In this document: in pieces, positions 1 through 64,000 of the stretch
How the letters are laid out: each line of letters starts with the position of its first letter
Numbering within the stretch: position 1 is the first letter of the stretch
Virus record (IMG/VR): IMGVR_UViG_3300035703_000008
Coordinates: 144,933 to 208,932 of that record
Strand: one strand, 5' to 3'
Length of the DNA stretch: 64,000 bases
The notes under the pieces: model-generated
What the model saw: only the letters and a program-made list of their open reading frames with translations
What the model was told of the DNA's origin: nothing
The model's database searches: none
Position numbers and translations under genes: made by a program

Positions 1-4
1 ACCA

Positions 5-1327
5 ATGGCGGCACCAGCTGTGCTGAAAGCATCTCTATCTCGTGCCGGCATCAAGTCTACAGCGTTAGATCTAAATATTGAAGTATTAGTCAAAGTCCGA
101 TCCCACCATGAAGAAAAAGCCATTAGAAAATTCTTCAACAAACAGGAAGCAGAGGACTGGATAGTACACGAAATATCCAAGATATTGTTATATTGTGCCA
201 ATCGAATTACTGCATTGAAACCCACAGTGATTGCATTGAGTTTGTTGACATTCCAGGCTCAAAATTTTACTTTATGGTTATGCCTTTTGTTGCGCCAACT
301 TTGCCCGGATGCAAGAATAGTAATCGGCGGCCCTGGAATAAAAAACCTAGTGGCTAACTTTGATGATAAGTTCCGAGATCTAGCATTGGAAAAAGGATTG
401 ATCGATCATTATATCACCGGAGATGGCGATCAAGCATTGATAGAATATGTAAAAGGCAATTATGACTTTCCCGGTATCAACACAGACCATTGGGAACCAG
501 TCAAAGATTTAGATTCGTTACCGTATCCAGATTGGTCCGATTATAATTTTTATCTTTATTCGCAAACCTACATGCCTTTGGTTGATGCCAAAGGCTGCGT
601 GAGAAACTGTGAATTTTGTGATATCATTGAGTTTTGGGAAAAATTCCAGGCTAGAAAAGCTGAAAATATTTTCAAAGAAATGTTACATCAGATATCTCAA
701 TACGGCTATCGAGATTTTGATTTCAGAAGTAGTTTATCAAACGGCAATCTCAAAGAGTTCAAAAAATTGCTATCTCTGATGTATGAGTATAATCTATCTA
801 AACCTTACAGACCAGAACAGATTAGCTGGAATGCATCATTTATAGTCAGACAAAAGAGTCAACACCCAGAATCGATGTGGCAACAAATGGGAGCTACTCA
901 TGCTACATTGAGTCTAGGCGTAGAAAGTGTGGTGCCTCACATCAGGCAGGATCTGGGTAAACACTTTGAAAACGAAGACATCGACTGGCACCTTGAAATG
1001 GCTAAAAAATACAATGTCAAGATTATCATGATGATCATCACCGGCTATCCAACTGAAACAAGAGAAGATTGGGAATTTACCAAGCAATGGTTCAGAGATC
1101 GAGCTCAATATAAAGATATCATGACACGTCTTTTTTTGACCCCGGCTGGCATTTTACCCGGAACTGGCTTGCATAGGAATTCTGAATCGCATGGTATTAT
1201 ATGGATCGGGAAACCCAATATTGGAAATTGGCAAACTAAAAATATAGGCCGCGAAGAAAGACTAGAGTATCATTCAGAATTGGTTTTATTGTGCAAAGAT
1301 CTAGGATTCAATCTCGATGCTTACTAA
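5..1327 (+). CDS. B12-binding-domain radical SAM protein (probably 5'-truncated by window edge)
   Basis: CxxxCxxC motif (GCVRNCEFC); N-terminal cobalamin-binding-like segment (VIALS...IVIGGP); LDSLPYPDW, LGVES and ITGYPTET motifs typical of class B radical SAM; the frame is open to the window start. Confidence 0.85.
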   Translation: MAAPAVLKASLSRAGIKSTALDLNIEVLVKVRSHHEEKAIRKFFNKQEAEDWIVHEISKILLYCANRITALKPTVIALSLLTFQAQNFTLWLCLLLRQLCPDARIVIGGPGIKNLVANFDDKFRDLALEKGLIDHYITGDGDQALIEYVKGNYDFPGINTDHWEPVKDLDSLPYPDWSDYNFYLYSQTYMPLVDAKGCVRNCEFCDIIEFWEKFQARKAENIFKEMLHQISQYGYRDFDFRSSLSNGNLKEFKKLLSLMYEYNLSKPYRPEQISWNASFIVRQKSQHPESMWQQMGATHATLSLGVESVVPHIRQDLGKHFENEDIDWHLEMAKKYNVKIIMMIITGYPTETREDWEFTKQWFRDRAQYKDIMTRLFLTPAGILPGTGLHRNSESHGIIWIGKPNIGNWQTKNIGREERLEYHSELVLLCKDLGFNLDAY

Positions 1328-1721
1328 TAATCTGACATTGACGTTCTGTTCCGAGAAGCGGTCTCATGATCTAGCTATAACGCTGAAAGATCGGAATAAT
1401 ACAATAATCAATACGATTACATTTGAAGACGATACAAAGAAATCAACAACATTCGATTTATCGTTTCCTAATACATTGAAAATCAAACTAACAAATGCCG
1501 CAGATGGTAATTTTTCAGTGCATCTCGAAAGTGTGAAATTATCTGGATTATACCTGACAGATCAAATCCTTGATCAGATATGTCATGTACACTTTCTGGA
1601 TTCAGATACCACATTGGTATCGCGGACATGGAATCAGTCTGGCGTAATATCGATTGACTTCTTTGCGGCTGATTGGATACAATATCATTTACTATACGGA
1701 AACAAGATTACTAAGTCATGA
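1317..1721 (+). CDS. hypothetical protein
   Basis: 134 aa ORF overlapping both neighbours; AT-rich like the upstream radical SAM gene. Confidence 0.7.
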   Translation: MLTNNLTLTFCSEKRSHDLAITLKDRNNTIINTITFEDDTKKSTTFDLSFPNTLKIKLTNAADGNFSVHLESVKLSGLYLTDQILDQICHVHFLDSDTTLVSRTWNQSGVISIDFFAADWIQYHLLYGNKITKS

Positions 1722-3481
1722 TCCAGATCAAAGACCTTACAGTCAAAAACTTTATGAGCGTAGGCAATGCCACACAGGCCGTCAACTTTGATCGAAAAGA
1801 TCTCACCTTGGTACTGGGCGAAAACTTGGATCTCGGTGGCGATGGTAGCAGGAACGGCACGGGCAAAACCACAATCATCAATGCTCTTTCGTATGCCCTA
1901 TACGGACAAGCCTTGACTAACATCCGACGAGATAATCTCATCAACAAGACCAATGGCAAAAACATGTTGGTGAGTTTGGACTTCTCTGTGAACAGTCAGG
2001 ACTATCGTGTGGAACGAGGCCGTAAGCCAAACATCCTCAAATTTTATGTCAATTCAGAAGAAAAACAAGCGTCCGACGACAGCCAAGGTGACAGTCGTGA
2101 AACACAGGATGCCATAGAATCTGTGCTGGGTATGACGCACGATATGTTCCGGCATATCTTGGCCCTCAATACCTACACTGAACCATTCCTAAGCCTCAAG
2201 GCCAATGACCAGCGTGCCATCATCGAGCAACTGCTAGGTATCACGCTACTAAGTGAGCGTGCCGAAAAGATCAAAGAACTCAATCGTGCCACCCGAGATG
2301 CCATCGCACAAGAAGAATTCCGTATCCGTGCTGTGCAGGAAGCCAATGTCAGGATCGAAGAGCAGATCGTTAGTCTAGAAAAGCGCCGTGACCTTTGGCT
2401 ACGGAAACAACGAGAAGATTGTGCCAATCTAGAATCAGCTATATCCGCGCTGGAGCACATCGATATCGAAGCCGAAGTACAGGCACACCGAGATTTAGAA
2501 CTGTTCCACAGTCGCAAGAAACAGATCGACGAGCATCAGAAGTGGGTGCGACAAATCGATCTCGACGACGCCAAGCTAGAAAAAGATCAAGCCAAGCTAC
2601 AGCGAGACATTGATGCGCTGCGAGAACATCGTTGCCATGCCTGTGGACAAGAATTGCACGATAGCAAGCAAGACGAAATCCTGGCCGAGAAACAAAAGAA
2701 CTTGCAAGAGATCGTGCTGCAACTCTTGGCCAACAGCACCCAGAGGATCGAACATCTCAACGAGATCAGCGACCTTGGCGAACTTGGTGCAGCACCGCAG
2801 GTATTCTACGACGATCTTGAACAAGCACTGGGGCATAAAAACAGCATCGATGGCCTGCGTCGAGATCTTGCTAATCGACAGGCCGAAACTGATCCATACA
2901 CCGAACAAATCGCCGACATGCGCGGTCAAGCCTTGCAAGAGGTCACTTATGACACACTCAATGAACTCACAAGGGTACAGGAACACCAAGACTTCTTGCT
3001 CAAGCTCTTGACCAACAAGGATTCGTTTGTACGCAAGAAGATCATTGATCAGAATCTTTCTTATCTCAATGCCCGACTCACTCACTATCTAGATCGGATC
3101 GGTCTTCCGCACCAAGTGGCTTTCCAAAACGATCTCTCCGTGGAAATCACTGAACTGGGCAGGGATCTAGACTTTGACAACCTCAGTCGTGGCGAGCGTA
3201 ACCGTCTCATACTCTCCATGTCATGGGCATTCCGAGATGTTTGGGAAAGCCTGTATTCGCCCATCAATGTACTGTTCATCGACGAACTCATCGATTCGGG
3301 CATGGACACAGCCGGCATGGAATCCAGCCTAGCTCTTTTGAAGAAGATGAGCCGAGAAAGAAACAAAAGCATTTGGCTGGTGAGCCATCGCGACGAGTTG
3401 GCTGGGCGTGTAGGTAACATCCTGCGCGTGGTCAAAGAAAACGGTTTTACTTCCTATAACATAGACGTGGACATCGCATGA
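1718..3481 (+). CDS. gp46: recombination endonuclease ATPase subunit (T4 gp46 / SbcC-Rad50 family)
   Basis: KNFMSVG N-terminus, Walker A NGTGKTT, coiled coil with CHAC zinc hook, LSRGE signature, Walker B FIDE, VSH motif. Confidence 0.95.
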   Translation: MIQIKDLTVKNFMSVGNATQAVNFDRKDLTLVLGENLDLGGDGSRNGTGKTTIINALSYALYGQALTNIRRDNLINKTNGKNMLVSLDFSVNSQDYRVERGRKPNILKFYVNSEEKQASDDSQGDSRETQDAIESVLGMTHDMFRHILALNTYTEPFLSLKANDQRAIIEQLLGITLLSERAEKIKELNRATRDAIAQEEFRIRAVQEANVRIEEQIVSLEKRRDLWLRKQREDCANLESAISALEHIDIEAEVQAHRDLELFHSRKKQIDEHQKWVRQIDLDDAKLEKDQAKLQRDIDALREHRCHACGQELHDSKQDEILAEKQKNLQEIVLQLLANSTQRIEHLNEISDLGELGAAPQVFYDDLEQALGHKNSIDGLRRDLANRQAETDPYTEQIADMRGQALQEVTYDTLNELTRVQEHQDFLLKLLTNKDSFVRKKIIDQNLSYLNARLTHYLDRIGLPHQVAFQNDLSVEITELGRDLDFDNLSRGERNRLILSMSWAFRDVWESLYSPINVLFIDELIDSGMDTAGMESSLALLKKMSRERNKSIWLVSHRDELAGRVGNILRVVKENGFTSYNIDVDIA

Positions 3482-4041
3482 AATACATGATCACCGGTGG
3501 TAACTCAGGGCTAGGAGCCATACTATGTCAACGATTCGATGGCGACAGTTACAGTCGAGTCAATGGTTACGACATCGGCAAAGACTATCACAAACTCGCT
3601 GGCATCAGCATGGACTACGATGTGTTCATCAACAATGCCTATGACGGAGTACTAGGCGAGAGCTGGCATGGTGTTGGTCAGACACGCTTGCTACACGAAG
3701 TGGCCATGACATGGCAATGCCACAACAAAACCGGATTCATCATCAACATTGGTGGAGTAGGCAGTGAGGATTTGTCAGCACCGTTTCCTGGGTGGGAAAG
3801 CTATAATTCCAATAAACGAGCTCTCAAACACATGAGCTTACAGTGGACCCAGGCATTTAAAAACTCCCAAGTCAAGTTCCGCACGAGCTTGCTAACTATA
3901 GATCGACTGGATAAAAACAGCATCAACGACGGACACGATCTCAACAACATCGCTGATATGATTGAATTGTGTCTGAACGTTCGTGCCAACACCTGCATCG
4001 GAGAAATCAAGGCGTGGGTTAATTTGGATCATAAACAGTAA
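3478..4041 (+). CDS. short-chain dehydrogenase/reductase-like protein
   Basis: TGGNSGLG nucleotide-binding motif, FINNA, IINIG, YxxxK (YNSNK). Confidence 0.8.
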   Translation: MKYMITGGNSGLGAILCQRFDGDSYSRVNGYDIGKDYHKLAGISMDYDVFINNAYDGVLGESWHGVGQTRLLHEVAMTWQCHNKTGFIINIGGVGSEDLSAPFPGWESYNSNKRALKHMSLQWTQAFKNSQVKFRTSLLTIDRLDKNSINDGHDLNNIADMIELCLNVRANTCIGEIKAWVNLDHKQ

Positions 4042-4056
4042 TATCAACGCAACAAT

Positions 4057-4575
4057 ATGCCATCACCAAGCAAAGCCAAAGGCAACTCGTTTGAACGACA
4101 AACTGCAGATTTTCTCACCAATCTCTACGGCGAAAAGTTCATGCGGGTGCCGGGCAGCGGTGCGTACATTGGTGGCAAAAACACACACCGCAAGCAGTTC
4201 CTACACGAAGGCCAGATACGCAGTTTCAAAGGGGATATCATCCCCGGCGAAAGTTTTCCGCGTTTCAATGCCGAGTGCAAATCCTACAAAGACTTTCCTT
4301 TCCATCAACTTTTTTCTGGCTCAGTTAAGATCCTGGACTCATGGATTGATCAATGCGTGGATGTCGCCGACGACGGTGACTTCAACATCATATTCATGAA
4401 GTTCAACAGAAAAGGCACCTTCGTAGCCGTTCAGGCCCAGCCCAACACTTCCCAACTAATTTTTACTCGGCATTTCAACTACACTTCCGGGCTTCGCGGA
4501 CATTGGATGATCATGGATCATGACATGTTCTGGGAGCTCAACTCTGACACAGTCAAGGCAATCTGCAAGGCATAA
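4057..4575 (+). CDS. PD-(D/E)XK nuclease, Holliday junction resolvase-like
   Basis: SKAKGNSFER...RVPGSGA...GDII...ECK pattern of Hjc-like phage resolvases; lies downstream of gp46. Confidence 0.75.
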   Translation: MPSPSKAKGNSFERQTADFLTNLYGEKFMRVPGSGAYIGGKNTHRKQFLHEGQIRSFKGDIIPGESFPRFNAECKSYKDFPFHQLFSGSVKILDSWIDQCVDVADDGDFNIIFMKFNRKGTFVAVQAQPNTSQLIFTRHFNYTSGLRGHWMIMDHDMFWELNSDTVKAICKA

Positions 4576-5031
4576 CAGGCAGTAAGGGCTCGCACAGGCC
4601 GATTTCTTGTGCCCTAGACCTGGACTTCGAGTCGCAGGGATGGAAGACCCACCGCGCCAGTGGGCACTCAACCACTACCCGCAAGGATGAAGATGGCAAA
4701 GACCTGCCGTTTGGTTGTTTGAACAGGATATAAAAGGCCCAATGAGGGGAGCAAAACCCCAGGCACATGCGTGGTGACGGCGTACTACACATGTGTTGCC
4801 GTTGTGATAAGACGGAGTGAGCAGGTACCGGACAACCGCCTGCTTGGAACAAGTGCGTTCCGTAGCTCTAACGCTGTGTGACTGTGCAACTCGGATGATA
4901 CCAGTTTTTTCTTAGCCCTTTGCTGGGCTAAGTGTGACCGCTTAATCTGGATGATACTGATATCTCGCTTGCGCTCGAAATAAATCAGTGATGAGCGCAA
5001 GCGAAATCACTAGAACTGCGCAGCAGTTCTC
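4576..5031 (+). ncRNA. candidate large structured non-coding RNA (or structured cis element/origin)
   Basis: ~455 nt with no credible ORF in a gene-dense genome; more than 12 consecutive hairpins with G-U pairs and a GCAA loop favouring the + strand; internal bipartite direct repeat. Confidence 0.6.
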
Positions 5032-5044
5032 TTAAATAGATCCT

Positions 5045-6298
5045 ATGAACGTTGACAAAAGCACTTTCTGTGCTGCTCCTTGGTTCCAAATCAAAAATAC
5101 CACGCTTGGAAGTTACTGTAGCTGTTGCGAGATAGACCACGACAAAAGCACTTTCTCGGGCAACAAAGATTTCGCTTGGCCCACGCATCTACCATCGCAC
5201 TGGAACAACAGCGATTATGCTCGATACCTTAGGTCTGAGCTCACCAATGGTGTGCGTCTCCCCGAATGTCACAAGTGTTGGAGCAAAGAAGATGCTGGAC
5301 AACAAAGTCTTCGACAAACTATCAATGACACCGTGGCTGGCAATCGACCTTTTGAATCTAGTTGGATGCAATCCTACTTTAGAAAAAAGCAAGATTACGA
5401 ACATGATTTACTTTTGGCTGCCGATGTACAGGTCACCAATCTTTGCAACTTTGGCTGTGTGATGTGTGAGCCGGGTAGCAGCAGCCATCTCTATCGAAGA
5501 TGGCGGAGAGATCAGGACCATCCGTTGATAAAAAAACAGTTGATGATCTTCCCCAACGGCTATCTTGATCAGGTGAAAGAAACATACATCAACAGAAACA
5601 ACTACGAGCTACTGCAACACGTGATAGATCAATCTCCGCGGTACTTGAAGATCATAGGCGGTGAGCCTTTGTTGGATCAGCAGTTGATGTCTGTGTTGTG
5701 CAATCAGCTTCCCGAAGTCAAATCAAAAATCAAACTTTACATCACTACCAATGGGAGCCAAGATCTCTGCCACGCACAACAACGGTTGTCGGGTTACCAG
5801 GAAATTTTTTGGGTAGTCAGTCTAGAGTCCACGGGCAAACTGCAGGACTATGTGAGAAAAGGCAGCGTATGGTCCGAGATCGAGCACAACATTGACAGGT
5901 TTGTAAGCGAACACAGCAGTCAACACCTTTACATAGCCTATGTGATACAGAGTCTCACATTGGCTGGGCTGCCAACATTGTTGGAATGGGCCCAGCAACG
6001 CAACATTCCAGTGGCTACCAGTTTGCTGGCCAAACCTGAATTCATGGATGTTAGATCGTTGCCCACGGAGATGAAATCAAAGTTGATTGATCAATTGTCG
6101 CAGGCAACAAAGTATTCGATACCGCTGGAGATACAAAATCCAGCATCTGTCAATATTGCAGGGTTGTGCGAGCTCATCGGGCGCACCCAGTACGATAGAT
6201 CTGCCATGTTGGATCTACGAGAGTGGTTGGATTGGTACGATCCCGACCAGCAATGGCGAGACATCATTCCCGAGTGGGCACCATATTTCTCGGAGTAA
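5045..6298 (+). CDS. radical SAM protein with N-terminal Twitch/SPASM-like Cys cluster
   Basis: FCAAPW...CSCC...ECHKCW, then CNFGCVMC (CxxxCxxC), GGEPLL, TTNG. Confidence 0.85.
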   Translation: MNVDKSTFCAAPWFQIKNTTLGSYCSCCEIDHDKSTFSGNKDFAWPTHLPSHWNNSDYARYLRSELTNGVRLPECHKCWSKEDAGQQSLRQTINDTVAGNRPFESSWMQSYFRKKQDYEHDLLLAADVQVTNLCNFGCVMCEPGSSSHLYRRWRRDQDHPLIKKQLMIFPNGYLDQVKETYINRNNYELLQHVIDQSPRYLKIIGGEPLLDQQLMSVLCNQLPEVKSKIKLYITTNGSQDLCHAQQRLSGYQEIFWVVSLESTGKLQDYVRKGSVWSEIEHNIDRFVSEHSSQHLYIAYVIQSLTLAGLPTLLEWAQQRNIPVATSLLAKPEFMDVRSLPTEMKSKLIDQLSQATKYSIPLEIQNPASVNIAGLCELIGRTQYDRSAMLDLREWLDWYDPDQQWRDIIPEWAPYFSE

Positions 6299-6823
6299 TC
6301 AGTCATAGTCAACGAGACTGACCAGCGCGATACCTTGCTCGGTGACACGGCGTCGACCAGGCAAGAAATCTAGATTGGCGATCACGCCGGCTGCGAGATG
6401 ATCCACGGCAAAGTGTTGTCTCAAGATTGATGCCACAGCCAGCACGGTACCGCCAGTGGCGATCACGTCATCGACGATGAAAGGACGATCGCCGATCTGC
6501 GCTGATTGTTGAATTTCAATGGTGTCTGAGCTGTATTCAGTGTCGTAATCGGCTGAATATACAGCTCCGGGTAACTTGCCTTTTTTGCGAGCCAGCACCA
6601 AGGGAAATCCGTGTGTGCGTGCCAGGATAGCACCCATGACGAACCCACGGCTTTCAACAGCCACGATGCTGGTAGCACGATGTGCTTTCACATATTTTGA
6701 CATCTCGGTGCAGCAATGATCCAGCACATGTGGCGTGTTGAACACTTGATTGAGATCGAGGAAATCAACACCTTTTTTTGGCCAGTCTTTTACTGTGAGT
6801 ATGTTGTCTCTGATGTTGATCAT
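6299..6823 (-). CDS. apt: adenine phosphoribosyltransferase
   Basis: DWPKKGVDFLD, VESRGF, ARKKGKLPG, TEY and the PRPP motif IVDDVIATGGT; start placed at 6823 (ATGA overlap with the upstream stop). Confidence 0.92.
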   Translation of the reverse strand: MINIRDNILTVKDWPKKGVDFLDLNQVFNTPHVLDHCCTEMSKYVKAHRATSIVAVESRGFVMGAILARTHGFPLVLARKKGKLPGAVYSADYDTEYSSDTIEIQQSAQIGDRPFIVDDVIATGGTVLAVASILRQHFAVDHLAAGVIANLDFLPGRRRVTEQGIALVSLVDYD

Positions 6824-7152
6824 AGTTGGTCGGGCCAATCTCTGAAAAGTGCATGCTGGATGTCACCGGCAACAAACTGGTTGAAACTTTTGTGTTTGGT
6901 CTCGAGCTCGCCTTCTTGTGGCACCACTCTGCGGAAAGCATCATCCATTTGGGCCATGTTTTTGAACTCCATGAGGATCATCCATTCGGGCATGTCTGCG
7001 ATTGAGCGGAAGCCCATCTTGCAGCGTGTGATACGATAACTTTCCATCCGTCCTTCAGAGACCAAATGATCAAAGAAACTACGCATGCCGTTGACCCAGT
7101 CCAGGTCAGATATGTCGCCTTCTTTGTTGGCCCATATAGTGTAAAGATCCAT
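6820..7152 (-). CDS. hypothetical protein, DUF6614-like (by recall)
   Basis: 110 aa; YRITRCKMG...QMDDAF...ALFRDWPD resembles a small bacterial family of unknown function; coupled start/stop with both neighbours. Confidence 0.65.
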   Translation of the reverse strand: MDLYTIWANKEGDISDLDWVNGMRSFFDHLVSEGRMESYRITRCKMGFRSIADMPEWMILMEFKNMAQMDDAFRRVVPQEGELETKHKSFNQFVAGDIQHALFRDWPDQL

Positions 7153-7586
7153 TATTTCAGTGGTCCTAATATTTCAAATCCCTGTATGTCAAGCATATAG
7201 GGTTCTACCGATTCAAAGTACATGAATCGATAACCGCGATCACGATAGATCGCGCACTCGTTTTCCAAACTTCGTATGCCCAGCCTTAACCGGGGATTTC
7301 GATAGTCCCAGGCAAAGTGATCGCTGAGTATGCTTTCTGCGTCCCAGATGCGATACATGCTCCAGGCCACCAAGTGATCCCGATCATAATAACCAATCAA
7401 TTCAGTGTTGGGTGCAGTGAGTCGCCCAGGTACCATGGGCATCACGCTCTGGAAATGCTTGTGGACGCAGTAGTCTCGGTACACTCGTTGCACATCGTTC
7501 ACGGGCACTGGGTCTAGGATCTGTGCCGGGATGTCGTTGACATAGTGCGTGTCCTGGAGATTGATGCGACCAAACTGCCAGCTCAT
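7152..7586 (-). CDS. GNAT-fold protein resembling the C-terminal domain of aminoacyl-tRNA-protein transferases (ATE1/Bpt)
   Basis: YY..DHLVAW...FAWDY.NPRLRLGIRSL..E......GYRFMY matches the ATE_C-type pattern YYxDxxLVA...YDP...SLG...EI......G..Y.Y. Confidence 0.55.
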   Translation of the reverse strand: MSWQFGRINLQDTHYVNDIPAQILDPVPVNDVQRVYRDYCVHKHFQSVMPMVPGRLTAPNTELIGYYDRDHLVAWSMYRIWDAESILSDHFAWDYRNPRLRLGIRSLENECAIYRDRGYRFMYFESVEPYMLDIQGFEILGPLK

Positions 7587-8080
7587 GATCTGGGATCCTC
7601 TCGACCTTCAAACAGCACCGCAAGATAGTCTTCGGACCACCCATCGTAGTAACCTTTGGCAGCGATGAGTCGTGCAAAGTCGTTGAGTTTTGACAAAGGT
7701 TGTACAAAAGTGATGGCCCAGGTGCCTTGATTCATGCACACCCCGTTGATCTCTTCGTGATCGTCGGGGTGATCTGCCAGCGCGATGATGTCGCGACCGA
7801 GTAAAAAACCTGTGTTGAGCTCGCGCACCTGGCGATTGAATTCATCGGCGGTGAAATCTTTGGGATCATAGATGTAACCAATCACCATGAATTCACCAAG
7901 ATCGATCTTTTGTAGATCGGTATAGGGATCAATGATGCCTGGCCGTAGATCCAGTTGGCGATCTAGTCTAGCTTTCCGAGCATACGGACACGGCGGCCAG
8001 CCTTGGAGTCCGGGATTGGGCTGCTCAACGAACCCGGTGATCCAGTTTAAAACATCTTGTTTGGCTTGTACGAAATCCAT
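7583..8080 (-). CDS. hypothetical protein, DUF1415-like
   Basis: W..FVE.....PPCPYA and ADHPD motifs resemble DUF1415 (CPFA...FHP). Confidence 0.55.
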   Translation of the reverse strand: MDFVQAKQDVLNWITGFVEQPNPGLQGWPPCPYARKARLDRQLDLRPGIIDPYTDLQKIDLGEFMVIGYIYDPKDFTADEFNRQVRELNTGFLLGRDIIALADHPDDHEEINGVCMNQGTWAITFVQPLSKLNDFARLIAAKGYYDGWSEDYLAVLFEGREDPRS

Positions 8081-8082
8081 GA

Positions 8083-8316
8083 TTAGAAAAACGGCAGTCC
8101 TGATTTTTTAGTGGTATCGAGATTTTCCTTGATGATACCATTGACTATGTCGCGATCGCTCCAGCTCATCTGCATGGCTTCGCTGATAGTGACGCCTCCG
8201 CGCATGAACCAACACAATTTCAGCGTCTCGGTCTTGATCGCTTTGGCCTCCTTTTCCAGTCGTTCTATGTACTTGACCACGCCCGCGGGGTCTAGGATCA
8301 GGAGGCGGCTTCGAAA
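8083..8316 (-). CDS. baseplate/tail assembly chaperone C-terminal extension (gp51-like), probably expressed by -1 frameshift
   Basis: -1 frame relative to the upstream gene, overlaps it across A-AAT-TTT-TTC, and has no evident RBS/start; content LCWFMRGGVTISEAMQMSWSDR. Confidence 0.65.
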   Translation of the reverse strand, partial: FRSRLLILDPAGVVKYIERLEKEAKAIKTETLKLCWFMRGGVTISEAMQMSWSDRDIVNGIIKENLDTTKKSGLPFF

Positions 8317-9134
8317 AAATTTGCCATGTCCAGGGTAAACTGTTGCTGGTACTCGTTGCTGCAAGCGGTACACTTCATCTTGAGCGGTTTCAGCTCGCCG
8401 GTTTCTTTCACGGCCACGATGTGATCTCGGATCTTGGCAAACATCTTGCGATCACAGTTGGCCAACCATTCGGCGATGTGCTCGGGATCCTCGACCTGTG
8501 CTGCAGGAGTCTGCACCAATCTGATGTTTTGTGCCAGAGCTTGGGTAGTGATCTCAGTGATCTTTTTCAGCATGGCTCCCATCTGTGCCAGTCGCTGCTG
8601 ATCTTCCATGTCAGCAGCACCAAGGGCCTGCAGGGTCTTTTGTTCTTCAAACTGGCGCATGCTGTTTTCATTGATCTGGCGATAGGTCATGGGCCGGAAA
8701 TACAGCTTGAGATCGCCCAGTTCCAGGAATTCGTCGTAGTCGGGCCGGCCAATGTTTTCCAGGATCTGACGCAGGTCCAGGGCGTAATCTTCTTCGTTTT
8801 CGCATTTGGGACAGCGTGTGGTGATCTCCATCTCATGACCGTAAGTGGCGATGCGTATGGCCGTGATCACGGTGTCGATGTCCATGCTGGGCATTTTCCA
8901 AGCATCTCGGATGTTGGGCACACAGCTTTGGATCACCGACGGCACCGCTGATCCGTTGAACAGGGCATCAGGTGTGCGATAAGTGATCTCGTCCAGGGTG
9001 GTCATGGGCATCACGGGATATTCGCCGTTGGCAGTGGGTTCCAACGCGCCTTCGGGATAGTAACGGCCATCGCTGGGCAGGCGGATATAGATCGCCGGTT
9101 GGCGGAAATACTGCTTGAGTGGGTTGTTTGGCAT
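8298..9134 (-). CDS. gp26: baseplate hub subunit / tail assembly chaperone (T4 gp26-like)
   Basis: NPLKQYFRQPAIYIRLPS, MTTLDE, AIRIATYG, two CxxC motifs, ends NFF; start moved to ATG 9134, downstream of TATAAATA. Confidence 0.75.
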   Translation of the reverse strand: MPNNPLKQYFRQPAIYIRLPSDGRYYPEGALEPTANGEYPVMPMTTLDEITYRTPDALFNGSAVPSVIQSCVPNIRDAWKMPSMDIDTVITAIRIATYGHEMEITTRCPKCENEEDYALDLRQILENIGRPDYDEFLELGDLKLYFRPMTYRQINENSMRQFEEQKTLQALGAADMEDQQRLAQMGAMLKKITEITTQALAQNIRLVQTPAAQVEDPEHIAEWLANCDRKMFAKIRDHIVAVKETGELKPLKMKCTACSNEYQQQFTLDMANFFEAAS

Positions 9135-9149
9135 GGTTTTAGGTTTGGG

Positions 9150-9176
9150 TAAATAAGATGCAGCGAAATATTTATA
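9150..9176. promoter_or_regulatory. pair of opposite-strand late promoters
   Basis: TAAATA on + at 9150-9155 (towards tape measure) and a perfect T4-type TATAAATA on - at 9169-9176 (towards gp26-like gene). Confidence 0.7.
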
Positions 9177-9189
9177 GGCCAAAAACTCT

Positions 9190-12100
9190 GTGGATCAAGA
9201 ACTAGCACTTTTAATTGAACAACTGCGCGAGCTGACCCCGGCTCTGCGCAGCATGGGCGAGACCCAGGCCACGGCTTATACACGAGCCTCGGACCGCTTT
9301 GTGGCCAGCATGGCCAAAGTCGTGGCCAGCATGGAGAAAAGCAATCAAACACGGGCCCAGCAACAGCGAGCCACAGAAAAGTTCATTCGCGAAGTAGAAA
9401 AAGCCGCTGATGCCACCGAAGAATATCGCCAAGAACAAGAACGCCTGGCCCGTGAGCAAGAAGATGCTGCACGCGCCGCCGAAGAGCTGGCAGGTTCTCT
9501 AGATAGAGCCAGCCGCGCCAGCGATGCCGATCGAAATCGTGCAGCACTGCGCATGATGCGAGATCAGCGTCGTGCTCAATTTGATGATCAGAGAGAAGTT
9601 ACCGCGGGTCGGCTGTTTGACGAATTTGGCCGTGGTACCACTCTCATGGGTGCCGCACGCGAGGGCCTTGAGAATCTTGGAGGCACCAGCATTGGTGCCA
9701 CAGCAGGCCTACGCTTGTTCACTGCTGGTATAGAAGGTGCAGGCAAGGCCCTGCTCAGCTATGCCAAGGCCATGTACGACGGGGAACAAGGCGCGGCTGT
9801 TGCGGCCAAATCTGTGAAAGAATTCGCGGATACGGTCAGTAACGCGGCCATGGCCATTGGCACAGCCATGATGTTGATCCCGAAGTTGGGCATAGCCGCT
9901 CGCGTCGCTGGCGCGGCCGTGACGGCACTTGGCGGTGCAGCCAAACTTGGCGCCGAAGCCACAAAACTCGCGGCCGAACAAAGCGATCGTCTCTACAAAA
10001 ACTATCAGGTTCTCGGAAAATCCGGTGTGACCGCAGCCGATGGCATGATGGGCTTGGCCGAAGATGCGCAGCGTTTGGGTTATGGACTCAACGATGTTGA
10101 TCTTGCTGCATTCCAGCAGACCCTGGGTGGTGCCAGCAAAGATCTAGCCATGCTGTCAGGTTCGGCCGTGGACGGACGCCGGAGCTTTGCTCGGTTTTCG
10201 GGCGATATAACACGCAGCGAGCTTGGCGAATACTTCATGAATCTTGGCATGAGCGTGGACGAGATCAACGCAGGCACAGCAGGATTCGTCAAGCAACAGG
10301 TCAATCTTGGTCGTGCGCAAGGCATGACACAGGCACAGCTGACGCAAGGTGCTGTCAAGTATCTCAAAGAACTGGATGTGCTGACCAAGCTCACGGGCAT
10401 GCAAAAGCAAGAGCTTGAAGCGCAGATGGATTCCAACCGCAGGAACGAGAGATTCCGCGCAGCCATCGAAAAAGTGCGGGCCGAGCAAGGTGACGAAGCT
10501 GCTAGAAATCTCGAAATGAACATGGCCGTGGCCTCAGAGCGATTCCCTGGTCTGGCCAAAGGTCTCATGGATATCTCGGCGGGATTCGTCAACACCGAAG
10601 AAGCACAAAAAGTATTCCGCGCTGGCATGCAAGACGTGCCCATGCTGATGACCAAAGGACTGGGATCGGGCTTCCAGGAAATGGGGCAAGCCGCACAGAG
10701 AACCACAGATGCATTCGGGCATTTGGCAGCCGTGGGTGCCTACGGTGATGTGTTTGGCGACTATTATGAAAGCATGAAGGCCGCGGGCATGAGCAACGAG
10801 GATGCTGCCAAGCGTGCCCTAGAGTTGGCCGAGATACAGAAAAAACAAGGTGAAGGCGCTGACGCTGCTACCAAAGCACAGACTGAACTGCGACGCAGCC
10901 AGATGAACGCCAGGGACGACCTGCAAAACATGGTCAAAACTGGTGTGGTGTCTGCCACCAACGGCCTGAATTCGTTTGGAAAAGCCGCAGAAACCGTGGC
11001 CGATTCCATACGCAAGATGTTTGGCATCAAGACACCGGCATCAGAATTCAAAGGGCAAGTTGATCCAGAGCAGGTGAAAAAATCCCAGGAACAACTGGAG
11101 CTGGCCAAGAAGCGCAGTGAACTGGCTGACAAAAACCTAGCAGCAGCACGAGCTGAACTCGAAGAATTACAAAAGCAAAATGCCAGTTTTAGAAAAACGC
11201 GAGAAGCAAGGATCCGTGTATTCAAAGCACAGGAAGAACAGAGTCGCGCCCAGACTGCTCTAGCTGGTGCTACAAAAAGAGCCAGAGCAGCGGCACCGGC
11301 TGCTCAAGGAGCTCCAGGAGCTCCATCAGCTGGAGGAACTCCCTCACTCGGCACAACACCAGCACTTGGTACACCGTCTACTACACCGGCCACCGCCCCA
11401 AGCACTACCTCCCCAACCACTGGTGCAACACCTGCCGGAGGCCAGGACACAGCTGGAGCTACCGCTCCAACCAGCGACCTAGTACCCAAGCTGCTGGACT
11501 TTATTGGAAAAATAGAATCTCGCAACAACTACAACGTGTTAGTGGGAGGAAAAACCAAATCTGATCCAGCTCTCACAGACATGACCGTGGCACAGGTGCA
11601 AGAATTCCAGAGCAAGATGCTGGGCATGGGCCGAGAAAGCACAGCAGTGGGCAAATATCAGATCATCAGAAAAACCCTGGCTGGACTGATAGAAGAGGGA
11701 GTGGTCAAACCTTCGGACAAGTTTGATGCCGCTACCCAAGACAAGCTGGCCATAGCCTTGCTGGAACGTCGTGGGCTCAGAGACTATCAGTCGGGCAAGA
11801 TCAAACCCAACACGTTTGCCGACAACCTTGCCATGGAGTGGGCCAGTTTGCCTATGTCCAACAATCGCAGCTACTATGCTGACATTGGCAGCAACAAGAG
11901 CGGTGTTGATCGTGACGCTGTCATGCAAGTGATCGCTGCAGCCAAAGGTGGAGTAGCACAAGGGCCCAAGCTAGGGTATCCAGCTGTGCTACACGGTACC
12001 GAAGCTGTGGTACCTTTGCCTGATGGCAAACACATTCCAGTTGACATCAAAAACTTTGATATTCGAAAGATCATAGATTCTATGATGACTAAAAAATCCC

Positions 12101-12660
12101 GCGCATTGGGATTTGACAACAAGAATATCTCAGTTGATATCAAAAACTTTGATGTACAAAAAATCATGGATACCATGATGACCAAGTGGATGGATCCATC
12201 AGCTGTGCGACAACTACAGGGCAAGGACCGTGGGGATAAGTCAATAGAATCCAGCTTTGCCTATCTCATGGACAACTACGGAAAAGAGTCAAAGAATCTT
12301 GATCGTATCACAGAGTCGTTGTCCACGATGTTTGCTAGCATGCAAGATCGAGTGCTGCCAGAGATATCAAACTTAAAAGACAGCGTGTTTACTTCTATCG
12401 CAGACATGCGATCTCGTGAAATCGCAACCACGGGCACAGCCATCGATGATCAATTCTTGCAAGAACTGCGGGCAGTGAACAGAGAACTGCCCACAGCAGT
12501 AGAACGTGCGGTACGAACAGCCATGACTGACACACAACGGGCACAAGCTGATGTATCTGCGGCTGTGAAATCCCTGATCCCCGAACTGCAAACACAGACA
12601 CAGGTCTTGCAACGTCAGACATCAGTGAGCGAGCGTATATTACAGGCAGCACAAAACTAG
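9190..12660 (+). CDS. tape measure protein with lambda-R-like lysozyme domain
   Basis: 1156 aa, Ala/Gly/Gln-rich and helical; domain IGKIES..NY...TAVGKYQ...QDKLAIALL..RG...EWASLP; adjacent to the chaperone gene. Confidence 0.8.
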   Translation: MDQELALLIEQLRELTPALRSMGETQATAYTRASDRFVASMAKVVASMEKSNQTRAQQQRATEKFIREVEKAADATEEYRQEQERLAREQEDAARAAEELAGSLDRASRASDADRNRAALRMMRDQRRAQFDDQREVTAGRLFDEFGRGTTLMGAAREGLENLGGTSIGATAGLRLFTAGIEGAGKALLSYAKAMYDGEQGAAVAAKSVKEFADTVSNAAMAIGTAMMLIPKLGIAARVAGAAVTALGGAAKLGAEATKLAAEQSDRLYKNYQVLGKSGVTAADGMMGLAEDAQRLGYGLNDVDLAAFQQTLGGASKDLAMLSGSAVDGRRSFARFSGDITRSELGEYFMNLGMSVDEINAGTAGFVKQQVNLGRAQGMTQAQLTQGAVKYLKELDVLTKLTGMQKQELEAQMDSNRRNERFRAAIEKVRAEQGDEAARNLEMNMAVASERFPGLAKGLMDISAGFVNTEEAQKVFRAGMQDVPMLMTKGLGSGFQEMGQAAQRTTDAFGHLAAVGAYGDVFGDYYESMKAAGMSNEDAAKRALELAEIQKKQGEGADAATKAQTELRRSQMNARDDLQNMVKTGVVSATNGLNSFGKAAETVADSIRKMFGIKTPASEFKGQVDPEQVKKSQEQLELAKKRSELADKNLAAARAELEELQKQNASFRKTREARIRVFKAQEEQSRAQTALAGATKRARAAAPAAQGAPGAPSAGGTPSLGTTPALGTPSTTPATAPSTTSPTTGATPAGGQDTAGATAPTSDLVPKLLDFIGKIESRNNYNVLVGGKTKSDPALTDMTVAQVQEFQSKMLGMGRESTAVGKYQIIRKTLAGLIEEGVVKPSDKFDAATQDKLAIALLERRGLRDYQSGKIKPNTFADNLAMEWASLPMSNNRSYYADIGSNKSGVDRDAVMQVIAAAKGGVAQGPKLGYPAVLHGTEAVVPLPDGKHIPVDIKNFDIRKIIDSMMTKKSRALGFDNKNISVDIKNFDVQKIMDTMMTKWMDPSAVRQLQGKDRGDKSIESSFAYLMDNYGKESKNLDRITESLSTMFASMQDRVLPEISNLKDSVFTSIADMRSREIATTGTAIDDQFLQELRAVNRELPTAVERAVRTAMTDTQRAQADVSAAVKSLIPELQTQTQVLQRQTSVSERILQAAQN

Positions 12661-12673
12661 GGTTAAATATCGT

Positions 12674-14464
12674 ATGGGTTGGAAAAAATACTTCAAGGTA
12701 GCAAATGCCAATGGTGAGCTGAGTCCGCTTTCGGGATCAACTGCACAGGGTCTGCCCGGCTATGGGCGCAACAACGGTGCAGATCCCATGACCGGGCATG
12801 CTAATGTGGTGTACCGCAACTATGCCAGCCAACTGCCTGAAGTCTATTCAGGACACCCCAATCGTATTGAAAGATACAATCAATACGAAAACATGGACAC
12901 CGATTCAGAGATCAATGCCTGTCTGGATATCATATCAGAATTTTCCACCCAGGTCGATGAGCAAACTGGTGTGCCTTTCCGTGTCAGCTACAACGAGCAG
13001 CCCACTGACAGCGAAGTAGAAATCATCAAAAAACAGCTCAAGCAATGGGTCAAGCTCAACAAGCTAGATCAGCGCATATTCAAGCTGTTCCGTAACACAC
13101 TCAAGTACGGAGACCAGGTCTTTGTGCGCGACCCAGAAACATTTGAGATGTACTGGGTAGACATGACCAAGGTCAGTCGAGTGATCGTCAACGAAAGCGA
13201 GGGCAAAAGACCCGAGCAGTATGTGATCCGAGACATCAACCCCAACTTCCAGAATCTCACGATCGCAGCCAAGACCACATCAGATTATCAGAGCAATCCT
13301 CCCAGCTCGGGTTATGTGGGTCAGTTCAACTACACAGCGCCGCAGTCCAATGTGCCAGGTGGTAGTGCTGGCCAGAGCCGATTCTCAGCGGCTATGAACG
13401 AAGCCGTGTTGGATGCCAAGCATGTGGTGCACATCAGCCTCAGCGAAGGACTGGACTTTTTCTGGCCGTTTGGGCAGAGCATACTTGATGTGATCTATCG
13501 TGTTTTCAAGCAGAAAGAACTGCTAGAAGATGCGGTGCTGATCTATCGCGTGAGTCGTGCTCCTGAGCGCCGGGTATTCAAGATTGACGTGGGCAACATG
13601 CCTAGCCACATGGCCATGAGCTTTGTGGAGCGTGTTAAAAACGAGATCCATCAGCGCAGGATACCCAGCCATACCGGGGGTGGAGATGGTCGACACATCA
13701 TGGATTCGGGCTACAACCCACTTAGTATCAACGAAGACTACTTTTTCCCACAGACCGCAGACGGTCGTGGTTCCAGCGTAGAAACACTGCCCGGCGGGTC
13801 AAATCTCGGCGAGATCGACGACCTCAAGTACTTCAACAACAAGATGTGCCGCGGTCTGCGTGTGCCTTCCAGCTATCTGCCCACCGGACCCGACGACAGC
13901 GACCGCCCCATGAACGATGGACGTGTGGGCACAGCGCTCATCCAGGAGTATCGTTTCAATCAATACTGCGAGCGTCTACAGCGTCTAGTGGTACAAAAGC
14001 TCGACGACGAGTTCAAGATGTTCATGCGTTGGCGTGGCCTCAACATTGATTCGGGTCTGTTCAATCTTGAATTTTGCCCCCCGCAAAACTTTGCCAGCTA
14101 TCGCGAAGCCGAGTTGGATACCACTCGTGTGAGCACTTTCCAAAGCCTTGATGGTGTACCTTATTTCAGCAAGAGATTCTTGCTCAAACGCTATCTTGGA
14201 CTCACTGAAGAAGAGATCACAGAAAACGAGACCATGTGGTTGGAAGAGCGCAGCAAACCAGACATGCCGGGTGCTACTGGACAGGATCTGCGATCTGTGG
14301 GCATCAATCCTGCCGATCTCGAGTCTGATATCACAACCGGTGAAGAGTTGTCAGATCTTTCCATAGGTGCACCAGGAGAGATTGGTGCTGGAGAACCAGG
14401 CACCACCGGAGCCAGCCCAGGACAACAGCCAGGTGCGGCCGTGACTCCCCCGCCAGCCGCATAA
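12674..14464 (+). CDS. gp20: portal vertex protein
   Basis: LEDAVLIYRVSRAPERRVFKIDVGNMP, EDYFFP, VETLPGG.NLGEIDDLKYF. Confidence 0.96.
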   Translation: MGWKKYFKVANANGELSPLSGSTAQGLPGYGRNNGADPMTGHANVVYRNYASQLPEVYSGHPNRIERYNQYENMDTDSEINACLDIISEFSTQVDEQTGVPFRVSYNEQPTDSEVEIIKKQLKQWVKLNKLDQRIFKLFRNTLKYGDQVFVRDPETFEMYWVDMTKVSRVIVNESEGKRPEQYVIRDINPNFQNLTIAAKTTSDYQSNPPSSGYVGQFNYTAPQSNVPGGSAGQSRFSAAMNEAVLDAKHVVHISLSEGLDFFWPFGQSILDVIYRVFKQKELLEDAVLIYRVSRAPERRVFKIDVGNMPSHMAMSFVERVKNEIHQRRIPSHTGGGDGRHIMDSGYNPLSINEDYFFPQTADGRGSSVETLPGGSNLGEIDDLKYFNNKMCRGLRVPSSYLPTGPDDSDRPMNDGRVGTALIQEYRFNQYCERLQRLVVQKLDDEFKMFMRWRGLNIDSGLFNLEFCPPQNFASYREAELDTTRVSTFQSLDGVPYFSKRFLLKRYLGLTEEEITENETMWLEERSKPDMPGATGQDLRSVGINPADLESDITTGEELSDLSIGAPGEIGAGEPGTTGASPGQQPGAAVTPPPAA

Positions 14465-14472
14465 ATACTGAT

Positions 14473-14691
14473 ATGATACTAAACGAGATCTATGAACGCC
14501 CACCCGAGGAATTCCAAGACACTGCGCAGGACAACAGCCAACCACGCCTGGGCGATCTCCGCAAGACCAAACTCACTCTGCGTCAACTCAATAAGCTGCG
14601 CAGGATGAACGATGTTCGTTCTTACGAGTACAAGGAAAAGCTCAAAAACATCCAGCTGATCTATGCACCACCGGCTCAACCTCTGGGTTGA
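14473..14691 (+). CDS. small head-associated hypothetical protein
   Basis: 72 aa ORF between portal and core genes; TAAATA 5 nt upstream of ATG. Confidence 0.7.
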   Translation: MILNEIYERPPEEFQDTAQDNSQPRLGDLRKTKLTLRQLNKLRRMNDVRSYEYKEKLKNIQLIYAPPAQPLG

Positions 14692-14793
14692 TCGTCATTT
14701 TCCAGTAATATTTCCTGATTTTATAGCTTAAACTGCTTATAAAACCCTCCATGGCTTAAATATCTAACAGAGCCATTACTTTTGGAGGGTCTC

Positions 14794-15651
14794 ATGAATA
14801 AATTTGAACAACTGATCGAATACGTGATCAATGACGAGGAAGCAAAAGCTCGCGAGCTTTTCCACGAGATCGTCGTTGACAAGAGCCGTCAGATCTACGA
14901 AGAACTCATGCAAGAGGAGTCCACCGAAGACGAAGACGAGAAAGCCGAAAAGGCCGGTGAAAAAGTCACCAAAGATCTTGAGTACGATGATGCCAAAGAT
15001 CGCAAGGAAAAGAAGATGGACGAAGGCATGCACGACATGGATGAAACCATGGGCGGCGACGCTGCTGACGACCTCATCGACGATGTAGAAACCGAAGAAC
15101 AAGGCCTTTCCATGGAAGCCGAAGGTGATGACGAAGAAGATCATCACGATGACATGGGCGGCAACGAAGAGCTGGAAGATCGTGTGGTTGATCTCGAAGA
15201 CAAGCTCGACGAACTCATGGCTGAATTTGAAGCTCTCATGGGCGGCGATGAAGACATGGGCGACGAAGAAGGCGAAGAGATGGACATGGACATGGAAGTT
15301 GACACTGACGGTGGCGACGACATGACTGACATTGAAGTAGCTGACGACGAGTTTGAAACCGAAGGCATGATGGAAGCTGTGACACTGAAAGCAGTGCCCA
15401 AGCCCACACACGGCGATAACGGTGCTAACAACAAGAGCCCTGTGGCTGCCAATGCTGGCGCTAAAGGTGCAATGGCTCAGCCCGTCAAGATGACTGGCGA
15501 TACAGCGCAAGGACGTCCTGCTCCCACAGCAAAAGATGCCATCGGCAAGGTTGGTAACACACCTGCTCAAAGCACACAAGAACCCAAGCCTGCAACCAAG
15601 CCCCATCTGGCACAGGCCTCCGGTGTCAACACCAAGTCTGTTATCCAATAA
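14794..15651 (+). CDS. acidic prohead core protein (gp67/gp68-like position)
   Basis: very D/E-rich; lies between portal and protease; GGAGG RBS before ATG 14794. Confidence 0.7.
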   Translation: MNKFEQLIEYVINDEEAKARELFHEIVVDKSRQIYEELMQEESTEDEDEKAEKAGEKVTKDLEYDDAKDRKEKKMDEGMHDMDETMGGDAADDLIDDVETEEQGLSMEAEGDDEEDHHDDMGGNEELEDRVVDLEDKLDELMAEFEALMGGDEDMGDEEGEEMDMDMEVDTDGGDDMTDIEVADDEFETEGMMEAVTLKAVPKPTHGDNGANNKSPVAANAGAKGAMAQPVKMTGDTAQGRPAPTAKDAIGKVGNTPAQSTQEPKPATKPHLAQASGVNTKSVIQ

Positions 15652-15663
15652 GGATCCGGGTAA

Positions 15664-16290
15664 ATGGCTCTTTACCTAAGAGAAAATCTTACCTTCAACC
15701 AAGCCAACATTGTTGTGGAAGGCGCGGGAGAAGGTAAGGATCTCTATATGAAAGGTATCTGTATCCAAGGCGGGGTTAAAAATGCCAATGAGCGTGTTTA
15801 CCCTGTGCAAGAGATCGAGCGTGCAGTGCAAACACTGAACGAGCAGATCACCGAAGGCTACAGTGTCATGGGCGAAGTTGATCACCCCGATGATCTCAAA
15901 GTAAACCTAGATCGAGTCAGTCACATCATCACTTCGATGTGGATGGACGGTCCCAACGGTTTTGGAAAACTAAAAATATTGCCCACGCCCATGGGTCAGC
16001 TGGTTTCTACCATGCTGAATTCTGGTGTGAAGCTAGGAGTTTCGAGTCGTGGCAGCGGTAATGTCGACGACCGTACAGGATACGTCAGTGACTTTGAGAT
16101 AGTCACTGTCGATATTGTTGCCCAGCCCAGCGCTCCCAACGCATATCCCAAGGCTATCTACGAAGGACTCATGAACATGAAATATGGTCATCGTACCCTC
16201 GAGATAGCACGCGATGCTGGTCAGGACAACAAAGTACAGAGATACTTGAAGAGCGAAGTAATCAAGCTCATCAATGATCTCAAAATCTAG
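15664..16290 (+). CDS. gp21: prohead protease
   Basis: NANERVY, GEVDHP, VSH, GVSSRGSG, DIVAQPSAPNA. Confidence 0.95.
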   Translation: MALYLRENLTFNQANIVVEGAGEGKDLYMKGICIQGGVKNANERVYPVQEIERAVQTLNEQITEGYSVMGEVDHPDDLKVNLDRVSHIITSMWMDGPNGFGKLKILPTPMGQLVSTMLNSGVKLGVSSRGSGNVDDRTGYVSDFEIVTVDIVAQPSAPNAYPKAIYEGLMNMKYGHRTLEIARDAGQDNKVQRYLKSEVIKLINDLKI

Positions 16291-16299
16291 GAGAATCGC

Positions 16300-17391
16300 A
16301 TGTTTGATGCACTGAAACCACTACTAGATAGCGATCTTATCAATGAAGACACTCGCACAGCGATTTCTGAAGCCTGGGAAACCAAGCTCAATGAAGCTCG
16401 TGAGCAAGTGCGTGCAGAACTCCGCGAAGAGTTTGCACAACGCTATGAGCATGACAAAACAGTGATGGTGGAAGCCCTAGATCGCATGGTAACAGAAGGT
16501 CTCTCTGCAGAGATCCAGGCTGTGACTGCTGAAAAGCAAGCACTGGCCGAAGATCGCGTTCGTTTCCAAAGCAAGATGAAAGAAAGTGCCTCGAAGTTTG
16601 ACAGCTTCATGGTTTCTAAACTTGCCGAAGAAATCGGCGAACTGCGCAAGGATCGCAAACAGCACAACGAAGGATTCAAGAAACTCGAGAAATTCGTGGT
16701 GCGTGCCCTTGCTGAAGAGATCCGGGAATTTGCCGAAGACAAGCGTGACTTGGTGGAAACCAAAGTGCGTCTGGTCAGCGAAGCAAGATCCAAGCTGGAA
16801 TCACTGAAAGCACGATTCATCAAAGAATCTGCTAACAAGATGAGCCGGGCTGTTAGCCAGCATCTCCGGGCCGAACTGACCCAGTTGCAAGAAGACATCA
16901 AGATTGCTCGAGAGAACAATTTTGGTCGTCGCTTGTTTGAAGCGTTTGCTGCCGAATTTGGTGCTACTCATCTCAATGAGAACGCCGAAGTCCGCAAGCT
17001 CTCGCAGCTTGTTCAAGACAAGAACCGTCAACTGGCAGAAGCCACCCAGACCCTCGAGAAAGCCAAAGTTCTCGTTGAGTCCAAGGACCGTGAGATTCGC
17101 ATGATCAAAGAATCCAATGTGCGTCAAAGCACAATGGAAGAGCTGCTGAGTCCTCTCAACGAGGAAAAGCGTGAGGTCATGAAGAATCTCTTGGAAAGCG
17201 TTCAAACCAACCGTTTGAAGAACGCTTTTGAGAAATATCTACCAGCAGTACTCGCTGAAGGCAAATCATCGAAAGCTCGTCAAGTGATCGCTGAAAGCCA
17301 TGTCGAAGTCACTGGTGATAAAAGTGTCAAGGCAGTTGAAGACGAATCTCGTTCCAACGTGATCGACATCAAACGCCTGGCAGGACTGTAA
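16300..17391 (+). CDS. gp22: prohead core scaffolding protein
   Basis: coiled-coil, E/K-rich; lies between gp21 and gp23. Confidence 0.85.
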   Translation: MFDALKPLLDSDLINEDTRTAISEAWETKLNEAREQVRAELREEFAQRYEHDKTVMVEALDRMVTEGLSAEIQAVTAEKQALAEDRVRFQSKMKESASKFDSFMVSKLAEEIGELRKDRKQHNEGFKKLEKFVVRALAEEIREFAEDKRDLVETKVRLVSEARSKLESLKARFIKESANKMSRAVSQHLRAELTQLQEDIKIARENNFGRRLFEAFAAEFGATHLNENAEVRKLSQLVQDKNRQLAEATQTLEKAKVLVESKDREIRMIKESNVRQSTMEELLSPLNEEKREVMKNLLESVQTNRLKNAFEKYLPAVLAEGKSSKARQVIAESHVEVTGDKSVKAVEDESRSNVIDIKRLAGL

Positions 17392-17408
17392 TATAAAGGA
17401 GACATAGA

Positions 17409-18626
17409 ATGTCACAAGAACTGCTTGAAAGCCGTTGGGACGAGACCAAAGATGCCCTCATGGAAGGCCTCAAAGGTAGCCGTCGCAATACAATGGGTGT
17501 AATCCTTGAGAACACTCGCAAGTACCTGAAAGAGAATGCCAGCCCCGGTTCTACAGTTTCGGGTAACATCGCCACTCTGAACCGTGTGATCCTGCCAGTG
17601 ATTCGACGGGTCATGCCCACTGTCATCGCTAACGAACTCGTTGGTGTGCAGCCCATGACTGGTCCTGTTGGCCAGATCCACACTCTGCGTGTGCGTTATG
17701 CTTCGACCATGACTGACCAAACAGCAGCCGCTACTTCCGTAGTTGCTGGTGAAGAAGCTCTGTCACCATTTAAGATCGCTGTTGCTTACTCCGCTGGCGC
17801 TCGTGGTGCTGACAACGCTGCTACAACACAAACTGCTGCCCAGGGTTATGCTGGTGGCACAACTGCTCTGCTCGAGGGCAACGGTGGTCGTCAGATCTCC
17901 GTGCAGATCCTGAAGCAGGCTGTTGAAGCCAAAACTCGTAAACTGCAAGCTCGCTGGACATTTGAAGCTGCTCAAGACGCACAAGCCATGCACGGTATTG
18001 ACGTTGAGGCAGAAATCATGGCCGCACTTGCCCAGGAAATCACTGCTGAAATCGATCAGGAGATCCTCCTGAGCCTCCGCAGCCTGGCCACTACAGAGTT
18101 CACATACAACCAAGCTACCGTTTCTGGTACAGCTACATTCGTTGGTGACGAGCACGCTGCTCTTGCTGTTCTCATCAATCGTGTTGCTAACCTGATCGCT
18201 CAGCGTACACGCCGTGGCGCAGGTAACTGGGCAGTTGTTTCGCCCGCTTCGTTGACTGTGCTCCAGTCCGCAACAACTTCTGCTTTTGCTCGTACTACAG
18301 AAGGTACTTTCGAAGCACCTACCAACACCAAGTTCGTTGGAACACTGAACGGCGCAATGCGTGTGTTCGTTGACTCCTATGCCAGCGACTCCACACCTGT
18401 GCTGGTTGGTTACAAGGGTTCGTCTGAGGCTGACGCAGCAGCATTCTACTGCCCCTACATCCCCCTCATGAGCTCTGGTGTTGTTCTGGATCCCACAACG
18501 TTTGAACCCGTTGTGAGCTTCATGACACGTTATGGCTACATCGAGCTTACAAACACAGCCTCGTCCTTTGGCAACGCAGGCGACTATGTTGGTGAGATCG
18601 CTGTTTCTAACCTGTCGTTCTCCTAA
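17409..18626 (+). CDS. gp23: major capsid protein
   Basis: VGVQPMTGPVGQI, AKTRKLQARWT.E..QD..A.HG, EITAEIDQE, FYCPYIPL, MTRYG. Confidence 0.97.
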   Translation: MSQELLESRWDETKDALMEGLKGSRRNTMGVILENTRKYLKENASPGSTVSGNIATLNRVILPVIRRVMPTVIANELVGVQPMTGPVGQIHTLRVRYASTMTDQTAAATSVVAGEEALSPFKIAVAYSAGARGADNAATTQTAAQGYAGGTTALLEGNGGRQISVQILKQAVEAKTRKLQARWTFEAAQDAQAMHGIDVEAEIMAALAQEITAEIDQEILLSLRSLATTEFTYNQATVSGTATFVGDEHAALAVLINRVANLIAQRTRRGAGNWAVVSPASLTVLQSATTSAFARTTEGTFEAPTNTKFVGTLNGAMRVFVDSYASDSTPVLVGYKGSSEADAAAFYCPYIPLMSSGVVLDPTTFEPVVSFMTRYGYIELTNTASSFGNAGDYVGEIAVSNLSFS

Positions 18627-18643
18627 TCAGAGAATCGTAACAA

Positions 18644-18675
18644 AACAAAAAAGCCCCGAAAGGGGCTTTTTTGTT
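18644..18675 (+). terminator. intrinsic terminator after gp23 (likely bidirectional)
   Basis: AAAAAGCCCC-GAAA-GGGGCTTTTTT. Confidence 0.9.
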
Positions 18676-18707
18676 GATGTTTGTACAGTCTTATTCATAG
18701 ATACAAA

Positions 18708-18734
18708 AACAAAACCCGCTAACGCGGGTTTTGT
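18708..18734 (-). terminator. intrinsic terminator for the convergent minus-strand gene
   Basis: AACAAAACCCGC-TAAC-GCGGGTTTTGTT. Confidence 0.8.
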
Positions 18735-18750
18735 TGATTAAATGTAGAAT

Positions 18751-19143
18751 TTAATTGGAATCGATTAACGATCTCAAAGTTTGGTTATCTAATGATTCTA
18801 AATTTAAATCTGAATTGTGAAGATGCTGATATGTTGCACGAAGTTGACGAAACAGTAATTCTTTTGGATGAGAAGAAATTGGAGTCACAAATCCTAAATC
18901 AAGATCTTCTCTACTTTGATAGATTTTAGTTACCACATTGCCGTTGACAGTGACTTGTAGTTTTTCTTGAGAAATAAGAAGTTCATTTTGGGCAACTAAA
19001 CTTTGCTCCATTGCTAGAAAGTCAGTGAGATCTTCGGGATTTGTGACGTTAGCTTCTAGCCAAGCGACAAAATTGTAAGGCTCACCGGTGTCAATAACAC
19101 AAGTGATTGTTCCGTCTTGATTCTGAGTTGAAGTAAAAGCCAT
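18751..19143 (-). CDS. hypothetical protein
   Basis: 130 aa, AT-rich; AAGGA RBS and minus-strand TAAATA at 19166-19171. Confidence 0.7.
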   Translation of the reverse strand: MAFTSTQNQDGTITCVIDTGEPYNFVAWLEANVTNPEDLTDFLAMEQSLVAQNELLISQEKLQVTVNGNVVTKIYQSREDLDLGFVTPISSHPKELLFRQLRATYQHLHNSDLNLESLDNQTLRSLIDSN

Positions 19144-19196
19144 GGTGGTTTCCTTTTGTTGTGTTTATTTATGTTTGATACTGAGTAAATAGATGT

Positions 19197-19802
19197 ATGA
19201 CATCATTTTTCACTCCTCCGGGATATTCTGGCACAGCTGAACTCACAGCTTCTAGTGGGCTTGAAATAGTAAATCAAGGTCTTTGGAAATTTAGTCAATC
19301 TGGTTACAACGACGGAGCTACATTTGGTCTCAGTCTCACCCATCCTAAGCCGTTGTCGGGCGGAACACTTTCTTTATCGGCACAGGCATGGACTATATCC
19401 ACAGTGGGCAACGATCTCACATCTTACACTGATATCAGTACTGGTATTACATATCCTGCGGATCAATGCCAGATCTCAATCACAGGTAAATGGGTGGTGA
19501 AGCGGACTCCTAATTCTAATTCTTTCAACGGTGTAGGAGTGATCTATACCGGGTCAACGGTGACAGATCTTGGATCTAGAGATATGACCACGTATCTACT
19601 AGATTTTGAAAGTAGATCAGCCACATATGTGATACAAGGGTCAGGGGTAACCGGCGGTGCCCAAGATACTTTTTCTAATCGAGTGTTTTCGTGCGTAGTC
19701 GAAGAGTCAGCCAGCACAGACAATAGTAATCGCGAGTTTCAGTCAAACAGCACGGTAAGACCGGTATGGGTATACAGTTTCCGTAAAAGTTGGCAAATTT
19801 AA
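19197..19802 (+). CDS. hypothetical protein (S/T/G-rich, beta-rich)
   Basis: 201 aa; TAAATA at 19186-19191. Confidence 0.7.
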   Translation: MTSFFTPPGYSGTAELTASSGLEIVNQGLWKFSQSGYNDGATFGLSLTHPKPLSGGTLSLSAQAWTISTVGNDLTSYTDISTGITYPADQCQISITGKWVVKRTPNSNSFNGVGVIYTGSTVTDLGSRDMTTYLLDFESRSATYVIQGSGVTGGAQDTFSNRVFSCVVEESASTDNSNREFQSNSTVRPVWVYSFRKSWQI

Positions 19803-20140
19803 TCGCTGAATGCTGAACGAAACTTTTGCCAAAATTCTAGATAGATTGTGTTGCGACTCTCAGGGATGGTATCACACCACTGATCGTGAATTTCCGTTGA
19901 CTTCCAATTGATAATCGGACCGTCCTCGGTAAATTCTTTCCAGGCATCCCCGGCTGCCATAGCATCAGCTACCATTTTTTCATGTTCGAGATGAACCTCT
20001 TGCCAGAGATCTTGCTCCTCCTGCGGCAAAGTCTTCATCCAGACATTTATTTCAATGGGACGACCTGACTCGTCTTTGGGCCATTTAACGGTTATTTTTC
20101 GATGGTTGTCGTTGTGTTGCAAATTTACTATGTCTGACAT
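19799..20140 (-). CDS. hypothetical protein
   Basis: 113 aa; minus-strand TAAATA at 20146-20151. Confidence 0.65.
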   Translation of the reverse strand: MSDIVNLQHNDNHRKITVKWPKDESGRPIEINVWMKTLPQEEQDLWQEVHLEHEKMVADAMAAGDAWKEFTEDGPIINWKSTEIHDQWCDTIPESRNTIYLEFWQKFRSAFSD

Positions 20141-20191
20141 AAAAATATTTATTCCTGGATTATTTTTCGTAAATCTATGTTAAATACTATC

Positions 20192-20269
20192 AACGTATTC
20201 TGCGTTTTATGCGGCGATTAATACCCACCGCGTACCGGATAGAACCCGGATCGGACTTCTTTTAAGGAG
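20192..20269 (+). promoter_or_regulatory. candidate structured 5' leader RNA
   Basis: three stems plus an RBS-sequestering stem between TAAATA (20181-20186) and ATG 20277. Confidence 0.5.
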
Positions 20270-20276
20270 AAAACAA

Positions 20277-20792
20277 ATGGGACGTCCTCTCAAGATCAAG
20301 AAAACTACAACCAAAGATGTTGGTTTTAACAGCTTTGACCAGCTAGAAAACCCAGTTTACCCGGCCACTCTCAACACTACCCAGTTCTTGGGTGTAGTAG
20401 GTGGCGCCAACGCTTCTGTGGCCACTACCAGCTATCCAGTGGTCAAGTGCCAGGTTTTTGGCGCCGGCGAAAGCGCCGAAGAAGCAGGCTACATCATCCG
20501 CCAAAAAGGTTCTACCACATATCTGGTGTATGGTCAGACTTCGGGCAACACCTTCCAGTGCATCTTGGCCAATCAAGCCACTGGAAACCTCACAGCCGGC
20601 AACATGAACATCGCTATTTTTGCCGGCGACAGTTCTGATATCCTTGTCAAGAAGCTCACAAACAAATGGGCCTTAGACTACAGCGACAATCGTTATGTGA
20701 TCAACTTCTTCAGCGACGAAGGAACTGAGATCAAATCGGGAACACGCGGCAACACCAACCCCCTCGCGATCACAGAAAACTATACTTCTTAA
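20277..20792 (+). CDS. putative virion structural protein
   Basis: 171 aa starting MGRPLKIKK; strong RBS, late promoter; sits at the head of the fibre cassette. Confidence 0.75.
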   Translation: MGRPLKIKKTTTKDVGFNSFDQLENPVYPATLNTTQFLGVVGGANASVATTSYPVVKCQVFGAGESAEEAGYIIRQKGSTTYLVYGQTSGNTFQCILANQATGNLTAGNMNIAIFAGDSSDILVKKLTNKWALDYSDNRYVINFFSDEGTEIKSGTRGNTNPLAITENYTS

Positions 20793-20808
20793 ATATCGCA
20801 GGCTCTGG

Positions 20809-20842
20809 ATCCTCCTTGCGCTACATACAAGGAGGATTTTTT
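20809..20842 (+). terminator. intrinsic terminator overlapping the next gene's RBS
   Basis: ATCCTCCTTG-9nt-CAAGGAGGAT-TTTTT. Confidence 0.7.
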
Positions 20843-21451
20843 ATGACCGCATTTGTTCTTGGCAATGGTGTTAGTCGTAGGGGCATTGATGTCCACGATC
20901 TCTTACGGCATGGTGCTGTGTACGGCTGCAATGCCCTTTATCGTACAAGCACCCCCACGGTATTGGTAGCTACAGATCGACCCATCAGCGAAGAAATACA
21001 AGCATCGGGCTATGCAAAAAACAATCGGTTTTACACTCGCAGGCCCTTGCCAGGCACAGGGGCGCAGAAGGTTCCTGACTGCTATCGAGGATTCAGTTCA
21101 GGTCCCATTGCTGCTGGACTGGCAGCCATGGATCGACACAATCCTGTGATCTTGTTGGGTTTTGATCTTGGGCCCGATGCTGACGGTAGATTCAACAATG
21201 TCTATGCTGACACGGATTTTTACAAAAAAACCGGCGATCTCCCCACCTTCACAGGTAACTGGGTGCGTCAGCTGATCACGGTGGCACGGGACCATCCCGG
21301 TCAGAGATTCGTACGAGTTCATGGTGATACCACTGCGCGTGTCGCAGACTTTGATGCAGTACCAAACTGGTTGACAATGCCTATCTCTGACTTGATTTTG
21401 CTAATAAATAAGGGCAAAGGATCTCTGGATGAATACCTACAAAAACGTTAG
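20843..21451 (+). CDS. DUF115/Maf-like Rossmannoid (glycosyltransferase-related) protein
   Basis: AFVLGNGVSR, YGCNA, LVATD, SSG..A, ILLGFD motifs; AAGGAGG before ATG 20843. Confidence 0.55.
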   Translation: MTAFVLGNGVSRRGIDVHDLLRHGAVYGCNALYRTSTPTVLVATDRPISEEIQASGYAKNNRFYTRRPLPGTGAQKVPDCYRGFSSGPIAAGLAAMDRHNPVILLGFDLGPDADGRFNNVYADTDFYKKTGDLPTFTGNWVRQLITVARDHPGQRFVRVHGDTTARVADFDAVPNWLTMPISDLILLINKGKGSLDEYLQKR

Positions 21452-22058
21452 CGGCGACTACATCATCACTGTAGACAGTGGCGATGGAAATGTGATCATC
21501 AACGGCAACCTCAATGTAGAAGGAAACGTGACCTACATTGAGACCACTGAACTCAAAGTTGATGATCCTTTTATTCTGGTAGCTGCACACAATATAGGTC
21601 CTAATGAAGCTAACGCTCTTTTCTTTAGTCAAGGACTGGTTACTAAAACATCTAGTTCAACCTATGCTGGACTGAGATTTGACAACGACTCATTGACCTG
21701 GCAGATCAGCCCCAATGTCAACGAAGATGGCAGCGAGATCACTGCCTATCAGACCATCGGTGTAGCTACGGCTGGCAGCGTAGGCGGTCCTCTCTATAGT
21801 ATCCAGATCCACGATGCAGGGAATGTATTTGGCGGTTATTCTGATTTTTCTTATGATTACGCCAACGATCGAGTTACCCTACAAGGGCATCTCTCGTTTG
21901 GAAATGTAGGTACAGCGCCACCTGCCACGGCCAACACTGTGGCTCTTTATCACAATCAACAAGGTAGTGGAGGTACTGGACTTTATGTCAAGAGCTCTAT
22001 TACCGAAGACGAGTTGGTCAGCAAGAGTGCGGCCATCGTGTTTTCAATCATTTTTTAA
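21429..22058 (+). CDS. tail fibre-associated structural protein
   Basis: GNLNVEGNVT..ETTELKVDDPFI motif also present in the large fibre N-terminus. Confidence 0.65.
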   Translation: MNTYKNVSGDYIITVDSGDGNVIINGNLNVEGNVTYIETTELKVDDPFILVAAHNIGPNEANALFFSQGLVTKTSSSTYAGLRFDNDSLTWQISPNVNEDGSEITAYQTIGVATAGSVGGPLYSIQIHDAGNVFGGYSDFSYDYANDRVTLQGHLSFGNVGTAPPATANTVALYHNQQGSGGTGLYVKSSITEDELVSKSAAIVFSIIF

Positions 22059-22067
22059 GGAAGTATC

Positions 22068-22397
22068 ATGCCAATCGCAACAGCCAGTGTGACTACCAGT
22101 GCCGGAAACGTGTATGTGAGTTCGGGCAACACGGCCATCACATTTATGAGCATATGTAACTATGCTGCCTCTAACGTGTCGGTAGACATACATGCAGTGC
22201 CAGCTGGAGATACAGCTGGCAATGACAACGTGATCATCACAGGCCTTGAGCTTAATGCTGCCGGCAACGGCAGCGGAGACACCTATCAGCTCTATTCCGG
22301 CGGTGAAAAACTGCTGCTAGGCAACAATGACACCATACAGATCGCAGCCAGCGCAGGTAATTCCGTGACCGTGGTCACCAGTTACACCACTATCTAA
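22068..22397 (+). CDS. small virion structural protein
   Basis: 109 aa beta-rich; RBS AAGGAAG; in fibre cassette. Confidence 0.65.
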   Translation: MPIATASVTTSAGNVYVSSGNTAITFMSICNYAASNVSVDIHAVPAGDTAGNDNVIITGLELNAAGNGSGDTYQLYSGGEKLLLGNNDTIQIAASAGNSVTVVTSYTTI

Positions 22398-22795
22398 TGG
22401 GCTATTTTGTTAAAAATCGTAGGCTGCAATCGGGATCGTCGGGCGTTCTTTTGCCTTACGGACCCAGCTCGAGTCGTCCTGACAGCCCTGTATTTGGTCT
22501 CACGCGATTCAACACCGAGCTTGGTGCCATTGAATTCTTTGACGGGATACAGTTTGTGCAACTGGGCGAGAGCGGTGCTATCAACTACACAGTGGATGCC
22601 TTTACCGGTGATGGAAGCACTGTTAGTTTTAACATGAGCGTGGCTGAATCCCAGGCAACGCAGATCATTGTGTTTGTGGGATCAATCTATCAAACTCCCG
22701 GTGTTGCCTACACTGTAAACGGAACTATCACTATCACATTCACATCTGCACCGCCTTCGGGTGAGCCTATATCCGTTATCCATAGCGATAGTTGA
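22397..22795 (+). CDS. small tail fibre-related protein
   Basis: P.G.SS.RP...G..RFN...EFFDG and FTGDG...F...Q.P...Y...G..ITF...P modules shared with both large fibres. Confidence 0.7.
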   Translation: MGYFVKNRRLQSGSSGVLLPYGPSSSRPDSPVFGLTRFNTELGAIEFFDGIQFVQLGESGAINYTVDAFTGDGSTVSFNMSVAESQATQIIVFVGSIYQTPGVAYTVNGTITITFTSAPPSGEPISVIHSDS

Positions 22796-22824
22796 TCCCA
22801 TAAATAAGGGATAAAGGGCCGCTG

Positions 22825-24903
22825 ATGTCAATCAACAAAATTTCAGGAAATATACTGCAGGACAATCTGCAGCGTGGATCTAATCTCACTTTCCAGACTG
22901 ATCTTTTGGTCGTTGATGTGGTCAATCAACGGATTGGTGTAAACACTGCTGCTACTACCCATGTTCTCACCGTGGGTGGAAATATTTCAGCCGGCAACAT
23001 CGATGCAGCCAATGTTGTTGTCATTGACGGAGTGTTTGCTAACACCGTCAACATTGTTGGTAATTCGGTGTTTGACGGTGTTACGATATCGGGCAACTCT
23101 ATATCGGCTGCATCAGGACGCCTTGAACTTGGCAGTGCAGCCAACATCGAAATACTGGGCGGAAGCCTAGGATTTGTTCTTACCACAGACGGAGCTGGAA
23201 ATCTTGATTGGACCAGCACATCTAACATCACTGGCGTGCTGGGTAATCTAGTAGATCTTGGCACACCATCGGCGGGAAATCTCGTCAGTAATGCAGTAAC
23301 TTTGACAGCGAATACATCAGTGACCGACGGCATAGCACAACTCAACGTGATACTCGGCAAGCTGGTACCTCCAGCTCCACCAGCCTTTCCTGGATCAAGT
23401 TCCCTTTCGATTACTACATCTACCACATCGGCTCGCATGTGTTTGGGGTTTACTCAACCTGACAACACGCCTGGCGCCAACAAAGCAGTAGCAGCTGGTA
23501 CTTTGGTGTCGGTGATACGTGGCAGTTCTTATTCAACCAATACTATTTCCAATACCGGACCAGGAGATTCAGGCACATTGACCCTGTACCTCAATGGCAC
23601 AGGTGCTGGCAATGTTACCTTCAACTCGGGAGCTAATCCCACTGCCAATGGTACCTACAGCAACCTTGTAGTCACCAACAACTATGACTACAACGTGGCC
23701 AATGCCAACATCGCTTCAGGTTTCTGGTATGTGTTTTCAGCTCGCGGCGCAGGCACAGTGACTTCGGGCTGGAACGAAGTTGGAATGACTCACAGCGGTG
23801 CTGGGTCAACAAATACGCCATCCTGGTATTATGACAACTCTACTGTGGCAGCCCCACAGTTTACAAACACCTCGATAGCTCCAACTTCCAACAGTTTCAG
23901 CTATACCAGCACCATACCGCACTACACTTCGAGTACTCAGTTTACCATTGGGTTTGACGTGAATCGCCTGTCAGCGAACATGTATCCCAATTCCAACAAT
24001 CTCACATCAACCACCGCAGCAGGAGGTAGTTTTGCTGCCCCGGCCGCGATAACCTATGCTGCAGCCGGCATATCCACGCCCTTGGCACAGAATCTCTATG
24101 CCAACACCGGAGCAGTTACAGCTTCGACAACCGTGTCCGTCACTACCGGGTTTGGATCTAGCAGCACAGGGCCTTCGATATCGGTGACCAATAGCTACAA
24201 CACCGGATCAAATACCTTCAGTCCCGGTGCAACAGTGCTGAGAAAAACAGGTACAGCCACAGCCGTTGACGAAGGCAACGTGGTGGTCACTAATGTGGGA
24301 ACTGGATCAGGCAACGCCGTGCGTATAGCGAACCCAGGCAGTGGAAACACGCCGGCTTACACAGCCAGCGCTACCGCATTTGACAGTCAAAACGGCCCTT
24401 TGCAGACCTATGATGCTGTGGTGGTTGGATCAGGCAGCCAAGGTGTGCTGAGACATGACCAGACCAATTACAGTACAGGATATCTTCCTGTGGGCCCTGA
24501 TCTGTCTGTGGGACGCAGTGGCACACAGTATTTCACCATCAAGTTTGTTCGCACCGATGTCAGCAAGTTTGACATACGCTATTCGGGCAACGTGGCCGGA
24601 ATGTGGGTGGCCCTTCCTGGATCAGCCATAGATTCGAGCTCGGGCGCCAATGGCTGGATAGACATGACTGTGGCCTATGCTGGCAGTGGATACCCTGGCG
24701 TGAACGCACCCGGCAACGGCAGCGATGGTTGCAGCCTAGGTGGTGTTGTACAAGTGAATACCACGGTGGCCAATGCCAGCAAGACCTGTACGTTTGGTAC
24801 AGTGTCTAGTTCCGGCACAGCTACCAATGAAATCTATGTGAGAATCGCACTCACATCCGGTCAGAGTGTCACGGCTCTGTCATTACAACAGGCGACTAAC
24901 TGA
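22825..24903 (+). CDS. tail fibre / virion structural protein
   Basis: 692 aa, S/T/G/N-rich; RIGVNT and VLTTDGAGNLDW fibre motifs. Confidence 0.75.
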   Translation: MSINKISGNILQDNLQRGSNLTFQTDLLVVDVVNQRIGVNTAATTHVLTVGGNISAGNIDAANVVVIDGVFANTVNIVGNSVFDGVTISGNSISAASGRLELGSAANIEILGGSLGFVLTTDGAGNLDWTSTSNITGVLGNLVDLGTPSAGNLVSNAVTLTANTSVTDGIAQLNVILGKLVPPAPPAFPGSSSLSITTSTTSARMCLGFTQPDNTPGANKAVAAGTLVSVIRGSSYSTNTISNTGPGDSGTLTLYLNGTGAGNVTFNSGANPTANGTYSNLVVTNNYDYNVANANIASGFWYVFSARGAGTVTSGWNEVGMTHSGAGSTNTPSWYYDNSTVAAPQFTNTSIAPTSNSFSYTSTIPHYTSSTQFTIGFDVNRLSANMYPNSNNLTSTTAAGGSFAAPAAITYAAAGISTPLAQNLYANTGAVTASTTVSVTTGFGSSSTGPSISVTNSYNTGSNTFSPGATVLRKTGTATAVDEGNVVVTNVGTGSGNAVRIANPGSGNTPAYTASATAFDSQNGPLQTYDAVVVGSGSQGVLRHDQTNYSTGYLPVGPDLSVGRSGTQYFTIKFVRTDVSKFDIRYSGNVAGMWVALPGSAIDSSSGANGWIDMTVAYAGSGYPGVNAPGNGSDGCSLGGVVQVNTTVANASKTCTFGTVSSSGTATNEIYVRIALTSGQSVTALSLQQATN

Positions 24904-27230
24904 TGGCCGTATCTCTAGCTCAATACGTTGATCTGCTGTTCAAGAAGCTGCAAGGTGTAGCCAAAACAGCCAATGCCACGGTCAAAGGAGCCAGCAACGA
25001 AAGCATCGCCAGTCCCCCGCTGCTGCGTGGCGACATCATTTGGATGGACAGCGATCAGATACCTGGAACAGCACAGGCATTGGCCAATATCGCACAAGCC
25101 TACACCGGAGCCAATGCTGTCGAATGCGTGGCCGACACTACGGTACCGCCCATTGGTGGAGTGAGACCAACTTGGTTGACAAATCTTGACTATTGGATAC
25201 CTCAAGAGTTTGGATCCACATGGCTGCCCAAGATCTATGTTGATAGTCCGGGTGTGGCCAACGTTGAAGCCACGGGCACTCAGATTTTTGCAGCAGGTAT
25301 TGGTGGTGCCGGCGAGTACTACTTTGACACACAAGCTGGTGTGCTCAATTTCATTGGTGAGACCATACCTTCTACCTTGACCTCGGGCAAGGTGATCTAT
25401 GTGTCGGGTTACCGATATGTGGGCGCAGTGGGCATCAACAGTGGATCCGGTAATGTCAATCTAGCTAACCTGCGTGTGGCCAACACCACGATCACCACCG
25501 ATGGCACGATTGGTAACATCGTGCTTGAGCCCACAGGCAACGGTATAGCAATCATTGACACCACCACAGGACTCCTGGTACCTGTGGGTAACACAGCTCA
25601 ACAACCTGTGCCGGCCAGTACAGGAACCATACGATTCAATTCAGAAACAGTGGTCTTGGAAGTCTATGACGGCAACAGCTGGGTGCCTGCTGGCGGATCG
25701 ACATTTAATATCAGCAATCAGACCATCAATCCCGACGGCATCACGGATACTTTTGTTTTGAATTATGATGCCACTGACGACACGGTATTGGTCACCATCA
25801 ACGGCATCATGCAGACACCGGCAGTGTCATACAGCATCACTGGTAATTCGATCACATTTGCTGAGATACCCGAACCCACAGACACGGTACAAATAAGATA
25901 TATCTCGGCCACTGAAACTGTGACGTTTATTGACAATGTGTCGGGCAATGCTTTGGTTCGTACAGAAACATCCGGGGATGTCACGATACTTTCTACAGGA
26001 ACCATTGACCTCACGGGCAACCTACTGCCATCGGCCAACATCACGTATTCCTTGGGCAACACTGATCTGCGTTGGAGCGATCTCTGGCTGTCGGGCAACA
26101 CCCTGGTGCTTGGCAATATCGTGGTCAAAAATACCACGGGCAATGTCATTGGGTTTTTTGGTCCCGATGGCGTTACCCCAGCCACACTTGATGCCAATGC
26201 CGAAATCGTCAGCGATGCCATAGCCAGCGGTACCAGCGAGATTGACTTTGCTGCACCCAACGGTAACATACAAGCTACTGTGGGCGGATCCACAGTGGCA
26301 GTGATATCAACGTCGGGCATCACGATCACCGGTGATATCACTGCTGGAAACTATGTTGGGAACGGTAGCCAACTCACTGATATAGTAGTCAGCTCTGTAC
26401 CAGCAGCCAATGTCATTGGCCTGGCCAATGTGGCAACCTCTGGCGACTACACCGATCTTATCAATACGCCCACGATACCCACTCACACGTCAAATCTCGT
26501 CAATGATTCGGGATTTATAACCACAGCCACTGCCAATGTGATATCTGTGAATGGTCAGTCAGGTGTGGTCACTATTGCCACTTATGGCAACACTGATGTA
26601 GCCAACTATCTGCCCACGTATTCAGGAAACATTGGCGGAACGTTGACCACAGCCGGTCAGCCCAATATCACTGCTGTGGGTACGTTGGGGTCGTTGACAG
26701 TGACTGGCAATATCACCGGCGGTAACATGTCAGTGTCAACGGGTTCGATCACTGTGGGCAATGTCATCAATGCCAACGGTAACGGTGTGGGAAATATTGG
26801 ATCGAGCTCTAATTATTTTGACACCATATTTGCACGAGCCACATCTGCACAATATGCCGACGTGGCAGAAAAATTCATCAGCGATCAGGTGTATTCACCA
26901 GGCACTGTGTTAGTGTTTGGTGGATCCCAGCAAGTCACACTATGTGATCGTTACGCCGATCCCAGGGCCGCTGGCATAGTTTCCACTGATCCAGCCTATC
27001 TCATGAATAGCGGAGCATCCGGAATCACAGTGGATCTAGCACTTACCGGTCAGGTCCCTTGTTTGGTAGTGGGCCCTGTGAGCAAAGGCGATATCCTGAC
27101 CACTTCAGACTTGCCAGGGTATGCATGCCGATTGGAGTCTGAGCACTGGCGCCCGGGCGTGATCATAGGCAAAGCTCTGGAAAGCTGCAGAAGCGGACAT
27201 CATCGTATATTGGTATTTGTTTGTCGATGA
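24903..27230 (+). CDS. tail fibre protein with C-terminal intramolecular-chaperone (peptidase G2-like) domain
   Basis: GN repeats; C-terminal ATSAQYADVAE...GIVST.P.Y.MN...GQVPC.V.GPV.KGD...IGKAL. Confidence 0.8.
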   Translation: MAVSLAQYVDLLFKKLQGVAKTANATVKGASNESIASPPLLRGDIIWMDSDQIPGTAQALANIAQAYTGANAVECVADTTVPPIGGVRPTWLTNLDYWIPQEFGSTWLPKIYVDSPGVANVEATGTQIFAAGIGGAGEYYFDTQAGVLNFIGETIPSTLTSGKVIYVSGYRYVGAVGINSGSGNVNLANLRVANTTITTDGTIGNIVLEPTGNGIAIIDTTTGLLVPVGNTAQQPVPASTGTIRFNSETVVLEVYDGNSWVPAGGSTFNISNQTINPDGITDTFVLNYDATDDTVLVTINGIMQTPAVSYSITGNSITFAEIPEPTDTVQIRYISATETVTFIDNVSGNALVRTETSGDVTILSTGTIDLTGNLLPSANITYSLGNTDLRWSDLWLSGNTLVLGNIVVKNTTGNVIGFFGPDGVTPATLDANAEIVSDAIASGTSEIDFAAPNGNIQATVGGSTVAVISTSGITITGDITAGNYVGNGSQLTDIVVSSVPAANVIGLANVATSGDYTDLINTPTIPTHTSNLVNDSGFITTATANVISVNGQSGVVTIATYGNTDVANYLPTYSGNIGGTLTTAGQPNITAVGTLGSLTVTGNITGGNMSVSTGSITVGNVINANGNGVGNIGSSSNYFDTIFARATSAQYADVAEKFISDQVYSPGTVLVFGGSQQVTLCDRYADPRAAGIVSTDPAYLMNSGASGITVDLALTGQVPCLVVGPVSKGDILTTSDLPGYACRLESEHWRPGVIIGKALESCRSGHHRILVFVCR

Positions 27231-27386
27231 TTTTGCTGACCTGACTAAATAAAAACACAACATCAACGGTCGCAACGACCAAGCGTTCTCCCAAAAAATC
27301 CACTCTGTCTTTTTGCCAGGCACGAAGACTGATTTCCTATGATTTCGGTAAATATGCTGGATGCCCATGGGGCGGGAGACTAAAAA

Positions 27387-30300
27387 ATGGCCGTGACACG
27401 AATTAATAATAATCAGATATCCGACGCATCGGCAGGTAATGCGTATGTGGGTATCAATGCTGCAGTTAAGCTGCAGGATTACTCGATCACCTCGGGTAAG
27501 ATCTCTAACAACCTGACTTATGGTAGCGATCTTACTGTCGCAGGTAACCTTACTGTACAAGGTAACACAACAACAATCGACACCGTTAACGTGGTCGTCG
27601 AAGATCCACTGCTGCTGCTTGCTGCTGCACAGACCGGATCGCCCACGCTGGACATTGGCTTTATTGGCAAGCGTGGTACCAGCGATAACATCGCGTTTGT
27701 CTGGGACGAAAGCGAAGGATTGTTTGCAGCCGCATTCACTTCTAGCGAAGTCACAAACACAACTATCACTATCAACAGCTATGCCAGCGTGAAATCTCTG
27801 GATTCTGCTGTGACTGGAAATCTTTCGGTAACAGGAATCAGCACATTTACTGGCAATGTCACACTGGGCAACCTCTTTGTTGACGGTCAAAAAACCATTG
27901 ATGTTGGCAACAGCATCATCGGCAATGTGCAGTATCCTGTGGCCAACACTGATGCTGCAACCAAGAAGTTTGTTCTCGACGAAACCAGCGGCGGCTTCTT
28001 TGTCACTGATGCAGCAAATGCCAGCCCCCAAGAAGTCAAAAAGGGCGAGTACCTTAGATTCCTTGGCACCACTAATGAAGTCGACGTCGCAGTAGGCGCC
28101 ACAGACAATGTTACAATCGGCTTGCCTGCTAATGTAACTATCAGCAACGACCTCACAGTCAACAACAACGCCACTATCGAAGGCGAGATTTTTGCCAACG
28201 GCAACATCCTGGTATCTGTGGCTAATACTTACAGCCTGGGCAATGCTTCTCATCGTTTCAAGGATCTTTACCTCAGTGGCAACACACTGTATCTGGGCAA
28301 TGTTGAGCTTTCCCAGACTACAACTGATCGTACCATCCCTGTTGTCACCATTTCTGCCAATGGCTCAGACGCAGTAGCCAACGCTGAATCGTTTAACGCT
28401 TCCAATGCTGTCACAGCTGGCGGCAACGTTACTGGTGCCAATGTTATTGCTACAGCCAATGTCACTGCCACAGGCAACGTATCAGGTGGCAACGTATTGG
28501 CCACAGCAGGGCTGTATGGCGCTTCTTTGAGCGTGACTGGCAACATCGCAGGTGGAAACCTCAGTTCAGCTGGTATCATCACAGCAGTTGGTAACATCGC
28601 AGGTGGAAATCTTGCTGCTAGCGGTGCTATTGATGCCACAGGTAATGTCACAGCTGGCAACGTGATCACAGTTGGTGTTGTAACTGCCACAGGCAACGTA
28701 ACAGGTGGAAACCTGATCACAGCTGGTGCAGTGACTGCCACAGGCAACATCACAGCCACAGGCAATGTTGTAGGCGGAAACCTCGTAACAGCTGGAAACC
28801 TCGAAGCCAACAATGCTTCTATTGCTGGTTCGTTCAGTGCCAACAACCTTTCGGCAGTGAACAATGTCACTGGCAACGTGATCACATCCAACACCAGCAT
28901 CAACGGTCAGACCGTGGTAGCTTCTGGAAACGTCACAGCTGGTAACGTGATCTCCAGCGGTATCGTAAGTGCCACAGGCAACGTGAGCGGTGGAAACCTG
29001 ACCACAGCTGGCCTCGTAAGTGCCACAGGCAACGTGAGCGGTGGAAACCTGACCACAGCTGGCCTCGTAAGTGCCACAGGCAACGTGAGCGGTGGAAACC
29101 TGACCACAACTGGTAAAGTGTCTGCTGCAACTGGTACATTCACTGGCGACGTTGACGTAGCTAATCTTTCTGCTTCTGGTACAGCCACAGTCACAGGCAA
29201 TGTGCTGGCTGGTAACCTCAACACTGGTGGAAAAGTAGTGGCCACTGGCAACATTGACAGTTCCGCTCATATTTCGGCAACAAACAGCATCACAGCTGGC
29301 GGTAACATCTCTGGTGGTAATATCAGTGCTTCGGGCACAATCGCTGCCACAGGCAATGTGTCAGGAGGTAACCTTACTACACTGGGCGCAGTAATAGCAT
29401 CCGGTAACGTCACTGGTGACAATCTCTTTGGCGATGCACTGTTTGGCGTCACTGGCGACTTCAATATCTATGCACCTGCTGGTAACCACAGCATCATCCT
29501 TAATGCTACTGGTACAGGTACCATCGACGTTGGCAACGTCAGAATCACCACACTGGCTGAACCCAGCAACGACAACGATGCCGCAACCAAAGGCTATGTT
29601 GACTCGGTAGCACAGGGTCTCGATGTCAAAGCTTCGGTGGTAGTTGCTACTACAGCACCTCTGCCTGCATTTACCTATAACAACGGTAATGCTGGTGTTG
29701 GCGCTACAATCACAGCTTCTGCAGCTGGTAACCTCGAGATTGACGGTGTAACAGTATCCACTGGCGATCGCGTGCTGATCAAGAACGAAACCGGTGCTGA
29801 TGAGCCTTACAACGGTATCTACGTAGTGACCACAGCGGGTACACCCAGCGTACCGTTTGAACTGACACGTTCCACAGACATGGACAACGGAAGCCCCAGC
29901 GGTGAGTTCCCTGGTGCGTTTACGTTTGTCGAAGAAGGTACAGTGAACTTTGATTCGGGCTGGGTATGTACTACCAACGCTCCAGTCACAGTGGGCACAA
30001 CACCTATCACGTTCCAGCAGTTCTCGGGTGCAGGTTCGATCGTTGCTGGTAACGGTCTGGGCAAAACAGGTAGTACACTGTTCGTCAACGTTGACAACGA
30101 TACCACAGCTATCGTAGCTGACAACGTGGTAGTTAAAGCAGGTGCTAACCTGGTAACTCCCAACATTGGCAACGCCACAGGTACCACACTCACACTCACA
30201 GGCAACGTAGTAGCTGGTAACGTCAACTCCAACGGCGCAGTCACAGCTGGAACAAGCGTCACAGCCACAGGCAACATCAGCGGTGCTAACTTGTTGGCCA

Positions 30301-33300
30301 GTGGTTATGTAGCTGCTTCGGGCAACGTAAGCGGTGCTAACTTGTTGGCCAGTGGTTTTGTATCTGCCACAGGCAACGTAATTGGTGCCAATGTTGTCGC
30401 TGTCAATGGACTGTACGGTACCACATTGTCAGTTGTGGGCAATGTCGATGCTGGCAACCTCAACACCACAGGCAAAGTAGTTGCAGTTGGCAACGTTGAT
30501 GCAGGTAACGTCAACACTGCTGGTAATGTAGCTGCAAACTTTGTGTTTGCTACAGGCAACGTTGATGCAGGTAACCTGATCACTTCGGGCGTGATGACTG
30601 CCACAGGCAACGTAACAGGTGGTAATGTACTCACAGCTGGTATCGTAAGTGCTACAGGTAATGTAAGCGGCGGCAATGTAACCACAGCTGGTCGTGTTGA
30701 TGCCACAGGTAACGTGGCTGGTGGAAACTTGACCACAGCTGGTCGTGTTGATGCAGTTGGCAACGTGGCTGGTGGAAACCTGACCACAGCTGGTGCAGTT
30801 GATGCAATTGGTAACGTATCTGGCGGTAATGTACTGTCCAGCGGTATCGTAAGTGCCACAGGCAACGTGAGCGGTGGAAACCTGACCACAGTGGGACAAG
30901 TTCTTGCCACAGGCAACGTAGCTGGCGGCAACATCACCACAGTGGGCGGTGTCACTGCTACTGGCAATGTCAACGCATTTGACGTAGTAGCCAGCAACGC
31001 ACTGATTGGTAACAGCCTGGTAATTAGCGGCAACATCAACGGTGGAAACCTCAACGCTGTTAATGCTGTCAATGCCGGTACTACAGTGACCGCAGTTGGA
31101 AATGTCACGGGTGGTAATGTACTCACAGCTGGTATCGTAAGTGCCACAGGCAACGTCACAGGTGGTAATGTACTCACAGCTGGTATTGTAAGTGCTACAG
31201 GCAATGTAAGCGGTGGCAACGTAACCACAGCTGGTATCGTGAGCGCCACAGGCAATGTAACAGGTGGAAATCTGGTTGCGATTGGCGATGTCAGCGGTGC
31301 TACACTCACTATCAGCGGTAATGTAGCAGGTGGAAACCTGATCACTTCTGGTCAAGTTCTTGCCACAGGCAACGTAACAGGTGGTAATGTACTCACAGCT
31401 GGTATCGTAAGTGCCACAGGCAACGTCACAGGCGGTAACCTGATCACAGCAGGTGAAATGACTGCTACAGGCAACGTCACAGGCGGTAATGTAATCACAG
31501 CTGGTATCGTAAGTGCCACAGGCAACGTAACAGGTGGAAACCTTATTACTAGCGGTTCCGCTGAAATCACAGGAAATGCTTCGGCTAACAACCTGTCAGT
31601 GACAACTACTGCTGCGCTGGGCAACATCGTGATCTCTGGTGATGACGTAACTGGTACCAACGGCAAAGTAACATTCAATGCTGCTGGTGACGACATTGAC
31701 TTTGTGTTCTCGGGCAACAATGCTGCCAATTTGCTGGTAGTTGATTCTGGGGCCGACACAGTGTTGATCAACACTGGAACACCGGTTACAGACTCCTTGC
31801 TCACCATTGGTGGTGCAAGCTCAATGATCATCCCCGTGGGTAATACAAGCCAGCGTCCGCTAGCACCTGTGAGTGGTATGATCCGATTCAACAGCCAGCT
31901 CGACCAGTTTGAGTTCTATGACAACAACAGCTGGACCACAGCCGGTGTTGAGTTCACAGTGATCGCTTCCGAAACCTTCAACGGTGACGGTGCTACCACA
32001 GTGTTTACATTGAGCTCTAACCAGACCACAGCTTCCTGTATCGTCAGCATCAACGGTGTGGTACAGTTGCCCGTGACAGCTTACGCTGTAACAGGCGGAA
32101 CTACACTGACATTTACTGAAGCTCCTGAAGTAGGTGACGTGATTGAAGTACGCGAGATCACAACAACTACCACTATCATGGGTATCAGCAATGGTGATGC
32201 TTCTGCTCAGATCGAAGCTTCAGCCAACACCGCTGATATCGATATCACTGGTAACCTGCTGCCTACAGCCAATGTCACATATAACTTGGGTAGCAATACT
32301 GCAGCTTGGAACGACCTGTATCTGGCAGGTAACACCATTTACCTCGGACCCCTGCGTCTTGAAGCTGCTGACGCCAACACATTCGTGGTGTTGAACAGCA
32401 GCGGACAACAGGCCAACATCGACGTTGGTGCAGTTGACGTCTCGGCTATCTCCAGTGGAACCACAACAATTGGTATCGCAACACCCAATGGAAATGCTTA
32501 TGTGAGCGTGGGCGGACAAGCCAATCGTTTGGTGGTAAGCACTGCAGGCGCTAATGTTGATGGAACATTTGGTGTCACAGGCAACATCACTGGTGGCAAC
32601 GTAAGTGCTACAGGAATTGCTGGTACATTGAGCACAGCAGCACAGCCCAACATCACCAGTGTTGGTACACTGACAAGTCTGGCAGTAACTGGCAATATCA
32701 GTAGTGGCAACGTAATTGCTACAGGAATCGCTGGTACACTGAGCACAGCAGCGCAGCCCAATATCACCAGTGTTGGTACACTGGGATCGTTGACTGTAAC
32801 TGGCAATATCAGTGGTGGAAATCTTGCAGGCACATTGACCACAGCAACACAGACCAACATCACAACAATTGGTACACTGGGATCGTTGACTGTAACAGGC
32901 AACGTCAACACTGGTAACGTAAGTGGTACTACAGGTACATTTACTAATGTGTCTGGTACATTGACCACAGCAGCACAGACCAACATTACTAGTGTTGGTA
33001 CACTGGGCAGCCTGGCAGTTACAGGAAACGTTTCAACTGGTAACGTAAGTGGTACTACAGGTACATTTACTAATGTGTCTGGTACATTGACCACAGCAGC
33101 ACAGACCAACATCACATCGTTGGGTACACTGGGAAGTCTGGCAGTTACTGGCAATATCGGTGGTGGCAACCTCAACATTACAGGAAACATCGTTGACAGC
33201 GGAGCACTCAGCATCATCACAGGATCCAATGGTAATCTTACATTGAATGCTGGAACTGGCTCTATCATAGTCAACAGTGACATCCTAAATGGTCGTGCCA

Positions 33301-33746
33301 ATGGCGTCGGCAATATTGGTTCTAGTACTGGTTACTTCAACACAATTTTTGCCAAGGCCACAAGTGCTCAGTACGCTGACTTGGCAGAGATGTATGAAGC
33401 CGATGCTGCTATCGAACCTGGTACAGTGGTGTGCTTTGGTGGAGACAAAGAAGTACAAGTTTGTGCCCACGACGAAGACACAGCAGTGGCTGGCGTGATA
33501 TCTACCAACCCCAGCTACATCATGAACTCGGCCCAGACTGGCGAGCACGTGGTTGCTGTGGCATTCACAGGTCGCGTACCTTGTAAAGTAGTTGGTCCTG
33601 TCAAGAAGGGTGATCTCATGGTATCGGCTGGCAATGGTGCAGCCAAGGCCAAGAAGGATCCCAAAGTTGGTACAGTGATTGGTAAAGCACTGGCCGACTT
33701 TGATGGTGCCGAAGGCGTGATCGAAGTGGTAGTTGGACGCTTCTAA
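27387..33746 (+). CDS. giant repetitive tail fibre (2119 aa) with C-terminal intramolecular-chaperone-like domain
   Basis: dozens of 17-aa ATGNVxGGNxxTAGxVS repeats, DAATKxYVD motifs, GDRVLIKN...NGIY module, C-terminal YADLAE domain. Confidence 0.88.
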   Translation: MAVTRINNNQISDASAGNAYVGINAAVKLQDYSITSGKISNNLTYGSDLTVAGNLTVQGNTTTIDTVNVVVEDPLLLLAAAQTGSPTLDIGFIGKRGTSDNIAFVWDESEGLFAAAFTSSEVTNTTITINSYASVKSLDSAVTGNLSVTGISTFTGNVTLGNLFVDGQKTIDVGNSIIGNVQYPVANTDAATKKFVLDETSGGFFVTDAANASPQEVKKGEYLRFLGTTNEVDVAVGATDNVTIGLPANVTISNDLTVNNNATIEGEIFANGNILVSVANTYSLGNASHRFKDLYLSGNTLYLGNVELSQTTTDRTIPVVTISANGSDAVANAESFNASNAVTAGGNVTGANVIATANVTATGNVSGGNVLATAGLYGASLSVTGNIAGGNLSSAGIITAVGNIAGGNLAASGAIDATGNVTAGNVITVGVVTATGNVTGGNLITAGAVTATGNITATGNVVGGNLVTAGNLEANNASIAGSFSANNLSAVNNVTGNVITSNTSINGQTVVASGNVTAGNVISSGIVSATGNVSGGNLTTAGLVSATGNVSGGNLTTAGLVSATGNVSGGNLTTTGKVSAATGTFTGDVDVANLSASGTATVTGNVLAGNLNTGGKVVATGNIDSSAHISATNSITAGGNISGGNISASGTIAATGNVSGGNLTTLGAVIASGNVTGDNLFGDALFGVTGDFNIYAPAGNHSIILNATGTGTIDVGNVRITTLAEPSNDNDAATKGYVDSVAQGLDVKASVVVATTAPLPAFTYNNGNAGVGATITASAAGNLEIDGVTVSTGDRVLIKNETGADEPYNGIYVVTTAGTPSVPFELTRSTDMDNGSPSGEFPGAFTFVEEGTVNFDSGWVCTTNAPVTVGTTPITFQQFSGAGSIVAGNGLGKTGSTLFVNVDNDTTAIVADNVVVKAGANLVTPNIGNATGTTLTLTGNVVAGNVNSNGAVTAGTSVTATGNISGANLLASGYVAASGNVSGANLLASGFVSATGNVIGANVVAVNGLYGTTLSVVGNVDAGNLNTTGKVVAVGNVDAGNVNTAGNVAANFVFATGNVDAGNLITSGVMTATGNVTGGNVLTAGIVSATGNVSGGNVTTAGRVDATGNVAGGNLTTAGRVDAVGNVAGGNLTTAGAVDAIGNVSGGNVLSSGIVSATGNVSGGNLTTVGQVLATGNVAGGNITTVGGVTATGNVNAFDVVASNALIGNSLVISGNINGGNLNAVNAVNAGTTVTAVGNVTGGNVLTAGIVSATGNVTGGNVLTAGIVSATGNVSGGNVTTAGIVSATGNVTGGNLVAIGDVSGATLTISGNVAGGNLITSGQVLATGNVTGGNVLTAGIVSATGNVTGGNLITAGEMTATGNVTGGNVITAGIVSATGNVTGGNLITSGSAEITGNASANNLSVTTTAALGNIVISGDDVTGTNGKVTFNAAGDDIDFVFSGNNAANLLVVDSGADTVLINTGTPVTDSLLTIGGASSMIIPVGNTSQRPLAPVSGMIRFNSQLDQFEFYDNNSWTTAGVEFTVIASETFNGDGATTVFTLSSNQTTASCIVSINGVVQLPVTAYAVTGGTTLTFTEAPEVGDVIEVREITTTTTIMGISNGDASAQIEASANTADIDITGNLLPTANVTYNLGSNTAAWNDLYLAGNTIYLGPLRLEAADANTFVVLNSSGQQANIDVGAVDVSAISSGTTTIGIATPNGNAYVSVGGQANRLVVSTAGANVDGTFGVTGNITGGNVSATGIAGTLSTAAQPNITSVGTLTSLAVTGNISSGNVIATGIAGTLSTAAQPNITSVGTLGSLTVTGNISGGNLAGTLTTATQTNITTIGTLGSLTVTGNVNTGNVSGTTGTFTNVSGTLTTAAQTNITSVGTLGSLAVTGNVSTGNVSGTTGTFTNVSGTLTTAAQTNITSLGTLGSLAVTGNIGGGNLNITGNIVDSGALSIITGSNGNLTLNAGTGSIIVNSDILNGRANGVGNIGSSTGYFNTIFAKATSAQYADLAEMYEADAAIEPGTVVCFGGDKEVQVCAHDEDTAVAGVISTNPSYIMNSAQTGEHVVAVAFTGRVPCKVVGPVKKGDLMVSAGNGAAKAKKDPKVGTVIGKALADFDGAEGVIEVVVGRF
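28964..29108 (+). repeat. exact 51-bp coding tandem repeat (~2.8 copies)
   Basis: CGTAAGTGCCACAGGCAACGTGAGCGGTGGAAACCTGACCACA... starts at 28964, 29015 and 29066. Confidence 0.9.
32911..33112 (+). repeat. 126-bp-period coding repeat
   Basis: identical ~75-bp block CTGGTAACGTAAGTGGTACTACAGG... at 32911 and 33037. Confidence 0.85.
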
Positions 33747-33764
33747 GCATCACAGGCAGTAACT

Positions 33765-33797
33765 AAAATAGGGCAGCTGACGCTGCCCTATTTTTTT
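33765..33797 (+). terminator. intrinsic terminator after giant fibre
   Basis: AAAATAGGGCAGC-TGAC-GCTGCCCTATTTTTTT. Confidence 0.9.
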
Positions 33798-33828
33798 GGC
33801 TAAGTAATCAAGACTAGGAGAGGGTCAG

Positions 33829-34491
33829 ATGATACAGCAAAAATTCCGCAAAGATTATTCAGGCGAATTTATCGTCCTACAAGTGAGATATGTAGATGGA
33901 AAAAAACAAGAGATACGCGAATGGGTCGAGAATCCCATACAAAATGATCACATGAAACGAGCTGCTGTGATCGGTACCAACCTCGATCGACACTTTTTCG
34001 ACTATTCAAAACTGGAGCGTCATCGTGGAGGACTCTTGGCCAGTAAAAAACTACAGACCTATGTCACAGGGCAGATGTGGAAGGAAATCAAGGCTGATTT
34101 TCTAGTAGAAACTGACCGATCTCTCTTGGAAGAATTTATAAAAGAAAAGTACACCTCAACTCGTGTGTGTTATACCACAGCCACGAATTGTATCCGATAT
34201 CCGGGCGAATTCTATCTCGTGCCTTTCAACCCCAAAATTGATGTCATGGCTTTGCCATTGTATCTTGCAGCATTTGACGGTCACGAAGAGATTTTCGTGA
34301 TGGGCTATACTAAAATCACGGAATCGGGAACCAAAGCCTGGCGAACCAACGTGGATCAAGTGATACGAGCCTATCCGGGCGTGAAGTTTTATTTTGTCGG
34401 ACCGGAGACAAATACTCCAGAAATGTGGAGACACAACAAAAATGTCAGTTGCATGACCTATCGAGATTTCATCACTTACTGTGATGTGTGA
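33829..34491 (+). CDS. hypothetical protein, distant paralog of 20843-21451
   Basis: AAVIG N-terminal motif; YLAAFDGHEEIFVMGY vs GLAAMDRHNPVILLGFD; W...V..YP.V.F. Confidence 0.6.
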   Translation: MIQQKFRKDYSGEFIVLQVRYVDGKKQEIREWVENPIQNDHMKRAAVIGTNLDRHFFDYSKLERHRGGLLASKKLQTYVTGQMWKEIKADFLVETDRSLLEEFIKEKYTSTRVCYTTATNCIRYPGEFYLVPFNPKIDVMALPLYLAAFDGHEEIFVMGYTKITESGTKAWRTNVDQVIRAYPGVKFYFVGPETNTPEMWRHNKNVSCMTYRDFITYCDV

Positions 34492-34901
34492 ACTGTGGTC
34501 CTGATGGTGTCTATTTTTTGACGAACAGCATCGAAGTTTATCATGTTCCATAGTCCGGGATGCATGGGCTTGGGCCATGAACCCGAGTCAATCCAGGCAT
34601 ATCCCAGATGTTCGTCGTTGAGCCTGGGACCAAACTCGTTGAGTACACAACAGAAGAACGTGTGATAAACGAACCCACCGTCGGCACTGGTAAACTGTTC
34701 TAAAGGAACCAACTTGACATGATCGGGAAACTCGCCAATCTCTTCTTGGCATTCGCGAGTCATGGCAGCCAACAAACTTTCCCCAGCTTCGGCTTTGCCG
34801 CCGGGTAGTCCCCAGGTCATGGGATGTTTGGCATCGTTCCTTAGCAGATAAAGATATCGCTGTGTGTCGAGGCTGTAAAACCATACACCAACTGCGTTCA
34901 C
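34476..34901 (-). CDS. Nudix hydrolase
   Basis: Nudix box WGLPGGKAEAGESLLAAMTRECQEEIG; GTG start overlapping the upstream TGA. Confidence 0.9.
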   Translation of the reverse strand: MNAVGVWFYSLDTQRYLYLLRNDAKHPMTWGLPGGKAEAGESLLAAMTRECQEEIGEFPDHVKLVPLEQFTSADGGFVYHTFFCCVLNEFGPRLNDEHLGYAWIDSGSWPKPMHPGLWNMINFDAVRQKIDTIRTTVHTSQ

Positions 34902-36280
34902 AGAACCAGACTCCATTCGCCTGACGGGTAAAGTCCTTCGTAGCTTTTGACCCATTCTCTGCCGGTCCATCTGTATTGCAATCCCGTAGTGATGTTGGTC
35001 ATGTATTGTACATTGGTTCCAGTCTCGCTGTCAAATGCCACTTGCCATTGACCATCTGCGTACTGTATCACATCGTTGGCCGTGGCCACTACTGGGCCCC
35101 ATGCAGCAGCAAATGCGGTGTCAGTGTCGCTGCCAATGTCGTTGAGTATGAGATATCGTTGTCCTTCGGCTGCGGCAGGCAAACCAGCACCCGGACCACT
35201 GAGCAAGGGATCAATCACGGCATCTACGGGATCCAAGGTGTTTACAGGCACAGTGTCTTGGTCGATGTCAACCAGCAAGAATCTTTCATCGGTGGGGTCG
35301 TAGCTCACGGTTCCGATGATTTCGTTATCGCCGCCCCACTGATCAGAAAATCTTATCTGCGAAATTCCCGGCCTCAGCACACCATACATGCCCACTACAG
35401 CAGGCCAAAACTCGTTGCTGAACGGCGAGTCGGGTGGATTGACATTGCTGTTGGGCTGATCAACCACGGCTGAATATTTGAGTACCTGTACCTTGTTGCC
35501 CAACAGCAAGGTCTGGAAGTTGTAAGGCGTGAATTTTTGGCGTGTGCCCAGCAAGAGATCATTGTTGGTGATGGCTTCGTTGGCATCACCTTGTGCATCA
35601 AACACCGAGTAAATGATCTTCTCTACCACTCCCAGTTTCTTGATCTTGGCCGGAGCAGAGATCCAGATAGGAACAGTGAATCTCATGGTCATGATATCGA
35701 TGGGATTTTCTGTGCCTTGGGGGATGGTACGACTGCTCCAAGTCACATTGTCCAAGTCCACGGTGGTGAGGCTGGTCCAATCGATGTAGCTGTCGGTGCT
35801 TTGTATTTCCAATGCAGGATTGAACAAGGTAGAGATCTGTTCGAAGATCTGGAACTTTTGGTTGGTATTTGAAGTCCAGATATCGCAGTTGATGGTCATC
35901 TTATAGGGCACTGGCATGAGTCGTTCGATGGTGAAGGCATTGCCCTGCGTGGTCTCGTAGCTTTCAGTGTCGGGATCATAGGTGCGTTGACGTACCTGCA
36001 TCTTGTTGACGAAGTAGGGCTCTTGCATCCTAGGACGATCGTAGTCCATGCCCACGATGTAAAAAGTGATCAATGGAGTAGATGGCATGGAGTTGGCCGA
36101 GTTCTCCTGTATGATGGTCTGTGCCTGGCGGCTGGCATCACCGTAGCGTACCGGGACACGCACCAAAGTGGCTTCGAGGCTTTCATCACGACCATACTCG
36201 ACTTGGAAGTTGGAAAAGATCCTAGCAAACTGCAAAAGGAATCTGCGTATCTGTTCGTCGTAAAAATGTTGCTGAGCCAT
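34898..36280 (-). CDS. gp15: tail sheath stabiliser / tail terminator (gp15-like) with C-terminal extension
   Basis: HFYDEQIRRFL.QF..IFSN, VPVRYG, MPVPY, QIFEQI..LFNP. Confidence 0.8.
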   Translation of the reverse strand: MAQQHFYDEQIRRFLLQFARIFSNFQVEYGRDESLEATLVRVPVRYGDASRQAQTIIQENSANSMPSTPLITFYIVGMDYDRPRMQEPYFVNKMQVRQRTYDPDTESYETTQGNAFTIERLMPVPYKMTINCDIWTSNTNQKFQIFEQISTLFNPALEIQSTDSYIDWTSLTTVDLDNVTWSSRTIPQGTENPIDIMTMRFTVPIWISAPAKIKKLGVVEKIIYSVFDAQGDANEAITNNDLLLGTRQKFTPYNFQTLLLGNKVQVLKYSAVVDQPNSNVNPPDSPFSNEFWPAVVGMYGVLRPGISQIRFSDQWGGDNEIIGTVSYDPTDERFLLVDIDQDTVPVNTLDPVDAVIDPLLSGPGAGLPAAAEGQRYLILNDIGSDTDTAFAAAWGPVVATANDVIQYADGQWQVAFDSETGTNVQYMTNITTGLQYRWTGREWVKSYEGLYPSGEWSLVL

Positions 36281-37641
36281 TATCTTCCTGGTGGTCTTGG
36301 GTTAGGCGGTAAGTTGCCACCTTGATCGCCGTTGTCGGCCAAGGGACGTAGTGCTTGACTGAGACTCTGCCGGCTGGGTATGTTGCCCATATCGGTGGTA
36401 GACACGGTGTATTCGTTGTTGACAAAACTGCTTCGCAGCGTCTGATTGCTGGGACCATTGGTGAGATTGGTACGCACCTTGTCCTCGATCTTGAGCCAAC
36501 CACGTCCGTTGAAGCGAAACAAACGATTTGGGAAATAATCCAAGCGCAGGCAGTAGTCGCCTTCTTGTGGGTTGGTAGGAAAGCTCACGCCTGGCGTCAC
36601 AGGCAGGCCATTTGGGGCTATGCCGTCGCCGGTGAGATAGCCCATGGTCCAACCATCGGCTCTTGGGGTTTGACTGGCATCAGCCACTCCTACTCCGGTG
36701 TAGTCTACAGTGGGTACAGTACCGTCCACTGTGGGACCTGCTGGATTGGCCGGTGTGCCATCGGGGTTGGTGGGGAATATGTAAAACTTCACAGTGTCGT
36801 AGCCACTGAGAGGAACTTCTACTTCGGCCTGTGCCAGTATGGCATCATTGATCTCAAGGTCTTTGTTGCGGGTGCTGGCCTTGTCAGCTATGGTAGTGGG
36901 GTTGGTGATCTCGCGCCAGTAGTTGGTGTCTGTGATGGGTGTGCCCACTGGCACATCTACACGGGCTTCGTAGTAGACATCTCCTTGATTCACTATGGTA
37001 CCTGCAGGATAGAAGTTGCCTGGATCCCAGATGTTTTCAGGCATGAACGGCCGGTCGATGATTTCCTGGTACTCTTGTGCATTGACCATGGGTGTGGCTT
37101 TCACACGCCACAAATGGGGCAACCAAGTCTGCGAAAAACCTTCGCTGGCGAAAGCAGCATCTTGTACCACATAATATTTGGGAAGAGCCCGGGTAATGGC
37201 AGCATTCAAGGGATTGGGATCTTTGAGATTTGGGACTTCGATCACATCGCCACTCATGATTTTCCTACCAATGGTGTCGATCATGTTGTTGTAGTGGAAT
37301 GTCATGAACAAGGTATCGTTGTTTAGGAACAGTCCAAATTGCGTGAGATCAAAGTCGATGTCCTGGATCTGGTACACGGCTCGCATCTGGTACACATCGG
37401 GATCATAGGAACGATCTCGGTTTTCCAGCAGCAAGAGATCCTGTATGAACAACGGATTGCTTTCGTCATAGACTGGCTGCGTGGCATCAGCGTTTCCGGG
37501 GTCATCGGGCAAGACTTTTGGGCCCAGATACTTGTGCAGATAGATGTCAACCCCGCCGACTTGATACATTTCGGCGATAGTGCGATCAAAAAAACGGTAA
37601 TCGTTGGTTTGTTGGGGTCGCCAAAGGCTCAATCTGGGCAT
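36280..37641 (-). CDS. gp14: neck / head-closure protein (gp14-like)
   Basis: G.DIY.HKY, DLLLLENRDR.Y, DLTQFGLF, GDVIE.P; adjacent to gp15-like gene. Confidence 0.7.
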   Translation of the reverse strand: MPRLSLWRPQQTNDYRFFDRTIAEMYQVGGVDIYLHKYLGPKVLPDDPGNADATQPVYDESNPLFIQDLLLLENRDRSYDPDVYQMRAVYQIQDIDFDLTQFGLFLNNDTLFMTFHYNNMIDTIGRKIMSGDVIEVPNLKDPNPLNAAITRALPKYYVVQDAAFASEGFSQTWLPHLWRVKATPMVNAQEYQEIIDRPFMPENIWDPGNFYPAGTIVNQGDVYYEARVDVPVGTPITDTNYWREITNPTTIADKASTRNKDLEINDAILAQAEVEVPLSGYDTVKFYIFPTNPDGTPANPAGPTVDGTVPTVDYTGVGVADASQTPRADGWTMGYLTGDGIAPNGLPVTPGVSFPTNPQEGDYCLRLDYFPNRLFRFNGRGWLKIEDKVRTNLTNGPSNQTLRSSFVNNEYTVSTTDMGNIPSRQSLSQALRPLADNGDQGGNLPPNPRPPGR

Positions 37642-37663
37642 AGTCTTGTATTTAGCGGCAAGG

Positions 37664-37692
37664 TTGACTCAAAATTCCAGTTTTGCTAAAAT
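37664..37692 (+). promoter_or_regulatory. sigma70-type early promoter
   Basis: TTGACT-17 bp-TAAAAT with TG extension; ATG 37698 follows 5 nt later. Confidence 0.7.
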
Positions 37693-37697
37693 ACACT

Positions 37698-37970
37698 ATG
37701 ACTTTGGAAAACTGGCATGAACTAGATCGCCGTTTGACCCAGGCAAAAAATGCCTATCTCAGTGTGAACACAGGTACCATGGATCTTTTCCGCATGCACC
37801 GCGCTGCCAGTAGGCTACTACAACAGGCCAACTCTGAGTGGGTCAACTGTAGACATCGTGGACAGGGCAGTGCTAGATTTGATCATTTGCTGACAGAAGC
37901 TGAACAAGTCATAAAGAATTTTGAAGGTCATTGCATGTTGGCTAAACTAATGCACAAGGAGCAGAGATGA
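37698..37970 (+). CDS. hypothetical early protein
   Basis: 90 aa from ATG 37698; ATGA overlap with the next gene. Confidence 0.65.
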   Translation: MTLENWHELDRRLTQAKNAYLSVNTGTMDLFRMHRAASRLLQQANSEWVNCRHRGQGSARFDHLLTEAEQVIKNFEGHCMLAKLMHKEQR

Positions 37971-39115
37971 ACGCTGTGGCACACAAACCCATCAAGACAT
38001 TGATGCCAAAAACCGCGGATGTAAAATACACCGGGCCTGAACCCGAATGGCGCACCCAACCCGATAGCGACAATCGCAACAGCCGCCTGGGAGCAGGGTT
38101 TTACTGGTATGGATACCATTACGGCAAAAAGGAAGTGAAAGAATTCATCATTGATTGGCTTGTCCGCAACGATCGACCAGCAGAAGCCAAAGAATTCGCC
38201 AGGGTGCCCGAATCTGCTGTGCCCAACGTGTATGGTTGGTTGGCTCGCATGAATCTCCGAGGTCTGCAACTCAACGATCACGAGCTGCTCAAGCTCAACG
38301 ATGAGATCAAGTCACATCTCAGTTCTGTACGAGCAGTCAAGGAAGTGGTCAGTAAACCCGAGGAAGCGGTGGCAGCTCGACCCACGATCCAGGATCGACT
38401 ACGAGAGAAGATGTTGGAAGCGGCTGGTGAACTCGAAGGCATGTATGACGCCATGATCCAGGCCGGTGCCAAGATGAGCGCCGATTACAAACCTATCACG
38501 GTTCTGCGTGGCGTGAACGTGGCTCCACAACTCACGTCAGAAATCGTCCAGCAGTGGCGAGCTCGACTCGATGAGCTCGAGCTGGTCATTGAGGGCAAAG
38601 ACGCACAGCTAGTGGAAGGGTATGGCAATTTTGGCAAGCTGCAACTGCGGAATCTAGTCAAGTTCTGCGAGCAGGTCATCTCTGACTGCGGCAGTTATGT
38701 ACAGATCAAGAAGACCGAGCGTGCTCCACGCAAGAAAAAGCCAGTGAGCCCTGAAAAGCTCACAGCCAAATTCAAGTATCTACGAGAATTTGACGAACTC
38801 AAACTGGTCAGTGAACCTGTGACCAAACTGGTTGGCGCCCAAGAGGCCTGGTTGTACGACACCAAGAAACGCAAGCTGATCTATGTGGTAGCCGACACGC
38901 ATGCTGGGTCGTTTACCGTGAAAGGGTCTGCGATCATTGGCTTTGACACCACCAACTCTGTTCAGAAGACCTTGCGTAAGCCACCCGAGCAGATTCCGGC
39001 ATTGTTGAAGGGCGGAGTAGCTCAGCATCGCCGGTATTTCAAAGATATCCGGGCCACCGAAGTCAAATTCAACGGTCGTGGAAACGAGAACTTGGTACTG
39101 TTAAAGATCCGCTAA
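37967..39115 (+). CDS. hypothetical protein (basic C-terminus)
   Basis: 382 aa ORF with RBS AAGGAG; no recognised catalytic motif. Confidence 0.75.
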   Translation: MNAVAHKPIKTLMPKTADVKYTGPEPEWRTQPDSDNRNSRLGAGFYWYGYHYGKKEVKEFIIDWLVRNDRPAEAKEFARVPESAVPNVYGWLARMNLRGLQLNDHELLKLNDEIKSHLSSVRAVKEVVSKPEEAVAARPTIQDRLREKMLEAAGELEGMYDAMIQAGAKMSADYKPITVLRGVNVAPQLTSEIVQQWRARLDELELVIEGKDAQLVEGYGNFGKLQLRNLVKFCEQVISDCGSYVQIKKTERAPRKKKPVSPEKLTAKFKYLREFDELKLVSEPVTKLVGAQEAWLYDTKKRKLIYVVADTHAGSFTVKGSAIIGFDTTNSVQKTLRKPPEQIPALLKGGVAQHRRYFKDIRATEVKFNGRGNENLVLLKIR

Positions 39116-39137
39116 ATACTGGGGCAAGGAGCCCCAA

Positions 39138-39899
39138 ATGGCAGATCAAACGCTGGACCCACTCAAGAAACGACTCATTGAATATGTGCAGCTACAGCTC
39201 GGTGATCAGATCGTCGACATCGAGCTGGACCCGGCTCATTACGAAGCTGCATATCAACGCACGTTAGGTGTGTATCGTCAACGAGCGCAAAATGCCTACG
39301 AAGAAAGCTACAGTTTTCTCAAGCTCTTGGACAATGTCAACGAGTATGTTCTACCACAAGAGGTAAGCCAGGTCCGTAATATCTATCGCAGAAACATCGG
39401 ACTAGGCACTGGCGGTACCGGCAGTAGTTTTGATCCCTTCGCGCAGGCAGCCATGAACATCTATCTCCTGGCCTATGATCAGGCTGGTGGATTGGCCACT
39501 TACGACTTTTACAATCAGTATGTGGAACTAGCGGCTCGCATGTTTGGTGGGTACATCAACTACACATGGAATCCAGTGACCAAGAAGCTGCAACTCATAC
39601 GTGATCCACGCGGATCTGGAGAAGTAGTTCTGCTATGGACCTACAACCTCAGACCCGAGATCGTGCTCCTGAGCGATCATCAGATCAGCCAATGGATACG
39701 AGATCACATGGTGGGTGCTGCCAAATACATCATCGGCGAAGCTCGAGAAAAGTTCGCATCGATCGCAGGACCACAAGGCGGGTCGACACTGAATGGTGCT
39801 GCTATGAAAGCCGAAGGTCAGGCCATGATGGACCGTTGTGTGGAAGATCTCAAACTTTATGTGGATGGAAGTCAGCCCCTGACTTTCGTGATAGGCTGA
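39138..39899 (+). CDS. gp13: neck protein
   Basis: Y..LQLG..IVDIEL, IGEAREKF..I.GPQGG.TLNG..MK.E. Confidence 0.85.
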   Translation: MADQTLDPLKKRLIEYVQLQLGDQIVDIELDPAHYEAAYQRTLGVYRQRAQNAYEESYSFLKLLDNVNEYVLPQEVSQVRNIYRRNIGLGTGGTGSSFDPFAQAAMNIYLLAYDQAGGLATYDFYNQYVELAARMFGGYINYTWNPVTKKLQLIRDPRGSGEVVLLWTYNLRPEIVLLSDHQISQWIRDHMVGAAKYIIGEAREKFASIAGPQGGSTLNGAAMKAEGQAMMDRCVEDLKLYVDGSQPLTFVIG

Positions 39900-40177
39900 T
39901 GCGAGCCAGCGAATTCATCGACGAGCACCGCATGGTTTGGCGCCGCAATCCTCGGACTGGTAAAGTCACTCTACGGTGGCGTTGCGAATCGGGTTGGAGG
40001 AAAAATCGCACAGTGCCAGCAGTCAGCGATTGTGGTAAAGCCCCAGACATCGCGCAGGCACAGCAAATGAAACGCACTCGTGCCAAGACCAAAATCCGGC
40101 AAGCCCGAAGGACCAAGCGTACCAAACGAGTGAATCCATCTAGTAAATTGGCACAAAGACTCAACAAGAGTCGCTAG
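39899..40177 (+). CDS. small basic protein, possible internal head protein
   Basis: start at TGATG overlap; begins MRASEFIDE; R/K-rich. Confidence 0.65.
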   Translation: MRASEFIDEHRMVWRRNPRTGKVTLRWRCESGWRKNRTVPAVSDCGKAPDIAQAQQMKRTRAKTKIRQARRTKRTKRVNPSSKLAQRLNKSR

Positions 40178-40203
40178 ACTTTTTCAAAAAAATCAGCTAT
40201 ACT
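40175..40203 (+). promoter_or_regulatory. sigma70-type promoter
   Basis: TAGACT-17 bp-TATACT, 6 nt before ATG 40210. Confidence 0.55.
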
Positions 40204-40209
40204 ACCAGC

Positions 40210-40740
40210 ATGGCTGATATCATGATTGACATCGAAACCTGCGGCACCGGACCCGACGCCTGCATCCTTACTATCGCGGCACAGTGCTTTGATCCCTTGA
40301 ATCGACACGAGTTTGGCGAATATCGCAGCTACTATGCCAGGATCGATCCTGGTAGCCAACCCAATCGCAGTGTGCAGGATGAAACCATCGCTTGGTGGGC
40401 GACCCAGCCTCCCGAAGCCCAAGAGGAAGCATTTGGCGAAGACAATCGTATACCATTGAAACAAAGCCTGGAAGAGTTGGGCAAGTTGATCTGGCAAAGC
40501 AAACGATTCTGGGCCAACGGTCCCACATTTGATGCCAACATACTCGAGCATGCCTACAAAGAAGCTGGTATGGCCCTGCCCTGGAAATTTTTCGTGGTCA
40601 GAGATGCTCGCACAGTGTATGGGCTATGTCCCACCCTTGACAAGTATCCAGCCAGCCATCATGCCCTAGAGGATTGCCGCAGGCAGATCTATCTACTCTG
40701 GGACAGCCTAGAAACACTCAAAGTAAAGGAATTGGTGTGA
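40210..40740 (+). CDS. DEDDh 3'-5' exonuclease (DexA-like)
   Basis: MIDIET, WANG.TFD, RDART, HHALED. Confidence 0.88.
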   Translation: MADIMIDIETCGTGPDACILTIAAQCFDPLNRHEFGEYRSYYARIDPGSQPNRSVQDETIAWWATQPPEAQEEAFGEDNRIPLKQSLEELGKLIWQSKRFWANGPTFDANILEHAYKEAGMALPWKFFVVRDARTVYGLCPTLDKYPASHHALEDCRRQIYLLWDSLETLKVKELV

Positions 40741-41228
40741 ACTTTTTCATTGACATGGATGATGTGGTAGCTGACTGGCGTGCGCAGGCCCAGACCTTTC
40801 TGGGCATCGAATGGGACCGAGAATCCAACGAACGCATTCCGCAAACAGACTGGGATCGACTCACCCAGAATGAGAGATTCTACCTGGATCTCCCAGTTCG
40901 TGAAGGCGCCACTGAACTCATGTCTTGGATGACAAAGAGACAGCGCAGCACCGGCGATGGAGTATTCTTCCTCACAGCAATACCACACGATTACAGCATG
41001 CCCTATGCGGCCCAAGACAAGGTCTGGTGGGCATATCGATATTTTCCCGATGTTCCTGTGTTTTTTGGACCATTTAGCCACGACAAATGGCGACATTGCT
41101 GCCCCGGCGATGTTCTCATCGACGATCGGTCCAGCAACTGCGGAGAATGGACTTCGGCAGGAGGGCGTGCCCATGTGTATCGAGATTGGGCATCATGCAA
41201 ACTCTGGCTCGAGGAGACACTGGCATGA
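40737..41228 (+). CDS. HAD-family 5'(3')-deoxyribonucleotidase
   Basis: IDMDDVVAD, FLTA, K, LIDDR..N..EW. Confidence 0.85.
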   Translation: MNFFIDMDDVVADWRAQAQTFLGIEWDRESNERIPQTDWDRLTQNERFYLDLPVREGATELMSWMTKRQRSTGDGVFFLTAIPHDYSMPYAAQDKVWWAYRYFPDVPVFFGPFSHDKWRHCCPGDVLIDDRSSNCGEWTSAGGRAHVYRDWASCKLWLEETLA

Positions 41229-41860
41229 TTATTGGAGTTTGCGGCCTCATCGGTGCCGGCAAAGACACAGTGGCCGACTATCTAGTCAACGTACACGAGT
41301 TTCGCAGGGATAGTTTTGCAGCCACACTCAAAGATGCCGTGAGTGCTGTGTTTGGCTGGGATCGTGACATGCTGGAAGGACGCACTAAAAGCAGCCGGGA
41401 ATGGCGGGAACAGGTAGATCCATGGTGGAGCCAACGCCTGGGAATACCGCAACTGTCGCCTCGCTGGGTACTACAGCAGTGGGGAACCAATGTGCTTAGA
41501 CAAGGTTTCCACGATGACATCTGGATCGCTAGCGTGGAGAACAAGATAAGGAATTCCTCTGATGATGTGGTGATATCTGACTGTAGATTCCCCAATGAGA
41601 TTGATGCCATACGCAGTGCCGGCGGCATAGTAGTACGTGTGGTAAGGGGCAAAGATCCCAGCTGGTTTGACCAGGCCCGCAGCCATCTGATGTCAGGCAA
41701 TGATTTACCCGATGATGCTCCGCACTCCAGCGAGTGGGCCTGGGCTGCCACTGAATTTGACTATATCGTTGACAACAACGGCAGCATGGATGAGCTTTAT
41801 ATCCAGCTCAACGATCTGGTTCGATGTCTCCGGGTCGCCAAGGTAGATCCAGCTTTGTGA
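41225..41860 (+). CDS. gp1: deoxynucleoside monophosphate kinase (T4 gp1-like)
   Basis: IIGVCGLIGAGKDT, FA..LK, PRWVLQQWGT, ISDCRFPNE, HSSE. Confidence 0.9.
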   Translation: MIIGVCGLIGAGKDTVADYLVNVHEFRRDSFAATLKDAVSAVFGWDRDMLEGRTKSSREWREQVDPWWSQRLGIPQLSPRWVLQQWGTNVLRQGFHDDIWIASVENKIRNSSDDVVISDCRFPNEIDAIRSAGGIVVRVVRGKDPSWFDQARSHLMSGNDLPDDAPHSSEWAWAATEFDYIVDNNGSMDELYIQLNDLVRCLRVAKVDPAL

Positions 41861-42152
41861 TCTCTTCGATGCAGTTGAGGCACACAGTTTTAAGATTTCT
41901 CAGTTCACAGTCGTTGAGATCACCGTTGACATGATATACCACGAGTTGAGTTCGGTATCTTGCTATGAAGCCACATCGATCGCATGTGGCTTTCTTTTTA
42001 TATCCTGCTAGTTCCCAACGTGGTTTGGGCTTCTTGAGATTCTTCCCGCGCCTAATACAGGACGAACACCGGCTACGATAGTAGATTTTGCCACGATGAT
42101 ATCCATTGATGGCAGCGAGATTTTTACCACAGACTTGACATAAAGGACGCAT
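41808..42152 (-). CDS. Zn-finger/HNH-like protein
   Basis: four CxxC pairs; YHVNGD..D....NL..VCLNC degenerate HNH motif. Confidence 0.7.
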   Translation of the reverse strand: MRPLCQVCGKNLAAINGYHRGKIYYRSRCSSCIRRGKNLKKPKPRWELAGYKKKATCDRCGFIARYRTQLVVYHVNGDLNDCELRNLKTVCLNCIEEITKLDLPWRPGDIEPDR

Positions 42153-42250
42153 AGCGGTATTTAGCGACGCGGACCTTAATTAAGGCACCTGTTCACGGCA
42201 TTTTTTTGGCTCACCAATAAATATGCTTAACCATTAAAAAGGATGAAAAT

Positions 42251-45200
42251 ATGGCACTTGTATCTCCTGGCGTAGAAGTTACCATCATTGATGAAAGTAA
42301 CTATCTTCCTGCCTCAACAAATTCGGTACCCTATATCCTGCTCGCCACAGCCCAGAACAAGGCTTCAGGCACAGGACTAGGCGTCGCAGCTGGCACACTC
42401 AAAGTCAATGCTGGTAAAGTATACCTCATCACCAGCCAGCGAGATCTAGCAGCGACTTTTGGAAACCCTTTCTTCTACAAAACATCGGCTGGTACTCCCA
42501 TCAACGGTTACGAGCTCAACGAATATGGATTGTTGGCAGCACATTCGGTGCTGGGAATCAGCAATCGTGCCTACATCCAGCGAGCTGACATTGACCTCAG
42601 CGAGCTCACAGCTACCCTGGTCCGACCCACAGGTGCTCCAGCCAATGGCACATATTGGCTAGATACCACACAAACTCAGTGGGGCATTTTTGAATGGAAC
42701 CAAGCCACTGGTGCATTCTCTTCTAAAACTCCCATCGTGATCACAGATTCCTCGCAGATCACCGGTAATGCTCCCAAACAAGAGATTGGTGCCATTGGTG
42801 ACTATGCTGTTAATGCAGTAAGCGTATTCAACCCCATTTACAAGAAGCAGTCCAACAACGCCTGGGTGCTGGTAGGATCTAATCTTTGGAAATCGGGTCT
42901 GATCACTGTGCAGGGAACTAACACAGTTTCGGGCGCGACATTGACCCCCGGTGATTATCTCATCATCAACGGCGTTACAGTGTCGGTGCCTTCCGCAGGC
43001 ACAGTGGCATCATTTGTATCTGCAGTAAATTCGGCTGCCATCACCGGAGTCACAAGCACAGTGGGCACCAACGACACTTTCCAGCTTCGTGCTGATTCTA
43101 CTGCTGAAAGCGATGGATCTTCGGGCGGCGGAGGAATTATCGTGATCGATGATTCAAGTTCGTCGGGCCTGCTCGACGATCTCGGTATTGATCTCAGCGT
43201 CAACAATATATTCCTTGCCCCAGATCTGCAGCAGGGCTACAATTACCAAGCTCCGAGATGGAAAACCGGTGACACCGACGGTGGTCGTCCCACTGGATCT
43301 GTATGGCAGATCATGAATCCTGTAAATCAAGGTGCCAACATCGTTCTCAAACAGTACGACGATGCTGTGGGCGATTATCTCGTCAAAGATGTTTCTTTGT
43401 TCAATACCTGGGCTAACATTCTTTACGGTCTCGATCCTGCAGGCGGCGGTAAGAATATTCCCCTTGGCACACACATTGGTCTGGTTGACGCTTATCCAGT
43501 GCCCAGTGGCTCCGACTTTCTCAACACTGGTACGATAGAACTGTTCTATTCTTACAACGCAGGTCAAACAGTGGTCACAGCCGACGACACCAATCCTGAA
43601 TTTGAATCCGGTGACGAACTGGACATTATTTTCTCTCAAGCCGGCACAGCCGCATTGACCACAGTGAGCGTGACCCTGAGCGGTACTACTGCTGCTAGTT
43701 TTGTCACAGATGTCAATACCCAGTTAGGAGGATATCCGGTGTCAGCACTGATTTCGTCTACTGGTGCTATTTCATTCATACACACCGAAGGCGGATTTAT
43801 CGTACTCCGAGATATCACAGGCACGCCCACAGCAGATGCTGGATTCAACGTCGATGTGGAAGGTGTCTGGAGATATCCATTTGGTGGCCGTCTTCTCAGC
43901 AACTTTGAAGTGTTTGAGTACACAGCTTCGAGCACAGCTCCCAGTGTAGATCCTGCCGATGGACGTTTGTGGTATTACAGTGCTACCAACCAAGTAGACA
44001 TCATGATCCAGGACGGTGGTGAGTGGAAAGGTTATCGCACAGTCAGCAACGACTATCGTAACTACAATCTCACACTTACAGACCCAGCAGGTCCTATCAT
44101 CTCGGCTTCGGAGCCCACTGAGCAGAGCGACGGCACCGATCTCGTCTACGGCGATCTCTGGATTGATACCAGCGATCTCGAGCAGTATCCCATCATCAAG
44201 CGTTGGGAAAACGTGGGTGGCGTCGACCAGTGGGTGACCATAGTCAACAGCGATCAGACCACCAGTAACGGTGTGTTGTTTGCTGATGCACGTTGGGCAC
44301 CTAACGGTACCACAGATCCCATCACCGGCGACTATCCCACTATCACCAGTCTCCTGACCAGCAACTATCTTGACATTGACGCTCCAGATTCCACGCTCTA
44401 TCCTGAAGGTATGTTGCTGTGGAATACACGTCGTTCGGGATTCAACGTCAAGAGCTTCCAGGTTGGATATTTCAATGCCAGTGACTTCTCTGTGGCCAAC
44501 TATTCTTCGGTGACCAGCTATGCTGTAGGCGACAAGGTGCTTTATAATGCCGTGATCTATGTGTGTATCGCTGCCAGTACCGGCAACGTTCCCACAAACA
44601 CCACTTACTGGAGCCCCATTGAGACCAATGCTTGGGTAAATGCTTCGGGCAACCGCACTGACGGCTCGCCTTACATGGGTCGTAAAGCTGTGCGTGAGCT
44701 GGTTGTGCGCGCTCTCAAATCCGCGATCGACACACAAGATACCTTGCGTGAAGAGCAGAACGAGTTCAATCTCATCGCATGCCCACAGTATCCTGAACTG
44801 ATGACCAACATGGTGGCACTCAACAACGAGCGCAGCAACACAGCATTCGTGATCGGTGACACACCTTTGCGTCTTGGACCTTCGGGCAACGATCTCGTGA
44901 GCTGGGCCACCAACCAAGGCGGTCTAGGACTGGGCGGCGAAGATGGTATCACTACCAGCGATCCTTATCTCGCTGTGTTCTATCCCCAGTGCTTGACCAC
45001 CGACCTTGGTGGAAGTCCTGTGGTACAGCCAGCCAGTCACATGATGCTGCGTACATTCGTCCGCAACGACGAAGTGGCCTATCCATGGTTGGCACCCGCA
45101 GGTGTACGCCGCGGTGTGGTCGACAATGCCACTGCCATTGGCTATGTGAATGCCCAGACCGGCGAGTTCACTACGATCGCCACAGGCCAGGGTGTGCGTG

Positions 45201-45643
45201 ATGTGCTTTACACCAACAAGATTAACCCAATCACGTTCATCCCGGGTGTAGGCATCACCAACTACGGTAACAAGACTGAATCAGCCATCGCCAGTGCTCT
45301 GGATAGAATCAATGTGGCACGTTTGGTAGCATTCATCCGCGGCAGACTCAACGAGATCGGCAAGCAGTTTGTGTTTGAGCCCAACGATCAGATCACACGC
45401 AACGAGATCACCAATGCCATCGATGGACTCATGATCGACTTGGTGGCCAAGCGTGGTATCTATGACTATCTGATCGTGTGTGACGAAAGCAACAACACAC
45501 CAGCTCGAATCGATAGAAACGAACTCTATGTTGACATCGCTATTGAGCCTGTCAAAGCTGTTGAGTTTATCTACATTCCTGTGCGAATCAAGAACACAGG
45601 CGAGATCGCAGCCGGTGAAGTTGCCAGCTCAGCCACCACTTAA
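42251..45643 (+). CDS. gp18: tail sheath protein with large central insertion
   Basis: LVSPGVEV..IDES, PWLAPAGVRRG, LYTNKINPI, GNKT, LDRINVARL, FEPND, IEPVKAVEFI. Confidence 0.95.
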   Translation: MALVSPGVEVTIIDESNYLPASTNSVPYILLATAQNKASGTGLGVAAGTLKVNAGKVYLITSQRDLAATFGNPFFYKTSAGTPINGYELNEYGLLAAHSVLGISNRAYIQRADIDLSELTATLVRPTGAPANGTYWLDTTQTQWGIFEWNQATGAFSSKTPIVITDSSQITGNAPKQEIGAIGDYAVNAVSVFNPIYKKQSNNAWVLVGSNLWKSGLITVQGTNTVSGATLTPGDYLIINGVTVSVPSAGTVASFVSAVNSAAITGVTSTVGTNDTFQLRADSTAESDGSSGGGGIIVIDDSSSSGLLDDLGIDLSVNNIFLAPDLQQGYNYQAPRWKTGDTDGGRPTGSVWQIMNPVNQGANIVLKQYDDAVGDYLVKDVSLFNTWANILYGLDPAGGGKNIPLGTHIGLVDAYPVPSGSDFLNTGTIELFYSYNAGQTVVTADDTNPEFESGDELDIIFSQAGTAALTTVSVTLSGTTAASFVTDVNTQLGGYPVSALISSTGAISFIHTEGGFIVLRDITGTPTADAGFNVDVEGVWRYPFGGRLLSNFEVFEYTASSTAPSVDPADGRLWYYSATNQVDIMIQDGGEWKGYRTVSNDYRNYNLTLTDPAGPIISASEPTEQSDGTDLVYGDLWIDTSDLEQYPIIKRWENVGGVDQWVTIVNSDQTTSNGVLFADARWAPNGTTDPITGDYPTITSLLTSNYLDIDAPDSTLYPEGMLLWNTRRSGFNVKSFQVGYFNASDFSVANYSSVTSYAVGDKVLYNAVIYVCIAASTGNVPTNTTYWSPIETNAWVNASGNRTDGSPYMGRKAVRELVVRALKSAIDTQDTLREEQNEFNLIACPQYPELMTNMVALNNERSNTAFVIGDTPLRLGPSGNDLVSWATNQGGLGLGGEDGITTSDPYLAVFYPQCLTTDLGGSPVVQPASHMMLRTFVRNDEVAYPWLAPAGVRRGVVDNATAIGYVNAQTGEFTTIATGQGVRDVLYTNKINPITFIPGVGITNYGNKTESAIASALDRINVARLVAFIRGRLNEIGKQFVFEPNDQITRNEITNAIDGLMIDLVAKRGIYDYLIVCDESNNTPARIDRNELYVDIAIEPVKAVEFIYIPVRIKNTGEIAAGEVASSATT

Positions 45644-45660
45644 CGGCACCGCTAGACCAG

Positions 45661-45690
45661 AAAATGGGGGTTTCGACCCCCATTTTTTTT
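45661..45690 (+). terminator. intrinsic terminator after gp18
   Basis: AAAATGGGGGT-TTCG-ACCCCCATTTTTTTT. Confidence 0.9.
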
Positions 45691-45733
45691 GGCCGAGATA
45701 GTTCATAAATATCTACATATAGGAGAGACCATT

Positions 45734-46351
45734 ATGGCCGTTTCATCGCTAACAAGAATGACAGTGCCGCTGGCCAGCGACCAATCCGCTTCGGCCCAGG
45801 GCCTTCTCATGCCCAAGCTCAAATATCGGTTCCGTACCATGTTTGAGAACTTTGGTGTGAGCACACCACGTACCGAGCTTACCAAGCAAGTGATCGATTT
45901 TACTCGACCTTCGGTGAGCTTCGACGAGATCGTACTGGATGTCTACAACAGCCGACTTTATCTGGCAGGCAAGCACACCTGGGAGCAGGTCACGGTCAAC
46001 GTCCGCGACGATGCATCGGGTTCTGTGGCACGCCTGGTAGGCGAGCAACTCCAGAAGCAGTTGGACTTCATGGAGCAGGCTTCGGCAGCTTCAGGCATCG
46101 ATTACAAGTTTGTCACTCGTTGTGAAATACTCGACGGCGGCAATGGCACAGCACAACCCATCGTTCTCGAAAACTGGGAACTATATGGCTGCATGTTGAC
46201 ATCAGTGAACTACAACGATCTCAACTACGCCAGCAGCGAAGCAGTGACCATCACCATGAACATCCGATTCGACAATGCTGTACAGACTCCCATCGGTTCA
46301 GGTGTTGGTGCCACAGTAGCACGGACAGTCAACGACGTAGTCACAGGATAA
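45734..46351 (+). CDS. gp19: tail tube protein
   Basis: PKLKYRFR, Y.AGKHTWE......D, WELYGC, L.Y.......I...I.FD; follows the sheath gene; AGGAG RBS. Confidence 0.88.
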   Translation: MAVSSLTRMTVPLASDQSASAQGLLMPKLKYRFRTMFENFGVSTPRTELTKQVIDFTRPSVSFDEIVLDVYNSRLYLAGKHTWEQVTVNVRDDASGSVARLVGEQLQKQLDFMEQASAASGIDYKFVTRCEILDGGNGTAQPIVLENWELYGCMLTSVNYNDLNYASSEAVTITMNIRFDNAVQTPIGSGVGATVARTVNDVVTG

Positions 46352-46358
46352 TCCTGCC

Positions 46359-47483
46359 ATGGCCTTTGGGCAGGATTTCCTCAAAGCCTTCTTTGGGAAC
46401 GACTATCTCAAAGATTATACTCACGCGGCGAAGACGTTCCGTAGCAATGGCTACGCGAACGCTCCTCGCTTCAAGTTTCTTTTCCATGTGTATTTCAATC
46501 TCAATACCGCAGAGATTCCAGCTCTGCGTACCATATTTGATGCTGGTGAAACTTCAACCATTGGTCTCTTGGTCAAGAACATAGATCTACCGCAGTACAA
46601 GTTAGAAGTTGACACGCTCAATCAGTACAATCGCAAACGTCTGGTTCAGAAGAAAATCAACTACGAACCAGTAAAAGTCACGTTCCACGACGACGGCGGC
46701 GATCTCATACGCAACCTCTGGTACAACTACTACGCTTACTATTATAAAGACCCCAATCAACCTTATCGTGGGCAGTCGGCCACCAACGGTACCATGGGTC
46801 TCAATGCCAATCGTGCCGCTGGATTCAGCTACAACGATCGAGATATCTACACCAATTCAAGACCAGTCAATGACTGGGGATTCGTGGGCGAAGCCTATGC
46901 TGATGGCACCAATAGTTCAGGTGGCAAGCCGGCTTTCTTCAAAGACATCTCCATATACGGATTTGATCAGCACAAGTTTGTGGAATATGTGTTGATCAAC
47001 CCCATGATCACAGACTGGCGTCACGACAACTACGACTACAGCCAAGGCGACGGCATCATGGAAAATACCATGACCGTGGCCTACGAAACTGTGAAATACT
47101 ATTCAGGAGCTATTGGTGCTGTGAGACCCGACACCAATGTGCAGGGCTTCGCAGACCCCAACACCTACGACCAAGTCAAGAGTCCGTTGTCAAGGCCGGG
47201 TGGTACACAGAGTATATTGGGCCAAGGTGGATTAGTGGATGCTGGTATCGGTATCTACGAAGATCTACAGACCGGCACCGTGGCCAGCTTGATCGGTGCC
47301 GCGCAGAAAGCTGGAACAGCCTACAATACTTTCAAAGGTGCTAACCTACAAGCAGTGGTCAACCAGACCGCGATTGATTCTGCTAAATCAGTGATACAAA
47401 CTGGACTGCCTGGTGCATTGAGATCACAACCAGCACAAGAGATCTTAAATGCACCGGTTTTCCCAACACCACCGCGAGACTAA
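46359..47483 (+). CDS. tube-fold baseplate protein (gp54/gp48-like)
   Basis: LVK.IDLP......NQYNRKR......Y.PV...FHDD; follows the tail tube gene. Confidence 0.7.
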   Translation: MAFGQDFLKAFFGNDYLKDYTHAAKTFRSNGYANAPRFKFLFHVYFNLNTAEIPALRTIFDAGETSTIGLLVKNIDLPQYKLEVDTLNQYNRKRLVQKKINYEPVKVTFHDDGGDLIRNLWYNYYAYYYKDPNQPYRGQSATNGTMGLNANRAAGFSYNDRDIYTNSRPVNDWGFVGEAYADGTNSSGGKPAFFKDISIYGFDQHKFVEYVLINPMITDWRHDNYDYSQGDGIMENTMTVAYETVKYYSGAIGAVRPDTNVQGFADPNTYDQVKSPLSRPGGTQSILGQGGLVDAGIGIYEDLQTGTVASLIGAAQKAGTAYNTFKGANLQAVVNQTAIDSAKSVIQTGLPGALRSQPAQEILNAPVFPTPPRD

Positions 47484-47486
47484 TCC

Positions 47487-47846
47487 ATGGGCAGTGTAAA
47501 CGTACTCAACCCCAACGTTGATCAGACCGTGCGAGTCTACGACAACTTCTACAGATTTGAAGTGGTAGTAGATGCCAATACCTGGGATCAGGTCTACAGC
47601 TATTTCCGATCAGTGTATTCCGACGATGCTATTGCTAACAATTTTGCTACTTCACTGTTTCGCATCGCTGAAAAAACTGCCACACCTGTGCTGACCTTGC
47701 TGCAGAGCATACAAGGACAAAACTCTGTGCAACTCACAGCCACAGTGTGTTATTATCTCAATGGACTACGCAGTCCATCCACGCTCCTGGGAGTGAACGG
47801 AAGGGTCACACCCAATATCTGGGCGGCCAGGAATGTGCTGTCGTGA
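47487..47846 (+). CDS. hypothetical protein
   Basis: 119 aa ORF in the late operon. Confidence 0.7.
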   Translation: MGSVNVLNPNVDQTVRVYDNFYRFEVVVDANTWDQVYSYFRSVYSDDAIANNFATSLFRIAEKTATPVLTLLQSIQGQNSVQLTATVCYYLNGLRSPSTLLGVNGRVTPNIWAARNVLS

Positions 47847-48274
47847 GCAAGTTCGCCCAAGGCATCTACAAGGTCACCAACACTGACAAGTATGCGGGTC
47901 GCCGCGAACCCAGGTATCGTTCGGGTTGGGAGCATGCCTTCATGCGATTCTGCGACAGCAACGACAACATCATACAGTGGGCATCTGAATCTATATCCAT
48001 ACCCTATCGCCATCCACTCACGGGCAAGATGACCATGTATGTGCCTGACTTCCTTGTGATGTATCGCGACAAAAACAATCAAGTTCGAGCTGAAGTGATC
48101 GAGATCAAGCCCAAGAAGCAAAGCGTGATCGAAAGCCGAGCATCGGCACGAGATCGTGCCATAGTGGCTGTGAACTATGCCAAATGGGACGCTGCTCAAA
48201 AATGGTGCCGACGCCAAGGGCTCACGTTCCGCGTGGTCACCGAAGATGATCTGTTCGTAAATGGAAAGAGATAA
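47843..48274 (+). CDS. gp4: head completion nuclease (TnsA-like)
   Basis: KY.G....YRS.WE..FM..CD....I.W.SE...IPY, YVPDF, EIKP.KQ, N.AKW.AA. Confidence 0.9.
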   Translation: MSKFAQGIYKVTNTDKYAGRREPRYRSGWEHAFMRFCDSNDNIIQWASESISIPYRHPLTGKMTMYVPDFLVMYRDKNNQVRAEVIEIKPKKQSVIESRASARDRAIVAVNYAKWDAAQKWCRRQGLTFRVVTEDDLFVNGKR

Positions 48275-48297
48275 ATAACATTGTAAAGGATTATACA

Positions 48298-49041
48298 ATG
48301 TTATTCGAAAACAACAAATATACTAAGTGGTATAATTTAATAGTTCAAAATGCACAAAATAGGATGACGGACTTATCCTATTTTGAGAGACATCATATCG
48401 TTCCAAAATCTCTCGGCGGCACAAATAATAAAGAAAATTTAGTAATGCTTACAGCCCGAGAGCATTATGTTTGTCACCTGTTGCTGACTAAGATGCTCTC
48501 TGGAGATTCAAAAAGAAAAATGATTTATGCATTTTGGCAGTTATCAAATCAAAAGAATTCAAGTCAAAAAAGATATTGCCCAACTAGCAAAACATATGAG
48601 ATCGCCCGAAAAATGTTTGCAGAGTGCCATTCTGCCAGAATGAAAGAAAATCATCCCTTAAATGATGAAAACAATAAACGCAAACATCAACTTGGAGTTG
48701 ATAAACGCGGACCAACTTCGGTTAAAGGAGCAAAGCGGCCAGAATCAATGAAAGAGAAAATGAGAAATAGAGTATGGACAGAGAAGGCAATACAAACAAG
48801 ATTAGATAATTGTCTCAAGAATGCAGCCGCAAGAAAAGGTAAATCCTGGTCCGAGAAAAAACGACAATCTACTCTTGACACTTATATAGAAAAAAATATA
48901 GATATTGCTTTAAAAATTATCCCTTTGCACGAATCTGGAATGAATAATCTCCAGATATCAAAAGAATTAGGAATTAGTTGGGAAAAAGTCAAATATACTC
49001 TGAAGCATAAAACGGATTTTCTGGCGTATCGGCCGCGGTAA
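48298..49041 (+). mobile_element. free-standing HNH homing endonuclease
   Basis: ERHHIVPKSLGG.N..ENLV.LT.REH...H.LL; basic NUMOD-like middle; C-terminal HTH; markedly AT-rich. Confidence 0.85.
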
Positions 49042-49048
49042 ATACGCG

Positions 49049-49576
49049 ATGACCAAGAAACTGGAAGAACTGTTTAACCTACCCACCAAAGATGATGATG
49101 CCGAGCACGATGGCATCATAGATTCAGATCCTGCCGAACCCGGCAATGATTTACAGGCCAATCTCCCGCTGTTGCCTGAGAGTCTCGAAGCTCTTGACAA
49201 GATCGAAGCTGCACTTCCTGCGGTACGTGGTCTAGATGCCAGCGATGCTGAGATGGACGAACTGGCAGCCAAAGCCACCAAAGAGTTCGACAATCTCATG
49301 GATCTAGGCATGAATGTAGACAGTCGCTATGCATCAGAAATTTTCTCGGTGGCCAGCCAGATGCTGGGTCATGCCATCACGGCCAAGACTGCCAAGATGA
49401 ACAAAAAACTGAAAATGATCGACCTGCAGATGAAAAAACTCAAGCTAGATCGCGACGGCAACGACAACGATTCGACCTTGCCTACGGCACAAGGGCATGT
49501 GCTTGATCGCAACGACCTCTTGAACCGCTTGCTGGGCAAACAGCCCTCGGGCAGCTCAAACGATAAAAAAAGCTAA
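49049..49576 (+). CDS. putative terminase small subunit (gp16-like)
   Basis: helical 175 aa, DLGMNV..R....F..A..L pattern and C-terminal DRNDLL; assignment by recall only. Confidence 0.5.
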   Translation: MTKKLEELFNLPTKDDDAEHDGIIDSDPAEPGNDLQANLPLLPESLEALDKIEAALPAVRGLDASDAEMDELAAKATKEFDNLMDLGMNVDSRYASEIFSVASQMLGHAITAKTAKMNKKLKMIDLQMKKLKLDRDGNDNDSTLPTAQGHVLDRNDLLNRLLGKQPSGSSNDKKS

Positions 49577-49596
49577 ATATCGCATAGGATCCTGAT

Positions 49597-50199
49597 ATGA
49601 AAAAACTTGCACAATACCTGGCGGAGTCTGAAAAAACCTTTGATTACCGCATCAAATTCGTGGGTGAGGTACCTGCCGACTTTGTTCGCAGCTTCAAAGA
49701 AAAACTCAAAAAGTTTGATCCGGTGAGGATCACAGATGCCAAGACCACTCCTATCCTGGCTCGGCCCGCGGACTTTCCGGCACACACCAACCAGCGTGTG
49801 TCGATCATGGACTGCACTTTCCGTTATCCAGCCATCCCGCCACAGATCGCCCAGATCGCCAAGCTCCTGGGGCTTGATGAAGATCGTATCTGCATCAACG
49901 ATCTACACTGGGCCGAGGGCATGGACCAGGAACTGGCCGGTATCGACAGTCAAAGCCAGGATCTCTTAAACACACCTTATCCGGCAAACAGTCCCGAGCA
50001 GAATGCTCTCAAAAAGGACTATGCTGCCGCGGCCCAAGACAAACAAGTGGTAAAAAATTCAGCCACAGAAGCCACATGGACAGTGGCTGGAGGACGCACT
50101 CCTCCCGCTGAAACCACCAATGATTTGCCCATGGGAGTAAAAAGCCCAATGACGTCGATGAAAAGACCGCCACGGCCTGCCACAGGATTCCAGAAATAA
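49597..50199 (+). CDS. putative head protein
   Basis: N-terminus MKKLAQYLAE resembles the T4 capsid-targeting sequence. Confidence 0.6.
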   Translation: MKKLAQYLAESEKTFDYRIKFVGEVPADFVRSFKEKLKKFDPVRITDAKTTPILARPADFPAHTNQRVSIMDCTFRYPAIPPQIAQIAKLLGLDEDRICINDLHWAEGMDQELAGIDSQSQDLLNTPYPANSPEQNALKKDYAAAAQDKQVVKNSATEATWTVAGGRTPPAETTNDLPMGVKSPMTSMKRPPRPATGFQK

Positions 50200-50206
50200 G
50201 GACACT

Positions 50207-52105
50207 ATGATGAACAACATGTATGACATACTCGCAAAAATGAACCTCTTGGAAGGTCGAGGCAGCAAGCCTGACTTCTTGGATCTTGACAAAGACGGCA
50301 ACCGGTCAGAGCCCATGAAAGATGCCGCCAAAGAAGTTGACGAAAGTGCGCTACAAGCCTATCTTGGCAAGAAGAAATATGGCAAAGAGGGAATGAAGGC
50401 TTTGCAACAGGCTGGTCGGGAAGGTGCCAGTAAAGAAAGAATGGCATCTATTCGAGATCGTCATGACAAAATGGACGAAGCTGAATTTGGCGAAGGCAAC
50501 GAGTTTTCGGGCGCTAGACAAGCAGCCATCCGTGCTGGTAAACCCACGTTTTCCGTAGACGGCAAGACATATCGAGTTACTGGCGATACTTCAGATGAAA
50601 AGTCCATGGCAGAAGGCCGCACCGAGTATGATCCAGTGACAGGCACCACACGCCATCGCGGCAGTTATGGTACAGAATACCAAGGCGACGACGGCGATGA
50701 CGATGATTACGATCAGTGGGGCAATCGCAAGCCTGGTGCCAAGAAGAAAGCCGCAGTAGATCCCGCGGCACCCAAGCGTGGCCGTGGACGTCCCAAGGGC
50801 ACAGGTCGTGCCATCGGAGCCAAAGGTCCCACAGGTACGAGCAAGCTCATGCGTGAAGAGGACATGGAAGAAGCCATTGGTGACCCTGAAGGTCGTGGCG
50901 AGAGAGAAGCACAGCGCCGTCACCTGGCACGGGATCACAAAAAGCTCAACGACCTTGAGCGGCGTGCTCTAGAAAAAGCCAAGCAGACCAAGCTGCCTGC
51001 CAAGAAGGCCATGGGCGAAGACTACGACAAAGACGAGTACGACGAAGAAGGCGAGATGGCACAGAGTCAAGCTCGTACCATCGAAGATGCTGCTCAAGAG
51101 CTGCAGAGCATTCTTGATGCCCAGGAGAATCTGCCTGAGTGGGTACAAAAGAAAATCTCCCTGGCCATGGACTACATCGACACTGCTAGAGACTATCTTG
51201 CTGCCAATCGTCCCGAAGATGCGATGGTAGCAGAAAAAGCTGTGAGCAAAGCACAGCGTGCTGCTGCTGGAATCGCACATGCTGCACAAAAAGGCGACAT
51301 TCCCAAATCTGAACTGCGCGGTGCTTCCAAAGAAATGGCCAAGATGGAGCCCAAAGAACTCCGGAAGTTCGCCAAGACCCGAGAAAAAGGTCTTCCTGAG
51401 AAAGTCCGAGAAGTTGATATGGGCCAAGCCGATGCTCGCAAGACCTCTCCTTCCAGCAAAGAACACAACGATAAAGTTTTTGCCAATGCTCGCGAACGAT
51501 CAAAAAAAGAACGTGCTGAGCACGAGGCCAAACAAAAAGAAAAATCAGTCGAAGAGACCACGGTAGCAGGCTCAGTGGCCGTCAGCGATGCAGCACCCAA
51601 AGGCAAAAAAGGCATGCAGTTTGGCAAAGGTGTATATGAGAGCCGTCTAGAAGAAGGTTTCCAAGCGAGCTTGGATTCCGTGCTCAACGAAAGCATGAGC
51701 ATGAATGTCAGCACCGACGACCAGGGCGGGAAGAGCCTGACCATCACAGCCACCGACGCTGATGCAGAAAAGCTGTCCGACATACTCAAGCTGGCAGGCA
51801 TGCAAAGCAGTGGTTATCGTGATGCTTGTCCCAGTTGCGGTGGCATGCACGAAGGCGCTTGCAAGATGTCCGAAGACCTGGCCAACAGCCCTGATCCAGT
51901 TTCGGCCGAACTGGGCGACACCGGCGACTATGGAGTGGCTGGCGGCGTCAACGGTCCCAAGCAGCAAGTGAATCCCAACAATGCCGGCGACAATCCTTTG
52001 GCCATGCGCGACCTTGGTCGCACTGCACACACACTGAGCCTGGGCAAAGTGGACGAGAGCGTGGAACAGCGTCTCTGGGACATCTACAAGCGATACGAAT
52101 CATGA
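50207..52105 (+). CDS. modular charged internal head protein (AT-hook, DUF3008-like segment)
   Basis: KRGRGRPK AT-hook; KAVSKAQ..AAG.A..A.KG.....L.GASK.M DUF3008-like segment; many hydrophobic-X-E sites. Confidence 0.7.
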   Translation: MMNNMYDILAKMNLLEGRGSKPDFLDLDKDGNRSEPMKDAAKEVDESALQAYLGKKKYGKEGMKALQQAGREGASKERMASIRDRHDKMDEAEFGEGNEFSGARQAAIRAGKPTFSVDGKTYRVTGDTSDEKSMAEGRTEYDPVTGTTRHRGSYGTEYQGDDGDDDDYDQWGNRKPGAKKKAAVDPAAPKRGRGRPKGTGRAIGAKGPTGTSKLMREEDMEEAIGDPEGRGEREAQRRHLARDHKKLNDLERRALEKAKQTKLPAKKAMGEDYDKDEYDEEGEMAQSQARTIEDAAQELQSILDAQENLPEWVQKKISLAMDYIDTARDYLAANRPEDAMVAEKAVSKAQRAAAGIAHAAQKGDIPKSELRGASKEMAKMEPKELRKFAKTREKGLPEKVREVDMGQADARKTSPSSKEHNDKVFANARERSKKERAEHEAKQKEKSVEETTVAGSVAVSDAAPKGKKGMQFGKGVYESRLEEGFQASLDSVLNESMSMNVSTDDQGGKSLTITATDADAEKLSDILKLAGMQSSGYRDACPSCGGMHEGACKMSEDLANSPDPVSAELGDTGDYGVAGGVNGPKQQVNPNNAGDNPLAMRDLGRTAHTLSLGKVDESVEQRLWDIYKRYES

Positions 52106-53010
52106 AAAGCCTCAGAGACTACATCACCGAAGCTGAAATCTGGGTAGATACGCCTGCCCAGGGCGATGTGTTGGCCATCAATATCCGCGAAGAATGCCTG
52201 ATCGAAACGCACATCGTTGATGTGCGTACAGATGGCGTGGTGGTACATGCCGATGAAAAAATGATGAGTCTGCTGGAAAGCTATGGATACGCAGCCGAAG
52301 AGATCCGTAGATACGGTCCAGTGGGCACAGGCAGTGGCACTGGCTATACCGGCGTTGCCGAGACCTGTGGCAGCGAAAGCAACTACGAACCCGAAGATGC
52401 TTTTCAGCGAGTCATGGAACTGGCCGGACTTGGCACACCCAATGCCGCACACAACGATCCCCTGGCGGCCAAGGCCGCAGATCTTGCCCCTGTGGGCACC
52501 GAACAAGACCCCACCACTGCTACCACAGTGGACGAAGGCGTGATGTCAGAGGTAGATCAAGACTTGCAAGACATTGCTGACAGCCAAGATTTTGACATGC
52601 TGTATGCAGCCTTTGACGGCGAGATGGGCGGAGCAACCAAGACTTGGTTGGACAACATGTTTGCTAGAATAGCACAGCACCGTCGTCTGCATCCCGATGA
52701 TCAGCAAGAAGAAATCCTAGAGATCATGATGGACGAGATTGTGGCTGATTACGGCACCAACATCAGCGAAGCTGAATATCAGGGTCGTAAAGTACAACTA
52801 GGCAAGCCCACTCGTGGTGATGTGAAAAAGTTCAAGGTCTATGTCAAGGATCCCTCCACTGGCAACATCAAAAAAGTCAATTTTGGTGATCCCAACATGA
52901 AGATCAAAAAATCAAACCCCAAGCGCAGGAAAAGTTTCCGCGCACGCCATAACTGTGACAATCCAGGACCTCGCACCAAAGCTCGGTACTGGAGCTGTCG
53001 AGCCTGGTAA
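52102..53010 (+). CDS. putative internal head protein with basic C-terminal module
   Basis: MKSLRDYITE N-terminus; C-terminal VNFGDPNM.IK...P.RRKSFRARH.C......ARYWSC.W. Confidence 0.7.
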   Translation: MKSLRDYITEAEIWVDTPAQGDVLAINIREECLIETHIVDVRTDGVVVHADEKMMSLLESYGYAAEEIRRYGPVGTGSGTGYTGVAETCGSESNYEPEDAFQRVMELAGLGTPNAAHNDPLAAKAADLAPVGTEQDPTTATTVDEGVMSEVDQDLQDIADSQDFDMLYAAFDGEMGGATKTWLDNMFARIAQHRRLHPDDQQEEILEIMMDEIVADYGTNISEAEYQGRKVQLGKPTRGDVKKFKVYVKDPSTGNIKKVNFGDPNMKIKKSNPKRRKSFRARHNCDNPGPRTKARYWSCRAW

Positions 53011-53022
53011 AGGAACCGATCA

Positions 53023-53301
53023 ATGGCACAAGCCAACGTTTATACTACCGCATCCGCACAAACATGGTACACCGACAAAGCCAGGATAGTCACTGGCACC
53101 AATCCGGTGACTTATCAAGTCAATGTGGTTTATCCATCAGCCACAGGCAATCTCTATTCCAACCCTGCACAAGCACCAGCCAGCAGCATCACCGAGATCT
53201 ATGTGGGAGTGGGCAACAAGCTCACTGTTGTGGGCGGCAATGTCACCATACAAGAACTGGGCACAGCCACTTCGGCACAGCGCAGCGTGAGACTGGTCTG
53301 A
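53023..53301 (+). CDS. small structural protein
   Basis: 92 aa, RBS AAAGGA. Confidence 0.65.
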   Translation: MAQANVYTTASAQTWYTDKARIVTGTNPVTYQVNVVYPSATGNLYSNPAQAPASSITEIYVGVGNKLTVVGGNVTIQELGTATSAQRSVRLV

Positions 53302-53672
53302 TGCGAGCCAGAGAATTCCTTGCCGAACTCAAGAATAAAAACATATCCAAGCGCCAGCAGACAGCCACTCGCGGGCTCAATATCTATTCTGATTCAGAGA
53401 GGTGGAACAGTGATTACACCCTGAGCCGCCTGGGGCAGGCCGTGGCCTGTACTGATGGTACCAATCTCCCCGATGTCGACCCCAAGAGTTGGTTTGGCAA
53501 ACACAAGACCACACATCCTTATACTCGCGAAGAACAGGCCATGCTCAAGCAGGCTTATCGAGCCATTGGTGCCAGCTACAAAGATCTCAACGGCGGCGAC
53601 ATGGATTCCGAAGAGCTGCCTGATACCAATCGCCAGAGTCCAGTAAAACCATTCCGAGGGTATCCAAGATAA
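53301..53672 (+). CDS. hypothetical protein
   Basis: TGATG-coupled start MRAREFLAE. Confidence 0.65.
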   Translation: MRAREFLAELKNKNISKRQQTATRGLNIYSDSERWNSDYTLSRLGQAVACTDGTNLPDVDPKSWFGKHKTTHPYTREEQAMLKQAYRAIGASYKDLNGGDMDSEELPDTNRQSPVKPFRGYPR

Positions 53673-55234
53673 TGGAACCAGATCCACAACAAGTGCCGCC
53701 ATGGTATCTGCGTAATATAACACAGGCACTGGCTCTCAATGAATCTACTGGCAACGTCTATGTTCGAACTGATGCCCAACTGACTCTGGGTAATGTAGGG
53801 AATGTCAATGTCACTGATGTTGAAATATTAGCTCTGGGAAATGTTGACATATCAGGTAGTAACTTACCAATTTCGGGCAACGTTGGCATCATTGGTAACA
53901 TAGCAGTTGATCCTGTTACTGGCAATGTTGGTATATTAGGTAATGTGAATGTTTTACAAGGTACAAGTCCCTGGGTTGTATCCGGCAATGTAGGGATTAC
54001 AGGTACTGCTAATGTTGTGTTAGCCGACGATGCTAATGTGGTCATTTCAGGATTTGGTGGTGCTACCAGTGATGCATTTGGTAGACTACGAGTAAGTAAT
54101 CCATTCACATTGTTTGATACTAACTCAAGATATTACGATCATCAACAATTTAGTAGTTTGATCAATGGATCAGCGAATGTGGTATATGTCGCAAACCAAA
54201 GTAGTTTTCAACTCAATGTAGGTTCAAGCTCAGGTGATTCTGTAATTCGTGAAACAATGAAAGTATTTCCTTATCAGCCAGGTAAGAGCCAGCTTACATT
54301 GCTTACATTCTGTATGAGTACACCAAAAACAAATCTACGCCAGCGTGTGGGATTGTTTGGTGCCAATGATGGTGTATTCTTTGAAAACGATGGCACATAT
54401 AATTACATGGTGATTCGTTCTGGGTCCACCGGCATAGAAGAACGGGTGAGACAGGATGCATGGAACGGAGATAGGTTGAATGGTGCAGGCGGTGCAAACA
54501 ATCCATCGGGCATCACACTATATCCTGATCGAACACAGATTTATTATGCTGATGTTGAGTGGTTAGGCGTGGGATCAGTACGAACTGGATTTATCATAAA
54601 CGGCAGCTTCGTGGTGTGTCATACATTTAATCACGCTAATCAGTTGGGCAATACCAAAGTTTACATGACCACTGCTACATTGCCCATACGCTATGAAATC
54701 ACCAATACCGGTGTCACTAGCGGTGCCAGCATGATGACACAGATTTGTAGCACAGTCGTCAGTGAAGGTGGATATAACAGTTTTGGTACTACCCAGACTT
54801 CAGGTACAGGCACTACACCTAAAAGACTGACCACTGCTGGCACATACTATCCCATTGTTAGTATCAGGCTAGCCCCAACAAGATTAGACAGTATTGTTTT
54901 TCCTAGACAGATCGATGTGTTGAGTCCATCGGTTAATTATTACAGATGGACATTGTTGCAGAATGCAACTTTGACTGGTGCTACTTTTGCCAATACCAGT
55001 CCAACTGGAACTGTGCAGATCGATACTGCTGCCACTGCTGTAAGTGGCGGCATAGAAATTCAAACAGGATATGCCGGTTCGAGAGAATTGTCGCAATTAA
55101 GTGCAGTTGATTTTTTCCAATTCCAATTGGGGAGAACACTAGCAGGAGTCAGTGATACTGTTACACTGGCCATAGCAGCAACAGCAAACAATGCTGATGT
55201 GCTTGCTGAACTTGGATGGCAAGAATTGACCTAA
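53672..55234 (+). CDS. putative virion structural protein (beta-rich)
   Basis: 520 aa; GN repeats, then DAFGRLRVS.P.TLFD, YQPGKS, EWLGVG.VR.G. Confidence 0.7.
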   Translation: MEPDPQQVPPWYLRNITQALALNESTGNVYVRTDAQLTLGNVGNVNVTDVEILALGNVDISGSNLPISGNVGIIGNIAVDPVTGNVGILGNVNVLQGTSPWVVSGNVGITGTANVVLADDANVVISGFGGATSDAFGRLRVSNPFTLFDTNSRYYDHQQFSSLINGSANVVYVANQSSFQLNVGSSSGDSVIRETMKVFPYQPGKSQLTLLTFCMSTPKTNLRQRVGLFGANDGVFFENDGTYNYMVIRSGSTGIEERVRQDAWNGDRLNGAGGANNPSGITLYPDRTQIYYADVEWLGVGSVRTGFIINGSFVVCHTFNHANQLGNTKVYMTTATLPIRYEITNTGVTSGASMMTQICSTVVSEGGYNSFGTTQTSGTGTTPKRLTTAGTYYPIVSIRLAPTRLDSIVFPRQIDVLSPSVNYYRWTLLQNATLTGATFANTSPTGTVQIDTAATAVSGGIEIQTGYAGSRELSQLSAVDFFQFQLGRTLAGVSDTVTLAIAATANNADVLAELGWQELT

Positions 55235-55235
55235 A

Positions 55236-55448
55236 ATGACCCTGGAAGATCTGCAAAGACTTGCTGGAATTTCGTTGTCGGGTTACGGTAACAGCCTGCG
55301 CCGCACTGCCGAGGGATCGAACATCAGTATCACGGGCACAGAAAAAGCCGAATTGCAACGCAAGCACAACATCGAACCTGGTACTCCCGAATGGTTCCAA
55401 CTCTGGTTTAGTCTTCCTTTACTCACCGGCGAACGGCCCGTTAAATAA
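55236..55448 (+). CDS. hypothetical protein
   Basis: 70 aa LQRLAGI...IEPGTPEWFQLWF, abutting the upstream stop. Confidence 0.65.
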   Translation: MTLEDLQRLAGISLSGYGNSLRRTAEGSNISITGTEKAELQRKHNIEPGTPEWFQLWFSLPLLTGERPVK

Positions 55449-55452
55449 TCCC

Positions 55453-56178
55453 ATGCTATTGATATCAGGTTGTAGCTTCGTTGACAACGAAGATTTCCCA
55501 GTGGCCTCTTTTGGCCCCGGAGTGTTCATGGATCAGCATGCCCGGCACCTTGGTCGCGGCGGTGCCGGCAATTACTACATCGCGCAAAGTGTGTTGGACA
55601 ATCTCGACGGTGTAGATCGTGTGTTTATACTATGGTCAGGACTGCATCGCATAGATGTGAGCTTGCCAAAGAGTTTGCTCGGCGAGCTCGGTACCTATGA
55701 TCATGCTCATGAAACACGTGACGAATTATGGTTTCATTCAGGCGGGTTTGCTGGATCTTGGCACAGCCATAGCCGACATCGTTATCCTGATTGGTTATAC
55801 CAGTACCTACAAGCCCAGTATCGCAGCATGGATTGGCAGTATCTCAATCATCGCAGCCTGAGCGTGATAGCATCTTGTTTGGCAGTGTTAGAAGCACGTC
55901 ACATACCCTATGCTTTTGGTTTCATCTATGACATACATCGAGACTACAGCGATACACACAGTGCTCTAGGAACTCCGGTTGACGTCACGGATCCCGTCTA
56001 TCGCATGATCCCCTGGCATCGGTGCCTGAGAAATACACCCTTGGAATTCTGTGCCGAACGGGGATTGCTGCAGGACGATGGATTCCACCCCACTCGAGAA
56101 GGCTATCATCAGTGGTGGCAGTCAGTGCGAGATCAAGTACCGTTTGGTCTTTTTGGTGCTGCACGCCGGGGAAAGTAA
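55453..56178 (+). CDS. SGNH/GDSL hydrolase-like protein
   Basis: GCSF, G.GN, DGFHP..EG motifs; ATG 5 nt after TAAATA. Confidence 0.7.
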   Translation: MLLISGCSFVDNEDFPVASFGPGVFMDQHARHLGRGGAGNYYIAQSVLDNLDGVDRVFILWSGLHRIDVSLPKSLLGELGTYDHAHETRDELWFHSGGFAGSWHSHSRHRYPDWLYQYLQAQYRSMDWQYLNHRSLSVIASCLAVLEARHIPYAFGFIYDIHRDYSDTHSALGTPVDVTDPVYRMIPWHRCLRNTPLEFCAERGLLQDDGFHPTREGYHQWWQSVRDQVPFGLFGAARRGK

Positions 56179-56187
56179 ATAACCTAC

Positions 56188-57339
56188 ATGGAACTCAAAT
56201 ACTGCGCTGCGCCCTGGAAAGGGCTGCACATCAATTTCCGCGGTGATGTCAAGACCTGCTGTGCTGGTGACCCCAACATGCTGGGAGATCTCAATCATCA
56301 CACCATACAAGACATCGTTTACGGCCGCACACTGAAAGAAATACGCCAGAGCATCAAATCTGGCGTGCTACATCCTGAATATTGTTCCAATTGTATCAAA
56401 GCCGAAAAAAACGGACGCAGCGAACGGCATTGGCACAATGATGTCAATCAAGACTTTGATGTGTTGTCTGCTGATGACGACTACTACGATCCCACCATTA
56501 TTGACATACGCTGGAATACCACTTGCAATTTGTCATGCAACTACTGCGGTGAATACTGCTCCAGCAAATGGCAAAGCATCAAAAAAGGCATACCCATCAA
56601 AAACGGCGCACGACCCTACTACGAGCAGGTGTGCGACTTCCTGGAACATCATGCCACAGACATAAAAGAAGTGGCTCTAGTGGGTGGCGAACCGTTTTTG
56701 CTGCCCGAAAATGAAAGACTCATAGATATCATTCCCGAGGATTGTATCGTGACATTGATTACCAATACTTCGGTACAACTGGAACGCAATGCCATCTTCC
56801 ACAAGCTCACCCAACGCCGGCGTGTTGGCTGGTCAATGAGCTTTGACAACATTGGCGCACGATTTGAATACGTGCGCCACGGCGGCGAATGGGATCTACT
56901 GAATCACAATGTGGATCTCATCAAGGATCTCATGACCCGTCAAGGTCACTGGGGCGGCATACATGCTGTGTACAATGTGTATAACTGCACACGCTTGGTT
57001 GAATTCCGGCAGTGGGCACACGAACGCGGACTCACTATCATGTGGCAGACCTTGTTCCAGCCTGAATACCTTGACCCTTTGCAGCACGGATCAGAACTGC
57101 GGGAATTGGCCGGTACTGAAGCACAACGATTGTTGGACACCTGCGGTGATATCCTGCAAGATTCTGAACGAGATTTTTTCATGCATGCAGTGACCAATCT
57201 CAAAAATACTGCTCCTCGATCAGAGTATCACAGTCAACTGTTCCGGCAGCATATCCAGGACAACGAAAACATCTACCATACCGACAAGCTGGGTCAGTTC
57301 ACAGAGCTCTGGCCCGAGCTTGCTTTCTTGCTTAAATAA
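56188..57339 (+). CDS. radical SAM protein with N-terminal Twitch/SPASM-like cluster
   Basis: YCAAPW...TCC...CSNC, CNLSCNYC, GGEPFL, ITN. Confidence 0.88.
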   Translation: MELKYCAAPWKGLHINFRGDVKTCCAGDPNMLGDLNHHTIQDIVYGRTLKEIRQSIKSGVLHPEYCSNCIKAEKNGRSERHWHNDVNQDFDVLSADDDYYDPTIIDIRWNTTCNLSCNYCGEYCSSKWQSIKKGIPIKNGARPYYEQVCDFLEHHATDIKEVALVGGEPFLLPENERLIDIIPEDCIVTLITNTSVQLERNAIFHKLTQRRRVGWSMSFDNIGARFEYVRHGGEWDLLNHNVDLIKDLMTRQGHWGGIHAVYNVYNCTRLVEFRQWAHERGLTIMWQTLFQPEYLDPLQHGSELRELAGTEAQRLLDTCGDILQDSERDFFMHAVTNLKNTAPRSEYHSQLFRQHIQDNENIYHTDKLGQFTELWPELAFLLK

Positions 57340-57357
57340 TCCACAAGGAGAATCACA

Positions 57358-57783
57358 ATGAAACGTATATTTGCAGCATTCACCATTTACTTTGCCATGC
57401 TGGGTTCGGCCTGGGCCAATCCCTATCCAGTCAAAGTACTGCGTGTCATCGACGGAGACACCATCGAGATTGAAGCACGCTTTCTTCCACCCGAACTCAA
57501 ACAAAAACTTTCTATCCGTGTACTAGGTGTGGACACTCCAGAAAAAGGTCATCGTGCCCAGTGCCCACAAGAAGCTGCCTTGGCCGAGCGTGCGTCGGAG
57601 TACACCAAAAGCCTCATCGCTTCGGGCCAGCCCGTGGAAATCGACATCGCTGGCTGGGACAAGTACGGCGGTCGTATCCTAGGAGCGGTCCGGATTGGTG
57701 GTCAAGATCTCACACAAGGTCTCATAGCCAACGGTCTGGCTCGTCCCTACTACGGCGAGAAAAAGTCCAGCTGGTGCCAATAA
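57358..57783 (+). CDS. thermonuclease (SNase) family protein with signal peptide
   Basis: VIDGDTI, IRVLGVDTPE, DKYGGR.L, GLA..Y; MKR-hydrophobic-AWA signal peptide. Confidence 0.9.
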   Translation: MKRIFAAFTIYFAMLGSAWANPYPVKVLRVIDGDTIEIEARFLPPELKQKLSIRVLGVDTPEKGHRAQCPQEAALAERASEYTKSLIASGQPVEIDIAGWDKYGGRILGAVRIGGQDLTQGLIANGLARPYYGEKKSSWCQ

Positions 57784-57804
57784 TCAACTCGACGGTGAAC
57801 ACTC

Positions 57805-59370
57805 GTGGCTAGAAACGACGAAATAGCTCTCGTCAAGACGCCGCATCGGCGTGAAGTGTTTACCGATGAGCAGATCCGTGAGTTCGCGGCCTGTGCCGAT
57901 CCCGACACCGGCCCCATGTACTTCATGGACAACTTCTTTTACATCCAGCACCCCACTCGCGGGCGCATGCAGTACCACCCGTTTGAATATCAGCGCCGAC
58001 TCATCGACACTTATCATCAGTATCGATTCAGCATTTCGATGATGCCCAGGCAGACCGGTAAGTCAACATCTGCGGCCGGCTATCTACTGTGGTATGCCAT
58101 GTTTGTGCCTGACTCCACCATCCTGGTAGCAGCACACAAATATCTCGGCGCGCAAGAGATCATGCAGCGTGTGCGATATGCCTATGAAAACTGTCCGGAT
58201 CACATACGTGCAGGTGTGACCAGCTACAACAAAGGCAGCTTGGAATTTGACAACGGCAGCCGCATCGTCAGCCAGACCACGACTGAAAACACTGGCCGAG
58301 GTATGAGTATCTCGCTGCTCTACGCTGACGAGTTCGCGTTCGTGCGCCCCACCATAGCCACAGAATTCTGGACTTCGATCTCGCCCACCTTGGCCACTGG
58401 TGGTAAAGCCATCATCACAAGTACCCCCAACAGTGACGAGGATCAGTTCGCTCTGCTATGGAAGGGCGCCAACCGGATGGAAGACGAATATGGCAATCCT
58501 ACCGAAGTGGGACAGAACGGATTCCGCGCCTATCGAAGTTTCTGGAACGAGCACCCTGATCGCGACGAGGTCTGGGCACAACAACAACGAGCAGCCTTGG
58601 GCGTGGAGAGATTCCGTCGAGAGATGGACTGTGAATTCATCATCAACGATGAGACACTCATAGCTCCTACCACTCTCATCGATCTCCAAGGTCGGGACCC
58701 TGTGTACAAGACCGGCGAAGTTCGCTGGTTCCGTGAGCCCGTTCCAGGTCGTATCTATGTGGTAGGCCTGGATCCCAGCCTTGGTACCGGCGGCGATCCT
58801 TCGGCTATACAAGTATTTGAAGCCGACACCACCGAACAGGTAGCTGAATGGCGCCACAATCGCACAGATATCCCCACACAGGTCAGGATCCTGTCCAACA
58901 TCATACAGCACATCCACGAACGCGTCAAGGACGACAAAAGCATCTACTACAGCATCGAAAACAACACCATTGGCGAAGCTGCTTTGATCTCCATCGCTGA
59001 ATACGGCGAAGAAAACATAAGCGGATACTTTCTCAGTGAAACCGGCAGCAACAACGGGCGAAGATTCCGCAAAGGATTCAACACCAGCCACAAGCCCAAG
59101 CTGGCTGCTTGTGCCAAGCTCAAGCATCTCATTGAATCCAAACGTATGCGTATAAATTCGCCGAGCTTGATCAGCGAGCTTAAAAATTTTGTTGCATCGG
59201 GCACCGGCTACGCAGCCAAGATAGGCGAGACCGACGATTTGGTCATGGCCACTGTGTTGGTGGTGCGTATGCTGCAACTGTTGCAGAGTTTCCATTCCAA
59301 TCTCGATGATCAAATGCGCGATCACCAAGACACCATCATCGAACCCTTGCCCTTTGTCATGACCATGTAG
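57805..59370 (+). CDS. gp17: terminase large subunit
   Basis: PRQTGKS, LYADEFAF, ITSTPN, GLDPS.G.GGD.S, IENN, DDLVMA. Confidence 0.96.
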   Translation: MARNDEIALVKTPHRREVFTDEQIREFAACADPDTGPMYFMDNFFYIQHPTRGRMQYHPFEYQRRLIDTYHQYRFSISMMPRQTGKSTSAAGYLLWYAMFVPDSTILVAAHKYLGAQEIMQRVRYAYENCPDHIRAGVTSYNKGSLEFDNGSRIVSQTTTENTGRGMSISLLYADEFAFVRPTIATEFWTSISPTLATGGKAIITSTPNSDEDQFALLWKGANRMEDEYGNPTEVGQNGFRAYRSFWNEHPDRDEVWAQQQRAALGVERFRREMDCEFIINDETLIAPTTLIDLQGRDPVYKTGEVRWFREPVPGRIYVVGLDPSLGTGGDPSAIQVFEADTTEQVAEWRHNRTDIPTQVRILSNIIQHIHERVKDDKSIYYSIENNTIGEAALISIAEYGEENISGYFLSETGSNNGRRFRKGFNTSHKPKLAACAKLKHLIESKRMRINSPSLISELKNFVASGTGYAAKIGETDDLVMATVLVVRMLQLLQSFHSNLDDQMRDHQDTIIEPLPFVMTM

Positions 59371-59384
59371 CTAAATACACGATC

Positions 59385-60647
59385 ATGGAAAACAACGCCG
59401 CATCCGCCCTTTACAACCTCCTGGTCACCAAAGACTTTGAACCCGAAGCCCTGGATTCTTCAGGCAAAGCAGCCACAGACCCTGCCGAAGCCGAAATGTT
59501 CAGCTTTGATTTCCGCACACCCGATTCCAACTATGGAACTGTGGTAGTGCTCCTGGGTGCCGACAACGATCTGTCGGTGTATTTTGGCGACAATCTCGGC
59601 CGCGGCATGGATCGCGCAGATCGTAAATTCTGGTATGACTTCTTGGCACAGCTCAAGAGTTTTGCCACCCGTAACATGCTGGAATTCAATCTCGAAAATC
59701 TCAATCGGCTCAAGTATACCATGCAAGGCATGGCAGCCATACGTGAAGGCCTGTTTGAAGGCTACTACGGCACACGACGGGTGAGCTACAGCGACCAACC
59801 ACAACGCACCCGGCTCATGATACGGCACAACCGCGATCTCGGCGAAGGCGAAGCACGCCATCGCGCTATCGAATCCATATTCATCGAAAACGAAAGTGGC
59901 GAGCGTTTCCGTGTGCCCACCCGCAGTCTCACACACGGTCGCATGCTGGCACGACACGTGGCCGAAGGCGGCACTCCCTATGACGCGTTTGGACAACACA
60001 TCAACGAAGTGGTGCAAGAGATGGCCACGCTGAGCCGTTTCATCCGTGCAGCACGCAGCAAAGGGTTCCAGGGCGAAGCTGCCGGCATGATCGAAGCAGC
60101 AGTGCGGCACTATACCGATCTCAAAGCCAAGGCCAAGAACATGATCAGCCGTCGCGGATATCTCGAAGCACGAGATGGGTTTGACCCCGCTGGCAGTCGC
60201 GATGTCGAGCACACTGTGGAAAGCATACGCAGCATGTTTATCGAGCAGAGCCTGGATCAGAGAATCGAAGAAGCCCTGCCCATCTTGGCTCGCATGGCCC
60301 GTGATGGTGCTGCCGATGACATGCGCGAGATCACCGAATTTGAACAGTGGGCTGATTCTGTGCTGGAAGACTCTGATGCTGCTCTACCCCAAGATCGAGA
60401 GCGGCTAGAACAGCTCATGGGCAAGCCGCTCGCAGTGGGTCCAGACGCACTCAATGCCACTGAAGCCTTGTCGGGAATCTTTGACGACCAAGAACTGTTT
60501 GCTGAATTACAAGATCTTGCTGCCCAAGATGCTGATGCTGATGCTCGTCCTGTGATCCTGCAGTATCTCCGGGACACCGAAAGCATGGAAGAAGATCTTG
60601 ACACCGACGGTGTGATGATGACCCGTCCTTCCAACATGAGCAGCTGA
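59385..60647 (+). CDS. hypothetical late protein
   Basis: 420 aa; TAAATA at 59372-59377. Confidence 0.75.
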   Translation: MENNAASALYNLLVTKDFEPEALDSSGKAATDPAEAEMFSFDFRTPDSNYGTVVVLLGADNDLSVYFGDNLGRGMDRADRKFWYDFLAQLKSFATRNMLEFNLENLNRLKYTMQGMAAIREGLFEGYYGTRRVSYSDQPQRTRLMIRHNRDLGEGEARHRAIESIFIENESGERFRVPTRSLTHGRMLARHVAEGGTPYDAFGQHINEVVQEMATLSRFIRAARSKGFQGEAAGMIEAAVRHYTDLKAKAKNMISRRGYLEARDGFDPAGSRDVEHTVESIRSMFIEQSLDQRIEEALPILARMARDGAADDMREITEFEQWADSVLEDSDAALPQDRERLEQLMGKPLAVGPDALNATEALSGIFDDQELFAELQDLAAQDADADARPVILQYLRDTESMEEDLDTDGVMMTRPSNMSS

Positions 60648-61489
60648 TGCGCACAGCCATAGTCCAGACCTATCCTGCGCATTTTTACCAGACCCAACTC
60701 ACTTTAAAAACCCTAAGAAAATGTTATCCCGATCTCGAACACGTGATCGTGATAGCCGACACTTGGAGCGAGCTGGCATGGCCTGGATACCGTGATCAAT
60801 GCCAGAGCAGTTACGGTGAGCTGGCCGACGAAGTGTGGATGACTCGGGAAATATTCCAAGATTTTGCATGCCTGGCTGGCTGGCCGTATGCACGTCAACA
60901 GACTTTCAAGCTCTATCTCGATACGCGATTTCCACTGTCAGTTGAAGAATGGCTGTTCGTAGACGGCGATGTAGAATTCCATGCGCCCATGCCTGCTCCC
61001 GGGATAGTAGCTACAAAGTTGCGATATCAAGGTACATCATTGGAACAACGCGATCCTGGTCCTGGAGAAAACAGCAGCCAGATCACTTTTTACATACGTC
61101 GGATGCTGGGATCTCAGTGGCAGTACTGGCTAGATCCCGAAGGTTCGGACTATATTCTCACTACCACCCATCCTCCAGTCAAGCACATGCGCCGCGACAT
61201 TTTGGTGGCCTTGCGTGAGTTTGTTTACCATCAACACCGTAAAACTTTGATCGATCTACATTGGCAATTGGCCAGAGACACACGCATGAGCATCAGCGAA
61301 TGGGAACTTTTGGAAGCGTTCCGCCAAGACATCCTGGGCGAACCAGTGGATTGGATACTCAATCGCGGAGAATTCTGCTCAGCGACCTGGAGCAGTGACC
61401 GCGAATTAGGCGAAGATTGGTTCCGGGAACGGGGCATTGAGATCGACCCTGCCCTTTGGTCACAACTGCCTTTGGCAAAATATCTCTGA
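60647..61489 (+). CDS. GT-A glycosyltransferase-like protein
   Basis: GW..QQ.FKL...WLFVDGDVEF (DxD) and SEWEL motifs. Confidence 0.55.
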   Translation: MRTAIVQTYPAHFYQTQLTLKTLRKCYPDLEHVIVIADTWSELAWPGYRDQCQSSYGELADEVWMTREIFQDFACLAGWPYARQQTFKLYLDTRFPLSVEEWLFVDGDVEFHAPMPAPGIVATKLRYQGTSLEQRDPGPGENSSQITFYIRRMLGSQWQYWLDPEGSDYILTTTHPPVKHMRRDILVALREFVYHQHRKTLIDLHWQLARDTRMSISEWELLEAFRQDILGEPVDWILNRGEFCSATWSSDRELGEDWFRERGIEIDPALWSQLPLAKYL

Positions 61490-61497
61490 TATCGCTG

Positions 61498-61527
61498 TTG
61501 ACTTTGCTAAATAACACCGTGTACACT
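61498..61527 (+). promoter_or_regulatory. overlapping sigma70-type and late promoters of gp32
   Basis: TTGACT-18 bp-TACACT with TAAATA (61508-61513) in the spacer. Confidence 0.55.
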
Positions 61528-61608
61528 GTTATCAGTGTATGCACTTAGGCATGTAGTACAATCAACATACACTAGGCAACTTATAGGCAACGAAAGGACA
61601 ATCATACT

Positions 61609-62613
61609 ATGGCATCCCTAGCAGAAATCCGCGCAAGACTCGCAGCCGCAGAGTCAGGCAAAAGTGGACAATCAACTGGCGGCGACAACGCGATTTACCC
61701 TCACTGGAACATGGAAGAAGGAGCGAACGTAACAGTTCGGTTCTTGCCTGATGGCAACCCTAAAAATACCTTTTTCTGGGTGGAGCGGGCCATGATCAAA
61801 CTGCCGTTCAATGGCGTCAAGGGTGAGATGGACTCCAAGCAAGTGCAAGTACAAGTGCCTTGCGTGGAAATGTGGGGCGAAAGCTGCCCAATCCTGGCCG
61901 AAGTACGCACTTGGTTCAAGGACAAGAGTCTCGAGGACATGGGTCGTAAATACTGGAAAAAGCGCAGTTATCTGTTCCAAGGTTTCGTGCGAGAGAATCC
62001 TCTCAGCGATGACAAGACCCCAGAAAATCCCATCCGCAGATTCATCATTGGTCCCCAGATCTTCCAAACAATCAAATCCGCACTGATGGATCCTGAGTTG
62101 GAAGAACTGCCCACCGATCTCTTGCGTGGCCTGGACTTCCGTATCAGCAAAACCAGCAAGGGTGGCTACGCTGACTACTCTACGTCCAAATGGGCTAGAA
62201 AAGAAACAGCTCTCACCGAAGCCGAACAAGAGGCTCTGGAAAAACACGGACTGTTCAATCTCGCAGAATTCCTGCCCAAGAAGCCCACCGATGTAGAGCT
62301 TCGTGTGATGAAGGAAATGTTTGAAGCATCTGTTGATGGTCAGCCTTACGATCCCGATCGTTGGGGACAGTACTTCCGTCCGGCTGGCATGTCGGCACCG
62401 ACGGGATCATCAACATCAGCCCCGGCGGCTCCAGCAACAGTGGTAGAAGATCCACCCTTTGAAGCAGCCAAGCCGGCGGCTAGTTCGTTTGACGACGAGG
62501 ATGATGCCCCAGTAGCGACTGCGCCAGTGGCCAAACCTGCCAGCGGCAGTGGCGGCAATCAAAGTGCCCAGGACATCCTGGCCATGATCCGCGCACGTCA
62601 AAACAAATCATAG
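61609..62613 (+). CDS. gp32: single-stranded DNA-binding protein
   Basis: VRFLPDG, C.E.WG..CPI, G.DF.I.K...GGYADY.TS.W, acidic C-terminal tail. Confidence 0.92.
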   Translation: MASLAEIRARLAAAESGKSGQSTGGDNAIYPHWNMEEGANVTVRFLPDGNPKNTFFWVERAMIKLPFNGVKGEMDSKQVQVQVPCVEMWGESCPILAEVRTWFKDKSLEDMGRKYWKKRSYLFQGFVRENPLSDDKTPENPIRRFIIGPQIFQTIKSALMDPELEELPTDLLRGLDFRISKTSKGGYADYSTSKWARKETALTEAEQEALEKHGLFNLAEFLPKKPTDVELRVMKEMFEASVDGQPYDPDRWGQYFRPAGMSAPTGSSTSAPAAPATVVEDPPFEAAKPAASSFDDEDDAPVATAPVAKPASGSGGNQSAQDILAMIRARQNKS

Positions 62614-63228
62614 ATGTGTTTTTTAAAGTTACTAAATTGGGATATCACTGAAGATCTAAGATCTTCAGTGATAAATTCCAATTATAAAAATTTTGCAATA
62701 ACAACTTCTTCATCAAAATTAAATTCTATAAAATCAATTCTAAAAGGATATTTGGGCAGACAACATAAGTTACAAGGTTTTCAGAAAATCCATGGAATCT
62801 TTGGTCAAAATTTAGCCTCCATAGAAAACTATGCTTTACCAAAAGATTTAGAAAAAAATATTTTATCAGAAATAATGATTTTATTCGGAACCGATGAAAT
62901 ACCAGTCGTACGCCTGCAAAGAATACATGGCGGAAATAGTATACCTATACACATAGATATGACTCGCCATAGCAGTCTGATTATTCCACTGGAACATCAC
63001 GACAATAGCATCACAAACTTTTTTAAATACAATGGGGTTGATTGTCAATTAATTGATCCTTTAAGATGTGAATATTGGAAAAGCATAGAAATTGATCGTC
63101 CAACATTGATAGATACCAAAGTACCTCACAATGTTGTGCTATCAAAAAACACAGTTAGGGTTAGTATTACTGCAAAATGGCCAAATACATCATTCAATGA
63201 TTTAAAAAGGATGATATCAATTTCATGA
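62614..63228 (+). CDS. putative 2OG-Fe(II) oxygenase/cupin-like protein
   Basis: IPIHID ... LIDT.VPHNV ... RVSI (HxD...H...R); AT-rich. Confidence 0.55.
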   Translation: MCFLKLLNWDITEDLRSSVINSNYKNFAITTSSSKLNSIKSILKGYLGRQHKLQGFQKIHGIFGQNLASIENYALPKDLEKNILSEIMILFGTDEIPVVRLQRIHGGNSIPIHIDMTRHSSLIIPLEHHDNSITNFFKYNGVDCQLIDPLRCEYWKSIEIDRPTLIDTKVPHNVVLSKNTVRVSITAKWPNTSFNDLKRMISIS

Positions 63229-63476
63229 ACTTTTTGAAAAAAAGTCGGCTACATCTTAAAGAAACTGGGTGGGGATATTGGTATCATCTTTATCATAGTT
63301 TTTATCAAAGTGGTCGACTCATTGTAATTTCAATAAAATCTATTTTACATGGAATTTTTCCTTGGATTTTTACCGCGAGCGCACCACTTGGGATCTATAG
63401 GATTTACAAAGAAATTAGATCCATGCATCACGTTAAACGCATGTTTCTAGAAGAAGATAACATAAAAAAGTCTTGA
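63225..63476 (+). CDS. small hydrophobic protein (DUF6356-like by recall)
   Basis: HL...G.GY..H.......LHGIFPWIF. Confidence 0.55.
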   Translation: MNFLKKSRLHLKETGWGYWYHLYHSFYQSGRLIVISIKSILHGIFPWIFTASAPLGIYRIYKEIRSMHHVKRMFLEEDNIKKS

Positions 63477-63478
63477 TC

Positions 63479-64000
63479 ATGAACATAGTATTAATAGGCT
63501 TCAAAGAAGCGACAGTGTTGCAAGATTTATATTTTCTTATTGAAAAAAACATTGGAAAATATATAACGGTGTTAAATCCCAATGAATTTCTGGATCATGG
63601 ATCCAGCCACGACAAGATGCATCTTGTGGTCATCACACGTGATATGGAATTGAGAGAACAAGTATCAAAAAAAATTGATAACGACGGACTTCAACGATAC
63701 ACCTATATTGATCCAACTGCTATGGTTGTTGATACTGCAGAAATAGGAGAAGGATCAATTATTTTTCCTTATTCTTCGGTATTTTCTCAGGCAGTGTTAG
63801 GTTCAGATTGTATGATTAGTCCATATAGCATGGTATCTCATAAATCTGTGTTAGGACAAGGTGTAGTCATGCAGCCTTATTCGATTGTCGCTGGATCCAG
63901 TTACTTGGGAAATTGGTCAAAAATGAATGTGAGATCGTTGATATTGGATCAAATAAATGTTGTTGATCGCTGCGAAATAGGTGCAGCATCGACTGTGAAA
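63479..64000 (+). CDS. hexapeptide-repeat sugar acetyltransferase (NeuD/PglD-like), 3'-truncated; absent from the ORF track
   Basis: manual translation MNIVLIG...YIDPTAMVVDTAEIGEGSIIFP...SH.SVLG...EIGAASTVK, open to the window end. Confidence 0.8.
   Translation, partial: MNIVLIGFKEATVLQDLYFLIEKNIGKYITVLNPNEFLDHGSSHDKMHLVVITRDMELREQVSKKIDNDGLQRYTYIDPTAMVVDTAEIGEGSIIFPYSSVFSQAVLGSDCMISPYSMVSHKSVLGQGVVMQPYSIVAGSSYLGNWSKMNVRSLILDQINVVDRCEIGAASTVK

Follow-up and report, generated by a model that had tools for sequence, protein, structure and literature searches.

A conserved slippery heptamer very probably yields a short and a gp51-like long form of a baseplate-hub assembly chaperone from one gene of a T4-related giant phage

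The gp26-like locus and its -1 frame

We examined a 64,000-nucleotide stretch of IMG/VR virus record IMGVR_UViG_3300035703_000008 (positions 144,933 to 208,932; here, the window), which encodes a T4-type portal, a sheath, two tube proteins, and a large terminase, and which therefore places the locus among the morphogenesis genes of a T4-type virion module. The features of the locus, in window coordinates, are as follows.

8298..9134, minus strand: gp26-like baseplate-hub assembly gene in the 0 frame, with its ATG at 9134 and its stop at 8300-8298 (278 aa); the protein has two CxxC pairs (CPKC, CTAC) and ends FFEAAS
8313..8319, minus strand: slippery heptamer U_UUU_UUC in X_XXY_YYZ phase, the proposed -1 shift site
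8316..8322, minus strand: second in-phase heptamer, A_AAU_UUU, overlapping the first
8083..8313, minus strand: -1 frame extension of 76 codons plus a TAA at 8085-8083 (RSRLL...CWFMRGG...TTKKSGLPFF)
8278..8280, minus strand: GTG at -1 codon 12, the only canonical start candidate for an independent small ORF
8246..8306, minus strand: possible long-range stem pairing GCCUCCU (8306-8300, beginning 6 nt after the heptamer) with AGGAGGC (8252-8246)
9190..12660, plus strand: divergently transcribed gene for a 1,156-aa protein, probably a tape measure protein (TMP) carrying a lysozyme-like domain
12674..14464, plus strand: T4-type portal (gp20; PF07230, E 2e-100)

The gp26-like protein matched Pfam PF12322 (T4_baseplate) at 59.8 bits against a cutoff of 24.5 (E 4e-16) and phrog_150 ("baseplate hub") at E 4e-18 over profile positions 4 to 233 of 282, and it is thus a member of the gp26/gp51 family. 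The 0 frame ends GAC ATG GCA AAT TTT TTC GAA GCC GCC TCC TGA. After a slip, the -1 frame would read CGA (8313-8311) onward as RSRLLILDPAGVVKY...GLPFF, so that the predicted products are 278 aa and 274 + 76 = 350 aa. The -1 segment contains no ATG. A blastn search of the locus against phage records found no match, and neither Pfam nor PHROGs returned a hit for the extension of the window.

The identification of the neighboring gene as a TMP rests on several indirect observations. Its protein-language-model look-alikes are TMP_3 and PhageMin_Tail families with SLT or lysozyme domains (score, 0.90 to 0.92), and it matched the lysozyme region of phrog_430 (E 4e-6). The syntenic RaK2 ORF088, with which it shares only weak similarity (pairwise E 0.001), is annotated as TMP-like, and the gene in the same position in CBB, CBB_251, encodes an abundant virion protein (PMC5259590). 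No similarity to T4 gp29 was found. The order portal, TMP-like gene, gp26-like gene was shared with Phosso, 121Q, RaK2, Hallingskeid, and two further contigs (L095 and L097), although in Atu_ph07 the predicted TMP is 15 genes away.

Conservation of the slippery site and the extension

The first-pass annotation had noted two overlapping slippery heptamers at the end of the gp26-like gene and a -1 frame that remains open to 8083, and this observation was confirmed. It had also named loss of the slippery site or of the -1 register in homologs as grounds for rejecting a frameshift, and we found the opposite. The in-phase T_TTT_TTC was present in 69 of 69 distinct related sequences (IMG/VR and window sequences), which is far beyond chance. 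The codon before it varied (AAT, AGT, GAT, ACT, or CGT) but always ended in T. In contrast, A_AAT_TTT was present in only 31 of the 69 and is not the conserved signal. It is important to note that FF is also conserved as amino acids in most family members, T4 included, such that part of the nucleotide conservation is protein constraint, although the invariant third base of the preceding codon across five codons goes beyond it. Among 11 non-split paralog tails or junctions, the heptamer occurred in only 2. U_UU.U_UU.C is among the efficient -1 motifs in Escherichia coli (PMC4066793).

The same signal, followed by a -1 extension of 57 to 80 aa, was present in all 19 split isolates that we inspected. 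These comprised 13 jumbo isolates from at least six named genera, including RaK2, 121Q, and Atu_ph07, and 6 T4-like phages (S-WAM1, S-SM2, MED4-213, Vibrio K491, OLIVR5, and LPCS28), among them cyanophages and a Vibrio phage annotated like the vibriophages with short gp51. Contigs from the likely source sample and from a ∼3% divergent relative in another sample showed no indel in the T run, indicating that the split is not an assembly error.

The -1 frame behaved as coding sequence from the shift site onward. The extension was 76 aa in nearly all clade members, with no stops in 69 sequences. The pN/pS ratio was 0.62 for codons 6 to 18, which lie beyond the 0-frame stop and before the frequent Met at codon 19, compared with 1.07 and 1.27 (with 46 and 107 stops) in the other frames. 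For codons 20 to 76 it was 0.32, and across these tests the other frames gave about 1.1 to 1.4 with many stops. Independent initiation, for instance at the GTG, had likewise been put forward as an observation that would count against a frameshift. The position of the first possible start codon ranged from 5 to 19 among relatives, so that no start is conserved; initiation itself was not measured. The absence of an evident ribosome-binding site, which the first-pass annotation had cited, is weak evidence, because the two starts that we read in this genome (9134 and 8080) also lack a Shine-Dalgarno sequence.

In other lineages, the extension is fused in frame to the gp26-like domain. Nineteen of the top 150 homologs of the extension were proteins of 319 to 351 aa that carry it at the C terminus of a PF12322 domain, and these aligned with no gap at the junction (LDFSANF-RSRII against LDMANFF-RSRLL). 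One 349-aa protein (P0075) that looked like a fusion has only a miscalled N-terminal extension. In 5 of 5 contigs encoding a fusion, a short gp26-like paralog sits immediately upstream, so that these lineages also encode a short and a long form, and the heptamer was absent from all five fusion junctions. However, one clade (L006) has both an extra short paralog and the frameshift gene, so replacement of the frameshift by two genes is not a clean rule. The AF2 model of a fused homolog (P0139) is one compact unit (pLDDT, 95; pTM, 0.92), in which the domain equivalent to the extension is predicted to be helical (two long helices and two short ones), with pLDDT above 90 over most of it.

We also searched for an element that might stimulate frameshifting. 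RNAalifold on the 69 sequences found no consensus structure, and the fold of the window itself had a z score of -0.85. At least 6 of the 7 pairs of the GCCUCCU/AGGAGGC stem formed in 28 of 69 relatives, and in essentially no shifted register, but the stem was absent in 41 of 69 and showed no covariation. It holds in a subclade only and is unproven as a stimulator, and no such element is established.

Relationship to T4 gp26 and gp51 and to tail assembly chaperones

T4 gp51 is a paralog of gp26 with a C-terminal tail: PF12322 matched residues 1 to 201 of gp51 (E 3.9e-52) and also matched gp26 (E 8.8e-64), and phrog_150 covers gp51 to its end but covers the gp26-like protein of the window only to profile position 233 of 282. 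The extensions of S-WAM1, OLIVR5, and LPCS28 matched phrog_634 ("baseplate hub assembly catalyst") at E 1.9e-30, 5.5e-8, and 3.5e-10, respectively, and BLASTP of the S-WAM1 extension against gp51 residues 207 to 244 gave E 3e-5. The gp51-like tail is thus present in cyanophage, vibriophage, and other T4-like extensions. For the window, a single polypeptide is inferred from the frameshift signal and the fused homologs, and homology of its extension to the gp51 tail is not statistically established. The extension profile compared with whole T4 gp51 or with gp51-type tails gave hhalign probabilities of 2 to 4%, there was no phrog_634 hit, the fused-protein profile against the single T4 gp51 sequence found only a zinc-ribbon match, and PDB sequence searches with both profiles found nothing; whether the window encodes a gp51-type long form is therefore left undecided by these tests. 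The extension of the window belongs to a different, unnamed sequence cluster, and Rak2-like extensions fall in phrog_18291 ("unknown function").

Both systems have a short form ending just after FF and a long form with a C-terminal tail of ∼50 to 76 aa. T4, however, encodes the two forms as diverged, divergently transcribed genes, has no slippery site (TTC TTT), and has gp25 directly after gp26, whereas here one gene would give both forms with an identical 274-aa N terminus. In T4, both proteins are listed as hub assembly chaperones, and gp51 is stated to be absent from the particle (PMC3004832). The "short gp51" of cyanophages and marine vibriophages (Sullivan et al. 2010, PMC3037559) is the same genomic object: a small ORF just after gp26, in the -1 frame, preceded by NNT TTT TTC, one codon, and a stop (S-WAM1, S-SM2, MED4-213, and Vibrio K491). 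It was described as a gp51 lacking its first ∼200 residues, and no frameshift was proposed.

Likeness to the lambda gpG/gpGT and P2 E/E+E' tail assembly chaperones (TACs) is a functional analogy, and homology to G/GT is unproven. Both use a -1 slip, proposed in the present case, at a heptamer a few codons before the stop of a tail-morphogenesis chaperone gene, give nested short and long products, lie beside the (probable) tape measure gene, and are conserved despite low sequence similarity. The literature states that this frameshift is conserved in long-tailed phages "except T4" (PMC5009743). By sequence, the protein was placed in no known TAC family, as only PF12322 was hit. The structural comparison with tail assembly chaperones suggested by the first-pass annotation gave the HK97 chaperone 2ob9 as the best realigned PDB match (Z 5.2; 98/107 residues), but at only Z 3.9 and rank 36 in the unbiased search, with a Foldseek probability of 0.33; this weak similarity does not settle whether the fold is shared. 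Foldseek against PDB and the Swiss-Prot AFDB gave no significant hit, and the unbiased VIA search returned only generic helix-loop-helix matches to the C-terminal domain (Z 5 to 5.8). The gene is not upstream of and co-oriented with the probable TMP gene, as in lambda, but diverges from it, and the extension is 76 aa. A complex prediction with the N-terminal domain, the tube protein, and the extension scored 0.32 against a mark of 0.34, which is not evidence either way, and binding to tape measure or tube protein was not assayed. The only indirect hints on virion content are the absence of T4 gp51 from particles and of the gp26-like protein CBB_250 from the published CBB virion list.

Proposed mechanism and alternative explanations

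We propose, with high confidence, that ribosomes translating the gp26-like gene reach U_UUU_UUC four codons before the stop, where a fraction slip back one base as the two tRNA-Phe re-pair on UUU UUU. Ribosomes that do not slip would terminate and give the 278-aa protein, the equivalent of T4 gp26, and those that slip would give the 350-aa protein, the same domain plus a small helical C-terminal domain, the equivalent of T4 gp51. In this view, both forms act as nonstructural assembly chaperones for the central hub and tape measure complex, paralleling T4 gp26 and gp51 and, in logic, lambda gpG and gpGT. Our analysis shows the signal and its phase, its invariance across relatives, the coding character of the -1 frame upstream of any start, the colinear fusions in other lineages, the paralogy of T4 gp26 and gp51, and the gp51-like nature of the extension in cyanophage and vibriophage relatives. 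That the slip is ribosomal, its efficiency, the homology of the window's own extension to the gp51 tail, the chaperone role, and the binding partners are inferences; no transframe protein or junction peptide has been observed, and there were no RNA, ribosome, or proteome data for this virus.

The interpretation in the first-pass annotation, a programmed -1 frameshift fusing the gp26-like gene to the downstream ORF, is supported, with about as much comparative support as sequence alone can give. Its description of a gp26/gp51-type pair proved apt, and its equation of the pair with G/GT holds as an analogy only, the TMP-like neighbor being adjacent but divergently transcribed. Its statement that the frameshift is not usually annotated is correct, as none of the annotated records inspected has a joined or slippage CDS. 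Literature searches on gp26, gp51, the baseplate hub, and frameshifting found no description of this recoding.

We consider it unlikely that there are two separate genes, with the small ORF translated from the GTG at 8280 in the window, or by termination-reinitiation elsewhere, to give a free ∼60- to 75-aa "short gp51" that binds gp26 noncovalently. Every annotated record inspected implies this arrangement (for example, "baseplate hub assembly catalyst" in S-SM2, MED4-213, K491, and OLIVR5), and a -1 register is also the usual register of overlapping coupled genes. Further, Phosso, Atu_ph07, and 121Q have an ATG overlapping the stop (ATGA or TAATG) that would allow coupled reinitiation there, most window-clade members have Met at -1 codon 19, and the lack of a Shine-Dalgarno sequence is not informative in this genome. 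However, the window has Leu at codon 19 and Ser where others have the overlapping Met, the residues before any start are conserved (RxRLL...) in a frame that is never interrupted, and this model does not explain the invariant T before TTT TTC. Moreover, fused homologs are colinear right from the slip site, and tblastn matches to the cyanophage extension mostly begin at residue 1 after the slip.

Transcriptional slippage, in which RNA polymerase adds one extra U in the T6 run (T7 in Xoo-sp13 and RAS14), would give an identical protein (...NFFRSR...) and also appears unlikely. The conserved element is a homopolymeric T run, selection for the T before TTT also lengthens it, no downstream stimulatory structure is conserved, and runs of U or A cause slippage (PMC4066793, PMC5009743). 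Slippage was not assayed, as only DNA contigs were examined. Six Ts is short for efficient polymerase slippage, programmed cases typically using 9 or more, and the motif is exactly a canonical, efficient ribosomal heptamer in the correct phase. The run stops at C in 69 of 69 sequences, although that C is also fixed by the -1 Arg codon. An artifact or a decaying gene, whether from a homopolymer sequencing or assembly error or from a recent frameshift mutation in a single 350-aa gene, could be suspected because in-frame fusions exist and homopolymer runs are error-prone. This is effectively refuted by the same split, with the same T count, in 69 distinct metagenomic sequences and 19 independently sequenced isolates, by the absence of indels in two samples, and by the nonslippery junctions of the fused genes.

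A broader reading is possible but tentative: that the gp26-to-gp51 frameshift is a widespread, possibly ancestral, state across the T4-related phages (cyanophages, KVP40-like vibriophages, Pootjesviridae, and Rak2-, PA5oct-, and Atu_ph07-like jumbo phages). Genes 26 and 51 of T4, and the tandem short and long genes in some marine lineages, would then be resolved versions of one recoded gene. In a tree of the N-terminal domains, frameshift and two-gene states were interleaved, needing at least 3 to 4 changes, and because T4 sits on a very long branch, we claim no direction of evolution. If this reading is correct, the frameshift would be the long-missing counterpart of lambda G/GT in the one phage group said to lack it, implying that a fixed ratio of short to long tape measure/hub chaperone is a universal requirement of long-tail assembly.

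The frameshift would correct the annotation of hundreds of phage genomes, as 545 records carry the cyanophage-type extension, in addition to the Rak2-like jumbo phages and more than 4,000 metagenomic homologs, in which the extension is called a separate hypothetical protein, a "truncated gp51," or nothing at all. It makes the question of whether T4-type phages have a G/GT-like two-form chaperone directly testable in culturable phages. It would also explain why the gp51 of cyanophages and marine vibriophages lacks about 200 residues, and would tie T4 gp51, an essential protein of unknown mechanism, to gp26 as the long form of one chaperone.

The gp26-like gene and its -1 extension

We examined the minus strand of the window and found a 278-aa ORF that ends GAC ATG GCA AAT TTT TTC GAA GCC GCC TCC TGA and is followed by an open -1 frame. 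The features of the locus are as follows.

8298-9134, minus strand: gp26-like ORF of 278 aa, from the ATG at 9134 to the TGA at 8300-8298
8316-8322, minus strand: heptamer A_AAT_TTT in X_XXY_YYZ phase
8313-8319, minus strand: heptamer T_TTT_TTC in X_XXY_YYZ phase
8083-8313, minus strand: -1 frame, from CGA (8313-8311) through 76 codons to the TAA at 8085-8083
8278-8280, minus strand: GTG at -1 codon 12, the first canonical start in the -1 segment, which has no ATG
8300-8306 and 8246-8252, minus strand: GCCUCCU and AGGAGGC, arms of a possible stem starting 6 nt after the heptamer T_TTT_TTC
9190-12660, plus strand: divergently transcribed gene for a 1156-aa probable tape measure protein

The ORF matches Pfam PF12322 T4_baseplate (E 4e-16) and phrog_150 "baseplate hub" (E 4e-18), although the phrog_150 match covers only profile positions 4-233 of 282. 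After a -1 slip the frame reads RSRLLILDPAGVVKY...CWFMRGG...TTKKSGLPFF. The observation made in the first-pass annotation therefore held, including its predicted products of 278 aa and 350 aa. Its argument from the lack of an RBS carries little weight, because the two starts read here (9134 and 8080, minus strand) both lack a Shine-Dalgarno sequence; the host or phage probably uses SD-independent initiation, which weakens RBS-based arguments in this genome.

The window lies in a 208,932-bp IMG/VR virus record, about 60% complete, that contains a single PF12322 gene and likely derives from a subsurface metagenome. It carries a T4-type portal, a tail sheath, two tube proteins, a large terminase, and fibre-like giant ORFs. 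A 2119-aa ORF (27387-33746, plus strand) and a 775-aa ORF (24903-27230, plus strand) share a C-terminal module (phrog_22593; tail-fibre-like phrog_19602) and are probably fibre or receptor-binding proteins with a common tip. Two radical-SAM domain proteins (phrog_14086; 5045-6298 and 56188-57339, plus strand) are encoded among the structural genes, and a homing endonuclease (phrog_655, E 4e-40; 48298-49041, plus strand) is inserted in the tail-gene region, a little downstream of the tube genes. A phosphoribosyltransferase (6299-6838, minus strand) and a DUF6614 protein (6820-7152, minus strand) lie just downstream of the gp26-like operon. The nearest isolates by protein similarity are jumbo myoviruses, namely, Phosso, Atu_ph07, and the Rak2-like phages.

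The 1156-aa divergent neighbour has no Pfam hit and shows no similarity to T4 gp29, but several lines of evidence indicate that it is probably a tape measure protein. It has a lysozyme- or transglycosylase-like region (residues ∼798-894; phrog_430, E 4e-6) and a Thr/Pro/Ala-rich linker around residues 718-761, and its protein-language-model look-alikes are tape-measure families with SLT or lysozyme domains. It is weakly similar (pairwise E 0.001) to RaK2 ORF088, which is itself annotated TMP-like. Further, the CBB gene in the same position, CBB_251, is an abundant virion protein, whereas the gp26-like CBB_250 is not in the virion list (PMC5259590). The first-pass statement that the locus abuts the tape measure gene is thus probable, although the two genes diverge.

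Conservation of the signal and of the -1 reading frame

The first-pass annotation had named conservation of the heptamer and of the -1 overlap in homologs as a test of its proposal. Two IMG/VR scans plus the window yielded 85 related loci whose extension is 76 aa, giving 69 distinct DNA sequences at 53-68% protein identity, plus more distant ones. All 69 have TTTTTTC in phase, usually four codons before the stop (one codon in the loci L010/L011 and L088). The preceding codon is AAT (31), AGT (30), GAT (3), ACT (3), or CGT (2), such that the amino acid varies but the third base is always T. The 0-frame stop varies among TGA, TAA, and TAG, while the overlapping -1 Leu codon (CTG, CTA, or TTA) is kept, and the extension is 76 aa in nearly all sequences. 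Contigs from the likely source sample and from a ∼3% divergent relative in another sample show no indel in the T run.

We also inspected 13 jumbo isolates: Phosso, Atu_ph07, Xoo-sp13, RAS14, 121Q, RaK2, Hallingskeid, GAP32, CBB, XbC2, Serratia BF, Munch, and the Wroclawvirus phage Cassandra. All have in-phase T_TTT_TTC, or T_TTT_TTT in Xoo-sp13 and RAS14, and each has a 69-80 aa -1 ORF. None of the annotated records inspected annotates slippage. In RaK2 (positions 3245-3608 of record L093) and in Synechococcus phage S-WAM1 (positions 1376-1565 of record L107), the stretch holding the -1 extension is left entirely unannotated. In the Rak2-like phages the small ORFs form phrog_18291 "unknown function," whose profile begins at residue 13 of the extension.

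To examine whether the -1 frame is translated from the slip site, we compared the three frames across the 69 sequences. The -1 frame has no stop anywhere. For codons 6-18, which lie beyond the 0-frame stop and upstream of the frequent Met at codon 19, pN/pS is 0.62, while the same nucleotides in the other two frames give 1.07 and 1.27, with 46 and 107 stops; codons 20-76 give 0.32. The first ATG, GTG, or TTG falls at codon 5, 6, 7, 12, 14, 15, 16, or 19, depending on the sequence, and no initiator is conserved. The window has Leu at codon 19, and Ser where Phosso, Atu_ph07, and 121Q have a Met overlapping the stop. The peptide just after the slip is conserved across distant phages (FFR-S-RLLILDP in the window, FFR-M-RLLSTDDP in Phosso, and FFR-T-RLLISKPEE in Hallingskeid).

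An exhaustive HMMER search with the 76-aa segment found 200 representatives at E <= 1e-3, and 19 of the best 150 are 319-351 aa proteins with the segment at the C terminus. All eight that we scanned carry PF12322 at the N terminus. Their junction aligns without a gap with the predicted transframe junction (LDFSANF-RSRII and LDWSSSF-RSRIL against LDMANFF-RSRLL), but the junction DNA is not slippery (AAT TTT AGA, AGT TTC AGA, CAC TTT TAT, CAA TTC AGA, and GAA TTT AAA). In 5 of 5 contigs encoding such a fusion, a short gp26-like paralog (276-330 aa) lies immediately upstream in tandem, and where enough flank is available, the portal and TMP-like synteny is the same. Those lineages therefore also encode one short and one long form. 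In one of these metagenomic contigs (L095, positions 1-709), the T4-type portal gene appears to be interrupted by an intein with an HNH domain (PF14890 and PF13392, within a 963-aa product). Among the six short-paralog tails and five fusion junctions, an in-phase slippery heptamer occurs only twice, and both are followed by an early -1 stop.

One clade, L006, at 50% identity to the window, complicates this picture because it has an extra tandem short paralog (L006:1657-2478) upstream of a gene that still carries the frameshift signal. This paralog lacks the FF motif and ends LNLSNNE, and up to three gp26-type products are therefore possible there. On a maximum-likelihood tree of N-domains, the frameshift and two-gene states are interleaved, requiring at least 3-4 changes. 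T4 sits on a very long branch, so we draw no direction of evolution from this tree.

Relationship to T4 gp51 and predicted structure

T4 gp26 (208 aa) ends GAG TTC TTT GAG TTA CTA TAA; it has no slippery site, gene 25 overlaps its stop, and gene 51 is the divergent neighbour. T4 gp51 (249 aa) matches PF12322 at E 3.9e-52 over residues 1-201 and then has a ∼48-aa tail, whereas gp26 matches the same model over residues 1-206 with no tail. In addition, phrog_150 covers gp51 residues 3-248 (profile positions 13-280). Thus, gp51 is a gp26 paralog with a C-terminal extension. T4 also annotates an internal-start product, 26' (positions 5803-6090 of the T4 record L004), comprising the C-terminal 95 aa of gp26, and so makes nested products from this gene family by a different mechanism.

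In six T4-like phages (Synechococcus phages S-WAM1 and S-SM2, Prochlorococcus phage MED4-213, Vibrio phage K491, Agrobacterium phage OLIVR5, and Cronobacter phage LPCS28), the gp26 gene ends NNT TTT TTC, then one or two codons and a stop, and a 57-65 aa -1 extension follows. Extensions were tested against the gp51 tail as listed here.

Matches of -1 extensions from T4-like phages (extension; E value against phrog_634 "baseplate hub assembly catalyst"; other matches)
S-WAM1; 1.9e-30; phrog_150 positions 236-276 and BLASTP versus gp51 207-244, E 3e-5
OLIVR5; 5.5e-8; none
LPCS28; 3.5e-10; BLASTP versus gp51 201-244, E 0.004

A tblastn search with the S-WAM1 extension found 545 phage records (Synechococcus, 378; Cyanophage, 61; Vibrio, 52; Prochlorococcus, 24; and others), and most matches start at the first residue after the slip. 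In contrast, T4, Aeromonas avDM7, and Acinetobacter 3014 lack the signal, and in these gp25 follows gp26 directly. T4 and Acinetobacter 3014 carry a separate gene 51 as the divergent neighbour, while the divergent neighbour in avDM7 is annotated only as hypothetical. Sullivan et al. noted in 2010 that cyanophage and marine vibriophage gp51 is only about 20% of the T4 length and lacks the first ∼200 residues, without mention of a frameshift (PMC3037559); the frameshift would supply the missing N-terminal domain.

It is important to note that for the window's own extension, the link to the gp51 tail is positional and architectural only. The extension attaches at the same point, after the same heptamer, is similar in size and helical, and shares an S/P-x-x-E/D-R motif. 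However, hhalign gives E 0.011 at a probability of 3.9%, and there is no phrog_634 hit, which leaves undecided whether the window's long form ends in a gp51-type tail. The Rak2-like extensions fall in phrog_18291 "unknown function."

AlphaFold2 on P0139, a fused homolog, with a 53-row alignment gave pLDDT 95 and pTM 0.92. The extension is predicted to be helical, with two long helices (residues 276-304 and 318-338) and two short ones (263-272 and 310-313), within a single confidently placed unit. BFVD and AFDB-cluster matches are "baseplate hub assembly" proteins of many large myoviruses. A structural comparison with tail assembly chaperones had been proposed in advance as a check; Foldseek against the PDB found nothing significant, and on re-alignment of its candidates the best match was the HK97 tail assembly chaperone 2ob9 (Z 5.2, 98 of 107 residues). 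In the unbiased search this match drops to Z 3.9, behind generic helix-loop-helix matches to the C-domain, and it is a lead, not evidence of a shared fold. A complex prediction with the N-domain, the tube protein, and the extension returned no answer and is not used as evidence.

Mechanism and comparison with known systems

U_UU.U_UU.C is among the efficient -1 heptamers in E. coli and is used by IS elements (PMC4066793). No conserved stimulator was found among the 69 sequences, for which RNAalifold gives no consensus. The stem pairing GCCUCCU with AGGAGGC forms in the window and in 27 other sequences, and in essentially no shifted register, but it shows no covariation and is absent in 41 of 69. 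FF is conserved as protein even in T4, so part of the TTT TTC conservation is amino-acid constraint. The invariant preceding T, and the loss of the motif where the genes are fused or unsplit (apart from the two in-phase heptamers followed by an early stop), are the parts that point to selection at the nucleotide level.

What the sequences show is a real, deeply conserved recoding signal; the mechanism is inferred from it, and the most likely explanation, which we hold with good though not full confidence, is a programmed -1 ribosomal frameshift giving a gp26-like short form and a gp51-like long form. Independent translation of the small ORF is unlikely, given that no initiator is conserved and that codons upstream of the frequent Met are under constraint, although Phosso, Atu_ph07, and 121Q do have a Met overlapping the stop. 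Transcriptional slippage on the T6 run would give the same protein and, with no RNA data existing for this virus, is not excluded, but we also consider it unlikely. An artefact is very improbable, as no indel appears in the T run in the two samples and the same signal recurs in the isolates.

T4 gp26 and gp51 are listed as hub assembly chaperones, and gp51 is required for assembly but absent from the particle (PMC3004832). Lambda G/GT is the classic -1 frameshift that sets the ratio of two chaperone forms, which bind the tape measure and the tube protein, and it is said to be conserved in long-tailed phages "except T4" (PMC5009743). The first-pass interpretation of a frameshifted gp26/gp51-type pair is supported, while its likeness to G/GT is a functional analogy only: the present system works like G/GT in logic but is a member of the gp26/gp51 family and not of a known TAC family. 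We found no paper describing it, in a search that did not extend to subscription literature. Programmed -1 frameshifting of a chaperone gene is already established in lambda, and its apparent use by a gp26/gp51-family gene is of substantial interest for phage recoding, T4 hub assembly, and genome annotation.

What the first reader, a model, noticed from the sequence alone, without database searches (positions are those of the whole stretch)
20192..20269. Riboswitch-like leader with potential kissing loops and a sequestered RBS
Seen: ~85 nt between the late promoter and the MGRPLK gene fold as P1 AACGT/GCGTT (loop ATTCT), P2 TATGCGG/CCGCGTA and P3 CCGG/CCGG (loop ATAGAAC). Loop TTCT is complementary to loop AGAA, and CTTCTT can pair with the RBS AAGGAG. 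The same TTCT in the anti-RBS could alternatively pair with AGAA, which would give a switch. Most late genes here have minimal leaders, so this one stands out. Inference: a cis-regulatory RNA for autogenous protein binding or ligand sensing.
Basis: partly seen in the sequence, partly recalled or inferred. Interest (0 to 1): 0.6.

Follow-up and report, generated by a model that had tools for sequence, protein, structure and literature searches.

The report
Known freshwater-2 RNA leader in phage
The three hairpins are real and belong to an RNA family already catalogued as Rfam freshwater-2; here they form the long 5' leader of a late gene for a virion protein in a jumbo phage, while the proposed kissing loops and hidden ribosome site do not hold up.

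Summary
Window 20191-20279 (+) is a full-length match to Rfam RF02980, freshwater-2 (68.8 bits, cut-off 49.9).

On 86 distinct relatives from viral contigs, 94% of pair cells are standard pairs against 69% in shuffles. There are 348 double-sided changes against 95. G.U pairs outnumber A.C 131 to 3, so the fold is on the sense RNA.

The proposed switch is not supported:
- L1 is hypervariable, and its complementarity to L3 equals chance.
- The Shine-Dalgarno (SD) sequence is predicted mostly open (0.20 paired, 0.44 with a shuffled spacer).
- The spacer's central base varies (U/A/C) without compensation.

New context:
- The element sits 5 nt after a TAAATA box, which lies within 120 nt upstream of 22 of 60 genes in the window. 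The genome encodes a T4 gp55-like sigma.
- It precedes a conserved protein family starting MGRP[LIV]K, always downstream of a Gp23-type capsid gene.
- The PA5oct homologue was detected in virions by mass spectrometry, but has no such leader.

Most likely it is a protein-recognised translational operator that also gives the mRNA a protective 5' hairpin. This is inferred, not shown. The family is known; its function is still open.

The parts
20181..20186 (+). TAAATA box, a T4-type late-promoter-like element 5 nt upstream of P1
   Evidence: There are 31 TAAATA sites in the window on both strands, and 22 of 60 genes have one within 120 nt upstream. TAAATAC occurs 9 times against 3.6 expected. The box is present upstream of P1 in 109 of 110 related leaders. 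The same genome has a T4 gp55-like ORF. Promoter function is inferred; there are no transcript data.
20191..20279 (+). Full-length match to Rfam RF02980, freshwater-2 RNA (Cis-reg)
   Evidence: 68.8 bits against a gathering score of 49.9, model positions 1-84 of 84. It is the only copy in the 208,932-bp virus record.
20192..20206 (+). P1 hairpin (AACGU / GCGUU, loop AUUCU). The stem sequence varies freely in the family and the loop is hypervariable.
   Evidence: The four inner P1 pairs are 95.8% paired, all with double-sided changes. A stem of 5 bp or more occurs in 90 of 107 relatives, against 21 of 107 for shuffles.
20208..20234 (+). P2 hairpin (UAUGCGG / CCGCGUA). Its four basal pairs, including a U.G wobble, are conserved. 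The loop (20215-20227) ends in the conserved ACCCA.
   Evidence: 99.7% of cells are paired. Pairs 5 and 6 covary (CG/GC; GC/UA/AU), and U.G is kept in 85 of 86. The 3' end of L2 is A-C-C-C/A-R in about 90% of members.
20235..20249 (+). P3 hairpin (CCGG / CCGG), directly abutting P2, with the conserved 7-nt loop AUAGAAC (20239-20245)
   Evidence: All four pairs covary and are 98-100% paired, with 36 distinct stems. When the loop is left free in the search, TAGAAC is found in 130 of 143.
20250..20263 (+).
   Evidence: The block AUNGGRCUXCU is present in 76 of 176 leaders. X is U in 83, A in 22 and C in 13 of 118, with no compensating change in L3 or the SD.
20264..20269 (+). Shine-Dalgarno AAGGAG, 7 nt before the ATG
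   Evidence: AAGGAG in 131 and AGGAG in 41 of 177 leaders. Predicted probability of being paired: 0.20 in the window.
20277..20792 (+). Gene for a 171-aa protein of the MGRP[LIV]K family, an uncharacterised probable virion protein
   Evidence: 96 of 98 complete ORFs downstream of the motif form one family (alignment). There is no Pfam, PHROG or PDB sequence hit. Homologue EST35_0383 of phage PA5oct is annotated 'structural protein, ESI-MS/MS'.

Best explanation
The element is a member of the catalogued RNA family freshwater-2 (Rfam RF02980). In this window it is the 5' leader of a late mRNA of an uncultivated jumbo phage.

Transcription probably starts a few bases after a TAAATA late-promoter box read by a T4 gp55-like sigma. 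If so, hairpin P1 sits at or near the 5' end of the RNA. P2 and P3 follow without a linker between them, and a strong, open Shine-Dalgarno sequence lies 2-19 nt after P3.

The downstream gene encodes a conserved virion protein (N-terminus MGRP[LIV]K). In this lineage it always lies downstream of the major capsid gene.

The most likely mechanism is inferred, not shown. The invariant surface consists of the base of P2 with its U.G wobble, the ACCCR end of loop 2, and the loop-3 sequence UAGAAC. A trans-acting protein, either the gene's own product or another phage factor, would recognise this surface. Once bound so close to the ribosome-binding site, it would limit translation.

P1, whose sequence is free but whose pairing is kept, would act as a generic 5'-terminal hairpin that protects the mRNA.

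Identity as freshwater-2 is about 0.97 certain. The operator mechanism is about 0.4.
For: Identity:
- Rfam hit of 68.8 bits against a 49.9 cut-off, covering the full model.

Structure:
- 94.4% of cells paired against 68.7% in shuffles and 25-54% when partners are slid; 348 double-sided changes against 94.5.
- G.U pairs 131 against A.C 3, so the fold is on the sense RNA.

Sequence-specific recognition:
- P1 and P3 stems vary freely (70 and 36 distinct stems).
- By contrast, the four basal P2 pairs are near invariant, the L2 3' end is conserved, and UAGAAC is kept in 130 of 143 when left unconstrained.

Coupling to one gene family:
- 96 of 98 downstream ORFs belong to one family.
- 13 of 13 loci found by protein homology carry the leader.
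- Tandem paralogues each keep their own leader.

Position:
- P3 ends 2-19 nt before GGAG.
- TAAATA lies 5-9 nt before P1 in 95 of 156 leaders.
- The genome has a gp55-like ORF.
- Other TAAATA genes have leaders of 10-40 nt.

Virion role: the PA5oct homologue was detected by mass spectrometry in virions (PMC7318152).
Against: - No binding partner is identified and no transcript data exist: no RNA run holds the region.
- Homologues in PA5oct and Phosso keep the MGRP N-terminus but have short unstructured leaders. The protein therefore does not need the RNA, and its N-terminus is not conserved because of the RNA.
- In about 30% of leaders P1 starts 15-19 nt after TAAATA, so it is not always 5'-terminal.
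- The protein model shows only a generic SH3/Tudor-like barrel (Z 5.4). This is no evidence of RNA binding.
- The conserved bases could serve RNA tertiary structure or a host factor rather than a phage protein.
Confidence: 0.42

Rival explanations
1. A constitutive high-expression leader with no regulator. The three stable local hairpins protect the 5' end from decay and lock up upstream sequence so that the strong Shine-Dalgarno sequence stays single-stranded. This resembles the phage T7 gene 10 leader.
For: - The SD is AAGGAG in 131 of 177 leaders, with ideal 6-8 nt spacing.
- The SD is predicted less paired than with shuffled spacers: 0.20 against 0.44 in the window, and native is lower than shuffled in 109 of 176.
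- P1 starts 5-9 nt after the promoter box in most members.
- The downstream gene encodes a virion protein.
Against: Stability alone does not explain the near-invariant P2 base pairs with their U.G wobble, the L2 ACCCR and the L3 UAGAAC, given that P1 and P3 stems drift freely. Homologous genes in PA5oct and Phosso do without any such leader.
Confidence: 0.3
2. This is a riboswitch-like switch in which the spacer CUUCU pairs either with the Shine-Dalgarno sequence (off) or with loop 3 AGAA (on). An L1-L3 kissing contact helps, and a ligand or protein sets the state.
For: - The complementarities exist in the window.
- In the window's subclass, L3-spacer complementarity of 4 nt or more is seen in 53 of 72 leaders against 19 of 72 for shuffled spacers.
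- One sub-lineage has L3 GGAGAAC together with spacer CUCCU.
Against: - L1 is hypervariable. TTCT spans it in 12 of 158, and L1-L3 complementarity equals shuffles.
- About 100 of 176 leaders lack the spacer block altogether.
- Within the block, the central base is U in 83, A in 22 and C in 13, while its would-be partners (L3 A5, the central SD G) never change. About a fifth of the subclass therefore breaks both pairings.
- L3 variants GAAAC, AAAAC and UGAAC occur with an unchanged UUCU.
- The SD is not sequestered in the predicted ensemble.
- The subclass consists of only a few lineages, so the enrichment is inflated.
Confidence: 0.08
3. A DNA-level element. The inverted repeats just downstream of the promoter are operators for a DNA-binding regulator of late transcription, not an RNA structure.
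For: The element abuts a promoter-like box. P2 is a sequence-conserved inverted repeat.
Against: - Paired cells hold 131 G.U/U.G against 3 A.C/C.A. This asymmetry makes sense only for RNA of the sense strand.
- The invariant U.G in P2 would be a mismatch in DNA.
- P1 and P3 keep their pairing while their sequence drifts freely, which a protein-DNA site would not do.
Confidence: 0.03

Closest known systems
Rfam RF02980, freshwater-2 RNA motif (source paper: Weinberg et al. 2017, PMC5737381)
   Same: Same three hairpins, same conserved UAUGCGG/CCGCGUA and UAGAAC, and same AAGGAG-AUG tail. The score is above the gathering cut-off over the whole model. It is a member.
   Different: Nothing structural differs. 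As I recall, the family was described only from aquatic metagenomes, with no classified organism and no recognisable downstream domain. That is from memory: the paper's main text does not mention the motif and its supplements are not held. Here it has a genomic home: a jumbo-phage lineage, a late-promoter box, and a virion-protein gene downstream of the capsid gene.
Phage T4 translational operators (gene 32 leader pseudoknot, gp43 operator hairpin, RegA sites) and bacterial ribosomal-protein leaders such as S15
   Same: A structured or sequence-specific site next to the ribosome-binding site of one gene. In those systems a protein binds the site to limit translation, and the S15 site uses a G.U motif. 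The resemblance is drawn from established knowledge.
   Different: No sequence or fold similarity, and no Rfam hit to any of them. Binding by any protein is untested here. The protein family also exists without the leader.
Phage T7 gene 10 leader and 5'-terminal stabiliser hairpins such as the ompA 5' UTR
   Same: A hairpin at the start of the mRNA of a highly expressed structural gene, followed by an A/U-rich spacer and a strong AAGGAG (established knowledge). The promoter-box-to-P1 gap is 5-9 nt in most members.
   Different: Those elements need no conserved loop or stem sequence, whereas this one has invariant P2 and L3 bases. The transcription start is not mapped here.
Metabolite riboswitches
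   Same: A conserved structured 5' leader directly upstream of a ribosome-binding site.
   Different: There is no multi-helix junction or closing helix, no conserved alternative pairing with the SD, and the downstream gene is structural rather than metabolic.

Membership tests
Rfam RF02980 freshwater-2 | Covariance-model score at or above the curated gathering score, over the full model | tested here: met
   68.8 bits against 49.9, positions 1-84 of 84, E = 2e-8 for the window.
Rfam RF02980 freshwater-2 | Three consecutive hairpins supported by covariation | tested here: met
   94.4% paired; 12 of 17 pairs show double-sided changes; slid controls give 25-54%.
Rfam RF02980 freshwater-2 | Conserved UAUGCGG/CCGCGUA stem, UAGAAC loop, then AAGGAG and AUG | tested here: met
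   All are present in the window. In relatives: TAGAAC in 130 of 143 with the loop left free, and AAGGAG or AGGAG in 172 of 177.
Riboswitch (ligand-sensing aptamer plus expression platform) | Conserved alternative pairing that hides the ribosome-binding site or forms a terminator | tested here: not met
   SD pairing is no higher than with shuffled spacers. The anti-SD candidate is absent in 100 of 176 leaders and is not compensated where it varies.
Riboswitch (ligand-sensing aptamer plus expression platform) | Specific binding of a small molecule | not testable with these tools
   This needs in-line probing or a binding assay. The downstream gene gives no hint of a ligand.
Kissing-loop complex between L1 and L3 | Loop-loop complementarity kept across relatives | tested here: not met
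   Four or more complementary bases in 2 of 158, the same as shuffled loops. TTCT spans L1 in 12 of 158.
Autogenous translational operator | Operator overlaps or abuts the ribosome-binding site of the regulator's own gene | tested here: inconclusive
   P3 ends 2-19 nt before GGAG, and the leader is tied to one gene family. However, homologues without the leader exist.
Autogenous translational operator | The gene product binds the leader RNA | not testable with these tools
   The protein model shows only an SH3/Tudor-like barrel, Z 5.4. No RNA-protein prediction tool is on hand.
5'-terminal mRNA stabiliser hairpin | Hairpin within a few bases of the transcript's 5' end | tested here: inconclusive
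   The TAAATA-to-P1 gap is 5 nt in the window and 5-9 nt in 95 of 156 leaders, but 15-19 nt in 45. No 5'-end data exist.

The most novel reading that the evidence does not exclude
Freshwater-2 would be the operator of a feedback loop in which a virion protein of aquatic jumbo phages (the MGRP family) binds its own late mRNA. The conserved YCCR at the end of loop 2 might help by pairing with the invariant AUGGG at the start codon to form a pseudoknot that closes the start site. This would give an orphan RNA motif a function, and would be a first case of structural-protein autoregulation in jumbo phages.
Probability: 0.15. Interest if true: 0.6.

Novelty: already known. Interest (0 to 1): 0.35.

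Why it matters
The RNA family is already in Rfam, so the structure itself is not a discovery. What this window adds is context for an orphan motif:
- It belongs to a coherent lineage of uncultivated phages, probably jumbo. Their capsid proteins are 68-98% identical to the window's, and contigs reach 352 kb.
- It follows a T4-type late-promoter box.
- It is tied to one fast-evolving virion-protein family placed after the capsid gene.

Cultured relatives (PA5oct, Phosso) have the protein but not the RNA. That gives a natural with-and-without comparison and a tractable system for reporter tests.

Tried and rejected
Searches that gave nothing:
- Megablast, blastn and tblastn of the region, leader and protein against GenBank phages: no match.
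- Pfam, PHROGs and PDB sequence searches of the protein and of 31 relatives: no family.
- Foldseek against PDB: nothing at E of 0.001 or better. BFVD: only uncharacterised phage proteins, including two of Agrobacterium phage Atu_ph07.
- VIA-align wide: best Z 5.4, Tudor/SH3-like barrels, too weak to name a function.
- ESM Atlas: only leads below 0.9.
- The search for related loci with the protein alignment failed for lack of a conserved block.
- Source paper: its main text does not mention the motif and its supplements are not held.
- Sequencing runs: only DNA holders and no RNA run.

Hypotheses considered and rejected:
- GGAC (spacer) pairing with GUCC (codons 3-4), which the window's minimum-free-energy fold shows. 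The Arg codon alternates between CGU, AGA and CGC, so the partner is not kept.
- The palindrome GGACGTCC as an RNA or DNA signal, rejected for the same reason. MGRP is conserved at the protein level.
- Polynucleobacter-1 RNA as an obligatory partner. It is present in only 3 of 5 large related genomes.
- Two of the four pattern hits in prokaryote genomes (Anaerolineales MAGs) are chance matches, with no P3, SD or ORF.

Caveat on sampling: the relatives were collected with DNA patterns that fix parts of the motif. Each conserved part was therefore judged on a set in which it had been left free.

Full report
**Observation.**
- P1: AACGT 20192-20196 pairs with GCGTT 20202-20206, loop ATTCT.
- P2: TATGCGG 20208-20214 pairs with CCGCGTA 20228-20234.
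- P3: CCGG 20235-20238 pairs with CCGG 20246-20249, loop ATAGAAC.
- A spacer ATCGGACTTCTTTT follows, then AAGGAG at 20264-20269 and ATG at 20277.

The gene 20277-20792 encodes a 171-aa protein starting MGRPLK. A divergent gene, 19799-20140 on the minus strand, lies on the other side. The minimum-free-energy fold holds all three hairpins, but its energy is ordinary (z = -0.95). Energy alone would therefore not single the element out.

**Identity.** A scan of the window against Rfam gives a full-length match of 20191-20279 (+) to RF02980, freshwater-2, typed Cis-reg. The score is 68.8 bits against a gathering score of 49.9, over model positions 1-84 of 84.
- a sequence-variable 6-bp P1;
- P2 with UAUGCGG/CCGCGUA;
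- a 4-bp P3 with loop UAGAAC;
- then an unpaired tail ending AAGGAGAAAAcAAAUG.

The window belongs to an IMG/VR virus record of 208,932 bp, estimated 60% complete, and this is its only copy. The source paper (PMC5737381) does not discuss the motif in its main text, and its supplements are not held.

**Relatives and structure.** Three further patterns also hit the limit; each left one part free: P2, L3, or L3 together with the spacer's central base. Thirteen more loci were found through the protein alone.

I built a covariance model from 24 close relatives and aligned 97 matches, 86 of them distinct. All 13 protein-found loci carry the leader just before the gene. On that alignment:
- 94.4% of pair cells are standard pairs, against 68.7% in shuffles and 25-54% when partners are slid.
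- 348 cells carry changes on both sides, against 94.5 in shuffles.

By helix:
- P1's four inner pairs and all four P3 pairs covary freely.
- In P2, the four basal pairs (U-A, A-U, U.G, G-C) and the closing G-C are nearly fixed.
- P2 pairs 5 and 6 swap (CG/GC; GC/UA/AU).

Paired cells hold 131 G.U/U.G against 3 A.C/C.A. The fold therefore belongs to the sense RNA, not to DNA or the antisense strand.

When L3 is left free, TAGAAC is kept in 130 of 143 leaders; the variants are GAGAAC, TAAAAC and TGAAAC. Loop 2 varies in length (5-24 nt) but ends in A-C-C-C/A-R in about 90%.

**The proposed switch.**

*L1-L3 kissing.* L1 is hypervariable, even among the window's nearest relatives. TTCT spans it in 12 of 158 leaders. 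Four or more complementary bases to L3 occur in 2 of 158, which is what shuffled loops give.

*Hidden RBS.* The ensemble probability that the SD bases are paired is 0.20 in the window, against 0.44 with a shuffled spacer. Family-wide, native and shuffled spacers do not differ.

Within that subclass, X is U in 83, A in 22 and C in 13 of 118. Its would-be partners, A5 of L3 and the central G of the SD, never change. About a fifth of the subclass therefore breaks both pairings.

Complementarity between L3 and the spacer is commoner than in shuffles (53 of 72 against 19 of 72). One sub-lineage combines L3 GGAGAAC with CUCCU. These are few lineages, however, and L3 variants occur with an unchanged UUCU. 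I rate the switch as unsupported, though not excluded for the subclass.

*GGAC/GUCC.* The window's minimum-free-energy fold draws this pairing. It is not kept, because the Arg codon alternates between CGU, AGA and CGC. The same alternation shows that MGRP is conserved as protein, not as RNA.

**Promoter and leader length.** TAAATA occurs 31 times in the window on both strands, and 22 of 60 genes have one within 120 nt upstream, mostly 10-40 nt before the start. The MGRP gene, at 96 nt, is one of two outliers (TAAATAC 9 found against 3.6 expected).

The box precedes P1 in 109 of 110 related leaders. The gap is 5-9 nt in 95 of 156 and 15-19 nt in 45; it is 5 nt in the window.

The same genome, just outside the window, encodes an ORF similar to T4 gp55, the late sigma factor (E = 3e-7). 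Two near-complete relatives do too. By analogy with T4 late promoters (TATAAATA, an established fact), this is a late promoter, and P1 would sit at or near the 5' end of the mRNA. That step is inferred: no RNA run holds the region.

**The gene.**
- Of 98 complete ORFs that follow the motif, 96 form one family of 120-512 aa. Two leaders precede other ORFs (L096, L099).
- The family shares the N-terminus MGRP[LIV][KN] and a beta-rich core. It has no Pfam, PHROG or PDB sequence match.
- The model's core (residues 50-145, pLDDT about 90) resembles only generic SH3/Tudor-like barrels (Z 5.4).
- The gene lies on the same strand as, and downstream of, a Gp23-type major capsid gene in 79 of 79 loci that hold both. 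In 25 of them it follows directly.
- The capsid proteins of motif-bearing loci are 68-98% identical to the window's, while locus G+C ranges from 33 to 58%.
- The nearest cultured capsids (63-66% identity) are those of jumbo phages: PA5oct, Vibrio phage 2.275.O, Phosso and the Rak2/GAP32 group.
- A profile of the family finds PA5oct EST35_0383 (MGRPIK..., annotated 'structural protein, ESI-MS/MS') and Phosso gp429 (MGRPLKK...) (virion proteome in PMC7318152).
- Neither record has freshwater-2. In both, a TAAATA box is followed by a short plain leader.

The protein is thus probably a virion component, and the RNA is an addition found in one uncultivated lineage.

**Mechanism.** What needs explaining is the contrast between helices that keep pairing while their sequence drifts (P1, P3) and parts that keep their sequence. 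The sequence-conserved parts are the base of P2 with its wobble, the end of loop 2, and loop 3. They lie on two abutting hairpins, 2-19 nt from a strong SD.

I read this as a recognition surface for a macromolecule. The element would then be a translational operator, with P1 serving as a protective 5' hairpin. The tie to a single gene family points to the product itself or to another phage factor. I give this about 0.4.

The main rival (0.3) is a constitutive leader for stability and high expression. It fits the open SD, but not the invariant bases.

**Verdict.** The hairpins are real and the leader is conserved, but the family is already known. The specific switch model fails the comparative tests. 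The new information is the genomic and biological context of an orphan motif.

Noticed in passing
window 4587-4720 (+): Full-length match to Rfam RF01718, Polynucleobacter-1 RNA (118 bits against a cut-off of 37). It lies in the gap between ORFs 4057-4575 and 5045-6298. The same family is present in 3 of 5 large related phage genomes, one of which has two copies. A second orphan Rfam motif is therefore carried by these jumbo phages.
   Followed up: partly
window-wide, e.g. 37648-37654 (-), 42157-42163 (-), 49039-49045 (+), 59372-59378 (+): In nine genes, TAAATA starts only 10-13 nt before the start codon. If transcription starts as it does at T4 late promoters, these late mRNAs would be leaderless or nearly so.
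   Followed up: partly
G000:C1:142559-142834, about 2.1 kb before the window start: An ORF of about 311 aa, 31% identical to T4 gp55 (late sigma factor) over residues 23-116, E = 3e-7. It is also found in two near-complete relatives, and weakly in PA5oct.
   Followed up: partly
window 18644-18675 (+) and 18708-18735 (-): Two strong terminator-like hairpins face each other, one right after the major capsid gene (17409-18626) and one after the minus-strand gene 18751-19143.
   Followed up: no
L149 1435-1515 and 3155-3233; L201 around 484 and 1666: Some phages carry two copies of the leader, each before its own paralogue of the protein family. One of these starts MGNALK instead of MGRP.
   Followed up: partly
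L096 and L099: Here the leader precedes unrelated ORFs starting MATKK... and MAHTRK.... Both share a motif like GD(L/I)FYD..(N/P)ALR(I/V)SDG, which suggests the leader can be recombined onto other late genes.
   Followed up: no
L137 (Haliscomenobacter MAG) and L138 (Rickettsiales MAG MED657): Among 185,579 prokaryote species genomes, only these two MAG contigs carry a true leader with an MGRP gene. They are probably phage contigs binned into MAGs. Two Anaerolineales hits are chance pattern matches.
   Followed up: partly
window 20215-20227 (loop 2) and 20277-20281: The conserved YCCR at the 3' end of loop 2 is complementary to the invariant UGGG of AUGGG at the start codon, so a pseudoknot is conceivable. 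Covariation cannot test it, because Met-Gly fixes those bases.
   Followed up: partly

Follow-up and report, generated by a model that had tools for sequence, protein, structure and literature searches.

In phage T4, the internal proteins IPI, IPII, IPIII and Alt carry a short N-terminal leader, the capsid targeting sequence (CTS), which ends in [L/I]-x-E and is removed by the gp21 prohead protease, and the cargo behind this conserved leader is variable, often basic and packaged with the DNA. gp21 cuts after L/I-X-E, and the T4 prohead core proteins gp22, gp67 and gp68, whose genes lie between the portal and capsid genes, are cut by it at many sites into small fragments, most of which leave the head (PMC9026906). 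In the jumbo phages phiKZ, 201phi2-1 and SPN3US, a gp21-related protease also cuts many head proteins after Glu, with redundant sites in the propeptides (PMC9026906, PMC5694885). Furthermore, the polyvalent proteins of phages and conjugative elements carry 2-15 domains in one polypeptide, are encoded among virion genes, show mosaic domain shuffling and are proposed to be packaged and injected, and some of them are processed (Iyer et al. 2017, PMC5512222). Here we describe a 632-residue protein of an uncultured jumbo T4-like myovirus of roughly 320-345 kb, which is a string of about thirteen tiny modules with a hydrophobic-x-Glu motif at nearly every junction, and which is probably cut inside the young capsid into mini-proteins, although no experiment has yet shown the cutting.

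Could the head-maturation protease of this phage release a dozen mini-proteins from a single chain? An earlier note, made from the sequence alone, had proposed a protease-processed polyprotein whose module boundaries fall at 13 hydrophobic-x-E sites, while considering the motif weak in a Glu-rich protein. We confirmed the ORF and all 13 of these sites in the window, a 64,000-nucleotide stretch of the IMG/VR record IMGVR_UViG_3300035703_000008 (positions 144,933 to 208,932), and found the pattern to be stronger than the note had supposed. The features are collected in the table below. A DUF3008 (PF11450) domain was matched by Pfam at aa 345-400 (E=5e-16; 58.9 bits against a cut-off of 24). Among 40 non-redundant homologues, the AT-hook core G194-R195-P196 is invariant, D26/D28/D30/G31 of the DxDxDG loop are nearly invariant and E35 is invariant, and C541/C544 are invariant and C552 nearly so.

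Features of the locus in window coordinates. A slash within a motif marks the predicted cut, and "motif" is [LIVMF]-x-E.
Position (strand)	Residues	Feature	Supporting observation
15664..16290 (+)		Prohead protease, T4 gp21 / Peptidase_S77 type	Residues aligned to T4 His85 and Ser140 conserved
16300..17391 (+)		Scaffold (gp22-position) protein	Highest [LIVMF]xE excess in the genome (27 against 14.5 expected)
17409..18626 (+)		Major capsid protein, gp23-like	42-aa N-terminal region holds four conserved [L/I/V]-x-E sites, the last two around the position that aligns with the T4 gp23 cleavage site
39899..40177 (+)	92 aa	Gene with leader MRASEFIDE/H; further candidate capsid-targeted protein	
49597..50199 (+)	200 aa	Upstream gene with T4-CTS-like decapeptide MKKLAQYLAE/SE	65 of 72 syntenic homologues match the strict leader pattern, consensus MKTFAEYLTES
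50207..52105 (+)	632 aa	ORF of the putative modular precursor; the real start may be the second ATG at 50210	Homologues mostly start at the second ATG
50207..50254 (+)	1-16	N-terminal leader, ends L-L-E/G; proposed capsid-targeting propeptide	Most conserved part of the family
50255..50344 (+)	17-46	Module 1: acidic, DxDxDG calcium-loop-like motif (aa 26-35); ends V-D-E(46)	phrog_24078 (aa 19-45)
50345..50479 (+)	47-91	Module 2: basic helical hairpin (SALQAYLGKKKYG...); ends M-D-E(91)	Helices 47-71 and 76-85 (pLDDT 75-90); 61 of 61 occurrences preceded by the motif; sits at a different place in other homologues
50480..50494 (+)		5-residue spacer between tandem sites M-D-E(91) and F-G-E(96)	Tandem sites 5 residues apart recur before this module across homologues
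50495..50614 (+)	97-136	Module 3: GN.F.G helix plus beta hairpin; ends M-A-E(136)	119 of 136 occurrences preceded by the motif
50615..50872 (+)	137-222	Module 4: beta hairpin, acidic run and AT-hook K190-G198 (nt 50774-50800); ends M-E-E(222)	
50873..51019 (+)	223-271	Module 5: basic long helix, bounded by M-E-E(222) and M-G-E(271)	Present in only about 15-20% of homologues
51020..51235 (+)	272-343	Module 6: very acidic helical hairpin (DYDKDEYD...LPEWVQKKI...); ends V-A-E(343)	117 of 129 occurrences preceded by the motif; same module at the C-terminus of a 179-aa S-WAM2 protein, behind M-K-E/N
51236..51412 (+)	344-402	Module 7: DUF3008, basic; ends L-P-E(398) or V-R-E(402)	151 of 151 occurrences preceded by the motif; free-standing and N-terminal DUF3008 in cyanophages begin M-P-AVSK; S-CAM22 has I-N-E/KAVSK
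51413..51556 (+)	403-450	Module 8: optional helix; ends V-E-E(450)	Present in about a quarter of homologues
51557..51691 (+)	451-478 and 479-495	Modules 9 (TTVAGS...GKGVYE) and 10 (helix; ends L-N-E(495))	163 of 163 occurrences of TT..GS preceded by the motif
51692..51874 (+)	496-556	Module 11: beta-beta-alpha unit plus Cys/His cluster (C541, C544, H548, C552; nt 51827-51862); ends M-S-E(556)	
51875..52102 (+)	557-617 and 618-632	Modules 12 (LANSPD...NPNN..DNPLAM; ends V-D-E(617)) and 13 (terminal helix)	
52102..53010 (+)	302 aa	Next gene: CTS-like leader MKSLRDYITE/AE (nt 52102-52131), variable middle, I-S-E(223)/A directly before the conserved basic C-terminal module (aa 224-302, nt 52771-53007)	
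53301..53672 (+)	123 aa	Gene with leader MRAREFLAE/L	Hidden inside a longer out-of-frame ORF call (53064-53672)

To test whether the motif exceeds chance, we compared the protein with shuffled sequences and with an AlphaFold2 model. [LIVM]xE occurs 18 times against 9.5 in the shuffles (P=0.004), whereas the strict T4 motif [LI]xE occurs only 5 times against 4.7 and is not enriched, the excess being due to V or M at P3. The phiKZ-type motif [AGS]xE was not enriched either (16 against 17.0 expected). The model shows short folded modules joined by disordered linkers, and 16 of the 19 [LIVMF]xE sites lie in linkers of pLDDT<50, which make up 40% of the residues (binomial P=9e-5). Similarly, 16 of 27 linker Glu have a hydrophobic P3, compared with 3 of 34 Glu in the folded parts (P=1e-6), and 9 of 13 folded-segment starts have a site 0-5 residues upstream (P=6e-5). 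Three sites, however, are poor candidates for cutting: MHE(549)/G lies inside the Cys/His cluster, LPE(311)/W lies in the short turn between two helices of a folded module, and LEE(483) lies inside a predicted helix. Among 197 ORFs of the genome, the motif excess ranks the scaffold protein 1st, this ORF 3rd (z=3.2) and the next gene 5th.

We next compared homologues, a test that the earlier note had proposed, and obtained the predicted result. More than 2000 metagenomic homologues were found, in which the 15-16 residue leader is nearly invariant and almost always ends in [L/I]-x-E, while the module after it differs (PDFLDLD module, Gly-zipper, GN.F.G module and others). Modules are shuffled, gained and lost, and the motif stays at the junction whatever lies upstream. 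Across 180 distinct family proteins, 693 of 791 module starts (88%) directly follow [LIVMF]-x-E, against a 3.0% background, with 27-73 distinct upstream contexts per module. The module-start patterns were chosen with knowledge of the boundaries in the note, and site conservation among homologues is partly expected from descent alone; the unbiased test is weaker, with 30 of 59 long-insertion ends (51%) within 2 residues of a site, against a 15.5% background. At the junction sites, the P1 Glu is 85-100% conserved, while P3 swaps among L, I, V and M. The motif is not the strict T4 L/I-x-E.

The genome encodes a Peptidase_S77 prohead protease (phrog_207, E=2e-59) with 34% identity to T4 gp21, in which the residues aligned to T4 His85 and Ser140, probably the catalytic ones, are conserved, and the enzyme is present in 5 of 5 near-complete relatives. 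A pattern modelled on the T4 CTS MKTYQEFIAE hits only 5 of 2008 Met starts in the genome, three of which flank this ORF, and these leaders and the gene order are conserved in 79 related loci. The leader of the ORF itself (MNNMYDILAKMNLLE) resembles the T4 CTS less than the leaders of its neighbours do, and no other gene in this genome has a YDIL-type leader. The gene lies among structural genes, between tail tube and terminase. On the other hand, no promoter or terminator signal ties it to late transcription: the T4 late-promoter consensus TATAAATA had one match, as expected by chance, sigma-70-like promoters were fewer than in the shuffles (10 against 15.3), and terminator-like sites were within 2 sd of them (18 against 12.8, sd 3.2).

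The C-terminal module of the next gene provides a natural experiment. In HTVC026P, Aegir, CRP-901 and a Nitrosopumilaceae virus, this module is a free-standing ORF (M-A-[KTI]-Y-x-G) that starts exactly at the predicted P1' residue; these four, together with roseophage CRP-6, where the module is fused to an XkdF-type prohead protease, make 0 of 5 genomes with S77. On the other hand, in the cultured myoviruses C48C1, HTVC008M, Melnitz and immuto, all of which carry S77, it is embedded behind [LM]-x-E (S-WAM2, which has the aa 272-343 module of the present ORF instead, makes the tally 5 of 5). Furthermore, 33 of 35 relatives of the next gene carry the module, nearly always directly behind [LMIV]-x-E. 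This case shows a general way to infer protease sites by comparative genomics alone. A further link to the capsid comes from a free-standing 69-aa DUF3008 protein of cyanophage S-SCSM1, which is annotated as a virion protein; 45 virion proteins of that phage were identified by mass spectrometry (PMC9602691), although the label for this protein (ORF 93) could not be traced to a named entry in the paper.

Other comparisons gave little. Megablast of the region against cultured phages gave no match, tblastn of the whole protein hit cyanophage proteins only with aa 284-331, and tblastn of the 200-aa and 123-aa neighbours and of aa 47-136 gave no match. Searches for free-standing copies of aa 272-343 and aa 344-402 returned 1 and 3 hits, the latter on contigs of 532-706 bases and so probably fragments. 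PF11450 was not found in the control genomes, a PDB sequence profile and a Foldseek search of the model yielded nothing meaningful, and a literature search for DUF3008 found no papers.

These results are best explained, in our view with moderate confidence, by a capsid-targeted precursor that is cut by the prohead protease at several junctions. We propose that the protein is made together with the other structural genes and that its leader takes it into the scaffolding core of the prohead, as the CTS does for IPI, IPII and IPIII. The gp21-type serine protease, once active, would remove the leader and cut after Glu at the [L/I/V/M]-x-E sites that end almost every linker, releasing about a dozen mini-proteins of 15-86 residues. 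The basic fragments (AT-hook module, DUF3008, helical modules with pI 9.4-10.2) would stay with the packaged DNA and enter the host with it, whereas acidic fragments and 5-residue spacers may leave the head. Prohead targeting, cleavage, the sites used and the fate of the fragments are inferred, as is any DNA-binding, host-takeover or anti-defence role of the kind suggested in the note; no proteomic or biochemical evidence exists for this uncultured clade and no cultured phage carries the full-length family. Moreover, only 5 of the 19 sites have the canonical L or I at P3, 13 having V or M and one F, whereas the scaffold has 21 L/I against 5 V/M, and cleavage after V/M-x-E by an S77 protease is untested.

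If the junctions are really cut, this would be a polyprotein strategy in a tailed phage, in which one gene supplies a dozen capsid-borne mini-proteins and the head-maturation protease is the only processing enzyme. It would extend the T4 capsid-targeting principle to a large, uncultured group of phages, give a sequence rule (leader plus [L/I/V/M]-x-E junctions) for predicting injected micro-proteins in metagenomic phages, assign a first biological setting to DUF3008 and several orphan viral mini-domains, and suggest natural design rules for loading foreign peptides into T4-like capsids. A broader scenario is possible but doubtful: a widespread clade of aquatic jumbo T4-like phages, and in simpler form the T4-like cyanophages and pelagiphages, might use the prohead protease as a release enzyme for an evolvable cassette array, in which any small module placed behind a junction in a leader-bearing precursor is packaged, cut free and delivered with the DNA. 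The same modules would be exchanged with free-standing genes of podoviruses, siphoviruses and even archaeal viruses, which must first express them after entry, and the capsid would thus pre-deliver a set of DNA-binding or host-modifying peptides.

Alternatively, the protein could be an accessory prohead-core protein that is cut at many sites only so that it can be cleared before DNA packaging, its modules acting only during assembly. This is unlikely but remains the strongest competitor. In T4 the proteins cut at many L/I-x-E sites are the core proteins, the motif excess is highest in the scaffold, the backbone of the family is conserved rather than hypervariable, and the tandem sites 5 residues apart resemble the redundant clearing sites described for phiKZ and SPN3US propeptides. 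However, a separate scaffold gene already sits in the canonical place between the protease and capsid genes, about 32 kb away; the modules are under strong sequence constraint, with many columns 90% or more conserved; and modules also exist as independent genes, or fused to other proteins, in viruses without this assembly system. Several fragments are also basic and similar in size to the retained T4 IPI* (76 residues, PMC3012670) and to IPII (100-aa precursor), and the annotation of the S-SCSM1 protein likewise weighs against mere clearance.

Less likely still, only the leader may be removed, the rest staying as one long, largely disordered multi-domain protein with junction motifs unused or only partly used. 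The leader site is indeed canonical [L/I]-x-E in almost all homologues, whereas the internal junctions are mostly V/M-x-E, and some virion-packaged polyvalent proteins are delivered unprocessed (PMC5512222). On the other hand, there is no obvious reason, other than a shared recognition signal, for the same three-residue pattern to persist in front of at least seven unrelated modules in so many upstream contexts and with such free exchange at P3, and the free-standing versions of the neighbour's module lack the motif and start at P1'. Finally, a disordered intracellular protein whose pattern is a by-product of acidic linker composition or helix capping is very unlikely, despite its richness in Glu (61 of 632), the lack of enrichment of the strict T4 motif and the absence of late-transcription signals, because 59% of linker Glu have a hydrophobic P3 against 17% expected from linker composition (P=1e-6), the motif is absent from the free-standing versions of the neighbour's module, and the gene lies among structural genes inside a conserved cluster with CTS-like leaders.

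How does this locus compare with the known systems? Multi-module proteins of T4-like cyanophages (S-CAM22 gp092, S-SSM4 CYXG_00074 and S-WAM2 P29B0810_170), which occur in S77-type phages, share modules with it (DUF3008; the DYDK.EYD...LPEWVQ module) and show the same junction pattern in places, but they are shorter or built from other modules, only weakly similar (E about 1 for DUF3008) and uncharacterised, and not every junction there has a hydrophobic P3. Polyvalent proteins likewise combine unrelated, shuffled domains, but they carry large enzymatic effector domains (MPTase, ART, nucleases and others) and often their own peptidase, whereas here Pfam found only DUF3008 in 39 of 40 members, and LysM and Gly-zipper in one member each, no enzyme was found in ten larger members, and release would depend on the prohead protease. 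The inner-body and ejection proteins of phiKZ, 201phi2-1 and SPN3US belong to a different phage lineage, use S/A/G-x-E or A-x-E, and have long propeptides plus one mature protein, not a string of mini-modules. The T4 core proteins gp22, gp67 and gp68 show a motif excess comparable to that of this phage's own scaffold, but the present protein consists of conserved, independently occurring mini-domains and is encoded outside the head module (12674-18626). Similarly to the T4 internal proteins, it has a conserved leader ending in L-x-E with variable cargo behind it. However, the T4 internal proteins are single small proteins (IPII 100 aa, IPIII 193 aa) without sequence homology to it, whereas here one chain carries about 13 modules with a site at almost every junction, a leader of a different sequence type, and L, I, V or M at P3 rather than L or I.

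The window is the last 64 kb of a 208,932-bp IMG/VR viral contig that is estimated to be 60% complete, and it belongs to a T4-like myovirus. In addition to the head genes listed in the table, it encodes a tail sheath, tail tube, large terminase and gp32. The capsid protein is 63-66% identical to those of cultured jumbo phages such as PA5oct and Vibrio phage 2.275.O, and five near-complete relatives are 316-344 kb in size, two of which have terminal repeats. Most homologues of the ORF studied here start one codon later, and a Shine-Dalgarno-like AAGGA lies just upstream.

Features discussed in the text (window positions unless stated otherwise)
Feature	Position	Description
Radical-SAM-like genes	56188-57339 and 5045-6298	Match radical-SAM domain phage families (PHROGs, E about 1e-11); the first lies between the structural cluster and the terminase
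Portal	12674-14464	
72-aa ORF	14473-14691	In the position of T4 gp67, between the portal gene and the 289-aa ORF
289-aa ORF	14782-15651	Precedes the protease
Prohead protease	15664-16290	gp21-type; phrog_207, E=2e-59
Scaffold-position protein	16300-17391	
Major capsid protein	17409-18626	gp23-type
N-terminal region of capsid protein	17409-17534	About 42 residues before the conserved core (65 in T4)
Very large ORF	27387-33746	2119 aa; in the tail/baseplate part of the window
Gene with CTS-like leader	39899-40177	Leader MRASEFIDE
HNH homing endonuclease	48298-49041	phrog_655, E=4e-40; between the TnsA-like 'head closure' gene and the 175-aa gene
Upstream gene with CTS-like leader	49597-50199	Leader MKKLAQYLAE
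Modular precursor ORF	50207-52105 (+)	632 aa
Next gene	52102-53010	302 aa; leader MKSLRDYITE
92-aa gene	53023-53301	Begins MAQANVYT...
ORF call	53064-53672	202 aa; probably not one gene
Gene with CTS-like leader	53301-53672	123 residues; leader MRAREFLAE
Gene with CTS-like leader	genome position 5183-5557 (outside the window)	Leader MRAQEFVTE
Roseobacter phage CRP-6 gp55	335-1013 of its locus	Module of the next gene fused to an XkdF-type (Peptidase_S78_2) prohead protease
Synechococcus phage S-SCSM1 gp93	1495-1704 of its locus	Free-standing 69-aa DUF3008 protein

An earlier note had described the protein as a string of unrelated short modules with boundaries at hydrophobic-X-E sites, and we found that all 13 sites and all the modules that it named are present. 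By simple shuffling, [LIVM]-x-E is enriched two-fold (18 against 9.5, P=0.004), whereas the strict T4 motif [LI]-x-E is not enriched (5 against 4.7), the excess being V or M at P3. The signal becomes strong when structure is taken into account. An AlphaFold2 model built on 40 non-redundant homologues shows short confident elements joined by low-confidence linkers; the predicted elements are helical hairpins at aa 47-85 and 280-333, a helix plus hairpin at 99-123, DUF3008 helices at 348-389, and a beta-beta-alpha unit at 497-529. Of the 19 [LIVMF]-x-E sites, 16 lie in linkers that cover 40% of the chain (P=9e-5). Similarly, 16 of 27 linker Glu have a hydrophobic residue two positions before them, compared with 3 of 34 Glu in folded parts; the expectation from linker composition is 17% (P=1e-6). 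Furthermore, 9 of 13 starts of folded segments have a site 0-5 residues upstream (P=6e-5). Genome-wide, the excess of the motif ranks the scaffold protein first, this ORF third and the next gene fifth of 197 ORFs.

A word-based search found more than 2000 metagenomic relatives, but no cultured phage was found to have the full-length protein. The N-terminal 15-25 residues are the best conserved part of the family. There are two types of leader, MNNMYDILAKM... and MTFFYDLNKRLA..., and they end almost always in [L/I]-x-E. What follows the leader, on the other hand, differs between homologues: the PDFLDLD module, a glycine-zipper segment, the GN.F.G module, and others. The modules are also shuffled. 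The SALQAYLG module follows module 1 here but follows the acidic hairpin in many homologues, the PDFLDLD module is C-terminal in one homologue, and modules 5 and 8 are present in a minority. One of the 40 non-redundant homologues scanned carries a LysM insert and one a Gly-zipper insert, and further hits carry LysM or Gly-zipper according to precomputed Pfam assignments.

Despite this shuffling, the junctions follow a rule. In 180 distinct family proteins, 693 of 791 occurrences of seven recognisable module starts are directly preceded by [LIVMF]-x-E, against a background of 3.0%, and each module has 27-73 different upstream nine-residue contexts, although the homologues are not independent samples. 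Tandem sites five residues apart are common. At these sites, Glu is 85-100% conserved, while P3 swaps among L, I, V and M between homologues. A test that does not use our module definitions was weaker but still positive: 30 of 59 long insertions end within two residues of a site, against a background of 15.5%.

The protease of this phage is 34% identical to T4 gp21, and the residues aligned to T4 His85 and Ser140, which are presumably catalytic, are conserved. T4 gp21 cuts after L/I-X-E, removing 10-19 residue capsid targeting sequences (CTS) from internal proteins and cutting the core proteins into many fragments (PMC9026906). The short N-terminal region of the capsid protein holds four [L/I/V]-x-E sites that are conserved in the window and five relatives, and the last two are around the position that aligns with the T4 gp23 site. 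The 72-aa ORF in the gp67 position starts with MILNE followed by IYE, giving two sites in its first 8 residues, and no family match was found for it.

We verified the T4 CTS, MKTYQEFIAE, in IPII and IPIII from the T4 record and searched the genome with a pattern modelled on it. Only 5 of 2008 Met starts matched (types MK..Y[IL].E and MRA.EF[ILV].E), all five look like real genes, and three of them, those starting at 49597, 52102 and 53301, flank the ORF. In 79 related loci, the leaders are conserved, for example MKTFAEYLTES in 65 of 72 upstream genes, and the order is kept: a roughly 200-aa gene, the family gene, a variable gene, a roughly 92-aa gene, then one or two roughly 123-aa genes. Synteny in the relatives also supports the view that the 202-aa ORF call is probably not one gene, since its 5' part overlaps the conserved 92-aa gene out of frame and its 3' 123 residues, starting at the in-frame Met at 53301, form a separate gene. 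The ORF therefore lies in what looks like an internal-protein gene cluster, and the five leaders look like a T4-type internal-protein repertoire in a distant jumbo clade. The HNH homing endonuclease nearby is probably a mobile insertion, as a close relative (L007) has no gene there; in the same relative, the homologue of the first radical-SAM-like gene has a weak SPASM hit.

Does the motif belong to the modules, or does it go with the protease? The next gene, which has the leader, a variable middle and a conserved basic C-terminal module, offers a natural experiment. In 33 of 35 relatives that carry it, this module is preceded almost always by [LMIV]-x-E/AEYQG (the slash marks the predicted cut), and the same module occurs in cultured viruses. 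Of five such genomes in one group, none has Peptidase_S77. In four of these, podovirus HTVC026P, siphovirus Aegir, roseophage CRP-901 and a Nitrosopumilaceae spindle-shaped virus, the module is a free-standing ORF that begins Met-Ala-[K/T/I]-Tyr-x-Gly, which is exactly the predicted P1' residue. In the fifth, roseophage CRP-6, the module is fused to the N-terminus of an XkdF-type prohead protease and preceded by L-E-E, a second, independent link of the module to procapsids. On the other hand, Peptidase_S77 is present in 5 of 5 genomes of the other group. In four of these, the myoviruses C48C1, HTVC008M, Melnitz and immuto, the module is embedded in a longer protein directly behind L-T-E, L-E-E, M-M-E or L-D-E, and C48C1 also has a CTS-like leader, MKKFKQYIDE; the fifth is S-WAM2, which carries the aa 272-343 module of the 632-aa ORF instead. 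The motif is therefore not part of the module's fold but goes with the protease.

For the ORF's own modules, the evidence is thinner but agrees. DUF3008 begins right after Met in S-SCSM1 gp93 and in S-SSM4 CYXG_00074, whereas it follows I-N-E in S-CAM22 gp092. The acidic hairpin follows M-K-E in a 179-aa S-WAM2 protein whose N-terminus is MKTFKQLRE. S-SCSM1 gp93 is annotated as a 'virion protein', and the genome paper reports 45 virion proteins by mass spectrometry, 13 of them of unknown function, although we could not find this ORF named in the text or the supplement. This protein has no N-terminal leader but ends in ...RTFKEFLEYIE, which resembles a capsid targeting sequence placed at the C-terminus; T4 Alt is known to be processed at both ends. 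S-CAM22 gp092 and S-SSM4 CYXG_00074, from cultured T4-like cyanophages, are 395 to more than 525-aa proteins made of several small modules, including DUF3008, and are encoded next to a gene annotated as the small terminase subunit. They may be simpler cousins of the family studied here.

The most likely mechanism, inferred from sequence, prediction and comparison alone in a clade that is uncultured, is that the precursor is targeted by its leader to the prohead core, where the protease removes the leader and cuts the junctions. This would give about 13 fragments of 15-86 residues plus one 5-residue spacer. Five fragments are basic, with pI 9.4-10.2 or an AT-hook, and one 72-residue hairpin has a net charge of -14. 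By analogy with the T4 internal proteins, the basic fragments would stay on the DNA and enter the host. We consider multi-site processing in the prohead more likely than not, but we are much less confident of any particular downstream function.

Other explanations remain possible. The protein might be a core accessory protein that is cut only to be cleared, which we regard as unlikely but as the best of the alternatives, or only its leader might be removed, which is more doubtful still. The main weakness of our interpretation is that 13 of the 19 sites in this protein have V or M at P3 (one has F), which is not the T4 consensus, whereas the scaffold of the same phage has 21 L/I against 5 V/M. 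However, P3 specificity is known to differ between lineages (L/I in T4, S/A/G in phiKZ and A in SPN3US), and L, I, V and M replace each other at the same junction among homologues. In addition, three sites are poor candidates: LEE483 inside a helix, LPE311 in the short turn within a folded module, and MHE549 inside a Cys/His cluster. A non-virion protein whose motif is merely compositional is the least likely alternative.

Language-model and structure look-ups place both DUF3008 and the module of the next gene in many purely viral clusters, where they are alone or fused to Zeta-toxin, NT5C, NTP-transferase or peptidoglycan-binding domains, although these are leads only. In its proposed mechanism, the system works like the T4 CTS and internal-protein system and like the multi-site processing of jumbo-phage head proteins, while in architecture it resembles the polyvalent proteins of Iyer et al. 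(PMC5512222). It differs from these known systems in that one chain strings together a dozen non-enzymatic mini-modules, with the prohead-protease motif at almost every junction, and in that the same modules exist as independent genes in S77-less viruses.
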